From Clostridia bacterium (GTDB lineage: Bacteria; Bacillota; Clostridia; Christensenellales; UBA1242), in assembly GCA_045637805.1 (NCBI GenBank), contig JAZUAE010000014.1, positions 64,651 to 128,650 on the forward strand: a DNA stretch of 64,000 nucleotides. The letters run 5' to 3'. A program made the translations under genes and the position numbers. This document shows, in pieces, positions 1 to 64,000 of the stretch. Position 1 is the first letter of the stretch; each line of letters opens with the position of its first letter. The notes under the pieces are model-generated. The model ran no database searches. It saw only the letters and a list, made by a program, of their open reading frames with translations, and was not told the origin of the DNA.

Positions 1-354
1 GAGTCTGCAATTCGTATAACACACATTTCTACAGGTATTATTGTCGCTTGTCAAGATGAACGTTCACAAATTAAAAACCGCGAAAAGGCAATGAACTGGC
101 TTAAAGCTAAATTGTATGATTTTTATCAATCACAAGAAGATAAAAAATATGCTGAAACACGTAAAAATCAAGTTGGAACAGGAGATAGAAGTGAGAAGAT
201 TAGAACATACAACTTCCCACAAAGCCGTGTAACAGACCATAGAATAAATTTAACTATTTATTCATTAGATAAATTTATGAATGGTGACTTAGATGATATG
301 ATAAAAGCACTTCAAGTTGCAGATCAACAAGCAAAACTTGCTGCAGCTGAGTAA
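1..354 (+). CDS. prfA: Peptide chain release factor 1, C-terminal part (5' end lies outside the window)
   Basis: Frame 1 is open from base 1 ([31 protein letters not shown]...) and runs into the listed [21 protein letters not shown] is the RF1-type class I release factor signature. Stop TAA at 352-354. Confidence 0.9.
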
Positions 355-401
355 TTGATAGGTATTAGAATAAAAAATATTATAAGCAGAACGTAATTGT
401 T

Positions 402-2282
402 TTGCTTTTATTTTTGAGAAAAGTGAGTTATAATTATATTGTGGAAAAAGAAATAAGGGAACATATTTTGAGTAAACTTAGCACACTGCCTCAAAGCAGT
501 GGTGTTTATATTATGAAAAACGAACTCGGCGAAGTGATTTATGTTGGCAAAGCTAAGAAACTTAAAAACCGTGTTAAAAGTTATTTTGATTCTTCAATTA
601 AAACAAAAAAAACATACGCGTTAGTCGCAAATATTGTTGATTTTGATTATATATTAACGGCATCAGAATCAGATGCTTTTTCACTTGAAGCAAACCTAAT
701 AAAAGAACATACTCCAAAATATAATATTTTATTAAAAGACGATAAATCTTATCCGTTTTTAAAAATAACCGTAAAAGAAAAATTTCCAAGATTATTAGTT
801 GAAAGAAAACCCGTAAATGATGGCAGTCTTCTATTTGGACCTTATGTTACAGGAGTGTCTATCAGTTCACTAGTGTCAATTATTAGAAAAGCGTTTAGAC
901 TTAGAACTTGCAATATTGATTTTTCAAAAGGAAAAACTTATAAACCATGTTTACATGGGGATTTGGGCGATTGTTTACCTGTTTGTGCGGGAAATATTAG
1001 TGAGGAAGAATATTTAAAAGAAGTGAAACATGTTATCAACTTCTTGAATGGTGACAATTCTGAGATATTAAAAAATTTGACAAAAAAAATGAATAAACTT
1101 GTTGAAGAAAACAAGTTTGAAGAGGCTATTATTTATCGTGATCAAATAAGAATGTTGCAGCGTGCTAGTGAAGACATAATTGCAACTTTAAACAAAGACG
1201 TTTCACTAGATGTATTTGGCATATATCAAACTGAAAGTATCGGAGCAATCAATGTTATGATTGTGCGTGGTGGAAGAATAATAAGTCAAATCAACTATCC
1301 ACTAACAAGTGAGGTTGGTGAAAATGGTGAAATACTTTCGAGATTTTTATTAAGTTTTTATAAAAACGCGTCTCAGGTACCATCTGAAATCGTTTTATCC
1401 GAAGAAATTTTAGATAAGGATTTGGTTAAAGGATTTTTAGAAGAAAAATTGGGAAAGAAAGTAAATATATTAGTGCCTGTTAAAGGAGTAAAAAAATCTT
1501 TAATTAGTGCCGCTTTAAAAAATGCAGAAGAATATTCAACAAATTCTATTGATAGATTAGAAAGAAATAAAAAACTTACACACGATGCACTTTGTGAACT
1601 TGCTGAAATTTTAAATCTTGAAAAAATATACAGGATTGAAGGGTTTGATATATCTAACATAAGCGGAACAAACAATGTTTCAAGTATGGTCGTTTTTGAG
1701 GGCGGCATGCCTGTAAAAAAAGAATATAGAAAATTTAAAATAAAAACAGTTAATGGTCCTAACGATTTTGCTTGTATGAATGAGACGATAGAGCGTAGAA
1801 TTACAGATCTACTTTCAGGAAAAGAAAAGTTTGAGACTAAACCAGATTTGATTTTAATAGATGGTGGTCTTGGGCAACTTCATGCAGCAAATAAAGTTTT
1901 GGAAAAATATAGTTTAATGACTCCTATTATAAGTCTGGCGGAAAAGGAAGAAGAAATATACACATTAGAGTCTTCAATACCGATTAGGCTTCCAAGGTCG
2001 TCAAATGCTTTAAAACTTTTACAAAGAGTTCGAGATGAGGCGCACAGATTTGCGGTTTCATTCCATAGAATTGTGAGAAACAAAAAGGAAGTTGTAAGTT
2101 TGTTTGACAACATTGATGGCTTTGGCAAAAAAAGACAAATGCTTTTATGGCGTGAGTTTAAGACATTAGATAATTTGTATAATGCAAAACCTGAGGATTT
2201 TGCTTTAGTACATGGAATCGGCGAAAAAACCGCATTTGAAATATATAATGCATTACATAAAACAGAAAAAGATATGCAATAA
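402..2282 (+). CDS. uvrC: Excinuclease ABC subunit C
   Basis: N-terminal GIY-YIG motif (GVYIMKNELGEVIYVGKAKKLKNRVKSYF), a UvrBC-interaction-like middle region and a C-terminal helix-hairpin-helix region (IDGFGKKRQ...VHGIGEKTA). The true start may be GTG 441 rather than TTG 402; neither has a clear SD. Confidence 0.9.
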   Translation: MLLFLRKVSYNYIVEKEIREHILSKLSTLPQSSGVYIMKNELGEVIYVGKAKKLKNRVKSYFDSSIKTKKTYALVANIVDFDYILTASESDAFSLEANLIKEHTPKYNILLKDDKSYPFLKITVKEKFPRLLVERKPVNDGSLLFGPYVTGVSISSLVSIIRKAFRLRTCNIDFSKGKTYKPCLHGDLGDCLPVCAGNISEEEYLKEVKHVINFLNGDNSEILKNLTKKMNKLVEENKFEEAIIYRDQIRMLQRASEDIIATLNKDVSLDVFGIYQTESIGAINVMIVRGGRIISQINYPLTSEVGENGEILSRFLLSFYKNASQVPSEIVLSEEILDKDLVKGFLEEKLGKKVNILVPVKGVKKSLISAALKNAEEYSTNSIDRLERNKKLTHDALCELAEILNLEKIYRIEGFDISNISGTNNVSSMVVFEGGMPVKKEYRKFKIKTVNGPNDFACMNETIERRITDLLSGKEKFETKPDLILIDGGLGQLHAANKVLEKYSLMTPIISLAEKEEEIYTLESSIPIRLPRSSNALKLLQRVRDEAHRFAVSFHRIVRNKKEVVSLFDNIDGFGKKRQMLLWREFKTLDNLYNAKPEDFALVHGIGEKTAFEIYNALHKTEKDMQ

Positions 2283-2310
2283 CCAAAAAAGAAGAGCATA
2301 TCTTTTTATT

Positions 2311-3315
2311 ATGAAAAAGAAAATTATCGCTAGTGTGACTGCTTTTATTTTGGTTGGCATAAGTGTTTGTTTAATCATATTTTTGCCAAATACAAAAAAT
2401 GAACAGATGCTAGAAAATAAATTTTTAAATGAAAAAAGTGAATATCAAGGAGTTATTACTCTTTGGAATATAGACACCTTCGAAAGTGGTACAGCATCAA
2501 AGTCCTCATTTTTAGAAAAAATGGCGATTAATTTTGAGAAAGAAAACAGAGGTATATATATTCTTGTAAAAAATATGACAATAGATGAATGTTTATTACA
2601 ATTAGAACAGGGAAATAAGCCTGATTTGTTTTCATACGGTGAAGGTTTGTTTGATATTTTAAAACCATATTTTGGTAATGGCTTAGACAATGTTGAAATA
2701 AAAAACATTATTCAAAATAACGGTAAAGATTTATCAATTGCAAAGCCTTGGTGCTTTGGTTTTTATAGTTTAATTTCGACTAGCAAAAATCTTGAAAAAA
2801 GTGGAAATGATTCAAATACAAATCTAATTGAAATTATAGATAATTGTTCTTATGAGAAAAAATTAAAAAGATCCACAAAGCACATTAGTTCTTATGTGTA
2901 TGGTGGAGCAGAATATACAAACATAAAAGCAATGCTTTCAAATTTATCAAAAACCGTTGAGGGGAATGACAATACTTTCTTTGAAGCGTATGAGCAATTC
3001 ATAAATGGTAACGCAAGTATTTTGTGTGGGTCGCAAAGAGATATAGTTAGAATGGAAAATAGGGTGAAAGTTGGAAAAATAGATAGCTATTTATATGATT
3101 GTATTTTTGATTATACAGACCTTGTACAATATTTGTCATACGTTCCAAACAAAAATAGTCTTATGAATAAATATTCTAAAAAATTTATTAATTTTATGTT
3201 AAGCATAAAAGTTCAAGAAAATTTATCTAAAATTAGTATGTGTGCGGCAAGGAATGGTGTTATTGCAAATGCAGGAAATGGAGTGTTTGGAGATATTGAA
3301 ATAAAATTTAGTTAA
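2311..3315 (+). CDS. Hypothetical membrane-anchored/secreted protein, possibly solute-binding-protein-like
   Basis: ATG 2311 gives MKKKIIASVTAFILVGISVCLIIFL, an N-terminal signal/anchor helix. The listed 2212 start overlaps the uvrC 3' end and is less likely. No diagnostic catalytic motif recognised. Confidence 0.5.
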   Translation: MKKKIIASVTAFILVGISVCLIIFLPNTKNEQMLENKFLNEKSEYQGVITLWNIDTFESGTASKSSFLEKMAINFEKENRGIYILVKNMTIDECLLQLEQGNKPDLFSYGEGLFDILKPYFGNGLDNVEIKNIIQNNGKDLSIAKPWCFGFYSLISTSKNLEKSGNDSNTNLIEIIDNCSYEKKLKRSTKHISSYVYGGAEYTNIKAMLSNLSKTVEGNDNTFFEAYEQFINGNASILCGSQRDIVRMENRVKVGKIDSYLYDCIFDYTDLVQYLSYVPNKNSLMNKYSKKFINFMLSIKVQENLSKISMCAARNGVIANAGNGVFGDIEIKFS

Positions 3316-3360
3316 TTGCTTAAAAAAATTGAAAAATAATCGGTTTAGGAGTAAAATAGT

Positions 3361-4278
3361 ATGTGTGGCAAGAATTGCAAATTAAAGCAACTTGAAACAA
3401 TAGAATATGAAAAAGACTTTGACTTGAAAAAGATATCAAGTTTCGGTATTGGAGGAAAGGCAGACGTTGTTGTTTTTCCAAAAACGAAAAGTGAACTTGT
3501 AAAAGCATTGTCGGTTATGCCAAATGCTATTGTGATAGGAAACGGAACAAATATTCTTTTTTCAGATCATGGCATTAAAAGTCCTATTATAACAACGCGT
3601 AAAATGAAAGACGAGGTTTGTATAAATGGAACAAAAATCACAGTAAGTGCAGGAGTTAATATTTGTACCGTTTGCTCTGAAACGATAAAACTTGGCTTGG
3701 CTGGTTTTGAAAACTTATATGGAATACCTGCGACTATTGGCGGAGCCCTATTTATGAATGCTGGTGCTTTTGGTACCGAGATATCGTCTATTCTAGAGAG
3801 TGTTCAAATATTAAAAGATGGGCGGATTGAAAACTTGTCAAAAAGCGACTTGAAGTTTGGACATAGGCATTCATCTTTTCAAACAGAGAAAGTTGTGATT
3901 TTGGAGGCCACGTTTCATTTAAAGCAATATGATAGCAAAAAACTTGAAGATAAGGTTAAGGAAAATATTTTATGGCGCATTAAGAATCAACCAACAGGGA
4001 AAAGTGCAGGAAGTATTTTTAAAAAATCTATCGAGCCAGCAGGGTTGCTAATTGATAAAGCAGGTTTAAAGGGATTGAAAATAGGCGGTGCTATTGTGTC
4101 GAATAAGCACGCAAACTTTATAATCAATGAAAACAACGCTTCTGCAAAAGATGTTTTAAGTTTAATAAAAATAATTAAAGATAAAATTTATATTGAAAGC
4201 GGAGTATTGCTTGAAGAAGAAATTAAATACATAGGAGAACAAGATGATACTATCGGGAGATTTCCATACTCACTCTGA
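3361..4278 (+). CDS. murB: UDP-N-acetylenolpyruvoylglucosamine reductase
   Basis: FAD-binding N-terminus (FGIGGKADVVVFP) plus GGALFMNAGAFG, KNQPTGKSAGSIFKK and GGAIVSNKHANFIIN, all typical MurB blocks. Confidence 0.9.
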   Translation: MCGKNCKLKQLETIEYEKDFDLKKISSFGIGGKADVVVFPKTKSELVKALSVMPNAIVIGNGTNILFSDHGIKSPIITTRKMKDEVCINGTKITVSAGVNICTVCSETIKLGLAGFENLYGIPATIGGALFMNAGAFGTEISSILESVQILKDGRIENLSKSDLKFGHRHSSFQTEKVVILEATFHLKQYDSKKLEDKVKENILWRIKNQPTGKSAGSIFKKSIEPAGLLIDKAGLKGLKIGGAIVSNKHANFIINENNASAKDVLSLIKIIKDKIYIESGVLLEEEIKYIGEQDDTIGRFPYSL

Positions 4279-4966
4279 ATATAGTAGATGGGGGCATGGC
4301 AAAGATTCAATCGAAGATATGGTAAGTAAGGCAAATGAAAGTGGATTAACTAGCCTTGCTATTACTGATCATGGTCCAAAACATATTTTGTTTCCTATTT
4401 CTCTTAAAAATTTACGTAAAGCTAGAAAACAAATAGATGAAATTAATAAGACAAGTAAGACAAAGGTTTATCTTGGTGTAGAGGCTAATCTCATAGGTGG
4501 AGATGGAACTATCGACCTTACAGAGGAACAGTTGAAACTAATAGATGTTTTGCTCGTTGGATATCACATGTGTACGTTTGCAGACTTTGTAGGATTTATT
4601 AATAAAAACAATAATTCAAAAAAACAAATTCAAAAAAACACGCAAGCATATTTAAATATGCTTAACAAATATGATGTAGATATAATAACGCATATTCAAG
4701 AACATATAAAAGTTGACCTGAAGCCTATTGCTGAGTTGTGTGCAAAAAAAGGAACTTTAATTGAAATAAATAATAAGCACTTGCGCTTAGATGCGGACGA
4801 TGCTAAAATTTTAATTGAAAGCGGGTGTAAATTAATCATTAATTCAGATGCCCATTCAAAGGATCGTATAGGAAAAGTTGACAATGCAATTAAATTTATA
4901 GTGGACAACAAAATATCACGAGATAGAGTTGTTAATATTGACAAAGAGTATATTCCAAAGAGGTAA
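4244..4966 (+). CDS. PHP-domain metal-dependent phosphoesterase
   Basis: GDFHTHSEYS...ITDHGP...SDAHS is the His/Asp pattern of the PHP (polymerase and histidinol phosphatase) fold. Overlaps the murB 3' end by 35 nt. Confidence 0.7.
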   Translation: MILSGDFHTHSEYSRWGHGKDSIEDMVSKANESGLTSLAITDHGPKHILFPISLKNLRKARKQIDEINKTSKTKVYLGVEANLIGGDGTIDLTEEQLKLIDVLLVGYHMCTFADFVGFINKNNNSKKQIQKNTQAYLNMLNKYDVDIITHIQEHIKVDLKPIAELCAKKGTLIEINNKHLRLDADDAKILIESGCKLIINSDAHSKDRIGKVDNAIKFIVDNKISRDRVVNIDKEYIPKR

Positions 4967-4969
4967 AGT

Positions 4970-5938
4970 GTGACATTTTCAAGAGAGGTAAAGAAAGAAA
5001 TTATTGCAACAATAAATGAAAGTAATTATGAGCTTTCAGTTATTTGTGGTGCATTGCTTTCTGCTGGATCTCTAGTTATTTCTAATAAAAAAATGTCTTT
5101 TACAATAACAAGTGAAATTTTGGAATTTTTACAATTAATTCAAGACATGATTGCAAGACTAACTGGTGAATCTAATTTTTCAATATCCAGTAAAAAAAGT
5201 AAATATTCAGGAAATGATGTTTTCACTTTATCTGTACCGACAGAAACGGGAGAGGAAATACTTGGGCTTTGCGGAATTATTTTTAGAGATGAACTTGGAA
5301 GAATGCAAATAAATTATGCCGGCGACGACCATTTGTTTAATGAAGATGCAGGGAGAAAAGCATTTTTGAGTTCTGCCTTTATCGGAAGTGGAAGTATAAG
5401 TATTCCAGATCAGGGTGAAAACGGATATAAGAAAAACAGTGGATATCACATGGAATGGACCTGTCAAACTGTTGTTGGTTCAAATAGAATTGCAGAAGTG
5501 TTGGCAATTTTTGACATTTTAAGTAAAAAAGTTGAGCGTAATAACGAGCAGGTTATATATCTAAAAGAAGGAGATACAATATCGGATATTCTCAAACTTC
5601 TTGGTGCTTCAAAATCGGTTTTAGTTTTGGAAAATCAAAGAGTGAGTCGCGATGTTAGAAATCTTGCAAACAGGCAAGCAAATTGTACTGTTGCAAATAT
5701 TGAAAAAAGTATATCAGCAGCACAAAAACAACTAGATGCGATTGAGATAATAATGCAAACTATCGGTATTGAAAATCTGCCAGACACCTTGTCTGAAATA
5801 GCACTTGCTAGACTTGCAAATCCAGAAAGTACATTAACAGAATTAGGCAATATGCTTGAAAAACCTATTAGTAGAGGAGCTGTTAATCAGAGGTTTAACA
5901 AATTATTAGAAATCGCAAAAGAGGTGGGTAATGGGTAA
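4970..5938 (+). CDS. whiA: DNA-binding protein WhiA
   Basis: GTG start. Size (322 aa) and the block NQRVSRDVRNLANRQANCTVANIEKSISAAQKQ with a C-terminal HTH (ISRGAVNQRFNKL) fit the WhiA family. Confidence 0.85.
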   Translation: MTFSREVKKEIIATINESNYELSVICGALLSAGSLVISNKKMSFTITSEILEFLQLIQDMIARLTGESNFSISSKKSKYSGNDVFTLSVPTETGEEILGLCGIIFRDELGRMQINYAGDDHLFNEDAGRKAFLSSAFIGSGSISIPDQGENGYKKNSGYHMEWTCQTVVGSNRIAEVLAIFDILSKKVERNNEQVIYLKEGDTISDILKLLGASKSVLVLENQRVSRDVRNLANRQANCTVANIEKSISAAQKQLDAIEIIMQTIGIENLPDTLSEIALARLANPESTLTELGNMLEKPISRGAVNQRFNKLLEIAKEVGNG

Positions 5939-8900
5939 TTTTTCACATTTACATTTACATACTGAATATAGTTTGCTCGATGGTGCCGCAAGAATAAAAA
6001 AAGTTACCAAGGTGGCAAAAGAGATGGGAATGCCAGGTATTGCTATTACTGACCATGGTAATATGTATGGTGTTGTTCAGTTCTATAACGCCTGTGTTGA
6101 CCTTGACAAAGACTATTTTAAGGAGCATGGTCAACCGATTGTAAAACCTATTATCGGTTGTGAATTTTATATTTGTAATGATATCAATGTCAAAAGTGGT
6201 AGGGGTGAGTTTAATCACTTAGTTTTACTTGCAAAAGATGATGTTGGATACAACAATCTCTGTCTGCTCAACACCATAGCCTTTTGTGATGGATTTTATT
6301 ACAAGCCAAGAATAGATTATAAAACTCTTGAAGCGCATCATGAAGGGTTAGTGTGTCTTTCTGCGTGTATCGCTGGTGATGTGCCTCAAGCAATTCTTAG
6401 ACGTGAATTTGACGAGGCTGAAAGACTTATTTTGTGGTATAAATCACTTTTTGGTGATGATTATTATTTTGAAATTCAAAATCATAACCTTGAAGAACAA
6501 ATTGTTGTAAATGAAAAGTTACATGAATATGGAAAGAAATATGGTATTAAATTAGTTGCAACTAATGACGTACATTATATTTATAAAGAAGATGCCGTAA
6601 CACAAGATGTTTTACTTTGTGTGCAAACAGGTAAAACTTATGATGATCCTGACAGATGGCGTTTTGATGGGGATCAATTCTATTTTAAATCAGAAGAAGA
6701 AATGGCAAAGGTCTTTCCAAACGATTTAGAGGCTTTGGAAAATACAAAAGAGATTGTAGATAAGTGCAATTACAAGTTTGTATTTGGACAATATATGTAT
6801 CCTAAATATATTCCGGTAACAGGTCAAACACCTGAGAATTATATGCGCGATTTAGTTGAGGCTGGTTTAAAGAAAAAATATTCGAAAGAAACTGATGAAA
6901 TTCGTGAAAGAATTGAATACGAGTTTAATACTATTAAAAAACTTGGATATATTGAGTATTATTTAATTGTTTGGGATTACATAAATGCTGCAAGAGAAAA
7001 AGGTATTTCTGTTGGTCCTGGACGTGGTAGTGGTGTAGGATCAATTATTGCTTATTTAATTGGAATAACTGATGTGGATCCTATAAAATATGGCTTATTC
7101 TTTGAAAGATTTTTAAACCCAGAACGTGTTAGTGCTCCCGATTTTGACGTTGACTTCCAAGACAACAGACGTGATGAGGTTTTTGATTACGTTAAAGAAA
7201 AATATGGTGAAGGAAAGGTTGCAAAAATTATAACTTTTGGCACCATGGCTGCAAAGAACGCAATCAAAGACGTTGCGAGAGTTTTACGTGTGCCTTATGC
7301 AGAGGTTGATAAGGTAACCAAAGCAATACCTAACAATGTAAAAAGGCCAAATATTATTGCAAAGTGTTTTGGTTTGCATAGAAAAGAAGGTGAGCCTGAC
7401 AATAGTATTCCTGAACTTGTTGAGATATATAATGCAAATCCTGATATAAAAAGGGTCGTTGATATAGCTGACAAACTAGAAGATAGTCCAAGACAAACGG
7501 GTATTCATGCCTGCGGTGTTATTATTGGTCGTGATATATTAGAAGAACATATACCTCTTGCAAAAAATGGTGATATTGTAACTACTCAATTTGTCGGTGG
7601 CGAACTTGAGACATTAGGCCATCTTAAAATGGACTTTTTAGGACTTTGTAACTTGTCTGATATTCAACTTTGTATTAAATATGTTAAGGAAAATCATGGT
7701 GTTGACATTTCTTTTGATGGTTGCACTTATGATGATCAAAAAGTTTACGAACTTATTTCAACTGGAAATACAAAGGGTATGTTCCAGATTGAAAGTCCTG
7801 GCTTCCAAAAATTCTTAAAGGAATTAAAACCAAACTGCTTGGAAGATATTATAGCGGGTGTTAGCTTGTATCGTCCAGGTCCTATGGATAGTATTCCAGA
7901 CTTTATTCACAATAAGCACAATCCACAAGATATTAAATATATAAGCCCGGTTATGGAACCGATTTTAAACGTCACATATGGTTGTATAGTTTACCAAGAG
8001 CAGGTTATGAAAATTGTTCAAGAACTTGCTGGATACACTCTAGGTAGAGCGGATAGTGTGCGTAAGTACATGGGTAAGAAAAAATTAAAAGAACTTCAAG
8101 CTGAAAGACAAGTTTTCTTATACGGCTGTCCAGCAAAAGATGGAAAACCTGCTGTAGATGGTGTTATTAAGCGTGGCGTTGATGAGGCTGTTGCTAATAA
8201 ACTATGGGACGAAATGGAAAAGTTTGGTTCGTATGCGTTTAACAAGTCTCATGCTGCAGCATATTCAGTAGTAACTTATGAAACAGCTTATTTAAAGACA
8301 TATTACGAATCAGAATTCTTAACTGCGCTATTAAATAACCGTATCACAAAATCTGACGAAATTAAGAACTATGTAACTTATATTAAAAGCGAAAAAATTG
8401 AAGTTTTACCTCCAGACATAAATGAAAGTGAAACGTATTTTAAATGTCAAAAAGATGGAAAAATTAGATTTGGATTAGCTGCCCTTAAAAATGTTGGTAT
8501 AGCAGTGGTTGAGTCAATAGTTGAAGAACGTAAGGCAAATGGCAAATTTAAAGATCTTGGCGACTTTTTCCAAAGAGTAGACACATCTCTTGTAAATAAA
8601 AGGAGTATTGAAAGTTTTATCTTAGCTGGTGCTTTTGATTGTTTTGGCTATAAACGTAGTCAGCTTATGGCGGTTTATGATACAGCACTAAACTGTGCAA
8701 TTAAAGATAAAAAATCAAGATTAGCAGGTCAATTTTCTATGTTTGGTGATTTGCTTGCAAATGATGAATCTATAAAAATTGATTATCCAAATATTAATGA
8801 ATATGATTTAAGATTTAAGCTTAAAAAAGAAAAGGAAACGCTTGGAACATACATAAGTGGTCACCCTCTTGATGATTACATTGAAAAGGTGAATACTTTT

Positions 8901-9524
8901 AACTTCAACTCAAGTATGATTGAAGAAATTTCTGACACTGAAGCTGTCGAAGAAATTGATGGGGAAGAGCATCAAAATGTCGTTAGTGATTTGCAGGACG
9001 GTATGAATGTGGTTTGTGGTGGTATTGTTTCTGACGTTCATAAGATGTTTACAAAGAATGGAAACAAGCCTATGGCAGTTATCGCAGTTGAAGATCTTTA
9101 TGGAACATTTGAGGTTATGCTATTTAACAAGATGTATGAAAAGGTTAGAAATGAATTAGCTGAAGATGTAATGCTTACTGTTAAAGGACACTTATCTCTA
9201 CGTGATGGACAAAAACCTATCATTATTGCAGATAGTATTGAGTTTTGGAATGATGATAAATCAGCTGCGGAAAATATGGGAAAACCTATTGAAGTGGCAA
9301 CTAATGCTATAAAAACAAAAAAACTTTATTTGCAATTTGATATACAAAATGAAAATTTAAAAAATGAAGTATTGTCTGTATTAAAAAGTTATAGTGGTAT
9401 CACTCCAGTGTTTGTACAATGGAATAAAAAATTGTATAATATAAATGTATTTACAGAATATAATAAGAACTTACAAATTGAACTTGCTTCTATTATAGGG
9501 GATAATAACATAAAGTTTATTTAG
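5931..9524 (+). CDS. dnaE: DNA polymerase III alpha subunit (DnaE type)
   Basis: 1197 aa with an N-terminal PHP motif (HLHLHTEYSLLDGA...ITDHGNMYG), polymerase core blocks (GPGRGSGVGS, PDFDVDF, FQIES.GF, YRPGPM, NKSHAAAY) and a C-terminal OB region. Start overlaps the whiA stop (ATGGGTAA). Confidence 0.95.
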   Translation: MGNFSHLHLHTEYSLLDGAARIKKVTKVAKEMGMPGIAITDHGNMYGVVQFYNACVDLDKDYFKEHGQPIVKPIIGCEFYICNDINVKSGRGEFNHLVLLAKDDVGYNNLCLLNTIAFCDGFYYKPRIDYKTLEAHHEGLVCLSACIAGDVPQAILRREFDEAERLILWYKSLFGDDYYFEIQNHNLEEQIVVNEKLHEYGKKYGIKLVATNDVHYIYKEDAVTQDVLLCVQTGKTYDDPDRWRFDGDQFYFKSEEEMAKVFPNDLEALENTKEIVDKCNYKFVFGQYMYPKYIPVTGQTPENYMRDLVEAGLKKKYSKETDEIRERIEYEFNTIKKLGYIEYYLIVWDYINAAREKGISVGPGRGSGVGSIIAYLIGITDVDPIKYGLFFERFLNPERVSAPDFDVDFQDNRRDEVFDYVKEKYGEGKVAKIITFGTMAAKNAIKDVARVLRVPYAEVDKVTKAIPNNVKRPNIIAKCFGLHRKEGEPDNSIPELVEIYNANPDIKRVVDIADKLEDSPRQTGIHACGVIIGRDILEEHIPLAKNGDIVTTQFVGGELETLGHLKMDFLGLCNLSDIQLCIKYVKENHGVDISFDGCTYDDQKVYELISTGNTKGMFQIESPGFQKFLKELKPNCLEDIIAGVSLYRPGPMDSIPDFIHNKHNPQDIKYISPVMEPILNVTYGCIVYQEQVMKIVQELAGYTLGRADSVRKYMGKKKLKELQAERQVFLYGCPAKDGKPAVDGVIKRGVDEAVANKLWDEMEKFGSYAFNKSHAAAYSVVTYETAYLKTYYESEFLTALLNNRITKSDEIKNYVTYIKSEKIEVLPPDINESETYFKCQKDGKIRFGLAALKNVGIAVVESIVEERKANGKFKDLGDFFQRVDTSLVNKRSIESFILAGAFDCFGYKRSQLMAVYDTALNCAIKDKKSRLAGQFSMFGDLLANDESIKIDYPNINEYDLRFKLKKEKETLGTYISGHPLDDYIEKVNTFNFNSSMIEEISDTEAVEEIDGEEHQNVVSDLQDGMNVVCGGIVSDVHKMFTKNGNKPMAVIAVEDLYGTFEVMLFNKMYEKVRNELAEDVMLTVKGHLSLRDGQKPIIIADSIEFWNDDKSAAENMGKPIEVATNAIKTKKLYLQFDIQNENLKNEVLSVLKSYSGITPVFVQWNKKLYNINVFTEYNKNLQIELASIIGDNNIKFI

Positions 9525-9533
9525 GGGGAAACT

Positions 9534-10493
9534 ATGAAAAAGATAGCTATACTCACCAGTGGCGGCGATGCTCCTGGTATGAATGCTTGTATAAGAAGTA
9601 TTGTGAGATACGCAACTACTAAAAATATTGAAGTGTTAGGTTTCAAAAGAGGATATCAAGGCTTAATTGAAAACGATTTTGAAGTATTAAATTTTAGAAG
9701 CGTTGGTAATATCTTGCAGCTTGGTGGGACCATTCTTAAAACTAGTCGATCAGAAGAATTTATGACGGAAAATGGATATAAAAAAGCGTTGGCTAATTTA
9801 AGGAAAAACAAGATTGAAGGTCTTATTGTTATAGGTGGCGATGGTTCATATAAAGGTGCAGAAAAATTAGCAGATTCTGGTGTTAAAGTTATTGCAATTC
9901 CAGCTTCTATCGATAACGATTTATATTATACCGATTATACAATAGGTTTTGATTCGGCCGTAAATACCATAATAGAATTAACAAATAATGTAAGAGATAC
10001 ATCTCTTTCTCATGATAGAATTAGTGTAATAGAAGTTATGGGTGCTGGTTGCGGTGATATTGCATTGAATGTTGGTATTGCTTGTGGTGCAGATCAAATA
10101 CTAGTACCTGAAGTAAAAGTTGATTTAAATGAAGTTTATAGAAACATTAAATCTCATTATGAAAATGGCAAAAAATTTAGTATTATAATTGTTAATGAAA
10201 AATTTGCCACAGCAGAAGAAATATCGTCAGACTTACAAAATAAGGTTGGATTAGAGTCAAGACCTCTTGTTGTGGGGCATATTCAAAGAGGTGGTAGCCC
10301 TTCAAGGATAGATAGAATTTTGGCAACAAAATTTGGCGTCTATGCTGTTGATTTGTTGAAAAACGGTGAAACGAATAAAGCTATCGGTGTAAAAGCACAA
10401 AAATTAATTACCACTGATATTGAAAAAGCACTAAAAGGCAATAGAAAGTTTGATATTGAAGCCTATCGTTTAGCCCACAGTTTAACGTATTAA
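9534..10493 (+). CDS. pfkA: ATP-dependent 6-phosphofructokinase
   Basis: LTSGGDAPGMNA, IGGDGSY, IPASIDND and GHIQRGG motifs; 319 aa. Confidence 0.95.
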   Translation: MKKIAILTSGGDAPGMNACIRSIVRYATTKNIEVLGFKRGYQGLIENDFEVLNFRSVGNILQLGGTILKTSRSEEFMTENGYKKALANLRKNKIEGLIVIGGDGSYKGAEKLADSGVKVIAIPASIDNDLYYTDYTIGFDSAVNTIIELTNNVRDTSLSHDRISVIEVMGAGCGDIALNVGIACGADQILVPEVKVDLNEVYRNIKSHYENGKKFSIIIVNEKFATAEEISSDLQNKVGLESRPLVVGHIQRGGSPSRIDRILATKFGVYAVDLLKNGETNKAIGVKAQKLITTDIEKALKGNRKFDIEAYRLAHSLTY

Positions 10494-10525
10494 TGTAAAA
10501 AACGTTTAAAATTTTACAAATAAAA

Positions 10526-10553
10526 AGAAACCACAATTTGTGGTTTCTTTTTT
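10526..10553. terminator. Bidirectional intrinsic terminator shared by pfkA (+) and the Cys-rich peptide gene (-)
   Basis: Perfect 10-bp stem AGAAACCACA / TGTGGTTTCT with a 3-nt loop, flanked by an A-run on the left and a T-run on the right. Confidence 0.65.
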
Positions 10554-10713
10554 AATAATCTTTACTGCAGTAACAGTTGTCGCAACTGCATTCTCTATCG
10601 CAACTACAATCACGACTATAACAGCAACAAGGTGGATCATCATTTCTACCGATTTTATAAATAGATGTTGCACCAACAGCTGCAAGATTTAAGGCTGGTC
10701 TAATTATTTTCAT
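10552..10713 (-). CDS. 53-aa Cys-rich peptide, candidate RiPP precursor (not in the supplied ORF track)
   Basis: My translation of the reverse strand is MKIIRPALNLAAVGATSIYKIGRNDDPPCCCYSRDCSCDRECSCDNCYCSKDY*. The ATG lies 13 nt after the radical SAM stop, with AGGAGG overlapping that stop (TAAGGAGGAGAGCTATATG). A terminator follows the TAA directly. Confidence 0.6.
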   Translation of the reverse strand: MKIIRPALNLAAVGATSIYKIGRNDDPPCCCYSRDCSCDRECSCDNCYCSKDY

Positions 10714-10726
10714 ATAGCTCTCCTCC

Positions 10727-12013
10727 TTACTTTATATATTGTCTCATAGAATTGATTATATTGTCAATTGTATATTCACAATTATAGTGATTTTTATTTA
10801 GAAATCTTGCATTTGGACAACCACCAAGACAAATAGGGAATAATTTGCATTTTTTACATTTGTCATGTATAGGTTGTTCCATAAAGTCTAACATTGCCTT
10901 ATTAAAATATAAACCATTTTGAATATCTCCGATAACTCTATCTTTTAGTCCAAAATCGTGTTCACATTTGTATATTTCGCCAAGAGGACCTATACATAAG
11001 CTATTAATTGTAAATTGATTACACCAAATTTCCTTTGGCATAATTCTTTTTGGTTTTTGGTTTAACCAACTATTAAAGCTATCATCTGCATTTTCAAACT
11101 CTGCAATGGATAAATAGTTCAAAGTTTTACATGATCCAAACAATTTGCCAAGATAGAAGGAAATATTACCATCAATAAATCTAGGATCGTTTTTGAATTC
11201 TGATACAAGAGCTCGTGCATCATCTATATTATCTTTATCAACATTAATACGTAAAGACAAATGTATGTTTTTATCACTTTCAGAAGCATGTTTTAATAAA
11301 TTGAAAATATTAGATTTTGTAACATGATAAGCTTCAGGAATGGTTTTCTTTCTAGCACAGTAATTGTCACACGTTCCATCGAATGTTATTTGATATTCAG
11401 TTATTTTTAACTTATCAGTAATGGTTGGTATAATTTCTTCCTTTAGAAAAAAACCATTAGTTGTCATTTTGCTTCTATATTTTATATTGTTATCTGCACA
11501 AAGTTGTATAAGTTTTTCAGAAAGGGGGATAATGCAGTCTTTGTATGCAAGTAAAGGCTCTCCACCAAACCATGAAACATTTAGTTGCTTTAAATTAGGG
11601 TTTATTTTAATATAATTATCCACATAAGAAACAATATTATTGATGGTATCACAATTCATGGCAGAATATTTTTCATTGTTTTCTTCAAAACAATAGACGC
11701 ATCTGTAATTACATTGTAATGTTGGTGAGATAATTAAATTTAAAAATTCATTATTTAATTTATATTGTAGTTGTTTTTGTTTAAATACTATTTGATTAAA
11801 TTCATCTAAATCTTTATGAACAATAATGCCATTAGAAAGTAGGTCATTGAAAATATTAGGGCAGGTATTTTCGTTAATTTCTTGATTTTGTAATTGGTTT
11901 AATATGTCGTTTTCGAGATTGACAATGGCATCACTTTTTGAGTTCCATATGTAAGTGGTTCCATCATCGCAGTCTTTTATAGGAATATTATAAAAAGAAT
12001 ATTTGTACATCAT
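10727..12013 (-). CDS. Radical SAM enzyme with C-terminal SPASM-type auxiliary cluster domain (peptide-maturase-like)
   Basis: CNYRCVYC (CX3CX2C radical SAM cluster motif) near residue 90. C-terminal Cys cluster ...YKCEHDFG...CKKCKLFPICLGGCPNA (CX2CX5CX3C). 428 aa, typical of the anSME/peptide maturase class. Confidence 0.85.
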   Translation of the reverse strand: MMYKYSFYNIPIKDCDDGTTYIWNSKSDAIVNLENDILNQLQNQEINENTCPNIFNDLLSNGIIVHKDLDEFNQIVFKQKQLQYKLNNEFLNLIISPTLQCNYRCVYCFEENNEKYSAMNCDTINNIVSYVDNYIKINPNLKQLNVSWFGGEPLLAYKDCIIPLSEKLIQLCADNNIKYRSKMTTNGFFLKEEIIPTITDKLKITEYQITFDGTCDNYCARKKTIPEAYHVTKSNIFNLLKHASESDKNIHLSLRINVDKDNIDDARALVSEFKNDPRFIDGNISFYLGKLFGSCKTLNYLSIAEFENADDSFNSWLNQKPKRIMPKEIWCNQFTINSLCIGPLGEIYKCEHDFGLKDRVIGDIQNGLYFNKAMLDFMEQPIHDKCKKCKLFPICLGGCPNARFLNKNHYNCEYTIDNIINSMRQYIK

Positions 12014-12042
12014 ATTATTTTCTCCTCAAACTGTATAAGATA

Positions 12043-12072
12043 TTTATATCATACATAAAAAAGAAGTGTCAA
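12043..12072 (-). promoter_or_regulatory. Sigma-A-type promoter for the radical SAM/peptide operon
   Basis: The reverse strand reads TTGACA, an 18-nt spacer, then TGaTATAAA (extended -10). GAGGAG SD and the ATG at 12013 lie about 25 nt downstream. Confidence 0.45.
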
Positions 12073-12073
12073 T

Positions 12074-12106
12074 GAAAAAAATAGCCAAAGATTTTGTCTT
12101 TGGCTA
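12074..12106 (-). terminator. Intrinsic terminator after the ABC permease gene
   Basis: The reverse strand has stem TAGCCAAAG / CTTTGGCTA followed by a T-run. It separates the ABC operon from the radical SAM operon. Confidence 0.55.
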
Positions 12107-12111
12107 ATTTT

Positions 12112-12918
12112 TTATAAGTTACGCTTTTTATTTATATATCTTTCAATTAATGCAATTAGTCCATACATGACTCCAGCAAGTACACAAAGTACAACTATTG
12201 ATGTCATAACAAGATCTAGTTTAAACACTTGTCCACCATAAACAATTAGATATCCGAGTCCGGCTTTACTTGAAAGATATTCTCCCATTATAACTCCGAC
12301 CCAGCTCATGCCAACATTTATTTTTAGTACACTTATAAAATTTGGTAAGGTCGCTGGTATTATTAGGTGTGTTAATACTTGCATATTGTTTGCACCCATG
12401 GTTTTTAAAAGTTTCTTTTTTTCTTCATCAACTTCTAAGAATCCATTTAGCAAAGAAATCGTTGTGATTACAATACAAATGAGAATTCCCATTGTTACGG
12501 TCGCTTTTGTGCCGATTCCCACCCATACAATAATCAATGGACCTAGTGCAATTTTTGGTAAGCTATTAAGTATTATAAGGTATGGTTCTAGGACACGTCT
12601 TACTGCTGGAATAAGATATAAAATTATTGCTATTAGTGCGCCAAGCAAAGAACTGATTAGAAAAGCCAGTATAGTTTCATAGAGTGTTACACCCATGTGC
12701 TGCCAAAGAGTTCCTTCACTAACTAAATCTATAAAAGTGTTAACGATACGGCTTGGTGAACTAATTAAAAATGGATCCACTATTTGTAAATATGCAATAA
12801 GCTCCCATATACCGATTAGTGATATTAAAAGCAATATTCTAAAAAACTGCACAAAGAATGAATTTCTTTTTAGCTTATTCAAATATTTTTTATGAGAGAA
12901 TGAATAATTCTTTTTCAT
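12112..12918 (-). CDS. ABC transporter permease (NitT/TauT-like family)
   Basis: Polytopic membrane protein about 268 aa long with an EAA-like loop region (KKLLKTMGANNMQVLTHLIIPATLP). ATG 12918 forms an ATGA overlap with the ATPase stop and follows a GGAGG, so I prefer it over the listed 12933. Confidence 0.8.
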   Translation of the reverse strand: MKKNYSFSHKKYLNKLKRNSFFVQFFRILLLISLIGIWELIAYLQIVDPFLISSPSRIVNTFIDLVSEGTLWQHMGVTLYETILAFLISSLLGALIAIILYLIPAVRRVLEPYLIILNSLPKIALGPLIIVWVGIGTKATVTMGILICIVITTISLLNGFLEVDEEKKKLLKTMGANNMQVLTHLIIPATLPNFISVLKINVGMSWVGVIMGEYLSSKAGLGYLIVYGGQVFKLDLVMTSIVVLCVLAGVMYGLIALIERYINKKRNL

Positions 12919-13670
12919 TGTAGTTCCTCCCATACCTGATTAAAGTATTCATGAAATACGGGTGTTTTTCTTCGTTCAAAAGGTGTTAATTCTTTTGGAA
13001 AGTCCAACCGAATATTTGTTTTTACTTTGCCTGGAGATTTTGTAAGAACAATTATTCTATCACTCATACATATTGCTTCTGCAATATCATGAGTTACAAG
13101 AATTGCGGATTTTTCTTCAGACTTTATTATGTCATAAACATCGTTTTGTACGCTGAGTCTTGTTTGATAGTCTAGCGCACTGAAAGGTTCATCTAAAAGC
13201 AAAATTTTAGGTCTTGTTGCGAGAGTACGAATAAGTGCAATTCTTTGTCGCATTCCTCCAGATAATTCTCTTGGGTAATGATTTAAAAATTTGCCAAGTC
13301 CATACTTGTTTGCAAGGTTGATTGCATAGTTTTTGGCTTCAGGTGTTAATTTTTTCTGAATTTTTAGTCCAAGTGTTATATTGTTTGTGTTGTTAATCCA
13401 GTCAAATAGATTATCTCTTTGAAACATATAACCAACATTTGATGATATTTTATCTATTTTTTTATTTTCCAGTAAAATTTCACCCTCAGTTGGTTTTAGT
13501 AATCCAGCGATAAGCGAAAGAATTGTTGTTTTTCCACAGCCCGATGGACCAACTATGCTTACAAACTCGTTTTTTTCTATGTCTAAATTAAGTTTAGTTA
13601 AAGCAAGTGTTTCATTTGCCTTAGTATGATATACAAACTTAACGTTTTTTATATCAAGAGTTTTTTCCAT
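12915..13670 (-). CDS. ABC transporter ATP-binding protein (NitT/TauT-like family)
   Basis: Walker A GPSGCGKTT, signature LSGGMRQR, Walker B LLLDEPFSALD, H-loop VTHD. Confidence 0.9.
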   Translation of the reverse strand: MEKTLDIKNVKFVYHTKANETLALTKLNLDIEKNEFVSIVGPSGCGKTTILSLIAGLLKPTEGEILLENKKIDKISSNVGYMFQRDNLFDWINNTNNITLGLKIQKKLTPEAKNYAINLANKYGLGKFLNHYPRELSGGMRQRIALIRTLATRPKILLLDEPFSALDYQTRLSVQNDVYDIIKSEEKSAILVTHDIAEAICMSDRIIVLTKSPGKVKTNIRLDFPKELTPFERRKTPVFHEYFNQVWEELQ

Positions 13671-13685
13671 AGTAATCTCCTAAGG

Positions 13686-14687
13686 TTATTTGTCAAAAGA
13701 GTATGCGAGCGAGTTATCAACTACTTTGTTGAAATCTACACGTGTTTCAATAGTACCTGCATTCATCAAAACATCAAGTAAACGATTATAAGAAGACACG
13801 CTCATTGCAGGTGTTGCCATCCAAGCATCAATAGATTTGTAGCTTGCAATAGAAGAAGCTAGCAATTCCTTACTTGTTGTATTGAAAGATGGATAGAGGG
13901 CTTCTGCGCCTTCAGCATCAGTGTGAGTCATAAGATAATCGTATCCTTTTTTTACTGCACGAAGAAAGCCCTTAGCTAGGTCTGCATTTTTGTTTAAGAA
14001 ACTTGGTTTTGCTATAAAACAAGTATATGGAATATCTCCAGATTGTTCACCAACAGAAGCTATGATATGACCTTTTCCAAGTGAGACATATTCTGAAGCA
14101 GTTGGTTCAAACATGGTACAAAAGTCTGCATCATTTTCTGGTGAATCAAATACAGGAACCATCATATTGAATGCAGTAGAAGTGTCAAGTGTAATATTTG
14201 TGTTGTCAAATAAATTAACTTGATTTACAACCCATTCAAATGTCATTGCAGGAACTCCTCCAGCACGACCAGCAATTACTTTTTTATTTTGTAATGATGT
14301 CGCCCAGTTGAAATTATCTATAGGAGTTTTAGAAACAAGGAATGATCCATCTTTTTTAGTTAACTGTCCAAAAACAACAGGACTTGATTTGCTTCCACCA
14401 GCCACAGCATAAACGACAGGTTCTGGACCAAGCAATGCTATATCTGCATTACCAGATAATAGCGAAGCCATACCGGCATCGCTTCCGCCAGAGTTCGTTA
14501 ATTCTATAGTGATTCCTTCTTCTTCCATGTAGCCTAAATTAATTGCTGCATAGAGTGGGGCATAGAAAACACTATGTGTTGTTTCTGTAAGTCGCACTAC
14601 GCCTGTTTTATTATTACAACCTACAAGTCCTAAAAAAGAAAAACAGACAAGTAGACACGTGAGCATATATGTTGCGATTTTTTTCAT
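13686..14687 (-). CDS. ABC transporter substrate-binding lipoprotein (NMT1/THI5- or SsuA-like)
   Basis: Lipobox LGLVGC after a signal peptide, and periplasmic-binding-protein size (333 aa). First gene of a binding protein-ATPase-permease importer operon. Substrate not inferable. Confidence 0.75.
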   Translation of the reverse strand: MKKIATYMLTCLLVCFSFLGLVGCNNKTGVVRLTETTHSVFYAPLYAAINLGYMEEEGITIELTNSGGSDAGMASLLSGNADIALLGPEPVVYAVAGGSKSSPVVFGQLTKKDGSFLVSKTPIDNFNWATSLQNKKVIAGRAGGVPAMTFEWVVNQVNLFDNTNITLDTSTAFNMMVPVFDSPENDADFCTMFEPTASEYVSLGKGHIIASVGEQSGDIPYTCFIAKPSFLNKNADLAKGFLRAVKKGYDYLMTHTDAEGAEALYPSFNTTSKELLASSIASYKSIDAWMATPAMSVSSYNRLLDVLMNAGTIETRVDFNKVVDNSLAYSFDK

Positions 14688-14790
14688 TTTTATCCTCCTT
14701 TACTAGTGTATTTTATTCTTTAGGGTGAAAATTTGACAAAAACACTTTCATTTAAATGCAAAGCGTGTTATAATCATTGAAGGTGAAAAT

Positions 14791-15000
14791 ATGACAAGAG
14801 TGATTTTTGGTATAATTGCAATAATAGTTTTAGTTGCTGGCATTATTTTAGTATTTGGTGGTCCAGTTTTTTATCCTGAGAAGAAGTTTGAAGGAAATGA
14901 AAAACTTATGATTCGCAAACGAACTAAGTTAAAATTAATAGGGTATGTCGTCTGCCTCGTCGCGTTTTTAATAGGAATTATTTTAGGATCAATAAATTAA
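14791..15000 (+). CDS. Small two-TM membrane protein, hypothetical
   Basis: 69 aa with two hydrophobic helices. SD AGGTGA lies 5 nt upstream and the stop is 10 nt before valS. Coding status rests only on ORF, SD and hydrophobicity. Confidence 0.4.
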   Translation: MTRVIFGIIAIIVLVAGIILVFGGPVFYPEKKFEGNEKLMIRKRTKLKLIGYVVCLVAFLIGIILGSIN

Positions 15001-15010
15001 GAGGTAGATT

Positions 15011-17614
15011 ATGTTAAACGAAAAAGGTTATAATGCTAAAGCATTTGAAGAAAATATATATAAATTTTGGGAAGACAATAAATATTTTGCTGCTAAGGTA
15101 AATGATAAAAAAGAGCCATTTACCATTATTATGCCACCCCCAAATGTAACAAGTCAGGCGCATATCGGTCATGCGTTAGATATGACATTGCAAGATATAT
15201 TAATACGTTATAAAAGAATGCAGGGAAATGAGGCTCTTTGGCTTCCAGGAGCAGACCATGCTGCCATTGCTACCGAGGTTAAGCTTGTAGAAAAACTCAA
15301 AAATGAGGGAAAAACTAAAGAAATGATCGGCAGGGAAGCTTTTGATAAAGAGGCTTGGGACTGGTATAATTACTATGGCAATAGAATTATGACTCAATTT
15401 AAGCACATGGGGTTTTCTGCAGATTGGGATAGATATAGATTTACCATGGACGAAAAAAGTACAGATGCTGTTCTTGAGGCGTTTATCAATCTTTATAATA
15501 AAGGATTAATTTATAGAGGTATTCGTCAAACCCATTGGTGTACTAACTGTAAATCGGTTATAAGTGACGATGAAGTTGTTTATTCTGATGAAAAAGGACA
15601 CATGTATCATATAAGATATCCTTTTGCAGATGGATCAGGTTATATTATTGTAGCGACAACTAGACCTGAAACTATGTTTGGTGATGAGGCTGTTGCTGTT
15701 AATCCTACAGATAAAAGATATACATCTATTGTTGGAAAGTTATTAAAACTTCCATTAACTAATAGAACTATTCCTATTATTGCCGATAGTTATGTTGAGA
15801 AATCTTTTGGTACCGGTATGGTTAAAATTACTCCAGCTCATGACCCTAACGATTATGAAGTTGGAAAAAGACACAATTTGAGAGTTTTACAAGCTATTGA
15901 TAAGAGTGGTAAACTTACAAAGATTGCTGGTAAATTTGAAGGACTCGGTGTTGTTGAGGCTAGAGAAAAAGTTATAAAAGAGCTTAAAAATCAAGGTCTT
16001 ATTGAAAAAATAGAAAACTACAATCATAGTGTAGGACACTGTGAACGTTGTAAGACAGCTATTGAGCCTATGATTACTGAACAATGGTTTGTAAAAATGA
16101 GTGAACTCGTTAAACCAGCTATTGAGGTCGTTAAAAAAGGTGAAATGAAAATTTACCCTAAACGCTTCGAGAAAAACTATTTCCATTGGCTTGAAAATAT
16201 TCAGGACTGGTGTATAAGTAGACAGATTTGGACTGGTCATAGAATTCCTATTTATTATTGTCAAAAGTGTGGTGAAGTTGTTGCTGGCAAGCAAAACCCA
16301 GACAAATGTCCAAAATGTGGTAATAAATCATTTGAGCAAGATCCTGATGTTCTTGATACATGGTTTAGTTCAGCGCTTTGGCCATTCTCTACACTCGGCT
16401 GGCCTCAAAAAACTAAGGAAATGGAATATTTCTATCCTACAACAGTGTTAGTTACTGGTTTTGATATTTTGACACAATGGGTAACAAAAATGGTTTATAT
16501 GGGCTTTGAATGTACTGGAAAAAAACCATTTGAAAATGTACTCATTCACGGTCTTGTTCGTGACGAGCATGGTAGAAAAATGAGTAAAAGTCTTGGAAAC
16601 GGTGTTGATCCATTAGAAATGACAGAAAAATATGGTGCTGATGCTCTTAGAATTGCATTAGTTAAGGATATGGCTCTTGGTATTGATACAAGATTTAAAA
16701 CTGTTAAAATGGATAACGCAAGTGGCTTTATAAATAAGATATGGAACGCAAGTAAATTTGTTGCAATGCATACAAAAGATGTTGAGTTGATTCCGATTAG
16801 TGATATAGAGCTTGAAGACAAAGATAAATGGATCTTATTTAAGTTAGATAACATGATAAAAACCCTTACAAGAAATATGGATAAGTTTGATGTGGGTATT
16901 GCTCTTACAAATATATATAATTTTGCATGGGAAGATTTCTGTGACTGGTATATAGAGCTTTGCAAAGCATCGATTTTTGCGGGTGGTAAACAAAAACAAA
17001 ATACTATTAGTGTTTTATCATATATTTACGATAAGATACTAAAAATGTTACACCCATTTATTCCTTTTGTAACAGAATATATTTATCAAAGATTACCATT
17101 AGCAGAAGGTAAGACTGCAAGTATTATGGTTTCAGCTTTCCCAAGTGTAATAAAATCAACAAAATATAAAAATGCTTATACAAACATTGAAAATGTGATT
17201 GATGTTGTTAAAAAATTGCGTGCTTTAAAAACTGAGTCAAATATACCTAGCAGCAAAAAAGCAAATATTGCAGCAACAGGTACACCTGAAATTATAAAAA
17301 ATAAAGATATTATTGAAAAAACAGTTTGTGCAAATCTAATCTTTAATGAAAAGGGAACAGGTAAATCTATAATTTGTGAGTTTGGTGAGTTTGCTATTAT
17401 TGAAGATGAAGTAGATAAAAGCGAATTAATAAAAACAATAAATGCAGATATTGATAAAGTTAAGTTTGAAATTGCTAGAAGCGAAAAGATGTTGTCAAAT
17501 CCTGGCTTTGTTGCAAAAGCGCCAGCAAGTATGATAGAAAACGAAAAAATAAAACTAGAGAAAAATAAAAATATCTTGCTGACATTAGAAAGTAAACTTA
17601 AAGAACTTTTATAA
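15011..17614 (+). CDS. valS: Valine--tRNA ligase
   Basis: HIGH-type motif (SQAHIGHAL), KMSKS, class Ia editing-domain blocks (TTRPETMFGD) and a C-terminal coiled coil; 867 aa. Confidence 0.95.
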   Translation: MLNEKGYNAKAFEENIYKFWEDNKYFAAKVNDKKEPFTIIMPPPNVTSQAHIGHALDMTLQDILIRYKRMQGNEALWLPGADHAAIATEVKLVEKLKNEGKTKEMIGREAFDKEAWDWYNYYGNRIMTQFKHMGFSADWDRYRFTMDEKSTDAVLEAFINLYNKGLIYRGIRQTHWCTNCKSVISDDEVVYSDEKGHMYHIRYPFADGSGYIIVATTRPETMFGDEAVAVNPTDKRYTSIVGKLLKLPLTNRTIPIIADSYVEKSFGTGMVKITPAHDPNDYEVGKRHNLRVLQAIDKSGKLTKIAGKFEGLGVVEAREKVIKELKNQGLIEKIENYNHSVGHCERCKTAIEPMITEQWFVKMSELVKPAIEVVKKGEMKIYPKRFEKNYFHWLENIQDWCISRQIWTGHRIPIYYCQKCGEVVAGKQNPDKCPKCGNKSFEQDPDVLDTWFSSALWPFSTLGWPQKTKEMEYFYPTTVLVTGFDILTQWVTKMVYMGFECTGKKPFENVLIHGLVRDEHGRKMSKSLGNGVDPLEMTEKYGADALRIALVKDMALGIDTRFKTVKMDNASGFINKIWNASKFVAMHTKDVELIPISDIELEDKDKWILFKLDNMIKTLTRNMDKFDVGIALTNIYNFAWEDFCDWYIELCKASIFAGGKQKQNTISVLSYIYDKILKMLHPFIPFVTEYIYQRLPLAEGKTASIMVSAFPSVIKSTKYKNAYTNIENVIDVVKKLRALKTESNIPSSKKANIAATGTPEIIKNKDIIEKTVCANLIFNEKGTGKSIICEFGEFAIIEDEVDKSELIKTINADIDKVKFEIARSEKMLSNPGFVAKAPASMIENEKIKLEKNKNILLTLESKLKELL

Positions 17615-17623
17615 ATGTTTAAA

Positions 17624-17658
17624 AAGAGAAGAATTTTTCTTCTCTTTTCTTATTTTTT
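17624..17658 (+). terminator. Intrinsic terminator after valS
   Basis: 10-bp stem AAGAGAAGAA / TTCTTCTCTT with a TTT loop, followed by T-rich sequence. Confidence 0.6.
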
Positions 17659-17666
17659 ATTCGAGT

Positions 17667-17673
17667 TTCGACA
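17667..17673 (-). promoter_or_regulatory. Candidate Spo0A box (TGTCGAA on the reverse strand) upstream of spo0A
   Basis: TTCGACA is an exact match to the reverse complement of the Bacillus 0A-box core TGTCGAA, about 90 nt upstream of the spo0A ATG. It is only a 7-mer, so chance occurrence is possible. Confidence 0.3.
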
Positions 17674-17762
17674 TTTTACTACTTTTTAGGGTATGATTTT
17701 TTGTCAACTTTCGTTTTTAAATATGTTATTATATCAATCGCTAAGGCAAAAAGGAGAAAATT

Positions 17763-18521
17763 ATGGAAAAACAAAAACGTATTTTGCTTGCAGATGAAGA
17801 TAGAGAATTTATAAACACTATGAAAAAGTATCTTATAAAAGAATATGCGGTTGATGATGCTGTGGGTGGTGAAGAAGCTAAAGCTAAGATTGAAAAAAAC
17901 ACTTATGAAATCATTGTAATGGATGTAATGCTTTCTAAAATTGATGGATATGAATTACTTGAAACTATTAAAGAGAAAGATAATAAACCAAAAGTTATAG
18001 TTGCGTCAAATATATATGGCAATAGCTTTATACAAAAAGCTTTAAACATGGGTGTCAATTATTATATGATTAAGCCTATAACTGCAGAAGTCTTATCTTC
18101 AAGGATTAAAGATATACTAAGTGATACATCGGAAGATGTTCCTTTGATGGTTAAAGGTATAGATACTAAAAAGGCTAAACATATTGAAGAAAAAATTACA
18201 AACATTTTTATAACAGTAGGTATTCCTGCACACATTAAGGGATATCACTTCTTGAGAGAGGCTATAAAAATGGCAATCGATAATCCAGATGTTATAAATT
18301 CAATTACCAAAAAACTATATCCATCTATAGCTGATAGATTTTCTACTTCGTCTAGTAAGGTTGAAAGAGCTATTAGACACGCTATTGAAGTGGCTTGGAA
18401 TAGAGGTAAGATTGAGAATATAAATGCGATTTTTGGCATTAAAGTTTATTCAAGTAGTGAAAAGCCAACAAATGGTGAATTTATTGCACTAGTGGCTGAT
18501 AAGATGTTAATGGAAGGATAA
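17763..18521 (+). CDS. spo0A: Sporulation master regulator Spo0A
   Basis: Receiver domain (ILLADED...MDVMLSKIDG) plus the Spo0A-specific C-terminal domain (HIKGYHFLREAI...KLYPSIADRFSTSSSKVERAIRHAIEVAW). Confidence 0.9.
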   Translation: MEKQKRILLADEDREFINTMKKYLIKEYAVDDAVGGEEAKAKIEKNTYEIIVMDVMLSKIDGYELLETIKEKDNKPKVIVASNIYGNSFIQKALNMGVNYYMIKPITAEVLSSRIKDILSDTSEDVPLMVKGIDTKKAKHIEEKITNIFITVGIPAHIKGYHFLREAIKMAIDNPDVINSITKKLYPSIADRFSTSSSKVERAIRHAIEVAWNRGKIENINAIFGIKVYSSSEKPTNGEFIALVADKMLMEG

Positions 18522-18628
18522 TTTAAAAAAGTTGTTAAAAATAGTTTACAAATAGTATTAAGTGTTATAATATATTGCAAGATAACTGATAAGTAATATG
18601 CATATTATAAAGATGAAGGAGATATATT

Positions 18629-19120
18629 ATGCCTAAATACATTAAATGTCCAAGATGTGAACTCAACTATATTTTAGAGACTGAGAAGTTATGTCCTGTT
18701 TGTCAGGCAGAATTAAAATTATCAAAGGATAATAGTCTTTCTGAAGATATGGAACTTTGCCCTATATGTGGACAAAATTTTGTTTCGTATGATCAACCTA
18801 TGTGTGAAGAATGTGCAAAGAAACGTAGTCTTGATGACATTGTTGATGAAGATGATGATGGACAAGATTATGAAAGAGAGGCTTCGGACGAATTTAATGA
18901 CATTGATTCGCCTGCAGATGACGATGTTGAAATTGTGCCATTCTCAGCTTTAGATGACGATGATGACGAAGATGATGACGACGAAAATGAAGATTCAGCT
19001 GTAGATAGTGCAGATTATGATGATTTTGAAGACGACTTTGACTATAACATTGATGACTATGATGATGAAGACGACGATGATGACGAAGACGACGAATTTG
19101 ATGACGATGATGAAGATTAA
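18629..19120 (+). CDS. Double zinc-ribbon protein with an extremely acidic Asp/Glu tail
   Basis: CPRC...CPVC and CPIC...CEEC pairs in the first 65 aa. About 97 residues follow, of which roughly 60% are Asp/Glu by my hand count. A good SD (GAAGGAG) sits upstream. Confidence 0.6.
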   Translation: MPKYIKCPRCELNYILETEKLCPVCQAELKLSKDNSLSEDMELCPICGQNFVSYDQPMCEECAKKRSLDDIVDEDDDGQDYEREASDEFNDIDSPADDDVEIVPFSALDDDDDEDDDDENEDSAVDSADYDDFEDDFDYNIDDYDDEDDDDDEDDEFDDDDED

Positions 19121-19122
19121 TT

Positions 19123-19148
19123 AAATCCACCATGCGGTGGATTTTTTT
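19123..19148 (+). terminator. Intrinsic terminator after the acidic protein gene
   Basis: Stem AAATCCACC / GGTGGATTT with an ATGC loop, followed by TTTT. Confidence 0.65.
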
Positions 19149-19185
19149 ATTGAATAAAAATTATTTTTATGTAAAGTATCATAAT

Positions 19186-19452
19186 ATGAGAAAAGTTAAT
19201 TTAGACATTAGTGAGATAATAGAAAACATAAAAAGCTTAAAAGGACAAACTGTGAAGATGCACGTAAATAGGGGGAGGAAAAGGATTGAAAAATATACTG
19301 GAGTAATAGATCACACATATCCAAGTATATTTACTGTAAAAATTGACAATCCTAGTGTTCAATCCTATCTTTCATATTCATACAGTGAAGTGCTTTGTGG
19401 TGCTGTTAAAATAAAAAAAGATGAAGCAAAATCTAAAAAATTAGAGCTTTAG
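19186..19452 (+). CDS. veg: Veg family protein
   Basis: From ATG 19186: MRKVNLDISEIIENIKSLKGQTVKMHVNRGRKRIEKYTGVIDHTYPSIFTV...SYSYSEVLCG, the Veg pattern. The listed start at 19132 lies inside the upstream terminator hairpin. Confidence 0.8.
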   Translation: MRKVNLDISEIIENIKSLKGQTVKMHVNRGRKRIEKYTGVIDHTYPSIFTVKIDNPSVQSYLSYSYSEVLCGAVKIKKDEAKSKKLEL

Positions 19453-19505
19453 TAATAATCTTTCTCCTCTCTTTATATACTTAAAGAAGAAAAGGAGGAT
19501 TCTTT

Positions 19506-20963
19506 ATGGCGTTTGAATCAACAAAGGCAGCAATAAAGCAAAATAAATTAGTTGCAAGTACAAAGGTTGAAGTTTTAAAAGAACTGGATATGGAATTTAA
19601 AGTAGATAAAATCTTATCAACAAATTATGTTTCAAGGGTTTTATCTAAAGAATTACAGGAAGGAAAACTTTTTATTACTGGAAAAACAAAGGTTGATGTC
19701 ATTGCTATGGAAAATGGCGAAATAAAGTTTACAATGCAAGATGTAGAATGGAGTAAAAGTGTTGATTTAACGATGCTTGGAGATCCTATTGTAAAGATTT
19801 GCAATACTGTTGTAACTTTTGAATTGTTTGAAAGACCTATTGTTAAAATTGATTTAGATATTGATATAAAGAGTGAAATTTTAGATATAATTCCTAGTAT
19901 TAAAGTGGACAACCCTGAAATAATGCTAAAACAGCAAGAAAGCAATGTTGTTAGTGTTGTTGGAAATGTTTCAAATTCTTTTACTTTATCTCAAGAGTTT
20001 GAAGAAAATGAATCTTTTGAAATATTTGCAAAAAGAGCACGTATTGATCGCATAAATGTAACCTGTGGCGTTGATGCCTATATTATAGAAGGTAAGGCGG
20101 AGGTTGTATTATGTGTAAAAAATGGTGAAAAAATTAACGAAGTGAAAAAGGAAATGGAATTTAGACAGGAAATGCCATTCCCAGGACTTCTTCCAACACA
20201 TAAAATATTTAATAATATGAGCGTGGCTACATTGATGACAACAGTTACAATCTCAGAAGAAAAAACAATTTTACTAATAGCAATGGATATTGATGATATT
20301 GCTTTTGCTACAACTGATATGGATATTGTTACGTTATCAGATGCTTATTCTGTAAATAATATGATAACACTAAGCGAAGAGTGTTTAAATGTTATAAACA
20401 AAATGGATACACTTAAATTGAGCAAACAATTTACCTGCAATATCGACCTTGGTGATAAGTTGGCAGAAGAAATTTTAGCTGTTAATAGTATTGTGTTGAG
20501 CAATATGCAAATTCAAGGTAATAGCGTGCTAGGTGATTTGTCTTTATCTGTGATATACAAAGATATTGAGGGAAAAATTGAAGTTGTAAACAAGTTAGAA
20601 AAAGTAAGCATTGATGGTGAAGACTTGGAAAATGCAGATTTATTAAACAGTGATATAGTTTTAAACTCAAGTAAAGTTAAGTTTGGAAAAGAAATCGAAA
20701 TGAACTTTTTAGTAACGGCAAATGTGGTTTTAAAGAAAGTTTCTTATCTTGTATATATAACCGAGATTGAGACTAGTGAGGCATATAGTGAAGAAAAATC
20801 TCCTATTCAGGTTTATATTGTGCGTGAGGGTGAGGATTTATTTGATGTAGGAAAAGCATTAAGAGTAGATGTAGAACAAATTAAAAATCAAAACGAAGAC
20901 GTAGACAATTTGAGTGTAGGGCAAAAGATTTTTGTATATAATAAACTCGAAGCAAATATTTAA
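19506..20963 (+). CDS. LysM-domain protein (sporulation-associated, DUF3794-like repeats by inference)
   Basis: C-terminal LysM pattern (YIVREGEDLFDVGKALRVDVEQIKNQN...LSVGQKIFV). The N-terminal 400 aa are beta-rich with no catalytic motif. Genomic neighbourhood is veg and spoIIR. Confidence 0.55.
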   Translation: MAFESTKAAIKQNKLVASTKVEVLKELDMEFKVDKILSTNYVSRVLSKELQEGKLFITGKTKVDVIAMENGEIKFTMQDVEWSKSVDLTMLGDPIVKICNTVVTFELFERPIVKIDLDIDIKSEILDIIPSIKVDNPEIMLKQQESNVVSVVGNVSNSFTLSQEFEENESFEIFAKRARIDRINVTCGVDAYIIEGKAEVVLCVKNGEKINEVKKEMEFRQEMPFPGLLPTHKIFNNMSVATLMTTVTISEEKTILLIAMDIDDIAFATTDMDIVTLSDAYSVNNMITLSEECLNVINKMDTLKLSKQFTCNIDLGDKLAEEILAVNSIVLSNMQIQGNSVLGDLSLSVIYKDIEGKIEVVNKLEKVSIDGEDLENADLLNSDIVLNSSKVKFGKEIEMNFLVTANVVLKKVSYLVYITEIETSEAYSEEKSPIQVYIVREGEDLFDVGKALRVDVEQIKNQNEDVDNLSVGQKIFVYNKLEANI

Positions 20964-20984
20964 CAAATAAAAACGCCATAAAGC

Positions 20985-21016
20985 GAGCGAAACATCTTTG
21001 TTTCGCTCTTATTTTT
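20985..21016 (+). terminator. Intrinsic terminator
   Basis: Stem GAGCGAAACA / TGTTTCGCTC with a 4-nt loop, followed by TTATTTTT. Confidence 0.65.
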
Positions 21017-21064
21017 ATATTAGATAAAATTAGATGGACAAATATTTATTTGTAGGAGAAAAAT

Positions 21065-21601
21065 ATGAAAAATTTTATTAGTGTGTTTTTGATATTAATT
21101 GTTTTGGGATTTGGAATATATGTATTTCAAGGTGGTTTTTCGCAAGAATCAAATGATAATTATTTAAGGTTGCATATAAGAGCGAATAGTAATAGTGAAT
21201 TTGATCAATCTATAAAATATAAGGTAAAGGGGGCGATTGTAAATTTTTTGACGGATAAAGTGGCTGCTGCAAGCTCGAAACAAGATGTAGTGCAAATAAT
21301 TAATAATAATTTATCTAATATTGAACAAGTCGCAGATGAGACTTTGGCAAATAATGGTGTAAATTATAAAAGTTCGGCATCTATCAATAACGAATTTTTT
21401 CCGTCTAGATCTTATGAAGATTTGGTTTTAAAAGAGGGGTATTATGATGCGTTAATTATAAACCTAGGTGCTGGAGTTGGAGATAACTGGTGGTGCGTTG
21501 TTTATCCTCCATTATGTTTTGTAGGTGCGACACCAAATGGAACAAACAATATTAGGTATAAATCAATTTTTAAGACATTATTTGACAATATTCTACAATA
21601 A
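21065..21601 (+). CDS. spoIIR: Stage II sporulation protein R
   Basis: Signal/anchor helix followed by LRLHIRANSNSEFDQSIKYKVKGAIV and DNWWCVVYPPLCF, both characteristic SpoIIR blocks. Confidence 0.8.
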   Translation: MKNFISVFLILIVLGFGIYVFQGGFSQESNDNYLRLHIRANSNSEFDQSIKYKVKGAIVNFLTDKVAAASSKQDVVQIINNNLSNIEQVADETLANNGVNYKSSASINNEFFPSRSYEDLVLKEGYYDALIINLGAGVGDNWWCVVYPPLCFVGATPNGTNNIRYKSIFKTLFDNILQ

Positions 21602-21658
21602 TCGAAAAAGTAATTTACAAATCAACAAAAATTTGCTAATATATTGACGAGGAAAAAT

Positions 21659-22219
21659 ATGGAGAATTACGAACCAGAGGTTTATACAAGAGATGGTCTA
21701 ACAGCCCTTAGTATATATGAGCTACGCGAACTAGCTCGTAGTTTGGGTGTAGTTTCTCCAACTTCTAAAGATAAACAAGTAATAGTAGAAGAGATTCTTG
21801 AAATTGTGTATGGCGAAAATTATGACAGCTTAGAGAATTTTACAAAAGGTAGACCAAATAAACATAGAAGGGAAACCGACTGGGTTGAAATTCTTAAGTA
21901 TAATAATGGTTTCGATGAGGTTTTTTACGGAAAATTAGATAGAAATTTTGCTGGTGCTCATTCTTTTGTGGCAAGTAGCGGTAGCGAGTATGTAAACGAT
22001 GCCGAGATGCAAACTTCGGGCGAAGATGAAGGTGTGGTTTTTAATGAGAATTATCAGTATGTAGTTAGATCTTTTAAAAGCTCAGGATTTAATAAAGCAT
22101 TGAAACTCCCATTCGATTTCGTAGAAAAACACAATTTAAGTCCTGGAGATGTTGTGCAATACAACTATGATGGGGACAAAATAGTTAAAATAAATAATGT
22201 TGAAAAAATTAGAAAATAA
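21659..22219 (+). CDS. Hypothetical protein with a Rho-N/SAP-like N-terminal helix pair
   Basis: LSIYELRELARSLGV resembles the Rho termination factor N-terminal motif. ATG 21659 follows AGGA, so I prefer it over TTG 21644. Confidence 0.45.
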   Translation: MENYEPEVYTRDGLTALSIYELRELARSLGVVSPTSKDKQVIVEEILEIVYGENYDSLENFTKGRPNKHRRETDWVEILKYNNGFDEVFYGKLDRNFAGAHSFVASSGSEYVNDAEMQTSGEDEGVVFNENYQYVVRSFKSSGFNKALKLPFDFVEKHNLSPGDVVQYNYDGDKIVKINNVEKIRK

Positions 22220-22247
22220 AAAACCATTGATTATCAATGGTTTTTTT
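22220..22247. terminator. Bidirectional intrinsic terminator between convergent genes
   Basis: AAAACCATTGA TTA TCAATGGTTTT palindrome flanked by A- and T-runs. Confidence 0.6.
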
Positions 22248-22249
22248 AA

Positions 22250-22510
22250 TTATAAAGATGCATTTTCGATTATAAGTTTGTCAAAAGACACGTTTTCCAC
22301 AAAATCTCTTGGAAGGAATGTTACGGTATTAAAGTTGATTAAATTTTGTACATGAGTTTTTAATATAACCGGTGTCCCTATATCAAGAGTATGACAAATT
22401 TGTTGCATGTGTAAATGGAAAGTTTCTGGCAAAAATTTGTCAATACTTTCATATATATAACTTTTATCTATTTTTTGATTTACGATTGTCTTTGCCCATA
22501 ATCTAATCAT
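22250..22510 (-). CDS. Hypothetical protein (86 aa)
   Basis: ORF from ATG 22510 (MIRLWAKTIVNQKI...). The longer listed version (to 22585) would run through the greA promoter. No family recognised. Confidence 0.35.
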   Translation of the reverse strand: MIRLWAKTIVNQKIDKSYIYESIDKFLPETFHLHMQQICHTLDIGTPVILKTHVQNLINFNTVTFLPRDFVENVSFDKLIIENASL

Positions 22511-22578
22511 ATAATAACTCCAACAAGGGTAGTGTAACAAAAAGATAAAAAATATGCAAGAGAAAAACAAACTTTCAC

Positions 22579-22607
22579 TTGACAATTAAATAAAATCAAA
22601 ATATAAT
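22579..22607 (+). promoter_or_regulatory. Consensus sigma-A promoter upstream of greA
   Basis: TTGACA, exactly 17 nt, then TATAAT; 42 nt upstream of the greA ATG. Confidence 0.65.
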
Positions 22608-22649
22608 ACGCATCATAACAAGCAAAAATTATTTGCGGAGGACATAAAA

Positions 22650-23117
22650 ATGGCAGATATTTATATTACAACAGATGGTGTAAAAGAGAAAGAAGCAAGA
22701 CTTAGATATTTAAAAAGCGAAAAAAGACCAGAAGTACTTGAAAGATTAAAAACTGCACGTGAATTTGGTGATTTAAGTGAAAATTCAGAATATGATGCTG
22801 CTAGAAATGAGCAGGGTCAAGTTGAAACTGAGATACAATTAATTGAAGATACATTACGCTTAGCAAAAGTTATCGATCCTAGCAAGGTAAGCAAAGATGT
22901 CGCAGGCATAGGTACTATTGTTAAATTGTATGATGAAGAATGGGACGAAGAAGTTGAGTATAAAATAGTTGGAACAATAGAAAGTGATCCAGATAGAGGA
23001 TATATATCAAATGAGTCACCTATAGGCAAAAGTTTAATAGGTAAAAAAGTTGGTGATATTGTCACAATTGCAACCCCAGGTGGCGATAGTGTACTCAAAG
23101 TTTTATCTATTAATTAA
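22650..23117 (+). CDS. greA: Transcription elongation factor GreA
   Basis: GDLSENSEYDAARNEQ coiled-coil tip motif, a C-terminal FKBP-like domain, 155 aa. Confidence 0.9.
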   Translation: MADIYITTDGVKEKEARLRYLKSEKRPEVLERLKTAREFGDLSENSEYDAARNEQGQVETEIQLIEDTLRLAKVIDPSKVSKDVAGIGTIVKLYDEEWDEEVEYKIVGTIESDPDRGYISNESPIGKSLIGKKVGDIVTIATPGGDSVLKVLSIN

Positions 23118-23118
23118 T

Positions 23119-23153
23119 AAGGTTAAAACGGTTAGGTTTTAACCTTTCTTTTT
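23119..23153 (+). terminator. Intrinsic terminator after greA
   Basis: 11-bp stem AAGGTTAAAAC / GTTTTAACCTT with a 6-nt loop, followed by TCTTTTT. Confidence 0.65.
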
Positions 23154-23171
23154 GCGTAATAAATGTTTTAA

Positions 23172-23201
23172 TTGACAATTAATACTAATGTTTGATACTA
23201 T
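23172..23201 (+). promoter_or_regulatory. Promoter placed so that holB mRNA would be leaderless
   Basis: TTGACA, 18 nt, then TGaTACTAT (extended -10) ending 6 nt before the holB ATG. No SD lies between them. Confidence 0.4.
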
Positions 23202-23207
23202 AAAATT

Positions 23208-24164
23208 ATGAATTATAATAATGTTATAGAAAAATCTATTTCATATAAAAATATTAAAAAAGACCATGAGAGTGGTAGATTTTCTCATGCATTTTTATTT
23301 GTTAGTGAAGATAAGGATTATTTAATCAATTTTGCAAAGAAAGTCAGCCTATTAATTTTAAATAATAACGCTCTTGAAAAAAGAATACAAGACGATGTTT
23401 ATCCAGATGTGATATTGCTTGGAAAAAATAGCAAAATAACTTCTAGTGATGCGTCTTTTATGGCAACGGACGTTTATGTGAAAGGATATGAGAGTGATAA
23501 AAAAATATATATTTTAATTGATTCAGATGAAATGAATGATGAATCACAAAACAAAATATTGAAAACGTTAGAAGAACCACCACACAATGTATATATATTG
23601 ATGCTGGCTCGTAATACAAATTCTCTGCTGCCAACAATTCTAAGCAGGGTTTCTATGATTGAATTAGATCGAATATCTAGTAAAGATATTGAAAGTATGT
23701 TAATTGAAGCGGGTGTAGACAAGAAAAAAGCTGCAGAAGTTGCCCCTTGTAGTGGAAACAATGCAAGACTTGCATTAAAACTTGCTGAGGATAAAAACTT
23801 TAATGCAATGTATGTAAACACCATTTTAATGTTTGAAAAAATGAATTCAAGTAAAGATGTCTTGGCTTTTGCTAATTGTTTTGCGGACAAGACTATTGAT
23901 AAAAAAGAGTGGATAAATCTTGTTATGCTGCTTGCACGCGATTTATTAATGATGAAGTCTAATAAGCAAGAATTGATATTAAATAAGGCAATAGAAGACA
24001 GGTTAAGTTTTGTAGCTAACACTTTTTCTATTACTGCTCTTACAAAAATTATTGAAACTTGTTTGCAATGCCAAGAAGGTTTACTATATAATGTTAATAG
24101 TTCATGCATTGTAGATGAACTTTTACTAAAATTTGTGGAGGCTAAAGTTATATGCAAAAAATAG
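23208..24164 (+). CDS. holB: DNA polymerase III delta-prime subunit
   Basis: SHAFLFVSEDKDY at the clamp-loader P-loop position, the KILKTLEEPP box and SRV (sensor) region; 318 aa. Synteny holB-ricT as in Bacillus. Confidence 0.8.
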   Translation: MNYNNVIEKSISYKNIKKDHESGRFSHAFLFVSEDKDYLINFAKKVSLLILNNNALEKRIQDDVYPDVILLGKNSKITSSDASFMATDVYVKGYESDKKIYILIDSDEMNDESQNKILKTLEEPPHNVYILMLARNTNSLLPTILSRVSMIELDRISSKDIESMLIEAGVDKKKAAEVAPCSGNNARLALKLAEDKNFNAMYVNTILMFEKMNSSKDVLAFANCFADKTIDKKEWINLVMLLARDLLMMKSNKQELILNKAIEDRLSFVANTFSITALTKIIETCLQCQEGLLYNVNSSCIVDELLLKFVEAKVICKK

Positions 24165-25009
24165 TTGGTGTTATTTTTAACGATGCTGGTAAAGCGTATT
24201 ACTATGATCCAGGTAAAGACATGTATGCTGTTGGTGACTATGTTGTTGTGGAGACTGCATCAGACTGCGCTTTGGGAAAGATAGATTTTATAGATAAGAC
24301 CATTGATGAAGAAAAGTTAGAAGAGCCTTTAAAAATGGTTATACGCAAGGCAACATCGAAAGATATAGAAATTAATAAAAAACAAAGAGAAAGAATTCCG
24401 GAGATTATTAAGGTTATAAAATCAAAAGTTAGAGCTTTGGATTTGCAAATGAAAATAGTAGATGCAAACTTTACACTTGATGGGAATAAATTAATAGTAG
24501 AGTTCACTGCTGACGATAGAGTTGATTTTAGACAATTACTTAAAGATCTTGCTGCAACACTTAAGGTGAGAATTGAACTAAAGCAAATAGGTCAACGTGA
24601 TGAGGTCAAAATCAAAGGTGGACTTGGGCCTTGTGGTGAAATGTGTTGCTGCAAAAGATTTTTAAAAGATTTTGAGCACGTAACTGTAAAAATGGCAAAA
24701 AATCAGGGGCTATCGCTATCTCCAACAAAGATAAGTGGGCTTTGTGGTAGACTTATGTGTTGTTTAGCATACGAAAACCAAAATTATGAAGAAATTTTAA
24801 AGCGTATGCCAAAGGTTAATAGTGTTGTACTCACACCAAAAGGCAAAGGGACAGTTGTTTATAATGATCTTTTGAGAGAACTTGTAAGTGTTAAGGAAAT
24901 TCAAAAAGACGACACATTTGTTGTTACTGAATGGAAATTAAGTGATATAAAACAAGTAGAACAAACTGAAAACCATAATAAAAATAATAAAAAAGGGGAT
25001 AAAAAATAA
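24152..25009 (+). CDS. ricT: PSP1-domain regulatory protein RicT (YaaT)
   Basis: PSP1 C-terminal domain with the Cys cluster GPCGEMCCCKRFL...GLCGRLMCCLAYE, located directly after holB. Confidence 0.85.
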   Translation: MQKIVGVIFNDAGKAYYYDPGKDMYAVGDYVVVETASDCALGKIDFIDKTIDEEKLEEPLKMVIRKATSKDIEINKKQRERIPEIIKVIKSKVRALDLQMKIVDANFTLDGNKLIVEFTADDRVDFRQLLKDLAATLKVRIELKQIGQRDEVKIKGGLGPCGEMCCCKRFLKDFEHVTVKMAKNQGLSLSPTKISGLCGRLMCCLAYENQNYEEILKRMPKVNSVVLTPKGKGTVVYNDLLRELVSVKEIQKDDTFVVTEWKLSDIKQVEQTENHNKNNKKGDKK

Positions 25010-25182
25010 TGAGTTATGTAATTAATCAAGATAAATGTATTAAATGTGGAGCTTGCATTAATATGTGTCCAGTTCAAGCAATTAGCATGGTAAATGCTCA
25101 AGTTGTTATTGATCCTAAAAAATGTATTGATTGTGGTACTTGTGCTAGCATTTGTCCAGTAGGGGCTCCTGAGGCTAAGTAG
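25009..25182 (+). CDS. 2x[4Fe-4S] ferredoxin, 57 aa (not in the ORF track)
   Basis: My translation is MSYVINQDKCIKCGACINMCPVQAISMVNAQVVIDPKKCIDCGTCASICPVGAPEAK*. It has two CxxCxxCxxxCP motifs. The ATG overlaps the ricT stop (TAATG) and its stop overlaps the next GTG start. Confidence 0.7.
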   Translation: MSYVINQDKCIKCGACINMCPVQAISMVNAQVVIDPKKCIDCGTCASICPVGAPEAK

Positions 25183-25901
25183 TGAAGAGAATTGATGACT
25201 TGCAATTTAAGGGCTTAGTTTTGGTGCAAGATGACGATGGGTATTGTTTTACAACTGATGCCGTATTACTTGCAAATTTTGTTAAAACAAAATCATATGA
25301 TATGGTTGTCGAATTGTGCGCTGGCACGGGGGTTATTTCAACGTTAATTGCCGGAAAACAAACGCCAAAGAAGATAATGGCGGTAGAGCTGCAAGAAAAG
25401 TGTTGTGAATTGTTTAAAGAAAGCATAAAACTCAATGGTCAAGAGAAAGTAGTAGAAGTTTTAAACTTGGCTGTTCAAGATTTAGAGAAACATATAAAAA
25501 CTGAATCTGCTAGTGTTGTGGTTGTCAATCCGCCTTATTATAAAAAAGAACAAGCTCAAAATAAAAATCAGGCAATTGCCATTTCTACTCATGAAATTGC
25601 GTTAACAATAGATGACGTTATAAATGAGAGTGCGAGATTGTTGAAATATGGTGGAAAATTTTATATGGTACACCATATAGATAGATTGGTGGAAATTCTT
25701 TGTAAAATGAGCAAAGCAAAGCTTGAGCCAAAACAGTTAAGGTTTGTGCAACCAAAACCTAACACTGAAGCAAATCTAGTTTTAATTGAGGCGGTCAAGG
25801 GTGGAAAAACTGGACTTAAAGTAAAAGATGTATTAATTTTTCGTGATCAAGATGGAGAAGAAAGCAAAGAAGTTAAAGAAATTTATGGAAGATTAAAATA
25901 A
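25182..25901 (+). CDS. SAM-dependent N6-adenine methyltransferase (tRNA m6A37 TrmN6/YabB-like)
   Basis: Class I SAM fold (VELCAGTGVIS) and the VVNPPYY catalytic motif. Position equivalent to Bacillus yabB. Confidence 0.7.
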   Translation: MKRIDDLQFKGLVLVQDDDGYCFTTDAVLLANFVKTKSYDMVVELCAGTGVISTLIAGKQTPKKIMAVELQEKCCELFKESIKLNGQEKVVEVLNLAVQDLEKHIKTESASVVVVNPPYYKKEQAQNKNQAIAISTHEIALTIDDVINESARLLKYGGKFYMVHHIDRLVEILCKMSKAKLEPKQLRFVQPKPNTEANLVLIEAVKGGKTGLKVKDVLIFRDQDGEESKEVKEIYGRLK

Positions 25902-26399
25902 TCTACAAACAAGGCACGAAAATATACTACCTACGAATGCACTAATTAGGGTTATAGGAATAATTGGCCCTAATTTTTTTATTTTCGTTTGGCTAAAATA
26001 AAGTGCAACGACATAAAAAACCGTTTCACTACAACTCATAATAACTGAGGCACATTTTGCCACATAACTATCGGGTCCATAAGTGATGAAGATGTCACTT
26101 AAAAGAGCCAAACTTCCTGATCCTGTAAATGGACGTAAAACTAAAAAATCAACAAGTTCTGTAGGAATTCCTAAAAAGCTAAACGCAGGCGTTAGCCATG
26201 AACCGATTAGAGTTGAAAGGCCACTTGTTTTAAAAAGTTCAACTGCGATAAATATTGCAACCAAATTAGGGAAAATATTAACGGTTAGAGAAACTGCGGA
26301 TTTTGCTCCGCTTACAAAAGCATTGTAGCCATTTATATTTTTTACCAAACAAAATATACACAGTGCTAATATAAATATTGGAACAATAAAACTAGACAT
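25893..26399 (-). CDS. spmB: Spore maturation protein B (nucleoside-recognition/Gate domain membrane protein)
   Basis: 168-aa polytopic protein directly downstream of, and overlapping, the spmA-like gene. Size and pairing are typical of SpmA/SpmB. Confidence 0.7.
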   Translation of the reverse strand: MSSFIVPIFILALCIFCLVKNINGYNAFVSGAKSAVSLTVNIFPNLVAIFIAVELFKTSGLSTLIGSWLTPAFSFLGIPTELVDFLVLRPFTGSGSLALLSDIFITYGPDSYVAKCASVIMSCSETVFYVVALYFSQTKIKKLGPIIPITLISAFVGSIFSCLVCRLF

Positions 26400-26970
26400 T
26401 ATGTTTTCTCTCCTTGAAAAAATAGTAAAATTTTACTAAAACAATGCCTATTAGTGTTGAAAAGAAACTTGCTATTAATGATGGAATAATAATTGCTGAT
26501 GCGTTAGTGCTTCCAGCACTGCTCATGAGTCCCATTATAGATGTAGGTAACAGTTGAATACTTGAGCAACTAATAACAATCAGCATTACCATATTTTTGT
26601 TTGGTTTTGTGTTTCCGTCTTGCATGCTATTTATTGCTCGTATGCCAAGAGGTGTGGCGGCACCATTCATACCTAACATATTAGCACTCATATTCATGCT
26701 TATGAGTCGTTTACTTTCTTTCGAAAGAGATTTTTTGCCAAAGATCAGATCAATTAATGGTGACAATATTTTAGATATAAGTCTAGATAAACTTGTTTGT
26801 TCTAAAATATTAAATATTCCTGTCCAAACAGCATACACGGCGCAAAGATTAAAACATAAACTAACAGCTTTATTAGATGAAACTGTTAGTGCCGGAAGAA
26901 TGCTATCAGGATTTATAAATAATAAAACTGAAATACTTGTTAAAATCATTATGAGCCAGACTTTATTCAT
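26392..26970 (-). CDS. spmA: Spore maturation protein A
   Basis: 192-aa polytopic protein with the block MSANMLGMNGAATPLGIRAI, typical of the Gate-domain SpmA family. Confidence 0.7.
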   Translation of the reverse strand: MNKVWLIMILTSISVLLFINPDSILPALTVSSNKAVSLCFNLCAVYAVWTGIFNILEQTSLSRLISKILSPLIDLIFGKKSLSKESKRLISMNMSANMLGMNGAATPLGIRAINSMQDGNTKPNKNMVMLIVISCSSIQLLPTSIMGLMSSAGSTNASAIIIPSLIASFFSTLIGIVLVKFYYFFKERKHNV

Positions 26971-27011
26971 GGTACAATATATGATGAAAAAATTAAAATA
27001 TGAGGGTAATT

Positions 27012-27770
27012 ATGTTATTTGATTCACATGCACATTTATTAAGCCTAGAAAACATGGAAAGTGTAATTGAAAATATGAAAAAGGACAACCTTGCTTTTAT
27101 AATCAATGCGGGAACAACTATAAAAAATAGTGAAGAGGGTGCAAGGTTGGCCAGTAAGTATGATGGTGTTTATGCCACAATTGCTCTTTACCCAGAATAT
27201 GCAGAAAACTGGGACAAAGACTGTGAAAAAGCTTTAAAAACATTAGCAAAAAATCCAAAAGTAGTTGGTGTAGGTGAAATAGGTTTAGATTATCACGGTG
27301 AAAATATTAATAGGGAAAAGCAAATAGAGGTTTTTGAAAAACAAATAAAAATCGCTTATGAAAACGATTTGCCTATTTGTGTGCACTGTAGGAAAGCTGT
27401 GGAAGATATGTATGAAATTCTTTGTAGAAATAAATATATTTTTGAAAAAGGTGTTTTAATGCATTGCTTTTCAGAAAATATGGAGTATACAAAGAAACTG
27501 GCGGAGCTTGGTTGTTATTTTTCTTTTTCTGGTAATATTACATACAAAAAAGTGGATACAGAGAGAGTTAAAGTAGTGGGTGTAGATAAAATTTTAGTTG
27601 AAACTGATTGTCCATATCTTTCTCCTGTTCCGTTACGCGGAACTCTTAACGAGCCAGCAAATGTAAAATACACGGCTCAAAAGATTGCAGATATCTTGGA
27701 AATTAGTTTAGATGAATTTAGTGATATTGCTTTAAAAAATGCTAAAAGATTTTTTAAGAAAATAAAATAA
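27012..27770 (+). CDS. tatD: TatD-family metal-dependent DNase/hydrolase
   Basis: MLFDSHAHL start motif, GEIGLDYH, HCR and ETDCPYL blocks. ATG 27012 follows GAGGGT. Confidence 0.85.
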   Translation: MLFDSHAHLLSLENMESVIENMKKDNLAFIINAGTTIKNSEEGARLASKYDGVYATIALYPEYAENWDKDCEKALKTLAKNPKVVGVGEIGLDYHGENINREKQIEVFEKQIKIAYENDLPICVHCRKAVEDMYEILCRNKYIFEKGVLMHCFSENMEYTKKLAELGCYFSFSGNITYKKVDTERVKVVGVDKILVETDCPYLSPVPLRGTLNEPANVKYTAQKIADILEISLDEFSDIALKNAKRFFKKIK

Positions 27771-27873
27771 AATGTGGAAATTTAATTTCCACATTACGCT
27801 TTTCCATCATTCGTAAAAGAAGCGTTATTAGTATTGTGCGCTATATTAAAAAAATTATACATAAGGGTGAAAA

Positions 27874-28680
27874 ATGAAAATAAATTTTAAGAAGAAATAT
27901 GGTCAAAATTTTTTAAGAGATGATAGTTTACTTGCATCTATCGTTGATGATTCGGGAATTACAAGCGAAGACGTTGTTCTTGAAATAGGAGCTGGTGCAG
28001 GTGCTTTAACAAAACACTTAAACGCAAGAGCAAAAAGAGTGGTTTCTTATGAGATAGACAAAGAATTGTCTGATATTTTGCTAAGCTTGAATTTAGAGAA
28101 AACTCAGTTTGTGTTTGGTGATATTATGAATTTTAGCATGCAAGAAATTATAGAAAAATGTACAAAAAAATACAAGATAGTTGCAAATTTACCATATTAT
28201 ATCACAACACCTATACTTTCTAAATTTTTATTAGCAGAGGATAAACCGCAATCTATTACAGTTATGGTTCAAAAAGAGGTTGGGGATAGAATAACGGCTA
28301 AAAATGGAACAAGCGATTTTGGATACTTTAGTGTTTTTTGTCAATCTATTGCAAAAGTTGAAGAAATGAGGTTTGTCCCAAAAGAGATGTTTACTCCTAT
28401 GCCAAAAGTTGATTCATGTATTATTAAGTTTTCAGATATTAAAACTAAAAATTTAGATGAAAAATATATAGAGTTTATAAAATCCTTGTTTGTGTTTAAA
28501 CGCAAAACATTATATAACAATTTATGTAATGCTAATTGTTTAAAAAAATTAAGTAAGGAAAAAATTGTAGATGTAATAAATTGTATGGGTTTAAAGCAGA
28601 GTGTTAGAAGCGAAGAACTTTCAGTGCAAGAAATATCTGAATTGTATAATAAACTTTTAATAGAAAACATTGACAATTAG
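27874..28680 (+). CDS. rsmA: 16S rRNA (adenine1518/1519-N6)-dimethyltransferase
   Basis: KKKYGQNFL, EIGAGAGALT and ANLPYYITTPI motifs. Confidence 0.9.
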   Translation: MKINFKKKYGQNFLRDDSLLASIVDDSGITSEDVVLEIGAGAGALTKHLNARAKRVVSYEIDKELSDILLSLNLEKTQFVFGDIMNFSMQEIIEKCTKKYKIVANLPYYITTPILSKFLLAEDKPQSITVMVQKEVGDRITAKNGTSDFGYFSVFCQSIAKVEEMRFVPKEMFTPMPKVDSCIIKFSDIKTKNLDEKYIEFIKSLFVFKRKTLYNNLCNANCLKKLSKEKIVDVINCMGLKQSVRSEELSVQEISELYNKLLIENIDN

Positions 28681-28739
28681 AAAATATATATTGTATATTA
28701 TATATATTCTAAATATATATAAAAGTTAGGCAGGAAATT

Positions 28740-30056
28740 ATGAAAAAATTTTGTAAGATTTTAGTTTGTTTTATGTTGGTTGTTTGTACAGTGTTTACCT
28801 TTGCTGCTTGTAATAGTGTTAATTGGACAAAAACAACAAATGACACATCAAAAGTGACAAATAATGGTGGCATTTTAACTGTTAGAGGTGGTTATATGTA
28901 CTTTATTAACGGCACTAAAGAAAATAATGGAAAAGGCAATAAAGGAAATATAATACAATCTGCAATTTATAAAGTTGCAATAGATGATAAAGGTGATATT
29001 GCAGATGACGCAAAGTATGAGAAAGTTGTTAATGCATTAGTTGGATTTGATAACGGTTCAGTGTTTGCTTTTGGTGATTACATATATTATACAACTCCTT
29101 GTAATGACCTTAACAAAAGCGGTGAAGTTCTTTATAATAAAACAGAATTTAGAAGATATGATTTAATTAATAAAAGTTCTCAATTAATTTATACTACAAA
29201 CACTTCTGAAGAGGATTTTGAATTCTCTTACTATAAGCAAGGTGATGGTTTATATCTCCTTATTTATGAAGCTGGTGGAAGTAAAACATTAAAATCTATT
29301 AAAATAGACACAAAAATGAAAACCATTTTTACAAAGGAAAAAGTACAATCAGTTTTATTTGCAGAAAATGGTGGAAGTGAAAGCGGTGCAAATAGTTATG
29401 CATATTACACTCTTTCAGCAGATATAAATAGCGCTTATCCTTCAGGTGTTAGGGTTTATAAAGTATTGCCAAATGGTGCTGATAAACAAATGATAAGTGA
29501 AGGAAAAACAGTTTCATTATTAGCTGTTAGAGGTAATAAATTAATTTATTCTTTTGATTCATCATGCTATTATGCTGATATCACGAAAGGCAAAAACACA
29601 TTAGAGTTTAATACTTCTAACATTGTATGTTACAATACTTATGATGTTATCGTATTTAATGAAGATTTATCTGTTTTGGTAATGGACGGTACAACTCTTA
29701 GAAAGATTAAATATGTAAATGGAATTAAAGACGAAACAGCAAGTAAACAAATATACTTATTTAATGATAAAACTAAGGTTGAGTTCGTTGGAATAAGTGG
29801 AAAATATTTGGTTTATACAATATCTCAAGTAGTGTACAAGATAGATATTGTAAGCGAATCAGCTGTACCAGCAAAAGTATCGACAACGTCGTTGGACAAA
29901 AATAAAGACGGCTCAATACTATTACCTGAAATTGTAGGGGACTATTTATATGCTTTCTGCACAGATAAAGATTCAAAAGTTTCATATATGTACAAATTTG
30001 ATTTAACTGAACAAGCAAAAGAGGCTGAAGCTAAAAGAATAGGCGTAATTGAATAA
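28740..30056 (+). CDS. Lipoprotein, beta-propeller-like (DUF5050-like by inference)
   Basis: Lipobox FTFAAC after a signal peptide. Repeated blocks of the type YIYYT / LIYS / LVYT suggest a beta-propeller. Function unknown. Confidence 0.5.
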   Translation: MKKFCKILVCFMLVVCTVFTFAACNSVNWTKTTNDTSKVTNNGGILTVRGGYMYFINGTKENNGKGNKGNIIQSAIYKVAIDDKGDIADDAKYEKVVNALVGFDNGSVFAFGDYIYYTTPCNDLNKSGEVLYNKTEFRRYDLINKSSQLIYTTNTSEEDFEFSYYKQGDGLYLLIYEAGGSKTLKSIKIDTKMKTIFTKEKVQSVLFAENGGSESGANSYAYYTLSADINSAYPSGVRVYKVLPNGADKQMISEGKTVSLLAVRGNKLIYSFDSSCYYADITKGKNTLEFNTSNIVCYNTYDVIVFNEDLSVLVMDGTTLRKIKYVNGIKDETASKQIYLFNDKTKVEFVGISGKYLVYTISQVVYKIDIVSESAVPAKVSTTSLDKNKDGSILLPEIVGDYLYAFCTDKDSKVSYMYKFDLTEQAKEAEAKRIGVIE

Positions 30057-30057
30057 T

Positions 30058-30093
30058 AAAAAAACACTTTGCTAAAAAGCGAAGTGTTTTTTT
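30058..30093. terminator. Bidirectional terminator between convergent genes
   Basis: AAAAACACTTTGC ... GCGAAGTGTTTTTTT hairpin (one G-U pair) flanked by A- and T-runs. Confidence 0.55.
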
Positions 30094-30619
30094 AATCCAT
30101 TAAAGTTTCATAAAGTGAAGCGTATACTTGACCTGCACAATTTTCCCATTTTTTATATATAGAACGTGCTTGGGCTCTGTTGGCAACATTGAGTTTTAGT
30201 TCAAGTTTGGTGCCTAAAGGTTCAATAATTTTCATTAGAACAGTGTATGTGCCGTCTTCATTTTTAAAATAGTCTGCAAAATATTCTTGTTTACGCCTAA
30301 ATGTGATTCGGTTTTCTTTTACATAGTTTGTTATCTCATCTCTAAGGCTTGCCGGTATCTTTATAAAGAAATATGAAAGGCAAGATCGTCCATCGTTTGT
30401 AATGGTATAATAAGAGTCAGCTGTTGCAGATTTTGAAGGTACAATAAATCCAGTTTCTATTAAGTCTACTAAAATTTCTTTACAAGTAATATAATTTACC
30501 CAGTTGTTTTTAAAACAGCACATATCAAGAACAGTAGCCTCGGTAAGAGGCATCTCCATCTTATCAAATACATAAAGTAAAATTAATTTACTAATTGTAG
30601 TGTTGTTTGTTATATCCAT
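30092..30619 (-). CDS. DUF4364-like putative winged-helix regulator
   Basis: From ATG 30619: MDITNNTTISKLILLYVFDKMEMPLTEATVLDM..., resembling the PadR-like DUF4364 proteins of Clostridia. Assignment is from memory of the family and unverified. Confidence 0.5.
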   Translation of the reverse strand: MDITNNTTISKLILLYVFDKMEMPLTEATVLDMCCFKNNWVNYITCKEILVDLIETGFIVPSKSATADSYYTITNDGRSCLSYFFIKIPASLRDEITNYVKENRITFRRKQEYFADYFKNEDGTYTVLMKIIEPLGTKLELKLNVANRAQARSIYKKWENCAGQVYASLYETLMD

Positions 30620-30753
30620 AATTTCTCTCAAGAGCATTATAGCATGTTAAAAATAAAAAAGAAATAGTTTAAGAGTATTTTATCGAAATTTAGATAATAA
30701 AAATATTTTACAACAATAATTTACTTGTGTTATACTTAAATAGAGGAAAAATT

Positions 30754-31482
30754 ATGGAAAAAATCGAAGATTTGAAAGAAATAAAACTTTTTATTGATGC
30801 GTGTGATGAAATGCTTGAATCTAAGTTTATTTTGGTTGATAAACGCATCGGTGATGTTTTAAAGTCAATAGCAAAAACAAAACAGGTTTACAATTTAATG
30901 GCGGCTTGTTTAGTTGGTTTTAATTTTGAGCGCGAATGGAAGCTTGCAACTAGTAAAGGCAAAGATTTAGCTCTTCCTATAGATGAAAGAAAGAATATTG
31001 CTTTTGTTTTTTGTATGCTTAATGGTATTGATGATAACAAAATTAACATTAATGAGGTTTTACAAAAATACTTTTCTGGCGATGATTGTATAAGCTCATA
31101 TAAATTGTTTTGCCAAAAAGTTGTATTGCCATTTAAGGTTCATGTTGTGTCTCAGTTGTATGACAAACAAGAAAAGAAAGTGACCATAAAGCAGTGCGTG
31201 GAAAATTTAGGTGAAATTGATGCTGAGATTTTAAAACGCTTAATCTTTCTTGTAAAAGATGTAAAATCGTATGTTGGTGGCGTAAAAAGGGTTAAAAACA
31301 GCTTGCTTACCAAAGATGAAATAATGTTTATCTTAAACCATTTTATAGAATTGTGTGAAAATAAAAATATTATAAGTTTATCTGCTCTACTTATAGGAGT
31401 GCGTGCAGGAATGGGAAAAGATAAGGAATTAAAAAGACGTCTAGTTGAGATTGAACAAATTGTTAAGGAATTGAAACAATGA
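30754..31482 (+). CDS. Hypothetical protein (242 aa)
   Basis: ORF with SD AGAGGA 7 nt upstream of ATG 30754. No family recognised. Confidence 0.5.
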   Translation: MEKIEDLKEIKLFIDACDEMLESKFILVDKRIGDVLKSIAKTKQVYNLMAACLVGFNFEREWKLATSKGKDLALPIDERKNIAFVFCMLNGIDDNKININEVLQKYFSGDDCISSYKLFCQKVVLPFKVHVVSQLYDKQEKKVTIKQCVENLGEIDAEILKRLIFLVKDVKSYVGGVKRVKNSLLTKDEIMFILNHFIELCENKNIISLSALLIGVRAGMGKDKELKRRLVEIEQIVKELKQ

Positions 31483-31736
31483 AAGAATTAGAAAATAGGT
31501 TGAATTTGTTAAAACAAGAAATGGAAGAAATGAAAACTGCATGGGCTAAAGAAGTAAAGGCTGCTACTGAGGAAGAAGGGGACAAAGTATATAGTAAAAA
31601 GTTAGACAAGGCCTTTGATAGGATAGCAGAAAGATACGCAGAACAAATGAATGATAACCTTTTTGCACAAAGAAAACTAGAGTATGAAATCGCAATGAAA
31701 AAAGAAGAGGAAAGAAAAAAACTATATAAAGATTAA
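31479..31736 (+). CDS. Hypothetical coiled-coil protein (85 aa)
   Basis: ATGA overlap with the upstream gene. Heptad-like K/E-rich sequence. Confidence 0.45.
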   Translation: MKELENRLNLLKQEMEEMKTAWAKEVKAATEEEGDKVYSKKLDKAFDRIAERYAEQMNDNLFAQRKLEYEIAMKKEEERKKLYKD

Positions 31737-31744
31737 AAAAACTA

Positions 31745-31774
31745 TTGCAATGTCAGATGATTTTATGTTATACT
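31745..31774 (+). promoter_or_regulatory. Promoter for tRNA-Glu
   Basis: TTGCAA, 18 nt, then TGtTATACT (extended -10), ending 12 nt before the mature tRNA 5' end. Confidence 0.5.
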
Positions 31775-31786
31775 GACTTGCGTTAA

Positions 31787-31861
31787 GCCACTATAGTCTA
31801 GCGGTCAGGACACCAGCCTCTCACGCTGGGGACCGGAGTTCGATTCTCCGTAGTGGTACCA
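31787..31861 (+). tRNA. tRNA-Glu (anticodon CUC), CCA encoded
   Basis: Hand-folded cloverleaf: acceptor GCCACTA/TAGTGGT (G1-U72), D-arm GTCT-AGCGGTCA-GGAC, anticodon stem CCAGC/GCTGG with loop CTCTCAC, T-arm CGGAG-TTCGATT-CTCCG, then ACCA. The D-arm GTCTAG.GG..AGGACAC is typical of tRNA-Glu. Confidence 0.85.
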
Positions 31862-31909
31862 TAAAAAGAAAAAGAGTGTTTATCACTCTTTTTTCTTTTT
31901 ATTCTACTA
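31843..31909 (+). repeat. Direct repeat copy A: last 19 nt of tRNA-Glu plus its terminator (67 nt)
   Basis: ATTCTCCGTAGTGGTACCATAAAAAGAAAAAGAGTGTTTATCACTCTTTTTTCTTTTTATTCTACTA is identical base for base to 33004-33070. Confidence 0.9.
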
Positions 31910-32054
31910 CCAAAGAATGAGCTTTACACCAAAGGTGTATAGAGTTCGCTCAGCCGAGCAATCGAAGAATGCGAAAGCCACGAGCAAAATAAAGTTAGTG
32001 CGAGTCTATATGTGTACTAAAAATAGAGGAGTAGAGCAAAATGTAGCTGCGAGT

Positions 32055-32077
32055 ATTCTCCGTAGTGGTACCATAAA
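32055..32077 (+). repeat. Direct repeat copy B: 23-nt copy of the tRNA-Glu 3' end
   Basis: ATTCTCCGTAGTGGTACCATAAA is identical to 31843-31865. It shares an extra 7 nt on its left (TGCGAGT) with copy C but not with the tRNA. Confidence 0.85.
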
Positions 32078-32078
32078 T

Positions 32079-32107
32079 AAAAAAGACACCCGTGTGGTGT
32101 TTTTTAT
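32079..32107. terminator. Short bidirectional hairpin terminator after repeat copy B / XRE gene
   Basis: ACACC CGTGT GGTGT stem-loop flanked by an A-run and a T-run. The stem is short, so confidence is modest. Confidence 0.4.
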
Positions 32108-32310
32108 TTATTTTTATCAAATTCTTCTCCAGTGATCAGATAATTAATTGAAACATTAAAATATTTTGACATTGTAACAAGTAATGCCAAACTGGGTTCA
32201 CGTTTGCCGTTTTCGTAGTATGAAAGTGCTTCACGAGATATGTTTAAATCCAAAGCAACTTTTTGTTGATTTAAGTGTTTTAATTGTCTAATTGCTTTTA
32301 ATCCTTTCAT
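32104..32310 (-). CDS. XRE-family helix-turn-helix transcriptional regulator (68 aa)
   Basis: From ATG 32310: MKGLKAIRQLKHLNQQKVALDLNISREALSYYENGKREPSLALLVTMSKYFNVSINYLI, the classic Cro/C1-type HTH pattern. SD AGAGG upstream. Confidence 0.75.
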   Translation of the reverse strand: MKGLKAIRQLKHLNQQKVALDLNISREALSYYENGKREPSLALLVTMSKYFNVSINYLITGEEFDKNK

Positions 32311-32319
32311 AAAAACCTC

Positions 32320-32370
32320 TTGACAATAGTGTAACAATTTGTTACTATAAAAATGTAACAATATGTTACA
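32320..32370 (+). promoter_or_regulatory. Promoter with two palindromic operators between the XRE gene and the membrane protein gene
   Basis: TTGACA (32320-25), 17 nt, then TACTAT. Operator 1 GTAACAAtTTGTTAC (32331-45) covers the spacer and -10. Operator 2 TGTAACAataTGTTACA (32354-70) lies between the -10 and the GGAGG SD. Confidence 0.5.
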
Positions 32371-32381
32371 TTGGAGGAGTT

Positions 32382-32990
32382 ATGAAACTTATTTTGAGGT
32401 ATCCATTATTTTTATCTTCAATATTGTTATATGTTCTTGGAATAATATCACTTTCAAATGTTACTAAATTTATACAAGCTTGTACAAATATAAGTTCGAT
32501 ATTTAGAATTGATATTATAATTTATATTTTCATATCATTATCATTACTTACAATTTTATTGATAGCTATTTTGTCTTTAATGAAGGGGACTGAAAAGGTT
32601 ATGGATTATTTGAACGCTATAAGCGTTTCAATATTTCTTGTATTTATACTTTTATATATAATAATATGGTGTGAGCTTTATAGCGCTAGTAACGTTACAA
32701 TTGTTGATACAAATGAAGTGTTAGTATTAACAAATACATTACCTATATTATTGCACTGTATAATTGCACAAGGTGTTGTAATTATGGTTTCTTTAACAAA
32801 TTGTGGCAATATTGAGAATCAAAGAAACGGGAATGTTGGTGATATGAAGATAGAAGAGCAAGAAGAATCAAAAATATTAATTAATGAAATTAATAACTTG
32901 AAAGCAAAATTAAAAATGAGAGAATTAGAGGAAGAATATATTTTATTACGATCAAAGTTGGACAAAAAGGATACAGAAAAAACAAAGTAA
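32382..32990 (+). CDS. Polytopic membrane protein with a C-terminal coiled coil (202 aa), hypothetical
   Basis: Four or five hydrophobic helices followed by EEQEESKILINEINNLKAKLKMRELEEEYILLRSKL. GGAGG SD upstream. No family recognised. Confidence 0.55.
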   Translation: MKLILRYPLFLSSILLYVLGIISLSNVTKFIQACTNISSIFRIDIIIYIFISLSLLTILLIAILSLMKGTEKVMDYLNAISVSIFLVFILLYIIIWCELYSASNVTIVDTNEVLVLTNTLPILLHCIIAQGVVIMVSLTNCGNIENQRNGNVGDMKIEEQEESKILINEINNLKAKLKMRELEEEYILLRSKLDKKDTEKTK

Positions 32991-33003
32991 TATTAATGCG
33001 AGT

Positions 33004-33070
33004 ATTCTCCGTAGTGGTACCATAAAAAGAAAAAGAGTGTTTATCACTCTTTTTTCTTTTTATTCTACTA
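33004..33070 (+). repeat. Direct repeat copy C: 67-nt copy of the tRNA-Glu 3' end plus terminator
   Basis: Identical to 31843-31909. Identity stops at 33071 (T versus C at 31910). Confidence 0.9.
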
Positions 33071-33101
33071 TAAAATAGTTTATGCGTAAGAATTTAAATT
33101 A

Positions 33102-34226
33102 TTATTGTTGAAATTCTGAAAGGGGTGTATTTGGATCAATTTGTTCACAATTGCAAAACTTTAATCGATATTTTTCAAGAATCTGATCCGGATCAAAAGA
33201 TTTTAAATTTTTATAATTTTTGTAAACTAATATGCCCTTTTTGCGAGCAATATTTAATTCGTATAGATAGTCAATAAATGCTTGCACTTTATCTGTTGTT
33301 ATTCTTTCGAAAACATCGTTGTTATGGATATTGTTGTGTGAATCATCATGATGAAAATCGCTTCCGCCTGAAAAAAGTGAAATGTGATTTTCTTTACTTA
33401 CTTTTCTTAAGTAGGTATCGCATGATCTTGTGCTTTGAGGATAATACATTTCAAAACCATCAATTTCGTTTTTAATTAGATAGTCAATTACCTCATGGGA
33501 ATGTTTTGTTCTTTGCAAGTTTATTTGTGGGTGGGCAAGTAATACGATGCCACCAGAAGCGTGAACAAGGTCAATTACATCTTTGGCCTCTAGATTAATT
33601 CTATCAGTAGGTGTAAATGTATCAATAATGGTTTTTAGCTGTTCATCATTATCTGTTAAATTTAAATTAAGAAACTTAGAAAATTCTATTGTTTCAGCTT
33701 TGCCAAAAGCATTAAATTCTTTGTTTTGATTTTGGCAATAAATTATGTATTCACGAATATCCTGATCTGTTAAATCAAATTTGAAATAGTTTTGTAATTG
33801 TGTTACAAAACCCAAGTCAACGTGTTTATCATTAATGCTTTTCATGGTTAAAAGCAATGAAATAGGTGATAAATCATTACGGTCTATACCGTAAGCTACT
33901 AAATGAATTTTTACGGGTTTACCTTTGAGATTTTTTAGGTGGTTTATTCTTGCAGTTATTTCAACGCCAGGTACTATAATGGTTTTTCCTTTAACGTTAT
34001 CAAAAACATCTTGTCTTTGATAATCTAACTTATCTAAATACTGATTAATTCCAGTTATTGTATTGTGGTCAGTAATTCCAAGAAAAGTTGTGTTGTCTTT
34101 TTGTGCAAATTTAATTAATGACTTTATAGATTTTGTTCCATCTATAGAAAAATTAGAGTGAGTGTGAAAATCTGCAAAAGATTTATAACCTGTTTGTATG
34201 TCATTTGTGGCGTTATATTGTTTCAT
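33102..34226 (-). CDS. PHP-domain phosphoesterase (374 aa)
   Basis: FADFHTHSNFSIDG...ITDHNT...AHP...GGSDFHH is the PHP metal-ligand pattern. The C-terminal 100 aa are unassigned. Confidence 0.7.
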   Translation of the reverse strand: MKQYNATNDIQTGYKSFADFHTHSNFSIDGTKSIKSLIKFAQKDNTTFLGITDHNTITGINQYLDKLDYQRQDVFDNVKGKTIIVPGVEITARINHLKNLKGKPVKIHLVAYGIDRNDLSPISLLLTMKSINDKHVDLGFVTQLQNYFKFDLTDQDIREYIIYCQNQNKEFNAFGKAETIEFSKFLNLNLTDNDEQLKTIIDTFTPTDRINLEAKDVIDLVHASGGIVLLAHPQINLQRTKHSHEVIDYLIKNEIDGFEMYYPQSTRSCDTYLRKVSKENHISLFSGGSDFHHDDSHNNIHNNDVFERITTDKVQAFIDYLYELNIARKKGILVYKNYKNLKSFDPDQILEKYRLKFCNCEQIDPNTPLSEFQQ

Positions 34227-34307
34227 AAACTAATTATAACATGCATTGCATGTAATTGGAAGATGGTAATGATAAAAATATTAAATTTATTCTTATCAAA
34301 ATAATAA

Positions 34308-34336
34308 TTGTAAATTAGGTAGGGCTGTGATATAAT
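34308..34336 (+). promoter_or_regulatory. Near-consensus sigma-A promoter upstream of comEC
   Basis: TTGTAA, 17 nt, then TGaTATAAT (extended -10); 17 nt upstream of the ATG at 34354. Confidence 0.55.
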
Positions 34337-34353
34337 CTAATAGAGAAAAGCAA

Positions 34354-35907
34354 ATGAAAAAAATATGTAATTATAGACCTATTGTTTTGTTTTGTGTTGC
34401 GCTTATCTTGGGGATAAGTCTTTCCTTACATGCAAAAACATCTATTGCAGCTCAAATTGTATTAATAACAACGTTTGCAGCAACATTTATTTCTTGGCTA
34501 ATTATGTTTTGTGTTAAAAAATATAGGCAGCTTGCTATTACTCATTTGAGCAAGTTTCTTGTGGTTTTGATTGCTTTAGCTGTAGGAAGCTTAAGCATGT
34601 TTATTCAGTTTACAAATGTTAAGAATTCTCAGATTGAAAAATCTACTTATGTTACTTATGCAAGGGTTTCATCAATGATGAAAGAGAACTCGTATGGTCA
34701 GACAATATTTGTGGTAGATGAAATATCAGTGATTTCTGAAGATGGAAAAAAACAACTAGACGGAAATGCAAAAGTTACAATGTATTCAAACAATTCTGGA
34801 ATCTCATTGTCTATAGGCGATTATGTTGAAATAAAAGGAACCGTAACTAGTGTAAGTGAAGATTTAAGCTGTAGTGTTGATATAAATAATGTTGGAAACA
34901 ATGTTTATTATAAAATGTATGTTAGTGAAAGTAATGTTGTTTCACTTGGAAAAAATCAAACAACAGTGATAGAAAAAATACATTTACGCACGTGGGAGCT
35001 GTTGTCTAATAATATGGAAGCAGGCAATGCAGCTGTTTCGTACTCAATGTTTTTTGGTGATACTGCATTTATTGATTTTGACACTTTGCAAGACTTTCGT
35101 GATAGTGGCATAGCTCACCTTTTAGCGGTTAGTGGTTTACATTTGGGTTTTCTTGTAATGTTACTTTCATTTATTGCAAAAAAGTGTAAATTTAATAAGT
35201 ATCTTGAATTTTCTTTTATAACAATTATAATGTTTTTGTATGCATTAATTTGTGGGTTTTCTAGTTCAGTTTTTAGAGCTTTTATAATGACACTCATCTT
35301 GCTTTATTCAAAGCTTAGATTTAAGGAATATGATTCGTTAAATTCTATCGCACTCTCCGCAATAATTATACTGCTCATAAACCCATTAAAATTATGGAAC
35401 GCGGGTTTTCAATTAAGTTATTTTGCAGTGTTGGGTATTGTTTTTCTAGCTAAGCCACTTGAGGATTTGTTTTCGAAAATTTTTACTAAAAAGATGGCAA
35501 GTTCTCTTGCTGTAATGTTTGCAGTTCAATTAACTATTACATTTCCAACAATGAAATTTTTTAATAACTTTTCTGTATTATCATTACTTACAAACATCAT
35601 AGCAATACCGCTTGCAAATATTGTATTTATTGTTTTATTCTTTTCTATTTTCTTATTGCTTATATTACCGTTCTCAGCTTTTATACTAAAAGTAGCACAA
35701 TATGCGGTTTATCCTCTTATATGGTTAAGCAACGTCGTGGCTAGTGTGCCATTTGCTGTAATAAAAACAAAGTTTAATAATATCATGCTAGTTGCGGGAT
35801 TTTCTGCAATTATTATCAATAGTGACTATATTTTTATTAAAAAAAGATATAAAATAATGATGGCGATGTTGAGTTGTCTAGTTGTTGTATGTCTATTTGT
35901 ATTTTAG
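34354..35907 (+). CDS. comEC: ComEC/Rec2-family DNA internalisation channel protein (no metallo-beta-lactamase domain)
   Basis: Polytopic protein with the competence-domain block FRDSGIAHLLAVSGLHLGF and an N-terminal OB-like DUF4131 region. At 517 aa it is the short form. Confidence 0.8.
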   Translation: MKKICNYRPIVLFCVALILGISLSLHAKTSIAAQIVLITTFAATFISWLIMFCVKKYRQLAITHLSKFLVVLIALAVGSLSMFIQFTNVKNSQIEKSTYVTYARVSSMMKENSYGQTIFVVDEISVISEDGKKQLDGNAKVTMYSNNSGISLSIGDYVEIKGTVTSVSEDLSCSVDINNVGNNVYYKMYVSESNVVSLGKNQTTVIEKIHLRTWELLSNNMEAGNAAVSYSMFFGDTAFIDFDTLQDFRDSGIAHLLAVSGLHLGFLVMLLSFIAKKCKFNKYLEFSFITIIMFLYALICGFSSSVFRAFIMTLILLYSKLRFKEYDSLNSIALSAIIILLINPLKLWNAGFQLSYFAVLGIVFLAKPLEDLFSKIFTKKMASSLAVMFAVQLTITFPTMKFFNNFSVLSLLTNIIAIPLANIVFIVLFFSIFLLLILPFSAFILKVAQYAVYPLIWLSNVVASVPFAVIKTKFNNIMLVAGFSAIIINSDYIFIKKRYKIMMAMLSCLVVVCLFVF

Positions 35908-35915
35908 GAGGGTGT

Positions 35916-36908
35916 ATGAAATATACTGAATTTATTTCAAGTTTAAAGACAGGGGTGGAGAACATATATCATATATATGGCAATGACTCATTTCTTTGTG
36001 AAAGAGCTTTAGATATGTTAAGGAAAAAATTAAACTTGCAATTTCCAGACTTAAATGAAGTAACTCTAAAAACTAATGTTACTGTTAACGAGATAATTGA
36101 ATCTTGCAGTGTTTTTCCATTTGCTGATGAATATAGGCTTGTAATAATTAAAGATTATCCAACTAAAAGTATCACAAAAGAGTGGTCTAAACAATTATAT
36201 AATTATTCAATGAATTTGTTGAAATCTACTGTACTTGTGTTCTATAATAACCTAGGTGAAAGTTTCCCTGAAATTTCTAGCAAAGTAATAGAGGTTAATT
36301 GTGATAGATTAGATAGTTATCAAATAGTTCATTTTATTGATGAGGAATTGAAAAAATCTAATAAATCTATGGATAAAGCTGCAAAGGATCAATTAATACT
36401 ATTTTGTGCGTCAGATATGAGTAGAATATTGAATGAACTTCAAAAACTTATAAGTTATGTTGGCGACAGGGATATTAATTGCAGTGATGTATCACAGCTT
36501 GTTGTTCAAGATAAAGAATATCAAATTTTTGAACTTTCTGAGCATATATCAAAAGGTGACAATGAAAAAGTAATGGATATTGTGACAACACTTGAAAATC
36601 AGAATAAGGCGGGATTTGGCATAATTACACCGCTTTATAACAACTATAGAAGAGCATTTTTTGTTTTAGTAAATCGTGATAAAAGTGATAAAGAATTGGC
36701 AACATTGTTGGGCGTAAAAGAGTATGCTATAAAAATGATGAGAACGCAAATTATGGCATTTACTCCTGTTAAACTTAAAAAGATTGTTGATTTGCTTGCG
36801 GGTGTTGACCGTGACATAAAACTTGGAAAAATCAAAGAAGATATTGCTATAAAAACAGTCGTTATTAATATACTAAAGATAAGAGGAAAAAATTTTGGAA
36901 CAAATTAA
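35916..36908 (+). CDS. holA: DNA polymerase III delta subunit
   Basis: 330 aa from ATG 35916 (GGAGGG SD). Sits directly after comEC and before rpsT, as in Bacillus. Has the delta-type three-domain length and a KEYQIFEL / IKLGK region. Confidence 0.7.
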   Translation: MKYTEFISSLKTGVENIYHIYGNDSFLCERALDMLRKKLNLQFPDLNEVTLKTNVTVNEIIESCSVFPFADEYRLVIIKDYPTKSITKEWSKQLYNYSMNLLKSTVLVFYNNLGESFPEISSKVIEVNCDRLDSYQIVHFIDEELKKSNKSMDKAAKDQLILFCASDMSRILNELQKLISYVGDRDINCSDVSQLVVQDKEYQIFELSEHISKGDNEKVMDIVTTLENQNKAGFGIITPLYNNYRRAFFVLVNRDKSDKELATLLGVKEYAIKMMRTQIMAFTPVKLKKIVDLLAGVDRDIKLGKIKEDIAIKTVVINILKIRGKNFGTN

Positions 36909-37461
36909 AATCATTACGCTATCAGATGCAATAGAAAAACAAAACAAAAGTATATGGCATAAAATTGTACCTATATTATTATTTTTGTCTTTTATGTTTG
37001 TAAATATATATTCTGCAATTATGATGAACAATGCGTTAGCTTATTCAATGCCGGGCAATGGCATGAGTAATATTTTTAGCTATGTATTAGTTTATGGATT
37101 AATGGAGTACATTGTATACAGGTTGTTTTTTTGGTTATATACTTTAATTTTAAATCATTCAATTTATGCAATGTGTATACCTTATGTGGTATTCAAAGAT
37201 CAATTTCAAACATGCTTTTTAATAAAAAATATTTTGCTTGGCATTGTTGGTTTATTGTTATTAAATATTCCATATACATTGACATATATTTCAGTTTTAG
37301 GTCTTATTGTAAATTTGTCAATCATTCCTATTATTTTTAAATTAAACAAAAACACATTTATTCCAAAGCTTGTAGCACATAATGTTTTTAGAGCATACGC
37401 CTTGCCATACTTTTTGTATTTTGTGTTAGATGTTGTATCTTTTGTAGTGGGGGTGGCGTAA
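36895..37461 (+). CDS. Hypothetical polytopic membrane protein (188 aa)
   Basis: TTG start overlapping the holA end. Five predicted hydrophobic helices; no family recognised. Confidence 0.4.
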   Translation: MEQIKIITLSDAIEKQNKSIWHKIVPILLFLSFMFVNIYSAIMMNNALAYSMPGNGMSNIFSYVLVYGLMEYIVYRLFFWLYTLILNHSIYAMCIPYVVFKDQFQTCFLIKNILLGIVGLLLLNIPYTLTYISVLGLIVNLSIIPIIFKLNKNTFIPKLVAHNVFRAYALPYFLYFVLDVVSFVVGVA

Positions 37462-38750
37462 TGAAAAAGTTTATATGCGTTATTTCTGCTATTATATTAG
37501 CACTTGGATTATTTTCAGGTATAACAAAAAAAGATACTTTTGTAAATGCTGCAGGTGATATTGTTCAAACAAAGATAGAATCTTATTTAAGCACGTTTAT
37601 GTGTTTAAACAATGAGGTAGAAAAAGCTAAGATTCAAGATAGAAGGGCTGGAACATTAGGTGAAAGGCAAGCCGCTGCAAATTTATATAATTTAATTATG
37701 TTAAACTCTCAATTTTTAAATTTTGAGCCAGTAAATGATGGCTCAACAACAAATGGAGTGCAAAACTTTCAGTTCACAAGTAGTTATTCAGGATTGTCTG
37801 CAACATCTCAAAACTTGAGATTTGTTAAGAAAAGCTCAGTGTCTGAAGGTAAGAAGGTTATAATTTCTACAGGTTATGATAACACACCATATTATGATAG
37901 TGAAAATGATGTTTACAATGATAATGTTAGTAGTGCTGGAAATGTTGCGGTTTTATTGTATTTAACAGAGTATTTAAGTGGTTTAACTGAAGAATTATTG
38001 TTTGACGTTGAAATTGTATTCTTTGGTGCGTCTCAAAGCAACCTTGCAGGCGCGTATGCATATACAGATAATATGACAAAGAAGGAAATAGAGAATACGG
38101 TGCTATTTATTAATCTAGATCAAATAACGCTTGGTCAGAACTTGTATATGTATGTTAATGAGTTTAACACAGCTCAAGAAGATTATATTTCAGATGTGTT
38201 TAAGGGGTCAGATGTGTGTTTTTCTGCGTTTAATCCAAAAACAACATTAAATTCAGTGTATTCTGGTGTTTATGATTATAGCCACAGAGGACTCGAGGGT
38301 AACAATGTTGCCTTTATGGAAAAGAATATTACATCACTCAATGTATTTAGTGGTTACTATGAGAAGATGGGAATTCGCACGGAGTATGAAGGCTCTAAAA
38401 CGTTAATCGGAACAAGCAAAGACAATTATGCTTATGCTGAATATACTTATGGATTCGACAATCTTGGAAAAGTTGCACAAGCTGTTTCAGGATTGATAGT
38501 ATCTGATTCTTTATTATATAACATGACAAAAAATAAACCAAGTTCTGCATTCCAAGAATTTTGGACAAATGATAAGTATCCTATAATGTTTATGATTATT
38601 ATTGCTTTTGTGTTTGGTTTAATATATGTATTTTTATATTACGGAAACAAAAAGAAAGCGGAAACGATAATTAAGCAAAAAGGTGTAAGTGGCATTTTGC
38701 AAGATATAAGCAGGATAGAAAAAGAAATTGATAAAAAGAATAGGGAATAA
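37461..38750 (+). CDS. Secreted, C-terminally anchored M28-peptidase-like protein
   Basis: Signal peptide, RRAGTLGERQAAANLYN (typical M28 N-terminal block), GNVAVLLYLTEYL at the position of the DNASG motif (apparently degenerate) and a C-terminal TM helix. Confidence 0.45.
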   Translation: MKKFICVISAIILALGLFSGITKKDTFVNAAGDIVQTKIESYLSTFMCLNNEVEKAKIQDRRAGTLGERQAAANLYNLIMLNSQFLNFEPVNDGSTTNGVQNFQFTSSYSGLSATSQNLRFVKKSSVSEGKKVIISTGYDNTPYYDSENDVYNDNVSSAGNVAVLLYLTEYLSGLTEELLFDVEIVFFGASQSNLAGAYAYTDNMTKKEIENTVLFINLDQITLGQNLYMYVNEFNTAQEDYISDVFKGSDVCFSAFNPKTTLNSVYSGVYDYSHRGLEGNNVAFMEKNITSLNVFSGYYEKMGIRTEYEGSKTLIGTSKDNYAYAEYTYGFDNLGKVAQAVSGLIVSDSLLYNMTKNKPSSAFQEFWTNDKYPIMFMIIIAFVFGLIYVFLYYGNKKKAETIIKQKGVSGILQDISRIEKEIDKKNRE

Positions 38751-38780
38751 AAAAAATGAGCGAATGTTCGCTCATTTTTA
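38751..38780. terminator. Bidirectional terminator between convergent genes
   Basis: ATGAGCGA ATGT TCGCTCAT hairpin flanked by A- and T-runs. Confidence 0.55.
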
Positions 38781-38787
38781 TTTGTCA

Positions 38788-39126
38788 TTATTCTGCTTTT
38801 TTAGTTGCAGCCTTTTTTGCTGATGTTTTTTTAGCAGGAACTTCTTCGCTAACTTCAGTTTTAGATTGAAGTTTTACAAGCTTTGTAGAAAGTTTTGCTT
38901 TCATATCATCGGCACGGTTCTTATGTATAATCTTCTTAGTAACGTTAGCGTCAATAATTGCAAAAGTTTTTGGAAGTAAAGCTGTTGCTTCTTCAACTTT
39001 CTTTGCAGCAATTAAAGCGTTGAACTTTTTAACTTCAGTTTTAAGTTCATTTCTATCGCTTTTGTTTCTAAGTGTGTTGCGTTTTGTAACATCTACTCTC
39101 TTCTTTGCTGATTTAATGATTGGCAT
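38788..39126 (-). CDS. rpsT: 30S ribosomal protein S20 with a Lys/Ala-rich C-terminal extension
   Basis: MPIIKSAKKRVDVTKRNTLRNKSDRNELKT is the S20 N-terminus. At 112 aa it is longer than the usual ~88 aa because of the tail ...VPAKKTSAKKAATKKAE. Confidence 0.9.
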   Translation of the reverse strand: MPIIKSAKKRVDVTKRNTLRNKSDRNELKTEVKKFNALIAAKKVEEATALLPKTFAIIDANVTKKIIHKNRADDMKAKLSTKLVKLQSKTEVSEEVPAKKTSAKKAATKKAE

Positions 39127-39215
39127 AATATTTCTCCTTAATGTAAATTACAAGGCAAATTTTAACACAAAGCATTTGTTTTTGCAAGTGTTTATACTAA
39201 AAATATAATAAAAAA

Positions 39216-39950
39216 TTATTTAGAAAGTAGGTATTTGTAATATTTAATATAGGCATTTTGAGTTTTTTGATTTCTAGACGAGGTTAAAATTATTGTATTT
39301 CCAGTTCCGATAGGGGAATTGTTTAAAACTAAACGTATTTGTTTAGACACTCCGTCAATACTATCAAAAATGGGCAGTTTAAGCACTTTTAATTTTTCTA
39401 CAATAAAATTGTAGTGTGTACAACCAAGAACGATGGCGTCTGCGTTTTTATCCTTAATTTTGGATAGTATTTGGTCTAGGTTGATATCTTTGTTTTGTTG
39501 CAATGAATTTTCTATTAAAGTGGCTAAATTATTGCAAGAAATAGTAAAACAACTATCATTAGTTAATTTTTGATATCTAATAGTTTTTTCGGTAGATGGA
39601 GTTACAAGAATAGCAATTTTTTTATAATTTAAAGATGATGGTGATTTTATATTTGGTTCAGTTCCTATTATTGGTATAGTTGTTTTTTTACGCAATGAGT
39701 TTATTGCTGACGCTGTTGCCGTGTTGCAAGCTAAAACTAAACAAACGATATTATAACAGTTTTGAAACCTATTAAGGATTGATAATATATAGTTTTCAAT
39801 CTCTTGTGGTGATTTGTTACCGTAGGGGATATTTTTATCATCTGCAATATAAAGGAAGTTTGCTTTAGGGCAAAACTTTCTACTTTTTGCTAATATGTGC
39901 AGTCCACCGAGACCGCTATCTATAAATAAACAATAAGATTTTTTCTTCAT
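39216..39950 (-). CDS. murI: Glutamate racemase
   Basis: FIDSGLGGL, LACNTATA and LGCTHY, the two catalytic Cys motifs. Confidence 0.85.
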   Translation of the reverse strand: MKKKSYCLFIDSGLGGLHILAKSRKFCPKANFLYIADDKNIPYGNKSPQEIENYILSILNRFQNCYNIVCLVLACNTATASAINSLRKKTTIPIIGTEPNIKSPSSLNYKKIAILVTPSTEKTIRYQKLTNDSCFTISCNNLATLIENSLQQNKDINLDQILSKIKDKNADAIVLGCTHYNFIVEKLKVLKLPIFDSIDGVSKQIRLVLNNSPIGTGNTIILTSSRNQKTQNAYIKYYKYLLSK

Positions 39951-39982
39951 AGTTCATTCTATGAGGAAATTCTAAAAAATGA

Positions 39983-40013
39983 TAAAAAATAAAAGCACTA
40001 TATACGTGCTTTT
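39983..40013 (-). terminator. Intrinsic terminator after the surface protein gene
   Basis: AAAAGCAC / GTGCTTTT stem with a 7-nt loop, followed on the reverse strand by a T-run. Confidence 0.5.
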
Positions 40014-40017
40014 ATTT

Positions 40018-41628
40018 TTATCTAACCTTAACTTTTCGTCTAGTAAAGAATATGAATAATGATAATATTGCGAGTGTTGCAGCACCAACAGCGATCAAAG
40101 CGATGGTTGCGGCATTCATCTTTGTATTGATTTTAAATGAACGAGTTACAACATTTCCCATTTCATCAGTGATTTTAACATAGTAAGTGCCTGCTGAATT
40201 GAAAGTAATTTTACCATCGTTTTGTCTATATTCAGGGGTGAGTTGTGAGCCATTAAATATTGTCTCAACTTTGATAGTTCCAGCACCATTAACTGTGAGA
40301 GTTACGTTGTCAGTAGTTGCAGCGTTATTTTCTATACCTGAGATTGAAGCTCTAGCATCAACGACTTGAATTATTGCTGTTGAGGTGTGAGATCCAAATA
40401 TATAATTGCCATCTGAAATATAGTATCTGTTTCTAACTAAACCCGATATATCTTTATCTTCAATTCGGTTAATATTAGATGAGGTATAAATTGTGCCATT
40501 TATAATCTCACCACTTTGTTGTATATCTTTAAAGATGTAAAATTTTGTGGTATAACAATCTATTATATTGTTGTCTTTTTGTAAACTAACAGTGTAATCA
40601 CCATGTTCAGTCAAAACGATTTTATTATCAAGATCTTCTAAATCATTAATCGAGTAATAAGTTTGTTGATTATAGTGATTAGATCCTTCATTAAACGATT
40701 TTGTAATAACAAGTTGGTCAAATAATTGTTTAATAGGATAGGTTAAATTGTTGAGAGATATTGTTATTGATTCATTCACGTATTCATAAGAGGTGACTGC
40801 GTCATGGCCGTTATGAAATGTTCCAGTGGATAAAATGTCACCCGACTCTGTTGTAATGCTTAAGTAAAATTTTGAAAGACCAACGTAAAATTTTTCTTGC
40901 GAGTCTTCGTCTGGATTGATATTGAATGAATATTTTAAATAATTTGCTTTTGAGGAGCCTGTAAAATATGAGCCATCAAAAATTTCTATTGTATATGGAC
41001 CAGCTGCTATTAGTGGTAATACATTGTCGGTTAAAGTGAATTCTGAGTCGTTTGATTTAAAATTTGTTCCATTGTATACTATATCGAATTTTTGTCCATT
41101 ATAGTTCATATTTATGTAGAGTGGGGATTCTACGCTTGCAATGTCATCATTAAATTTTATATTCATATTGTTATATGAAGAGTTGTGTACTGGTGAATAC
41201 ATATTGTTCCAAGAAGCAACACTTGCGCTGTTAAAGTTTATTTTTGTTTGAACAATGTATATAGTTTTAAAGGATATAGTTAATGCAATGCGTTCTCCAT
41301 TTCCAGTATATTCTATATATGTGTAATTACCACCTGATATATTGTTTGTTACGCCATTATATTTATATGTAACTGTAGTAATTGATGTGTTTGTTAGTGT
41401 TAAATTTGAGTTAATATAGAGAGTATTGTTTTTTAAATCTGTTGTTGAATAAACATATCCATTGCTTGAAAGGATAACATTATCAAAAATGACAGTTGAT
41501 TGAGTGGTTTCACTCTCTTCAGCATAAGTTTTTTTAGTAATGCTTTGCATAGGTATAAATGCTGATGCATAAACGCATAAGCAGATAAAAGATATAACAA
41601 CTAAAAACTTAGAAAATTTCTTTTTCAT
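40018..41628 (-). CDS. Surface protein with signal peptide and C-terminal TM anchor (536 aa), first gene of the T4SS-like locus on this side
   Basis: From ATG 41628: MKKKFSKFLVVISFICLCVYASAFIP signal peptide. Asn/Thr/Tyr/Ser-rich, beta-type sequence. C-terminus AATIALIAVGAATLAILSLFIFFTRRKVKVR has no LPXTG. Confidence 0.6.
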   Translation of the reverse strand: MKKKFSKFLVVISFICLCVYASAFIPMQSITKKTYAEESETTQSTVIFDNVILSSNGYVYSTTDLKNNTLYINSNLTLTNTSITTVTYKYNGVTNNISGGNYTYIEYTGNGERIALTISFKTIYIVQTKINFNSASVASWNNMYSPVHNSSYNNMNIKFNDDIASVESPLYINMNYNGQKFDIVYNGTNFKSNDSEFTLTDNVLPLIAAGPYTIEIFDGSYFTGSSKANYLKYSFNINPDEDSQEKFYVGLSKFYLSITTESGDILSTGTFHNGHDAVTSYEYVNESITISLNNLTYPIKQLFDQLVITKSFNEGSNHYNQQTYYSINDLEDLDNKIVLTEHGDYTVSLQKDNNIIDCYTTKFYIFKDIQQSGEIINGTIYTSSNINRIEDKDISGLVRNRYYISDGNYIFGSHTSTAIIQVVDARASISGIENNAATTDNVTLTVNGAGTIKVETIFNGSQLTPEYRQNDGKITFNSAGTYYVKITDEMGNVVTRSFKINTKMNAATIALIAVGAATLAILSLFIFFTRRKVKVR

Positions 41629-41741
41629 ATTTTTTTCCTTACAATGTATTTTAACATAAAAAATTTTTACACGCAAATGAATATAGGCTTATTATTATAT
41701 AATTATTATTAAACATTTTATATTTATACTCGAATTGATGC

Positions 41742-41767
41742 AACAAAAATACGCCAAACGGCGTATT
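41742..41767 (-). terminator. Hairpin immediately after the coupling protein stop codon
   Basis: AATACGCC AAAC GGCGTATT hairpin followed on the reverse strand by TTTTTG. Confidence 0.5.
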
Positions 41768-41768
41768 T

Positions 41769-43739
41769 TTATTCATCATAATTTAATACAATGTTATTGC
41801 GTTTTCTAATGTCGTAGAAAACTCTTTCTTCATTCAAGCGTTGGCCAGGAATGAAAGGCGTTTCTATACAACCTATCTTATATATGTTTGTACATTTAAA
41901 GTATGGAGTAATTGTTGTTTTGATAGGGAATTTTTGGAATATTTTTGTATAGTTATCGCCGAGTGGTATTTTATCAAGGTCTGAAGGGTAAACAAGTGGA
42001 ACTTGTTGTAAGCTAGTTGTTGTGCCTGATGAGTTGCCACTTTTGTCCTTGCCTTTACTTTCGTTGCTAGATGTAACTTCGATTGTGTATTGACCGAGCT
42101 CCTCAGAGAATTGTTTTCTTGTGTCAAGGTCAGGAGTACCCATATAAATAGTACATTTGCATTGACCACGAACGATAGATGCTACATCTTTTCCGTAGAC
42201 TGTATCAAGCTGAGAATATGATTGTATTGCCATATTTAAATATATCCATCTTGAACGAGCAACGGTTATAAGTTTGTCTAAATTTTGAAGTTTTGGCAAG
42301 TTGGCAAACTCGTCAAGCAAATATACCATAGGGCGTTTTAAATGAGCCATGTGGTCACTTGTAATCTTTTCATTCTTACGAGCCTTGTCAACGAGTTCTT
42401 TATATGCTTGGTTAATACAAAGAGATGCTAAGCTATATCTTGTAATCTTTTCATCAGGTATTTTAATAAAGAATGCTGTAGGCTTTTCGTCCATTTCTGA
42501 AAATTTGATATCGTTTTTGCTTGTTAAGTAACAAATGGCGTTATCTGAGAACATCGAAAGCATTGTTGAAAGTGACGACATATAACCATCTCTAGTTTGT
42601 TTTGCATTAGTTTGTGTAATATTCGCAGAAAGTTGGCGAGTAGGAGATAATGGGCTTCTACCATTAAAGTATTGTTTAACAACCTCAAAGTCATCTTCTT
42701 TATTCATTGCAATTTTATATGCGTTATAGAAATTGTATTTTTCACGGGTCATTCCAAGAGCTTCGTTATCACTATCTTCAAGCATGGCAATAAGCACAGC
42801 ATGGAAATAGTCCTGAGCACCTTGTTCCCATGAACGTGATTGACCATCTGATACAGGACAGATAGCTGTACAAATATCAGTAATATCGTCAAGGCAGCCA
42901 TCGCGAATTTTTGTTTTGTTTACCTCAACTTCGTTTAATGCGTCGCGAAGGGAAGAGAATGCTTTGCCATCAAATTCGTACCATTCGCTATTGTCTACTT
43001 GTCCAACAATGATAAAATCATAGTTTGAAACAGGGTCGTTTGTGTGTTTTAATATCTCGGTTTCAAGGTTTCTTGCTCTTTGCCATCTATCATAAATAGG
43101 TTCTAATGGGTTCCAGTGTTTACTATTATAAGGATCGGCGAGGTCGAGCAGTACAATTTCATAACCACTATCTTTTAATTTTTGGCTATGATGAGCATAA
43201 AGTTCACCCTTTGTGTCTGTTACAAAGAATGAAGGTTTGTTTTTTTGTTCTGATAATATTTGGAGTGATGGTTCAATGAAAGAAACTGTTTTACCTGTAC
43301 CAGTAGCACCGACAATCAAGCAGTGGGAACCGCCAGGTACAAATCTTACTTTAATTTTTCCATTTTTAAGAATTGCACTGAATGGGACAGAACCTACAAG
43401 TGAAAGGTTTTTAACCTCATCAAAGTAAGCACTAACGAATTCTTTATCCATTTCTTTTTCGGTCATAAAGCGTTGATTTTCCATTTTTTCTTTACCCTTA
43501 AGCTTGCTGCTTTTTTTAGGGCTATATGTTGCGACAAGTAGTATAAAAGAAACTGCAAACACAATCATTGCGTAAGTTAAGCTATTTTTTGTAAATAAAT
43601 TTTCTATTACAAGTGTAATAGTAATACTTTCGCCTGATAAAAGAACTGCAAGAAAGCCGCCTAAAACCAAACTGCATAGGATGGCGATTATGCCATAAAT
43701 TAAATATTTTACAAATTTGTTTGATGTCTTTTCACCCAT
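41769..43739 (-). CDS. Type IV secretion coupling protein (VirD4/TraG family ATPase)
   Basis: Two N-terminal TM helices, Walker A LIVGATGTGKT, FFVTDTKGELY, Walker B VYLLDEFANLPKL, then ARSRWIYLNMAIQSYSQLDTVYG, which matches the conserved T4CP block. Confidence 0.85.
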   Translation of the reverse strand: MGEKTSNKFVKYLIYGIIAILCSLVLGGFLAVLLSGESITITLVIENLFTKNSLTYAMIVFAVSFILLVATYSPKKSSKLKGKEKMENQRFMTEKEMDKEFVSAYFDEVKNLSLVGSVPFSAILKNGKIKVRFVPGGSHCLIVGATGTGKTVSFIEPSLQILSEQKNKPSFFVTDTKGELYAHHSQKLKDSGYEIVLLDLADPYNSKHWNPLEPIYDRWQRARNLETEILKHTNDPVSNYDFIIVGQVDNSEWYEFDGKAFSSLRDALNEVEVNKTKIRDGCLDDITDICTAICPVSDGQSRSWEQGAQDYFHAVLIAMLEDSDNEALGMTREKYNFYNAYKIAMNKEDDFEVVKQYFNGRSPLSPTRQLSANITQTNAKQTRDGYMSSLSTMLSMFSDNAICYLTSKNDIKFSEMDEKPTAFFIKIPDEKITRYSLASLCINQAYKELVDKARKNEKITSDHMAHLKRPMVYLLDEFANLPKLQNLDKLITVARSRWIYLNMAIQSYSQLDTVYGKDVASIVRGQCKCTIYMGTPDLDTRKQFSEELGQYTIEVTSSNESKGKDKSGNSSGTTTSLQQVPLVYPSDLDKIPLGDNYTKIFQKFPIKTTITPYFKCTNIYKIGCIETPFIPGQRLNEERVFYDIRKRNNIVLNYDE

Positions 43740-43763
43740 AATTTTACCTCTAATATAATGATA

Positions 43764-43792
43764 ATTATATCAAATAAAATAGATATTAGCAA
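43764..43792 (-). promoter_or_regulatory. Promoter for the coupling protein gene
   Basis: The reverse strand reads TTGCTA, 17 nt, then TGaTATAAT. Confidence 0.5.
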
Positions 43793-43838
43793 ATAAAACA
43801 TTGCCAAAAATGAAAAAAATAAAAAGACATAAATTTAG

Positions 43839-43867
43839 TTGCTTAAAATTTTTAGATATGATATTAT
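43839..43867 (+). promoter_or_regulatory. Promoter for the small-TM / giant-gene transcription unit
   Basis: TTGCTT, 17 nt, then TATTAT; divergent from the promoter at 43764-43792. Confidence 0.45.
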
Positions 43868-43889
43868 CCTTTTAATAAAGGAGAAAAAT

Positions 43890-44168
43890 ATGACATTTCT
43901 AAATTTGATTTGTGGTGGTGAAGCGGTTGTAAATCCATTATATGATGCCATAACGACAATAGGTCCTATAATGATGAGTATAGTTGCACTTCTTGGTGTA
44001 ATATATGGAATTATTCTTGGTACAAAGTATGCTCAAGCTTCAAAGTCGGAAGAAAAGGCTGCTCTTCAAAAGGCACTTATTAATGGTATAATTGGTTTTG
44101 TTGTTATTTTTGTACTGATAGTGATTTTATATACTATTCGCGAACCTCTTGTTGTGTGGATGGGTTAA
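43890..44168 (+). CDS. Small two-TM membrane protein (92 aa), T4SS-associated; VirB2/TrbC- or ConC-like by architecture only
   Basis: ATG 43890 follows AAGGAG. Two long hydrophobic helices are separated by the charged loop KYAQASKSEEKAALQKA. Paralogous to 44284-44610. Confidence 0.6.
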   Translation: MTFLNLICGGEAVVNPLYDAITTIGPIMMSIVALLGVIYGIILGTKYAQASKSEEKAALQKALINGIIGFVVIFVLIVILYTIREPLVVWMG

Positions 44169-44283
44169 AAATTTTAAAAATATTACAAAAATCGTTTGGA
44201 GATTTTTGTTCGATTGTGTTATTATGAGTCTAGTAGAAATAATGCTTTGAAAAAAGTGTTAAATATAAATGGAGGGGAAAGAT

Positions 44284-44610
44284 ATGTTATTTAAGTTCGC
44301 TCAAATGGTAATGGGTGCTGCTGATAGTTCATCAAATGTATCATCACTTGTAAACTCAGCTTATAGTAAATTTAAAGAAATTTTCAATATTATATTACCT
44401 ATCGTACTTAGTGTTGTAGCACTTCTTGGTGTTATCTTCGGTATCAAGCTTGGTGTAACTTTTGCTAAAGCTGAAGATTCATCAGCTAGAGACGAAGCTA
44501 AAAAACAACTTGTTAACTTTGTTATCGGTATTGCGGTTGCTTTAGTTATCGGTCTTGTATTGCTTACACTTGTTGGAACAGATGCATTAAAGAATCTTTT
44601 CAAAGCTTAA
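44284..44610 (+). CDS. Small two-TM membrane protein (108 aa), paralogue of 43890-44168
   Basis: ATG 44284 follows GGAGGGG. Shares VALLGVIxGIxLGxxxAxA...A...L.N..IG..V with the upstream gene. Confidence 0.6.
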   Translation: MLFKFAQMVMGAADSSSNVSSLVNSAYSKFKEIFNIILPIVLSVVALLGVIFGIKLGVTFAKAEDSSARDEAKKQLVNFVIGIAVALVIGLVLLTLVGTDALKNLFKA

Positions 44611-44625
44611 TAAAGTGTAAAAAAT

Positions 44626-44649
44626 CCGCCTCGAAAGAGGTGGTTTTTT
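44626..44649 (+). terminator. Intrinsic terminator (GAAA tetraloop) after the second small-TM gene
   Basis: CCGCCTC GAAA GAGGTGG (one G-U pair) followed by TTTTTT. Confidence 0.6.
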
Positions 44650-44973
44650 ATTGCTTAAAAATTAAACAATTTTGTATAAATTTTGCAAAAAAACAATATA
44701 AATATACAATTTAACAAAAAAATATTGAATAGGATAAAACGATTATTGAAAGGGTGTTTTTTGTATAGTTTTGGATATGTAATTTGTTATAAAAAAATTA
44801 ATTTTTTTTGAAAAAAACGTGCTTTTTGTTTGGTGAAAAATATTTATTATGTTAATATATATTTATATATTAAATTAAAAGGGCGTATTTTGTCTAATTA
44901 ACGAATGTTGTGTAAATTAAATTAAATAATACAAATACTACTTACAAAGCGAAGAAGTAAAAGGGGAAAACAA

Positions 44974-47900
44974 ATGTTTAAAATAAGTATTTTAAATAAA
45001 CTCATATCAATTCTTGGTGTATCAACGATTAGTGCTGATAGGACATACGATTGGTGGACTCCACTAAAGCAGGGTGCTTTTAAAGCACTTGTTACAATCT
45101 TTGATCTCTTGGTGAATGCTGCGTATTATGTTCTTAAATTTATTCTAAACATAGTCGACCTTCTTCAATATTTTGTAAAAAGACTTGTTGGATTAGATTT
45201 TTGGGGAACCGAACTGGTTAATGATCCAAATGTGAGCTACCTTGACCATGATATTGTTTTTAGGTTTATTAAAAACGATACTGTTCAAAGAGTATTCACA
45301 TATATGCTTGGCATTTTTGTTGTTTTACTTATTGTTTTTACAATTATTGCGATTATCAAAAGTGAATATTCTTATGCTACAGGCTCAGCGAAAGATAATT
45401 CAAAAAAGGGAATTGTTGGAAAATCACTCAGAGCTATTTTAATGGTAATTCTAGTTCCGATACTTTTAATAGTTGGAATCATGGCGTCTAACGCCGTACT
45501 TCAAGGCATTGTAAATGCTTTCAACTTAAATAGAGACATTACATTTGGTGGTCAAGTGTTTGTTGCTTCTTCTTATGGGGCAAACAAATACCGAAACTAT
45601 GGAAATGGTGAATATAGACTGCCAACATCAACAAGTATTGTTTTATACTATAGCACAGATGGTAGTGGGAATATTATTTCGAATACAATTAGTACGGAAT
45701 ATTCAAGAGATAAAAAATCAATAGAATTTAATACATCTGTTCCTGATGTTAACCCAATGAATTATGGAAAGAAAAAGAAAGTTACGGGCTTTTCGTTTAA
45801 AAGACCATCTTCAAATGCTGCTAATAATTCTTCAACCAAAAACAATCCTACATATTTCTGGAAAGCGTATCATGAAGGGCAATATGGTGAACAAGAACAG
45901 ACAGTTCAGTATGAGATTCTTAAATATTATTTAAAAGACATCATGCATTATACAGATGTTAAAGAATACAAAGATGTGTCATTACATGATCTAGACGGTA
46001 GTCATGAACTAATTGGTTATATTTACAATAGCTGGTTATTTAATGAGTATATGACTCAAGTTATGAGTTTTGAAGATTCAGTTGTTTCCACAAGGGTTGG
46101 CTTTACAAGTAGTTATGGTACGCGATATGATTCAGCTTTAACATATAAAAACAATCAAGTTTGGGCAGAAAGATATGATGGTGGTGAGGAAGGATTTGTT
46201 GCTCTAAGAAGTGAATACAAAGTTATGGGCGATTTTATGGACTTTATGGTAGAAAACAATCTTTCTTGCTCTATTGTTGATATAACAAATAATGAAATTG
46301 ATTGGAGTAAAGTGCCAACAGAAATCTCTAGGTATTATAACACACTCGATAATAAGATAAACCAGTTTATGGTTGAGTATGTTAATGAGGGATATGTTGT
46401 ATATACACCAAGGTGGAATAAAGAGTCTGAACTTGAAGGTTCAATTTACATTATGTGTTATAAAGATATCAACACAAAAAAATATGTACCTGTACTTGCG
46501 AACACAGTGCAAGAGGTTCAGCTTGCAACTATAAACGGAGTGGCTGCTGGCACGGATACTTACAAATTTGAATCTGATAGCCTTGGTAGTAAATATACAG
46601 GATTTATTATTGCTCGCGGTGGATTTACTGGAGAGAATAAATCATTTGCGGATGCTGATTATCCAACATATATTTCTGCAACAACAACACTGAAAAACGA
46701 AAATGGTTTAATAGCAGAAGTGAAACTTACTGATGCATACAAAGTAGATACAACATTTACGTACGCTGAATTTGATTTTATAAAAGTTATTGGTGGTGAG
46801 GGGTATTTACCAAATAGAATAGAGACAAACGCGTTTATTGAGAAAATTGAAGATGACACAGAAATTCCAAATAAAGCAAATAGCTACTATTATTACTATC
46901 AATGGAAAGATGATCGCCCTCTAACATTAAAAGATGAAATAAACAATATAAATGAAACAGTTAAAGTAGGTGTTAATGGTAGAGAAAAACCATTTAAAGA
47001 TGTGTTCTACTATGATCCTGATACGCCTGCAAATACTGCTGACGACATATCTTGGGAAGTAACAGGATATTCTTATGTGAATGAATATGGGAATAATGTT
47101 TATGGTTTTACAGCAGAAATAGATGGCTCTGTTCGCGGATTCTTACTTGAACATGACGCTGAAACAAATACTCTATCATTTATCAGATGTGATGATTTCT
47201 ATTATGTATACTGGAACGATGAAGATGGAGGATATTACTATTTATTTCAAGATGGGACTTTTCAACCAGACATTGATCCTTATACAAATGATAAAGGTGA
47301 AAAGGTTGATGTTGCCATTTTCAACTTCTATAACATGACACTTGAAGGTGTTGAAGAAGATGATACTGACGTGAAAACTGCTACATATAGCGTTGAAGGG
47401 TTTGTATACAACTCTTCGTATGTTGCCAAACTTGCAATTTACAATCCAAGTGATCTTGGTGCTGCGGACTATATTGTCGATGGAAAGAATTACTATAACA
47501 CGAATAGATTTTATGATACAGCATTAATTTTTGACAAAAAGTGCGATGGTTTCATTTATAAGATAGATTACTACAATTTCTATACTTTTAAAAATCTTAA
47601 TGGAGAGATAAAAACATACAATTATAAATCGTCAGATAATCCTAACACCATTGCTGATGAAAGAATAGAAAATGCTACACCTTTAAAATCGAAAACTGGA
47701 AGGGTTATGTTTAGCGATATTCGTCTTGAGAGATGGGAGAGTGGTTCAAATTACAAATTTCCAAAAACTATAACCTTTTCTGATCCGCATATTGTGTTCT
47801 ATCTAGATAGTTCATTAAGTGCTGAAAGATTGTACAGTGAAGGGAAAATTAGTTTAGAAAATGGAGACTATGAGGCACTACTTGAAAAAGCTGCTGAATG

Positions 47901-50562
47901 GAATGAAACAAACTTTATTCCACTATATAATAACCCTGATGATTCTTGGAAACCAAGTAGTGATGAAGCAATAAAAGATTTCTTAATAAATGGTTGGTTC
48001 TATTTATATGAAGATGAAACCTTTGATACTTACAGCGAGTTAGAGTATTACATAAATGATGCTGATGCAATAACGGATTACAATGATTACGTTGTTCAAA
48101 TTTCATTTGTTAATAAAAGACCGAATGATCCTATATGGACACTTGACTGTGAACTTGATTTAAGTGCCTTTTCAAACGATAATGTAGCTTTACGTTTTCA
48201 TTTGGCACCTATAATGAAAGTGGCTACTAATAAAGTTGTTGAATCATTTGAAGATGGAACATTCTTTATGGATTATAATTTCACAAAAGCTGGTCCAAGG
48301 CTTAATACTGTGTACAATATGTGGTTAATGGATTTTTTAATACTTGCTTTCGCAGCAGTGCTTTTATTAAAGACGCTTGGAACAGCTGTTTGGGGATTAA
48401 TAAGCCGCATTTATGAGATTACTATTTATTTTATTATAATGCCTGGTATTGCCGCTATGCTTCCACTTGACAGTGGTGATGATAAATTTAATAATTGGCG
48501 TAAAAATCTGATCAGTAAAGTTCTTGCAACTTATGGTGTAATGATCGGTTTAAATGTGTTCTTTATATTAGTAGAGCCTATCAAACAAGCGTCAAAACTC
48601 TTTAACGCTGAAGATATGGCTAGAATGACATCAGGTATTGGTAGAATTTTGTCTGGTAGTGCAGAACTTTTAAACAAAATTGTATTTATTTTGTTTCTAC
48701 TTGTAGCATTTACTATGATTAATACAGCTCCAAAAATTATTTCAGAATTAGTTGGAGCAAAAGATAATGATATACTCAAGAAAGGCAATGATACTAGAGA
48801 TGCTGTAAATAAAAATAAAGAACAGGTTGGCAAGGTAATTTCTGGACAAGAAGCTTTGGAAACTGGTAAAAATTTCATAGGAGATATACCGAAATTTATA
48901 CCAGGATCTGCATTGGTTAAAGAAGGGGCTAAAATAGGAGCTAAAGGATTAAAGAAAGGATTTAAAGGACTAAGAGATATATGGAATGGCAATGTTGGTG
49001 AATCGCAAGAAAGTGAAAAACCAAGGGATCCTGGAGTTCGAAATGATCCAGGAGAAGAAGTATCTGATTCAGAGCCATCTGCAACACCAGTATTTGAGGC
49101 TCCAACAGAAACCGATCCAAATCCTGTTACAACAGAGCCTTCAACAACGAAAGAATCAGAATCAACTTCTGCTGAACCAACGCAAGAAGCTCCAACAGGT
49201 AAAGAATCGGATAAAGTACAAACTTCTGCTGAACCAACGCAAGAAGCTCCAACAAGTAAAGAATCGGATAAAGTACAAACATCTGATGTGTCAAATAAAG
49301 AAACACCTAATAACGATGGTAGAATACAAGAGGAACCTCTCTTTGGTAATACTCCACCAAAATCAGGTGCAATTCAAGAAGAACCTCTTAATTTAAATGC
49401 AAATAATGATAATGTTGAAAAAACAAATGAAAACAACAACTCAAATGTAACAAATAAGAAGCATTCATTTGGTGGAAATAAAAAGCAACAACGTTTAAAA
49501 GAATTAGAAAAAATGAAGAAAGCAAATAAAGCTGTTAAAATGTCTGATGTTGAGGTTGGTAACATCATTGACGCTTCAAATATACCAGGTGCAATTCAAG
49601 AAGAATCTTTAAATTTAGGTGGTAAACCTGATGCTGTTGAACAACAAGTAAACAAATCTGGCAAGAACAATAAAAAGTTTACAAAAAGCAATAAGCCAAA
49701 GATGTCTAGAAAAGAAAAGAAGGCCCTAAAAAAATCTATTGAAAACGCAAATAAAAAGGCAGCTAATAGTGCGAAAAAAGACATTGAAGTTAAGAAAGAA
49801 CCACCAGTGTTAGTTCCTAATGATATAAAAGAAGAGCCACTTAATATAAATACTGAATCTGTTATAAGTGAGAAAAAGGACAACAATAAAAATAGCGTTG
49901 AAAAACCATTGAAAGAGAATGGTGTAAAAGCATCATCTAAAGGTACTGACGTAAAAGAAGGTGGTAAAGCGGAACCTATCGCAGCTGATACGAACTCTGA
50001 AGTTACAAAGAATAAAAAACCTGTTAAGGCTGTTGCTGAAACGAAAAATAGAAAACAAAGTGATCAGGGCGAAAACGAAAAGGTTAAACCAAAAATATCT
50101 CGAAAAAGACCTATTAAGACTCCAAATGTAAAGGCTAAGGCTGATAAGAACGCTGAAACTAAAAAGAATAAAAAACCTGTTAAGGACTCTAAGGGGCAGG
50201 TAAATGCTAAAAAAGAGGCTATTGCAGTTAAAACGAAAGCTGAAGATAAAAAATCAATAGGTAGAAAGCCAAGAGAAGATAAAAAGGTTGATATAAAACA
50301 AAGAAAGCTTGATATTAAATACATGAAAAAACAAGATGATATTAATAATCTTAAACAAGATTTAAAAACCTTATGGAGCAAAAAACAAGACAACCGTTCT
50401 ACCGGTGTGGATTCAAGAAAACTTGATGCTCAAATCGACAAAAAATTTGCAAACCTTATGGGTAACATTGAAAAGCAAGAAAAAATCAAAGCTAGACAAG
50501 AAGCAAATAGAAGACGTCGAGAAAGACGAATGAAAGAGTCTGAGGACAAAAAACAAACTTAG
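44974..50562 (+). CDS. Giant membrane protein paralogue 1 (1862 aa): N-terminal TM module, large ectodomain, VirB6/TrbL-like polytopic module (inferred), long Lys/Glu-rich tail
   Basis: Uninterrupted ORF with a GGGGA SD. N-module motifs NIVDLLQYFVKRLVGLD and LLIVFTIIAIIKSEY. C-module MDFLILAFAAVLLLKTLGTAVWGLISRIYEITIYFIIMPG... These motifs are shared with 53411-60289 and 60337-64000. Confidence 0.8.
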   Translation: MFKISILNKLISILGVSTISADRTYDWWTPLKQGAFKALVTIFDLLVNAAYYVLKFILNIVDLLQYFVKRLVGLDFWGTELVNDPNVSYLDHDIVFRFIKNDTVQRVFTYMLGIFVVLLIVFTIIAIIKSEYSYATGSAKDNSKKGIVGKSLRAILMVILVPILLIVGIMASNAVLQGIVNAFNLNRDITFGGQVFVASSYGANKYRNYGNGEYRLPTSTSIVLYYSTDGSGNIISNTISTEYSRDKKSIEFNTSVPDVNPMNYGKKKKVTGFSFKRPSSNAANNSSTKNNPTYFWKAYHEGQYGEQEQTVQYEILKYYLKDIMHYTDVKEYKDVSLHDLDGSHELIGYIYNSWLFNEYMTQVMSFEDSVVSTRVGFTSSYGTRYDSALTYKNNQVWAERYDGGEEGFVALRSEYKVMGDFMDFMVENNLSCSIVDITNNEIDWSKVPTEISRYYNTLDNKINQFMVEYVNEGYVVYTPRWNKESELEGSIYIMCYKDINTKKYVPVLANTVQEVQLATINGVAAGTDTYKFESDSLGSKYTGFIIARGGFTGENKSFADADYPTYISATTTLKNENGLIAEVKLTDAYKVDTTFTYAEFDFIKVIGGEGYLPNRIETNAFIEKIEDDTEIPNKANSYYYYYQWKDDRPLTLKDEINNINETVKVGVNGREKPFKDVFYYDPDTPANTADDISWEVTGYSYVNEYGNNVYGFTAEIDGSVRGFLLEHDAETNTLSFIRCDDFYYVYWNDEDGGYYYLFQDGTFQPDIDPYTNDKGEKVDVAIFNFYNMTLEGVEEDDTDVKTATYSVEGFVYNSSYVAKLAIYNPSDLGAADYIVDGKNYYNTNRFYDTALIFDKKCDGFIYKIDYYNFYTFKNLNGEIKTYNYKSSDNPNTIADERIENATPLKSKTGRVMFSDIRLERWESGSNYKFPKTITFSDPHIVFYLDSSLSAERLYSEGKISLENGDYEALLEKAAEWNETNFIPLYNNPDDSWKPSSDEAIKDFLINGWFYLYEDETFDTYSELEYYINDADAITDYNDYVVQISFVNKRPNDPIWTLDCELDLSAFSNDNVALRFHLAPIMKVATNKVVESFEDGTFFMDYNFTKAGPRLNTVYNMWLMDFLILAFAAVLLLKTLGTAVWGLISRIYEITIYFIIMPGIAAMLPLDSGDDKFNNWRKNLISKVLATYGVMIGLNVFFILVEPIKQASKLFNAEDMARMTSGIGRILSGSAELLNKIVFILFLLVAFTMINTAPKIISELVGAKDNDILKKGNDTRDAVNKNKEQVGKVISGQEALETGKNFIGDIPKFIPGSALVKEGAKIGAKGLKKGFKGLRDIWNGNVGESQESEKPRDPGVRNDPGEEVSDSEPSATPVFEAPTETDPNPVTTEPSTTKESESTSAEPTQEAPTGKESDKVQTSAEPTQEAPTSKESDKVQTSDVSNKETPNNDGRIQEEPLFGNTPPKSGAIQEEPLNLNANNDNVEKTNENNNSNVTNKKHSFGGNKKQQRLKELEKMKKANKAVKMSDVEVGNIIDASNIPGAIQEESLNLGGKPDAVEQQVNKSGKNNKKFTKSNKPKMSRKEKKALKKSIENANKKAANSAKKDIEVKKEPPVLVPNDIKEEPLNINTESVISEKKDNNKNSVEKPLKENGVKASSKGTDVKEGGKAEPIAADTNSEVTKNKKPVKAVAETKNRKQSDQGENEKVKPKISRKRPIKTPNVKAKADKNAETKKNKKPVKDSKGQVNAKKEAIAVKTKAEDKKSIGRKPREDKKVDIKQRKLDIKYMKKQDDINNLKQDLKTLWSKKQDNRSTGVDSRKLDAQIDKKFANLMGNIEKQEKIKARQEANRRRRERRMKESEDKKQT
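49165..49278 (+). repeat. Tandem 57-nt (19-aa) coding repeat, 2 copies, 1 mismatch
   Basis: ACTTCTGCTGAACCAACGCAAGAAGCTCCAACA[G/A]GTAAAGAATCGGATAAAGTACAA starts at 49165 and again at 49222. Encodes TSAEPTQEAPT(G/S)KESDKVQ. Confidence 0.9.
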
Positions 50563-50567
50563 ATGAA

Positions 50568-50588
50568 GGGCAGGGCTCCGCCCAGCCC
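50568..50588 (+). other. GC-rich hairpin in the giant gene 1 / virB4-like intergenic spacer
   Basis: GGGCAGGGC TCC GCCCAGCCC is a 9-bp stem with one central A-A mismatch. No T-run follows. It is a striking GC island in AT-rich DNA. Confidence 0.5.
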
Positions 50589-50617
50589 TCCACTAAGAAT
50601 TAAACTAGGAGAAATTT

Positions 50618-53380
50618 ATGGGAAGATTAATACCAAAAAATACGAGAGTTAAAACACAGTTTTTTAAAAACTTCACCCTGATGGACGGCGTAGTTGCGCT
50701 TGTTTTTGTCATTTTGCTCGCTTTAACATTGTTTGCGGAGTTAAGTCTTTCTCTTAAACTTGTTATTGTTGTTGCTATTGTAATCTTTGCTGTTGTTATG
50801 CTTATGAACCTTTCACCTGAAACTAGAACATATCAGGTAATAGGTGATATGATTAAATTTGTTTTTGGAATTAAAAAATTCAGAAAAACAGGTCATTCAA
50901 CAAATAGAAGTGTTGAATCACTTCTACCTTATGTAAAACTTAATGAACAAATCTTGAACGAAGGTGAAAAATATAGTGAAAGAAGAATAGGTATTATTGA
51001 TTATGCTGATTACTATGGTATAGTCTTTGAAATAAAGTCAATTCAATTCTATATGTTAACACTTGCACGCCAGAATGCGTATATTGATGCTTTTGATAAT
51101 GCTTTAAAAGTATTGAGTCCAGATCAGTCAGCTTCTCTTTATAAATTTTCAAGACCAATGGTGTTAGATTCTTATATTGAAAGTGAACTTAATAAACGTG
51201 AAGAAATTCTAGAAAACATTAAAAATGGCTCTACTAAGCCTGCAGAGGCTAAACCTAGAATCGAAATTGTTGAATCAAGAATTAATTCTCTTGATGCAAT
51301 GAATGTTGATAAAGATTTTCCTATTTTAAAGGATCACATGTACATGGTGGTTTACGGAAAATCAGTTAAGGGTTTACTTTCAACTGTAAGTTTTATGGTA
51401 GACACTATCCATGGTAATACGAATGGCGTTCTTGAATGTGAGATCCTTGATCGTAAAGGCGTTGCTATATTCTTGAAAAACTATTATGATTCAGCTTTTG
51501 ATGAAAGAGAAATTAACGAAATTGAGCCAAAAGATTATATTGAATGGATTACTCCAAGAGAAGTGTCTTTTTCGGCAACAAAACATTCTATAAATGGCGT
51601 TTCACAAACTGCATATATGGTTGCAGATTATCCTCTTCAGGTACCAAATGCTTGGGGTAGAAATTTCTTTAGTGTTCCTGCAACAAAGGTTTGTGTAAAC
51701 TTTACTCCAGTATCACAACATGATGCTGAGCGTCGTTTGGACCGTGCTATCATGGAGATGGAAATCCAGGCGAGTAAACGTGGTAGAGCATCTTCTATGC
51801 TTGAAAAAGATACTCACCTTGATACTCTTCAAGACTTGTTATCATCTATTAAGACTGGTAATGAGGTCTTGTTTGATACATCTATATATTTAATCGTTGA
51901 AGAAGAACATAAAAAATTGCTTCGCACTCAACTTATGCGACAAGGTTTTAAGCATGCTGATATGTTCGGTAGACAGTTAGATTGTTTCATAAACGCAAAC
52001 GTTTCAAGAAGAAATAGTATTAAAAAATATGAACGCGGTATTAATAGTACTTCCTTTGCAGCAATGTTTCCATTCATATCCGAAGAAATTAACGATCCTA
52101 AAGGTTTTTATTTCGGTGTAACAAGAACGGATCCTGTATTTATTGATTTCTTTAAGCGTGACAAAGAACACGTCAACTCTAACCTCGTTGTTATGGGTAA
52201 GTCTGGTTCAGGTAAATCATTCAGTGTAAAATCAATTCTTTCACACTTAGCGTCAGATAATACAAAAATATTTATTCTTGACCCTGAGCGTGAGTATGAC
52301 ATACTATGTAGAAACCTTAATGGTAAAGTCGTCGATGTTGGTTCGGCAAAAGAGGGTAGAATTAATCCACTCCAAATCATTACATCTCTTGAAGATGAAG
52401 ATGAAGAAGGACAAAATGTATCCCTTGCTTCACACTTGCAGTTCCTTGAAGCATTCTTTAAAATGATCCTTGATGGTATTACAAACGATGCGTTGGAAGT
52501 TTTAAACGAATCAATTAAAAATTTATATGCTAAATTTAATATTACTGAAAAAACTGATATTAATGAATTAAAACCAAATCAGTTCCCTATAATGCAAGAC
52601 TTATTTGTTCATGTAGGGGAAGAGTATGAGAAGGCTACTGATGAATATCAAAGGAACAACTTAAAGATAATTAAAGTATATTTAAACAAGTTTGCTGAAG
52701 GTGGACGAAATAGTTTACTTTGGAATGGTTACTCAACAATCACTGCTGAAGAAAACTTTATCGTGTTCAACTTTCAATCATTACTCGCAAACGATAATAA
52801 CGATATTGCTAACGCGCAAATGATGCTTATTGTGCGTTGGCTCATGAATGAAATCATTAAAAACAAAGACTTTAATGCTAAATATAAAATTAATAGAAAA
52901 GTTGTTGTTGCAATTGATGAAGCACACGTATTTATCGATCCAAAGAAAGACGTTGCGCTTGATTTCATGAAAAACTTAGCAAAGCGTATTAGAAAATACA
53001 ACGGTATGCAAATCGTTATAACTCAAAACATAAAAGACTTCGTTGGTACTCCAGAAATTGCTCTTAAGAGTACAGCGATTATTAATGCGAGTCAGTATTC
53101 TATGATTTTCAGTCTTGCTCCTCAAGATATTACCGACCTTGTTAATCTTTATGAAAAATCTGGTCAAATCAATGAAGAGGAACAAAATAAAATTGTATCG
53201 AATGCTCGTGGTAGTTGTTTCTTTATTAGTGGCCCATACGAGAGAACAAATATTAATGTTATCGTTAATGATAGGATTAAAGATTTGTTTGAGAAACTTC
53301 GTACTGATGCATCTTCTGGTCGTGTACTTGTTACTGAGGAACCAGAAAAACCAAAAACAAATAATAAAAAATCTAATTAA
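50618..53380 (+). CDS. VirB4/TraE-family T4SS ATPase with an N-terminal VirB3/PrgI-like two-TM segment (920 aa)
   Basis: Residues 10-65 (TRVKTQFFKNFTLMDGVVALVFVILLAL...) look like a fused VirB3/PrgI membrane hairpin. Walker A VVMGKSGSGKSF, Walker B VVVAIDEAHVFI. Size and order are typical of VirB4. Confidence 0.85.
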   Translation: MGRLIPKNTRVKTQFFKNFTLMDGVVALVFVILLALTLFAELSLSLKLVIVVAIVIFAVVMLMNLSPETRTYQVIGDMIKFVFGIKKFRKTGHSTNRSVESLLPYVKLNEQILNEGEKYSERRIGIIDYADYYGIVFEIKSIQFYMLTLARQNAYIDAFDNALKVLSPDQSASLYKFSRPMVLDSYIESELNKREEILENIKNGSTKPAEAKPRIEIVESRINSLDAMNVDKDFPILKDHMYMVVYGKSVKGLLSTVSFMVDTIHGNTNGVLECEILDRKGVAIFLKNYYDSAFDEREINEIEPKDYIEWITPREVSFSATKHSINGVSQTAYMVADYPLQVPNAWGRNFFSVPATKVCVNFTPVSQHDAERRLDRAIMEMEIQASKRGRASSMLEKDTHLDTLQDLLSSIKTGNEVLFDTSIYLIVEEEHKKLLRTQLMRQGFKHADMFGRQLDCFINANVSRRNSIKKYERGINSTSFAAMFPFISEEINDPKGFYFGVTRTDPVFIDFFKRDKEHVNSNLVVMGKSGSGKSFSVKSILSHLASDNTKIFILDPEREYDILCRNLNGKVVDVGSAKEGRINPLQIITSLEDEDEEGQNVSLASHLQFLEAFFKMILDGITNDALEVLNESIKNLYAKFNITEKTDINELKPNQFPIMQDLFVHVGEEYEKATDEYQRNNLKIIKVYLNKFAEGGRNSLLWNGYSTITAEENFIVFNFQSLLANDNNDIANAQMMLIVRWLMNEIIKNKDFNAKYKINRKVVVAIDEAHVFIDPKKDVALDFMKNLAKRIRKYNGMQIVITQNIKDFVGTPEIALKSTAIINASQYSMIFSLAPQDITDLVNLYEKSGQINEEEQNKIVSNARGSCFFISGPYERTNINVIVNDRIKDLFEKLRTDASSGRVLVTEEPEKPKTNNKKSN

Positions 53381-53410
53381 AAACATTTTTAGTACAAAGG
53401 AGAATGTTAG

Positions 53411-56400
53411 ATGATTAATTTACTTTCTAAAATTAATATATCTATACTTGGAAGCAAACTTGCTTCTCTTTCTCCTTTGATGCTAAATACAGTTCAAGGC
53501 TTTGATGCAACAACTTTAGTTAACACAGGACTTTTATATTTATTTAATATTTTATTGAATTTTATTGTAAAAGTTATATATCATATATGTGCGTTTGTAT
53601 TAAATATTGTCGATTTCTTTCAGTTTGTTATCAATAAAATAATAGGGCTTGGCAATGAATATATTGTATTTGACACACAAAACCCATTAATGAAATTATT
53701 GTTAAACGACACAGTTTGGAAGGTGTTTACCTATGTGTTTGGTTTAGCTATTATTTTATTGATAGTATTCACAATTTATGCTATTATTCGTTCTGAATAT
53801 AGATTTGCAACAGGACAAGAAGGCGATAATAACAAGGCAAGAGTTATAGGTCGTTCACTAAGATCTATATCTATTATGGCAATGTTTCCTATAATACTTT
53901 TTGGTTCAATAATACTATTGAATTCTATTTTGTATGGTTTTAACAATGTCTTTATGCAAGCGTCTGGTGATGGCACAATTTCTCTTGGTGGACAAACCTT
54001 TACTGCAGCCGCATATAATGCGAACAAATATAGAATTTATGCTAAAGGAAATCAAAGAATACCTGTTTTTATCAATTTTGATGATCCTATTCAAAATGGG
54101 CAAGCAGATGGCTATACTTCAGAAGAATTAGCTGATATTTATAAAAGATTCAATATAGATGAAGGCGCAGACCTTCACCACATGTATGCTTATGGCGAAT
54201 TTGATGCTTGGAAAGATACTATATCTTACAGAAACTATAAAATTTACAATACAACAAAATATGCAAACCACGAAACATTTATTGCAACTCCAGATCAATA
54301 CTATGTTATGGCAGATTTTACTGATTTTGCAGTAAAAACAGGATTAACTTATACATATAAGAGTGTAAAAGATGATGATATTTCTTGGAAGTATGTGGAC
54401 GAAACAGTGTTTAATCCAAGAACTTTAACGCTTTCTATTACTTATCGTGATGCTAATAACATCATTGAAGGTGAAGATTCTGATAGTTATGTAATGGAGA
54501 TTACTCCATCTTCAATAGATATGACTACACCTATTAAAGATGCAATCGCTGCCATTTCTACAATGCTTGCAATAGGTGATTATAGTGATAAAACCTTTAA
54601 CATTTTAAATCGAGATAATGACTATATTAACTATGTTGAATGGGATACAAGAAAAGTTTGCTTAAAACTTTCTGAAGGCTTTGAGTTAAGTGATTCATCT
54701 ACTTGGACTGTTTCAGACAGTATCATTCTTTATGAATGGAGTAGGTATGATTATAACAATACAATAGAAAGTTATTTAACTATTGATGAATTAAAAACAA
54801 ATGGTGTTGAACTTGATGCTCAAATACTTACAAAACGTAAATATGAAACAACTCTTTCAAAATATGTTGTGACTGAGGAAGTAGATGTTGTTTTAATTAA
54901 TAATAACTACTATAAAATTGTTGAGGCTAAAGACAAAACAAACACTTCAAATTACGACAAAAATGGATCCTTATATTTCTACTTACTTGGATACGATGTG
55001 AAAAGTGATAGTGGAATAGATGCTGATATCACTTTTGATAGAAACTCACTTGAAAGCATTGAAAAATATGTCGATGATTATATTTATAAATATACGCTTG
55101 AACCTGTAGTTGGTCAAAAAGTTCACACGGTTAACTATAATGGTAAAGACTATTATATTCTTGAAGATGAATTCCATTCGACAGAAAGTGGTTTAATAAA
55201 CGATTATAACTGGGACGCTTTCGGTAAAAACAAAGTACGCAGAATCGTTAAGATTGATGAAAAATACTATTTTTATGAAACAGATATTGAAGTTGATGTA
55301 TCTGAAACATTCCAGGTAGAAACTTCTTATTATTACTATGCTCCTGACATTGTTGGAAAAGCTGTTACTGAAATTGAAAAAGGATATTTTGTAACAAGTA
55401 ATGGTAAATTTGTGCTTTCTGATGATGTTGTTCATATGCGTGGGGTTAAAGACAGTGTTGGAACAGTAGATATTGTAGAAGGAACTTATTATAATAGCGA
55501 AGAATCATTCCAAGATGTAAAAGCAAATAAGGAAAATGGAACATTTGAATATATTGATCCAGATACTTTAGAAAAAAATTATACCTTCTATGATGATTTA
55601 TTATCAAATAATATAAGAACAGTTTCTTGGCCTGAAAAACTCATATCTGATTTGCAAGTTATATATAAAGATGTTAATCTTGAATTATTAATTTCAAATG
55701 GTACATGGCTCACAAAACTTAGTGAATTGTCTTCTAATTATTTTGCTTCATCTCTTGGTGTGAATGCACATGCAGCATTTGCAAGTAGTCTTATTCACCC
55801 TCTAGGTATGATAATTTCAGAGCTCATGCTTGGAATGATTGTTGATGGAAATCCATATTATGATTATAGTGATTTAGTGTTCTCATCAGTTTATGATGAA
55901 AGCACGATTAATGGCTTAATTTTATCATTGCTCGGTGAAGAAAAGTACTATCAAACAAAACAAGAATTGGCGGGTTTTGTTGAGATATTCAATGGATATT
56001 TTGCAAAAATGCTTGATGAAATTGCTTATGCTGAAAACTTTGATTTAAAAGTAGGCAAAGAGGCAAGTGTTCAATTATTTACATATAAGGCATATTTAGC
56101 AAGCGTACTCCTATCTGACGACTGTGCTAGATACTTTACAGATCTAGCTCTTATGATTGTGGCTCAAAATGATTTTATTGTTCAAATAGAAAATGAGATT
56201 GGTGATTACACTGAAAAGCCATTAGAAAATATAAACTTTAAAGTGGCTGGACAAAAATTCACTGAAATTTTAGATGGTATAATGTCAATATTTACAAATG
56301 CTCAGGATAATGAGGTTTTCCGAGTGTTTGCTACATACCTTGGTGCATTCATTGATGCCGAGGGTAGAGTACTTGGATATGATGAAAATGTAAACATGTC

Positions 56401-59400
56401 CCTTGATGATAGTGAGATTACTATCGATTACGATAATAATGGTTCAGTAGATGTCAATGAAAAAGAAACTGCAAAATTAGCATGGGAAACATCAAGCAAT
56501 GCTGATCAATTCAAATATTATTATGATAGAAGATATACAATACTATCTGGTACAAATGATATTACTGGTTTATCTACAAAAGTTGGCAGCTTAGCTGCGG
56601 TTATGGAAAGTCTTAATGATTATAGAATTGTTCATCTTCTCTCTCAAGATCCAGATACTTACGAAAAATTAACAATTAGACAAGCTGCAACTAAATATTC
56701 TATAGAATGGGATTCTATTGAAAATGACCTTCTGTTAAAAATGGTAAAAGACTATATTTTATTTAAAACTGAAGGTGTTTGGACGAAAAACGCAATTACT
56801 GGTAAATATATTTTTACAACAAGTGACGATGACAAACAATATCTAAAGGACTATGAATATATAATTAACGACTTCACGTTTGAAGATCTTAGCGCTTATA
56901 TGAGTTTCTCTAGATTAAATTGTAAAGACAATGATTATAGGGTTACAAATTCCGATGGCGATTGCAAATGGTGTGGTGGTGATGGTGAAGTGTCATTTTG
57001 TGAACACTCGGACGGCGACATTGACGGCGTATGTGATAAGTGTCAACTTTGTATAGGCGCCCATACTGATGAAGATAATGCATCAGCTGATCATGACGGT
57101 ATATGTGATAGATGTGGATATTCAGTTGATTTTGTTATGAGTAATGAATCTACAAATTGTGCTGCGTGTTCTCCAGTTGAAGGGTGCGGTCATAACAACT
57201 GTTATTCACCGGTTTGTAACTGGAACGTGTTAAGCAAAAAAGTAGATTATATAAACAAAGTACTTTCTTGTGTGAAAGATGCTCTTAAAGACAACTATTT
57301 TAATGGTAAACCGAATGAAGAATATAGGGTTGAAGATTTTGGTTATTTTAATGATGATGCTGATAATAACTTCCTAGTTGACTTATACGACAAGTACACA
57401 ACTGGTGGTAATTGGCTCAACATTGCGTATATGAATGACTTTATTACAACTCAAACATTGGCAGATGGTTTGTTCAAATATTATATAGGTCATGCTGTAA
57501 AAGTTTATTTTGATGAGTATTCAGCAAGCACGGAATTTACAATCTCAGTTAGAAACAAACAATATTCGGTTGGTAAATTGTTTACAAATGCTAAGCTTGC
57601 AGAGTATGTTCTTGGTGCAAAATTCTTAAAATTGAATGGTTTAGATACGGTATATGTAGATGATGATTATGCTGGTATGATTCAATTTGAAGAATGTAAA
57701 GAAACGCATACTCATGGTACATGTATTATAGATCATACACATGATGGTGATTCTTGCAAGTATATTTGTAAAGGAAACTCAAGTGTTGGTTATTTACTAG
57801 ATGATGATGGAAAAGTTATTATAAAATCATCATGGGGAAAAATTAAAGATTTCTTAGTTGAATTTGGTCAGATTTGTATGGACATATATTCAATGACAAG
57901 CTATTCTGCGCTAATGGTTAATTCAATAGATAATGTCACATTTGAAAATAATCCATATCTTGCAGACCTCGTTGTGAAGTATATATTTGATGAGGGATTA
58001 CTTAGTGCGGATACTGCTATGAGACTTGGTATGACTACTGGAAACAATGTGGGTGATCCATACTGGGTTACAGATAGAACAGGAAAACTTTATCGTGTAG
58101 AAAATGGTGGATTTAATACATACTCAGCGTTAGATGAAAATGTGTCAGACAATCAAAAGCAGATATCTTTAAATAGATTACAAAATGTCATGGAATATCT
58201 ATTAAACACAACTGATAATGTTGAACATTTTGATTATGTCGATTACAAGAAAATGTCGCTCAAAGAGCTCAGAATTTCATGCTTGAACTATTTATCAAAT
58301 TACATAGAGCCTGAAGGTATCGATCCTGAAGCGTCACAAGCAGCATATTTGATAGTATTCTATTTGGCAAACGCTAATTGGACAGTGGCATCAGATTCGC
58401 CAGCTGTTGATTATAAAAACTGGTACACTTTAGCAGATAAAGATCCAACTTCAAATAATAAAACGACGTATGCTAGAATTACAGGCATAAGCGAGACTTC
58501 ACAGAGTGTTGGTTCTGTGATGAGACTAGCTGGAATCGAGAATAGACCTATCGAAGATCTTATTGGATTAGAATATTCTATCAATATTAATTATCGTGGC
58601 ATAGATGAACAATTTGGTGATGTGTTTATTCTTTGTACATACAATGAAGAATCAAGACAGTATTTACCTATACTTACAACAAATAGAACAAATCTCGATA
58701 ATGATATCGATGCAGACTTAGCAAGGTTTAAAGATAGTGATGGTAATCTTCCAAATGATGATCAAAACTATTTGAAAATAATGAAGACAAATGCTGTAGA
58801 TTTTAATTTCAAAAATATACAGGCGAGTGATGATATAAAAGGTCTGGAGTCTTGTTATCCAATCATTGCGAGGGGACCACTCGATGATAATGGATTCCCA
58901 ACAGCAATTAAGATTGTTGATGGAAATGTTGTTTTCTACAGAGAGGATACATATTTTTTAAATACGTCAAGATTTAAAATTGAAAAATATTTCTTAGCAA
59001 TAGATACAATAGATACAGATGGTAATTTGATAAGTTGGGCAGTAAATGGTATAACCAAAGCTATTACAGGTAAAACTTTAGCACAACATATTGTTGAAGC
59101 TGTGCCAAGAATTAAAATAGAATCATATATAGATTACGCAATCGGTGTGAGAACACAGGTTGTTGATACTGTTGATGACGCAACTTGTCATTTGGATTAT
59201 AATTTCTATGCGTTTAACGTGGACTCTATGCCTATAGATGTATTATATGATCTAAATAAACTCAATGTAATAATTTTAATTACAGCAGTATCATTGTTAT
59301 TTGGTATGTTATTCAGGGCATTCTGGGGACTTATTTCAAGAATGGTTAATCTTGTTCTTTACTTTATAATGGGTCCATTGATGATTTCGACCATTGCAAC

Positions 59401-60289
59401 AAAGATGCCAGATAAAGAATCAGAGACTTTAACAGCTTATGATACGTGGAAGGCATCTTTGATAAGAGAACTATTAAGTGTATTTAGTTATGTATTTTCA
59501 ATTAATTTATACTTTATACTTGCAAACATGGTTAACACATTTGAAATGTTTACCACAACAGCTGCATTTAAAGATTTGCTATTATTTAGGAATATTGATA
59601 TTGATTTCTTAAATGAATTATCTCGAGTTGTATTCTTACTTGGACTCGGATCAATATTTATGTCGCTACCAAAGATCTTTGCTTCTATAATGGAAGTTGA
59701 AGATATATTTGACAAAGGGGAAGGTACGTACGCAACTGTTAAAAACACGGTTAGCACGGTGCAAGATTTTGTTTCTGGACAAGAAATTGTTGACAAGATG
59801 GAAAAGGCAACTGAGCCATTACAAAATATGGAGCGTAAAGGTAAAGTTGTGGGGGCCTTTACCGCAGCAGTAATTGCGGGTGTTGATGTAAAAAGAGCAT
59901 ATAATGCTGCACAAGCATTAAATAACAAAATGAAAGAAAATCAAAACAGACGCAAAATTGAACGATTTGAGCGTGAAATGAAGCGAGAAGAATTGGCAGA
60001 TGCAATGTACGAAACTGATCGAGATGTCAAAGAAGAAAAAAAGAGAAGAGCAGGCCAAGTTAAGACAATGATAGGAAAAGAAAAAGCTCGCAGAGAAAAA
60101 ATTGAAGCACGTAAAGAACGAAGAAAAGCACGTAAAGAACGTAGAGAACGAGGAAAAATACGAAGAGTATTCCGAAGAGAAGTACGTAGAGAACGTAGAG
60201 TAGCACGTAGAGAAGCGCGTAGAGCACGAAGAGTAGCGCGAAAAGAAGCACGTAGAGCACGAAGAGTAGCGCGTAGAGCGCGAAGATGA
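53411..60289 (+). CDS. Giant membrane protein paralogue 2 (2292 aa) with Cys/His-rich ectodomain inserts and an Arg-rich C-terminal tail
   Basis: Uninterrupted ORF with an AAGGAG SD. N-module NIVDFFQFVINKIIGLG and LLIVFTIYAIIRSEY. C-module LNVIILITAVSLLFGMLFRAFWGLISRMVNLVLYFIMGP. The tail ends ...ARREARRARRVARKEARRARRVARRARR. Confidence 0.8.
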   Translation: MINLLSKINISILGSKLASLSPLMLNTVQGFDATTLVNTGLLYLFNILLNFIVKVIYHICAFVLNIVDFFQFVINKIIGLGNEYIVFDTQNPLMKLLLNDTVWKVFTYVFGLAIILLIVFTIYAIIRSEYRFATGQEGDNNKARVIGRSLRSISIMAMFPIILFGSIILLNSILYGFNNVFMQASGDGTISLGGQTFTAAAYNANKYRIYAKGNQRIPVFINFDDPIQNGQADGYTSEELADIYKRFNIDEGADLHHMYAYGEFDAWKDTISYRNYKIYNTTKYANHETFIATPDQYYVMADFTDFAVKTGLTYTYKSVKDDDISWKYVDETVFNPRTLTLSITYRDANNIIEGEDSDSYVMEITPSSIDMTTPIKDAIAAISTMLAIGDYSDKTFNILNRDNDYINYVEWDTRKVCLKLSEGFELSDSSTWTVSDSIILYEWSRYDYNNTIESYLTIDELKTNGVELDAQILTKRKYETTLSKYVVTEEVDVVLINNNYYKIVEAKDKTNTSNYDKNGSLYFYLLGYDVKSDSGIDADITFDRNSLESIEKYVDDYIYKYTLEPVVGQKVHTVNYNGKDYYILEDEFHSTESGLINDYNWDAFGKNKVRRIVKIDEKYYFYETDIEVDVSETFQVETSYYYYAPDIVGKAVTEIEKGYFVTSNGKFVLSDDVVHMRGVKDSVGTVDIVEGTYYNSEESFQDVKANKENGTFEYIDPDTLEKNYTFYDDLLSNNIRTVSWPEKLISDLQVIYKDVNLELLISNGTWLTKLSELSSNYFASSLGVNAHAAFASSLIHPLGMIISELMLGMIVDGNPYYDYSDLVFSSVYDESTINGLILSLLGEEKYYQTKQELAGFVEIFNGYFAKMLDEIAYAENFDLKVGKEASVQLFTYKAYLASVLLSDDCARYFTDLALMIVAQNDFIVQIENEIGDYTEKPLENINFKVAGQKFTEILDGIMSIFTNAQDNEVFRVFATYLGAFIDAEGRVLGYDENVNMSLDDSEITIDYDNNGSVDVNEKETAKLAWETSSNADQFKYYYDRRYTILSGTNDITGLSTKVGSLAAVMESLNDYRIVHLLSQDPDTYEKLTIRQAATKYSIEWDSIENDLLLKMVKDYILFKTEGVWTKNAITGKYIFTTSDDDKQYLKDYEYIINDFTFEDLSAYMSFSRLNCKDNDYRVTNSDGDCKWCGGDGEVSFCEHSDGDIDGVCDKCQLCIGAHTDEDNASADHDGICDRCGYSVDFVMSNESTNCAACSPVEGCGHNNCYSPVCNWNVLSKKVDYINKVLSCVKDALKDNYFNGKPNEEYRVEDFGYFNDDADNNFLVDLYDKYTTGGNWLNIAYMNDFITTQTLADGLFKYYIGHAVKVYFDEYSASTEFTISVRNKQYSVGKLFTNAKLAEYVLGAKFLKLNGLDTVYVDDDYAGMIQFEECKETHTHGTCIIDHTHDGDSCKYICKGNSSVGYLLDDDGKVIIKSSWGKIKDFLVEFGQICMDIYSMTSYSALMVNSIDNVTFENNPYLADLVVKYIFDEGLLSADTAMRLGMTTGNNVGDPYWVTDRTGKLYRVENGGFNTYSALDENVSDNQKQISLNRLQNVMEYLLNTTDNVEHFDYVDYKKMSLKELRISCLNYLSNYIEPEGIDPEASQAAYLIVFYLANANWTVASDSPAVDYKNWYTLADKDPTSNNKTTYARITGISETSQSVGSVMRLAGIENRPIEDLIGLEYSININYRGIDEQFGDVFILCTYNEESRQYLPILTTNRTNLDNDIDADLARFKDSDGNLPNDDQNYLKIMKTNAVDFNFKNIQASDDIKGLESCYPIIARGPLDDNGFPTAIKIVDGNVVFYREDTYFLNTSRFKIEKYFLAIDTIDTDGNLISWAVNGITKAITGKTLAQHIVEAVPRIKIESYIDYAIGVRTQVVDTVDDATCHLDYNFYAFNVDSMPIDVLYDLNKLNVIILITAVSLLFGMLFRAFWGLISRMVNLVLYFIMGPLMISTIATKMPDKESETLTAYDTWKASLIRELLSVFSYVFSINLYFILANMVNTFEMFTTTAAFKDLLLFRNIDIDFLNELSRVVFLLGLGSIFMSLPKIFASIMEVEDIFDKGEGTYATVKNTVSTVQDFVSGQEIVDKMEKATEPLQNMERKGKVVGAFTAAVIAGVDVKRAYNAAQALNNKMKENQNRRKIERFEREMKREELADAMYETDRDVKEEKKRRAGQVKTMIGKEKARREKIEARKERRKARKERRERGKIRRVFRREVRRERRVARREARRARRVARKEARRARRVARRARR
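60218..60273 (+). repeat. 33-nt (11-aa) tandem coding repeat in the Arg-rich tail
   Basis: CGTAGAGCACGAAGAGTAGCGCG occurs exactly at 60218-60240 and 60251-60273. More degenerate CGTAGAG/CGTAAAG units extend back to about 60110. Confidence 0.85.
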
Positions 60290-60336
60290 TTAAGATAAAA
60301 AACCAAAAATAAAAAAAGGAAGAAGGTATTGAAGAA

Positions 60337-63300
60337 ATGTTGAAAGGATTAAATTTCATAAATATTCTATCAGAAAGAGCATTTACTGCTGAAGCAAATG
60401 CACCTTCTTTCTTTGATACGATTTCGATGATTATATCAAAGTTTGTTATAGACTTATGGGATCATCTGTTAACTTTAGTTATAAAAATTGTATATACTGT
60501 ATTAAAATGGGCAATGACTGTTATCGACTTTATTTATACGTTTGTTAGACAATTAGTTGGTATAAGCATTGATAGTTCAGGCACAAGCTTTTTACTTGAA
60601 GATGATATAATATTTAAATTCTTAAGCGGTGAGTTTTTCTTGCCATTGATGAAATACATGCTTGGATTCTGTTTTCTTTTATTGATTGTATTCACAATAA
60701 TTGCCATTGTTAAGAATGAGTATGATTATACTGTTTACGGTAGGTCAAATGATAAGAAGCAAGTGCTTGTAAAATCCCTTCAAGCGGTTTTTCTTATGAT
60801 TTTAGTGCCATTCATTGTTGTCGGTTCAATTATTGGTTCTAACGCCTTACTCAGGGCTTTAACTGAGGCTACAAGTGTTGGTGGATCAGGAACATCAATC
60901 GGTTCACAAATTTATGTAGCAAGTAGTTATAAAGCAAATGCATATAGACATTATGCCGAATCGAATTACAAGATTCCTATAACATACAATTTTAGTGAAG
61001 TTGAAGATAAAACTATTATTGCTGGTTGGGAAGCAGATGGTGGAGTAGAGGAAATAAATAAAGTTGTCAATCAATATTTAAGCATGCCTGTTTGGTCTAG
61101 AGGTTTAAAGGCTTTTGAGATGCATATTTCCAACAACTATTTTGCGTTGGATTATATCGATGAAATTACCTATCAGGCATACCAAGCAGCAGATGCTTCA
61201 TCTTCTGATATAGATGGATTAATGACAATTTATGAAGGTTTATATGATAAAGGAATCAATACATATACTCCTGAATATTACGTTATGGCAGATACAATTG
61301 AATACTTTTTCGGAAGTAATAGAACTATTAGATTTGTAACAATGGAGCAAGTGTATAAAACTTGTAGCATGGCTGGCATTGAATCAGGTATAGATTATGA
61401 TGGAAAATATTACACTGCGCAGGTTGAATACAATTATGATATAGGTGGTAGGGGAAACACTATTACTTACAGGCATAGAGCAGGTGCGACTGACGAGGCT
61501 GATGGTGCCGTGTTTGTTTGTGCTACTCAAGAACAAACCGAGAGTGGTGTAATCTATTACAAACCATATATTGCTTCAAGTAGTTCATATTACAATGGTG
61601 GTAATATTACCGTTGCCAGAGGTACATTTAATGAAGATGGCTATCCAACTGCTATTAGAATAAGAAACAATATTGTTGAATGCTATAGGGAAAACCTTAA
61701 TGTTCCAACACTTATAGATTTCTTCCCAACGATTAGCTATGAAAAACCTGAAGGGACAACTCAAGAGATAGGAAACTGGATAACTAGAACACTCTTTGAG
61801 GGGGTTACTGGTGTAAATCCTGACGAACTTGTGCCGTATATTTATTTCAATTTTGATCTATTTAGTTTGTTTACAAAATCAACAAATGTTGTTACAAAAT
61901 TTGCAGATGGTGGTTTGGATATTGATTATTATTTCTCAGATTCAGATATAGAAATAGAAAACTTGTACTGGATTCCTGAAATTTCTTTGTTTATATTAAT
62001 TTTCGCCATAGGCACAGTCTTTAGTATTATTTTGAAGATAACATTTGGTTTAGTTGGAAGAATATTTGATATAATCGTCCTTATTATTTCTTATCCAGCA
62101 ACACTTGCACTATTCCCATTAAAAGGTAACAATGCATTAAAAAAATGGTCTACAAACTTTTTTTCAAAACTTATTGAGGCTTATGGTGTTATTATTGCTT
62201 TAAACTTAATGTTCTTGTTTGCTACAGTGTTATCTGATTTTAAATTGTTACAACCTGGTGATAATGCTAACATAATACAACAGTTGGGTTTATTCTTTAG
62301 TAACCATATAATTAGAATATTATTTTTACTTGTAGCGTTTAGTTTGATGGCAAAGATACCTTTGTCGATTAATAAGATTTTAAATGGTAAAGAAGACAAG
62401 GAAGACAAGGAAGATGAAAATGCAATAATTTCTCGTGGCGAAAAATCGATACAAGATTTAAAGAATCCATTTACATGGATGAGTGATCTTGTAACTGGAA
62501 AAATGTTTATTGATCAAGCAAAAAAGGCTAAAGAGTTTTCAACAAAAAGTATTCCAGGTGGTGCTTTTGTGGCTACAAAACATAGGAAGAAGAAAGAAGA
62601 GAAAGAAGAAAATGAAGAATTTGCTAAAGCATTAATATCATCTCCTAAAAACAAAAGTAATACAAACAATGGATCTTCATCACAATCAAGTGGTAATTCA
62701 AATATGCCGCCAGAAATACATTCATCAACTGATGCAAACGAATCGGCAACAACTAGTGGAGATCTAGATGTTTCAGATGTAGTATCTCAAATAAATAATA
62801 ATGCAGATAATAATGAAATGGATTTAGAAATTGAAAGTGGAAAAGATGAACAAAATACTAATAATGAGCCATCTGAAAGTGATAATGTAGCCAAAGCAGA
62901 AACAAAAAGAGATGTTTTCATATTATTTGACAACAGAGAAAATGAAAATATCGAAGAAACAACTAAGCATAAAAACAACACCATTGAAAATTCTGATGCT
63001 GAGAAAAGCGATTCAAAAAAGGCAGATAGAATTGAAGAAAAACCTCTTAATAAAGATAAAACAGAATCTAAAGAAAATGATACTGACAAACCAAGCGATA
63101 AAAGTGCAGCAGAAAACTCAAATTCTAAAACAAACCAAGATACTTCTTCAACCAAGAATGCTGCTGATAAAGCTGAAAGCTTTGCTGATAAACTGGAACA
63201 AACAGGGGAAAAAGTGCTTGAAAAGTTTACAAATTCAAAACTGGGCCAAAACTTATTGAACTCAAAACTTGGTAAGAGTATAAGAGCAAAATTTGAAGAA

Positions 63301-64000: not shown

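Follow-up and report, generated by a model that had tools for sequence, protein, structure and literature searches.

The locus occupies the reverse strand of a 64,000-nucleotide stretch of DNA from a Clostridia bacterium, referred to here as the window. Its first gene (10727–12013) specifies a 428-aa protein which NCBIfam, Pfam, AlphaFold2 and Foldseek comparisons point to as a peptide maturase of the radical SAM/SPASM type, belonging to a clade without a name; a Shine-Dalgarno sequence, GAGGAG (12022–12027), lies 8 nt 5' of its ATG. The second gene (10552–10713) specifies a 53-aa peptide, MKIIRPALNLAAVGATSIYKIGRNDDPP / CCCYSRDCSCDRECSCDNCYCSKDY, which ortholog comparison and family conservation mark as a candidate precursor. 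Together the two genes take up 1.5 kb, and their host belongs to an uncultured gut Clostridia lineage. The TAA stop codon of the enzyme gene (10727–10729) is separated by 13 nt from the ATG of the peptide gene (10711–10713), and the Shine-Dalgarno sequence of the latter, AGGAGG (10722–10727), overlaps the final base of that stop codon and is kept in the orthologous locus, L081. The small ORF is exactly as read in the original prediction, and the enzyme, the gap and the AGGAGG were likewise verified. The close spacing and the Shine-Dalgarno sequence suggest that enzyme and peptide are co-translated.

Hairpin terminators had been predicted on both sides of the pair, and both fold strongly. The downstream hairpin (10522–10552, reverse strand) is an intrinsic terminator closing the bicistron; it is bidirectional and common to the convergent pfkA gene. 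Its folding energy is -16.4 kcal/mol (z = -4.9), and none of 200 shuffles was equally stable. The upstream terminator (12075–12113, reverse strand) belongs to the ABC-importer operon and forms the boundary of the cassette while lying outside it. Its hairpin at 12082–12106 was picked up by the terminator scan (4 sites versus 0.5 expected) and folds with -16.2 kcal/mol (z = -5.7).

A putative promoter of the sigma-70 type (12043–12072, reverse strand) can be read from the sequence, with a -35 element TTGACA (12067–12072), an 18-nt spacer and an extended -10 element TGaTATAAA (12043–12051). It is not among the sites of the strict promoter scan, which demands a T at position 6 of the -10 hexamer, here TATAAA, and in this AT-rich window promoter-like sites are not above chance (15 versus 13.7 expected). 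Since the site is missing from the strict scan and its motif class is not enriched, the claim that the pair has its own promoter is plausible rather than proven. The motif is present, and its best support comes from the intergenic DNA (12014–12111), which is 92% identical to that of the L081 ortholog versus 78% for the coding DNA. A single bicistronic mRNA would start near 12040 and end at the 10522–10552 hairpin, with the maturase first and the 53-aa precursor second, the latter having its own strong Shine-Dalgarno sequence.

The hairpins do bracket the pair, but the description of the locus as a two-gene island needs to be amended: in the nearest relatives the island comprises pfkA as well as the cassette. 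The cassette is sporadic and is missing at the corresponding site in these relatives, and the ABC operon occurs without it in related genomes. A functional link to the neighbouring NMT1-type ABC importer was considered and rejected, as a strong terminator separates the two and the operon is found without the cassette; among the other ten cassette loci only the syntenic L081 has such a transporter. No further precursors or radical SAM genes were found within the window, and the cassette is accompanied by no exporter, protease or immunity gene. Homologs of the enzyme in species-representative genomes and JGI metagenomes are at most 35% identical among the matches listed, closer relatives having been retrieved individually. 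Homologs from plasmid and phage collections do not exceed 28.5% identity and are annotated as "radical SAM protein" or unannotated.

Several lines of evidence argue that the small ORF is a genuine gene rather than a chance reading frame. Its ortholog, P0122, in the syntenic contig encodes a peptide which is 72% identical, and the nucleotide differences fall mostly at third codon positions (10/3/21 for positions one to three), a pattern like that of the enzyme gene (76/47/165). Within the window (128 kb, both strands) it is the sole ORF combining a leader of this family with Cys residues. An adjacent, same-strand ORF with the leader motif M-x-[IV]-[IVL]-[KRQ] and a Cys/Asp-rich core was found in 11 of 11 sampled loci, the enzymes of which are 34–76% identical to the query and the genomic contexts unrelated. 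The background, taken from 1.9 Mb of control DNA holding three leader-plus-Cys/Asp ORFs, amounts to 0.005 per 3-kb flank, that is, per locus. A Shine-Dalgarno-like sequence is located 5' of the peptide ORF in all 19 family members (19/19). The earlier suggestion of a precursor/maturase pair is well borne out by the recurrence of the small ORF beside homologous enzymes, and enzyme and peptide very probably constitute a genuine pair.

As modelled, the enzyme has the architecture of a peptide maturase: an RRE-like N-terminal domain followed by a CX3CX2C motif and SPASM cysteines. The CNYRCVYC motif described previously supplies C101-x3-C105-x2-C108 (11690–11713, reverse strand), the putative radical SAM cluster ligands. 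The C-terminal Cys cluster, CKKCKLFPICLGGC (C386/C389/C395/C399), was also verified and forms part of a SPASM auxiliary-cluster region, C331-x13-G-x4-C350 ... C386-x2-C389-x5-C395-x3-C399 ... C412 (10778–11023, reverse strand). The three radical SAM and seven SPASM cysteines show no variation across the clade (48 of 48 members). An eighth SPASM cysteine, C340, which 43 of the 48 possess, might, by analogy with anSME, fully ligate Aux I. The SPASM domain model TIGR04085 matches residues 331–411 [50.8 bits, cut-off 27] and Pfam PF04055 (radical SAM) is also exceeded [33.5, cut-off 29.5]; Pfam PF13186 (SPASM) gives no match to the enzyme.

The AlphaFold2 model of the enzyme (pLDDT 93.5) finds its best Foldseek matches in CteB, anSME, SuiB and TigE. 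The match to CteB extends over the full length, including the RRE [E 2e-15, TM 0.64–0.68], and CteB is also the best PDB sequence match; TigE and SuiB are likewise matched over their full length. The N-terminal domain (aa 1–85; 11759–12013, reverse strand) consists of strands followed by three helices and would bind the leader. Modelled alone (pLDDT 87.7), its best PDB match is the N-terminal part of TigE [TMq 0.69, rmsd 3.3 Å, weak E 4e-3], and it also matches the leader-bound lasso-peptide RRE TbiB1 [prob 0.97, weak E 9e-3]. Since sequence models detect no RRE in the enzyme, with no Pfam PqqD match, the RRE call is a structural one.

Scored against the NCBIfam maturase models, as had been proposed, the enzyme gives its best full-length matches with maturases of Cys-rich peptides, all of them below threshold. 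These are the Clo7bot maturase [TIGR04334, 186.5 bits, cut-off 600; lowest E-value in the 48-member clade 3.8e-59], TIGR04463 [171.3 bits, cut-off 525; the clade's best E-value 5.2e-61] and CefB [NF038107, 144 bits, cut-off 600], and all 48 clade members match these three models best. FlmE/OhkG follows [NF052473, 133 bits, cut-off 500], with a best stretch limited to residues 4–270. By HMM score the enzyme shows no close relationship to the proven ranthisynthases, namely PapB [NF047865, 71 bits, cut-off 340, radical SAM core only], the SCIFF maturase ScfB [TIGR03974, 60 bits, cut-off 425] and QhpD [60.5 bits, cut-off 453]. The enzyme thus stays far short of the threshold of every NCBIfam equivalog and falls outside all named families; its clade comprises some 50 sequence clusters. 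Assignment as an anaerobic sulfatase maturase or another non-peptide radical SAM enzyme was rejected on the HMM scores [anSME TIGR03942, 55 bits, cut-off 349] and the RRE-like domain. Unlike the enzyme described here anSME is without the N-terminal domain, and it aligns over 377 columns versus 457–472 for CteB; the closest folds are those of CteB, TigE and SuiB.

The peptide itself could not be placed in a described family, as the original prediction had anticipated; neither partner is claimed by any NCBIfam or Pfam model. NCBIfam had no match for the peptide with E-values up to 1, nor for 10 family peptides with E-values up to 10. Pfam had none for the peptide or for the same number of family peptides, and the SCIFF precursor model TIGR03973 does not match the peptide. 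A word-indexed profile search with the peptide family returned nine matches, all unnamed, and an HMM search that covered 1.84 billion representative proteins exhaustively recovered only seven of the eight input peptides and nothing further. Gene callers overlooked the peptide ORF in about half of the loci (e.g. L082, L085, L169 and L170).

The 53-aa peptide, which has nine Cys, can be divided into a leader of approximately aa 1–28 (10630–10713) and a Cys/Asp-rich core, aa 29–53 (10555–10629). The leader motif M-x-[IV]-[IVL]-[KRQ] is the only segment conserved throughout the family, the core being variable; in the present peptide the leader motif reads M-K-I-I-R and the repeats include CSCDRE and CSCDNC. 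In the 24 peptides analysed the cores are 23.7% Cys and 18.6% Asp, and the two residues are arranged in a directional manner. C.CD was observed 44 times versus 8.1 in shuffles, C..D 78 versus 34 and CD 63 versus 36. DC (25 versus 36) is unenriched, and C...D (27 versus 32) and D.C (30 versus 35) are at the shuffle mean. Cys recurs with a periodicity of +2 and +6, being found at C+6 in 40% and at C+5 in 13% of cases. The repeat unit of the core is thus a C-x-C-D(-x-x) hexad with Cys ahead of Asp. Each hexad has two Cys and usually one Asp, so that Cys-Asp pairing would be unable to cover every Cys. Tyr makes up 7.9% of the cores, and the C-terminal residue is Tyr or Asp in 21 of the 24 peptides.

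The Clo7bot, TIGR04463 and CefB families resemble the present system in their three-part architecture, in full-length HMM alignment (residues 4–420 of 428) and in being paired with short Cys-patterned peptides. The CefB precursor, however, has a Cys at every fifth residue, whereas the peptides described here have C-x-C-D hexads. To our knowledge no chemistry has been assigned to these three maturase families. Our literature searches found no published chemistry for them and nothing relevant on OhkG, FlmE or CSCD/CxCD peptides. The SCIFF system CteA-CteB (thermocellin) is also a minimal two-gene cassette of Clostridia without a linked protease or exporter. Its gene order is reversed relative to this cassette, where the peptide is downstream, and it is widely conserved while the present cassette is sporadic.

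A further parallel is provided by the ranthipeptide system PapA/PapB, whose product freyrasin carries six S-C(beta) thioethers of the Cys-X3-Asp type. Here too a radical SAM/SPASM enzyme acts on a leader-dependent substrate with repeated Cys ... Asp, the Cys being N-terminal to the Asp. The spacing differs: CX3D in PapA, as against CX2D and CX0D inside a two-Cys hexad here, C...D being unenriched. PapB accepts Cys-Xn-Asp with n = 0–6 and requires Cys before Asp, a range which takes in the CX2D and CD of our peptides (PMC9413430). QhpD and PapB are the known radical SAM Cys-Asp/Glu thioether enzymes; QhpD, also of the radical SAM/SPASM type, makes both Cys-Asp and Cys-Glu thioethers (PMC11002830), but on a protein subunit rather than on a small leader-plus-core peptide.

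On this basis a mechanism can be proposed in which the N-terminal RRE-like domain binds the leader of the precursor. The [4Fe-4S] cluster of the CX3CX2C motif would cleave SAM, and the resulting 5'-deoxyadenosyl radical would remove a hydrogen from the core residue serving as acceptor. A core Cys thiolate held at the SPASM auxiliary cluster, as in CteB, may then make the C-S bond, with a loss of 2 Da per link. Repetition along the C-x-C-D(-x-x) repeats would yield a small acidic peptide with multiple cross-links. Asp is the most likely acceptor, with sulfur joined to C-beta in a ranthionine-like manner as in PapB and QhpD, since no other core residue is coupled to Cys so tightly or with such directionality. 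Given that the cassette has neither a linked protease nor a linked exporter, any leader cleavage or export would be left to unlinked functions, as with SCIFF.

A two-gene RiPP cassette, with a proposed thioether-forming maturase for which Asp is the leading candidate acceptor, is the explanation we consider probable overall. Its parts are to be held with differing firmness. We lean towards thioether chemistry of some kind, while the C-x-C-D repeats, with Cys ahead of Asp, suggest Cys-to-Asp thioether (ranthionine-like) cross-links which we put forward only tentatively. That the hexad is the substrate of an undescribed cross-link pattern, or of a different Asp/Tyr radical transformation, and so defines a new RiPP class, seems to us a lesser but appreciable chance. 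Such a pattern might be a ladder of very small Cys-X2-Asp and/or adjacent Cys-Asp ranthionine rings, taking up two sulfurs per hexad.

The enzyme might instead be a sactisynthase, joining the Cys sulfur to the alpha-carbon of the acceptor (sactionine) so that the product would be a sactipeptide. Its architecture fits this equally well, and its distance from known sactisynthases is no bar, since these are sequence-divergent and polyphyletic; the CxCxC-type cores of StsA, moreover, are sactipeptides (PMC10288494). We nevertheless regard it as unlikely, as strong directional Cys-to-Asp coupling is a mark of the beta-carbon Asp systems PapB and QhpD and not of sactipeptides, in which acceptor and donor Cys are usually well separated, forming a hairpin arrangement (PMC11002830). 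Enzymes of the same fold also differ in their chemistry, TigE producing cyclopropylglycine, SuiB joining Lys to Trp through a C-C link. C-C or C-O links to Tyr, epimerisation or Asp modification, with the Cys left free for metal or disulfides, would accord with this diversity, with the uncharacterised state of the nearest named families and with the Tyr content and Tyr/Asp C-termini of the cores. Such non-thioether chemistry is nonetheless distinctly improbable in our estimation: Cys is the best-conserved feature of the cores, its C+2 and C+6 periodicity is the repeat itself, and each of the three best-scoring HMMs describes maturases paired with Cys-defined peptides.

The possibility that there is no RiPP pair at all, with an ORF that is spurious or codes for some unrelated small protein rich in Cys, and an enzyme that matures a sulfatase, a cofactor or something else, would explain why the peptide has no database family and why gene callers so frequently overlook it. 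A PF00884 "Sulfatase" family gene does occur 2 kb from the cassette at one homologous locus, L083, but none is found at the other loci, nor does the window have a sulfatase gene near our cassette. The coding-type substitution pattern of the peptide, its co-occurrence with the enzyme well beyond the expected background, the Shine-Dalgarno-like sequences, the low anSME score and the RRE-like domain absent from anSME all speak against this, and we strongly disfavour it as very improbable.

Judged by sequence, the cassette is a new, unnamed family of a familiar type of system. Because radical SAM/SPASM enzymes beside Cys-rich peptides are a well-established genome-mining paradigm, and uncharacterised pairs of this sort number in the thousands, it should be useful rather than surprising to the specialist. 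Some 15,000 RRE-associated radical SAM enzymes have been listed (PMC10288494), and 78% of human-microbiome RiPP precursor families are uncharacterised (PMC11953309). The pair presented here is clean, minimal and experimentally tractable. Its enzyme clade of about 50 sequence clusters has no name in any curated model, and its precursor family is nearly invisible to gene callers and databases. The regular C-x-C-D repeat leads to a specific prediction, that of Cys-to-Asp thioethers forming rings smaller than those of freyrasin. Were an undescribed class of cross-link to prove true, it would by analogy offer the first chemistry for the Clo7bot, TIGR04463 and CefB families, and the chemistry of this pair, once solved, could illuminate the neighbouring uncharacterised families of Cys-rich-peptide maturases.

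The enzyme gene (10727–12013, reverse strand) codes for a 428-residue radical SAM/SPASM protein bearing the radical SAM motif CNYRCVYC (C101-x3-C105-x2-C108) and, towards the C-terminus, CKKCKLFPICLGGC (C386-x2-C389-x5-C395-x3-C399). Its TAA stop (10727–10729) lies 13 nt before the ATG (10711–10713) of a 53-codon ORF on the same strand (10552–10713), the AGGAGG Shine-Dalgarno sequence of which (10722–10727) overlaps the last base of that stop codon; the layout is bicistronic, with closely spaced translation signals. The peptide, MKIIRPALNLAAVGATSIYKIGRNDDPPCCCYSRDCSCDRECSCDNCYCSKDY, contains nine Cys and six Asp residues. Hairpins occur upstream of the pair (12082–12106; terminator scan, -16.2 kcal/mol, z = -5.7) and 3' of the peptide (10522–10552; fold -16.4 kcal/mol, z = -4.9), and the terminator scan gave four sites in the window versus 0.5 expected. 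All of these features of the original prediction are present in the sequence. The promoter that it proposed is only plausible: TTGACA (12067–12072), an 18-nt spacer and TGaTATAAA (12043–12051) are there on the reverse strand, but a strict scan, which wants T at position 6 of the -10 hexamer (here TATAAA), did not list the site, and promoter-like matches in the window are at chance frequency (15 versus 13.7 in shuffled sequence).

In the syntenic locus L081 the gene order is valS, ABC importer, radical SAM enzyme, 54-aa ORF, pfkA and dnaE, and the peptide ortholog (P0122) is 72% identical. The two peptide genes differ at 10/3/21 sites in codon positions 1/2/3 and the enzyme genes, with the same pattern, at 76/47/165. 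DNA identity is even over the entire syntenic block (76–82%); protein identity is 85–90% for housekeeping products, 76% for the enzyme and 72% for the peptide. Judged from these alignments the small ORF is a gene, and both it and the enzyme gene are under purifying selection, yet of a more relaxed or diversifying kind. The intergenic stretches 12014–12111 and 10494–10551 are 92% and 88% identical to L081, with coding DNA at about 78%; this is the best support at hand for promoter and terminator elements, and would indicate unusually strong constraint on the DNA flanking the cassette.

The host belongs to an uncultured gut Clostridia lineage of 31.5% GC. In its nearest species representative, the Hadza-gut MAG L174 (ValS 79%, DnaE 85% identical), no gene separates dnaE from the ABC importer operon after it, and the same holds for L172 and L178, which are more distant; the cassette is therefore lineage-specific at this site. 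The L174 spacer (3042–3115, about 70 nt) contains a single bidirectional terminator and no trace of pfkA, peptide or enzyme gene. The hairpins do bracket enzyme and peptide, but the indel comprises pfkA as well (three genes, window 9534–12013), and the "two-gene island" is therefore not quite proven. The adjoining ABC importer was rejected as part of the system. Elsewhere mobile-element genes often lie beside the cassette (resolvase in L082; TraG/FtsK in L087; IS110, recombinase and integrase in L171); in plasmid and phage collections no homolog exceeded 28.5% identity.

The window also carries, at a distance of about 28 kb and with no evident link to the cassette, a conjugative-element-like block (39200–62000) with a T4SS coupling protein (41769–43739, reverse strand), a VirB4/TraG-type ATPase (50618–53380), two giant ORFs of 1862 and 2292 aa without Pfam match (44974–50562 and 53411–60289) and a 552-aa ORF with no match (40018–41676). 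A 57-aa ORF (25009–25182, forward strand), below usual size cut-offs, starts inside the stop codon of the upstream ORF (24152–25009) and has two CxxCxxCxxxCP motifs, resembling a 2x[4Fe-4S] ferredoxin.

Full-length enzyme homologs numbered 576, graded from 76% to about 30% identity. We inspected the contigs of 11 (34–76% identity), whose genomic contexts are unrelated. Every one has at least one adjacent same-strand short ORF, usually 11–71 nt downstream and twice upstream, beginning M-x-[IV]-[IVL]-[KRQ] and ending Cys/Asp-rich; several (L082, L083, L086, L087 and L169) have two to five. An SD-like sequence lies 5–12 nt 5' of 19/19 peptides. In 1.9 Mb of control DNA (valS loci of related Clostridia, both strands) three ORFs passed the leader plus three-Cys criterion, equivalent to 0.005 expected per 3-kb flank. 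Retention of the small ORF beside homologous enzymes, one of the points on which the original prediction had staked itself, was thus found in 11/11 sampled loci. Within the window the 53-aa peptide is the sole leader-plus-Cys ORF, and the enzyme is its only protein of 200 aa or more with a CX3CX2C motif. The leader-plus-core peptide co-occurs with the enzyme, and we consider the two very probably a genuine precursor/maturase pair.

The extreme N-terminus is the sole conserved segment of the peptide family, as expected of a leader. Core length ranges from about 10 to 50 residues, and the cores are made of C-x-C-D(-x-x) units, e.g. CSCDRE-CGCDSY-CRCDRE-CSCDRND in family peptide P0128. Cys makes up 23.7% and Asp 18.6% of the cores in 24 non-redundant peptides; the most frequent residue at C+1 (34%) and C+3 (42%) is Asp, and Cys recurs at C+2 (32%) and C+6 (40%). 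Against composition-preserving shuffles (n = 2000), C.CD (44 versus 8.1), C..D (78 versus 34) and CD (63 versus 36) reached counts attained by 0/2000 shuffles, while the reverse orders showed no enrichment (DC 25 versus 36, under the shuffle mean; D.C 30 versus 35, at the mean). Of the 24 peptides, 21 end in Asp or Tyr. Even with E-values up to 10 allowed, ten peptides gave no NCBIfam match. Nine called proteins, unnamed by every source, came from a word-indexed profile search, and when 1.84 billion representative proteins were searched exhaustively by HMM, seven of the eight input sequences were recovered and nothing further. The peptide family is rare and mostly overlooked by gene callers.

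The enzyme passes the SPASM domain model TIGR04085 (50.8 versus 27 bits), but is below the curated cut-off (in brackets) of all eight named families tested. It aligns end to end with Clo7bot TIGR04334 [186.5 bits (600)], TIGR04463 [171 (525)] and CefB [144 (600)], maturases of Cys-patterned peptides whose thresholds it falls far under; the others are FlmE/OhkG [133 (500)], PapB [71 (340)], QhpD [60.5 (453)], the SCIFF maturase [60 (425)] and anSME [55 (349)]. The enzyme is thus not an anaerobic sulfatase maturase, and it belongs to none of the named families tested; the original prediction, too, had assigned the peptide to no described family. Since none of its 48 closest relatives has an equivalog match stronger than E 5e-61, the whole clade is unnamed. 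Across this clade the three radical SAM Cys residues are invariant, as are seven in the SPASM region (C331-x13-G-x4-C350, C386/389/395/399 and C412); in 43/48 members C340 makes an eighth.

An AlphaFold2 model from the clade alignment (pLDDT 93.5, pTM 0.90) has as its top PDB matches radical SAM/SPASM proteins: CteB [E 2e-15, TM 0.64–0.68, 457–472 aligned columns], TigE, SuiB, anSME and ChlB. The anSME match covers only about 377 columns because that protein lacks the N-terminal domain. Residues 1–85 form three or four strands and then three helices. When this part was modelled by itself (pLDDT 87.7), its best matches were TigE's N-terminal part (TMq 0.69, rmsd 3.3 Å) and TbiB1, a lasso-peptide RiPP recognition element (RRE) crystallised with its leader, although with weak E-values (4e-3 and 9e-3); ThcOx and LynD rank lower and are non-significant (E about 0.5–2). 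Given these values and the lack of a Pfam PqqD match to the enzyme, the assignment of an RRE-like domain is structural and of moderate strength. In architecture the enzyme has a predicted leader-binding-type domain, one site for the radical SAM cluster and two for auxiliary clusters.

Presumably the M-x-I-I-K leader docks on the RRE-like domain, a core residue loses hydrogen to the 5'-deoxyadenosyl radical, and a thioether arises from a Cys thiolate positioned at an auxiliary cluster, the cycle being repeated along the core. We think a thioether of some kind somewhat probable. As acceptor we tentatively prefer the Asp C-beta, giving a Cys-to-Asp ranthionine, because no other residue is coupled to Cys as tightly and the coupling is directional, Cys first, the orientation needed by PapB. 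The enzymes known to make this link are QhpD and PapB (PMC11002830), and PapB accepts Cys-Xn-Asp with n = 0–6 and leaves the transposed Asp..Cys order unprocessed (PMC9413430). Against an Asp acceptor, which we hold with some doubt, Cys outnumbers Asp about two to one, the freyrasin spacing C...D is not enriched, and the enzyme lies outside the ranthisynthase families. The cassette resembles SCIFF systems in that no gene for a protease, an exporter or immunity is linked to it.

In 28 of 155 more distant loci (23–35% identity), an ORF beside the enzyme has a leader of the type M-[EK]-[IV]-[IL] and a Cys-containing core unlike that of the window, a few of these being false positives; others, mostly Bacteroidota, have GG-type leaders. 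The C-x-C-D branch extends at least to a Christensenellaceae enzyme (L001, 33% identity). The window pair is therefore one branch of a broad superfamily in which the leader type is common to all and the cores have diversified.

A larger version occurs in L082 (5001–10497), where a homologous maturase (52% identity) is followed by four tandem precursor-like ORFs (6301–7036), a second radical SAM gene (7128–8474) with a 103–108-aa ORF (8459/8474–8785), a further C-x-C-D repeat peptide (8778–8981) and a third radical SAM gene (9226–10497), all beside a resolvase. L169 and L170 encode a second, shorter radical SAM protein (4583–5602 and 4428–5465, both reverse strand; 339–345 aa, PF04055 plus Fer4_12), convergent to and directly after short CCDDCD-type precursors. 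A Metallophos protein (PF00149, about 230 aa) adjoins the cassette in 3/11 loci (L086, 611–2725; L170, 1885–2926; L087, 5914–6597) and could reflect shared ancestry or an accessory function; in two of them an ASCH-domain protein lies upstream of it, directly adjoining in L170, whereas in L086 an acetyltransferase gene intervenes. The vicinity in L086 also includes WYL/WCX and HsdM genes, and downstream of the L168 cassette, at 4699–5699, are genes with Pfam matches to AAA_14/DUF4143, CTD10 (faint) and MC6, domains known from conflict or defence systems.

The best homolog from a cultured organism (28% identity), annotated only as "radical SAM protein", is on a Bacillus cereus megaplasmid (L252, NZ_CP139215). 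An unannotated 29-aa ORF 3' of it (4364–4453) contains MEYIVKPITLNPKDNSDRLECGIKFN, with a similar leader and a single Cys, and this pair might serve as a tractable distant model.

In kind, the window system is a standard radical SAM/SPASM enzyme with a Cys-rich precursor; at the family level it is new, and we found no description of the C-x-C-D precursor motif in the family models or literature searched. The cassette is one among thousands of uncharacterised radical SAM RiPP pairs (PMC10288494; PMC11953309), yet a tidy and testable candidate.
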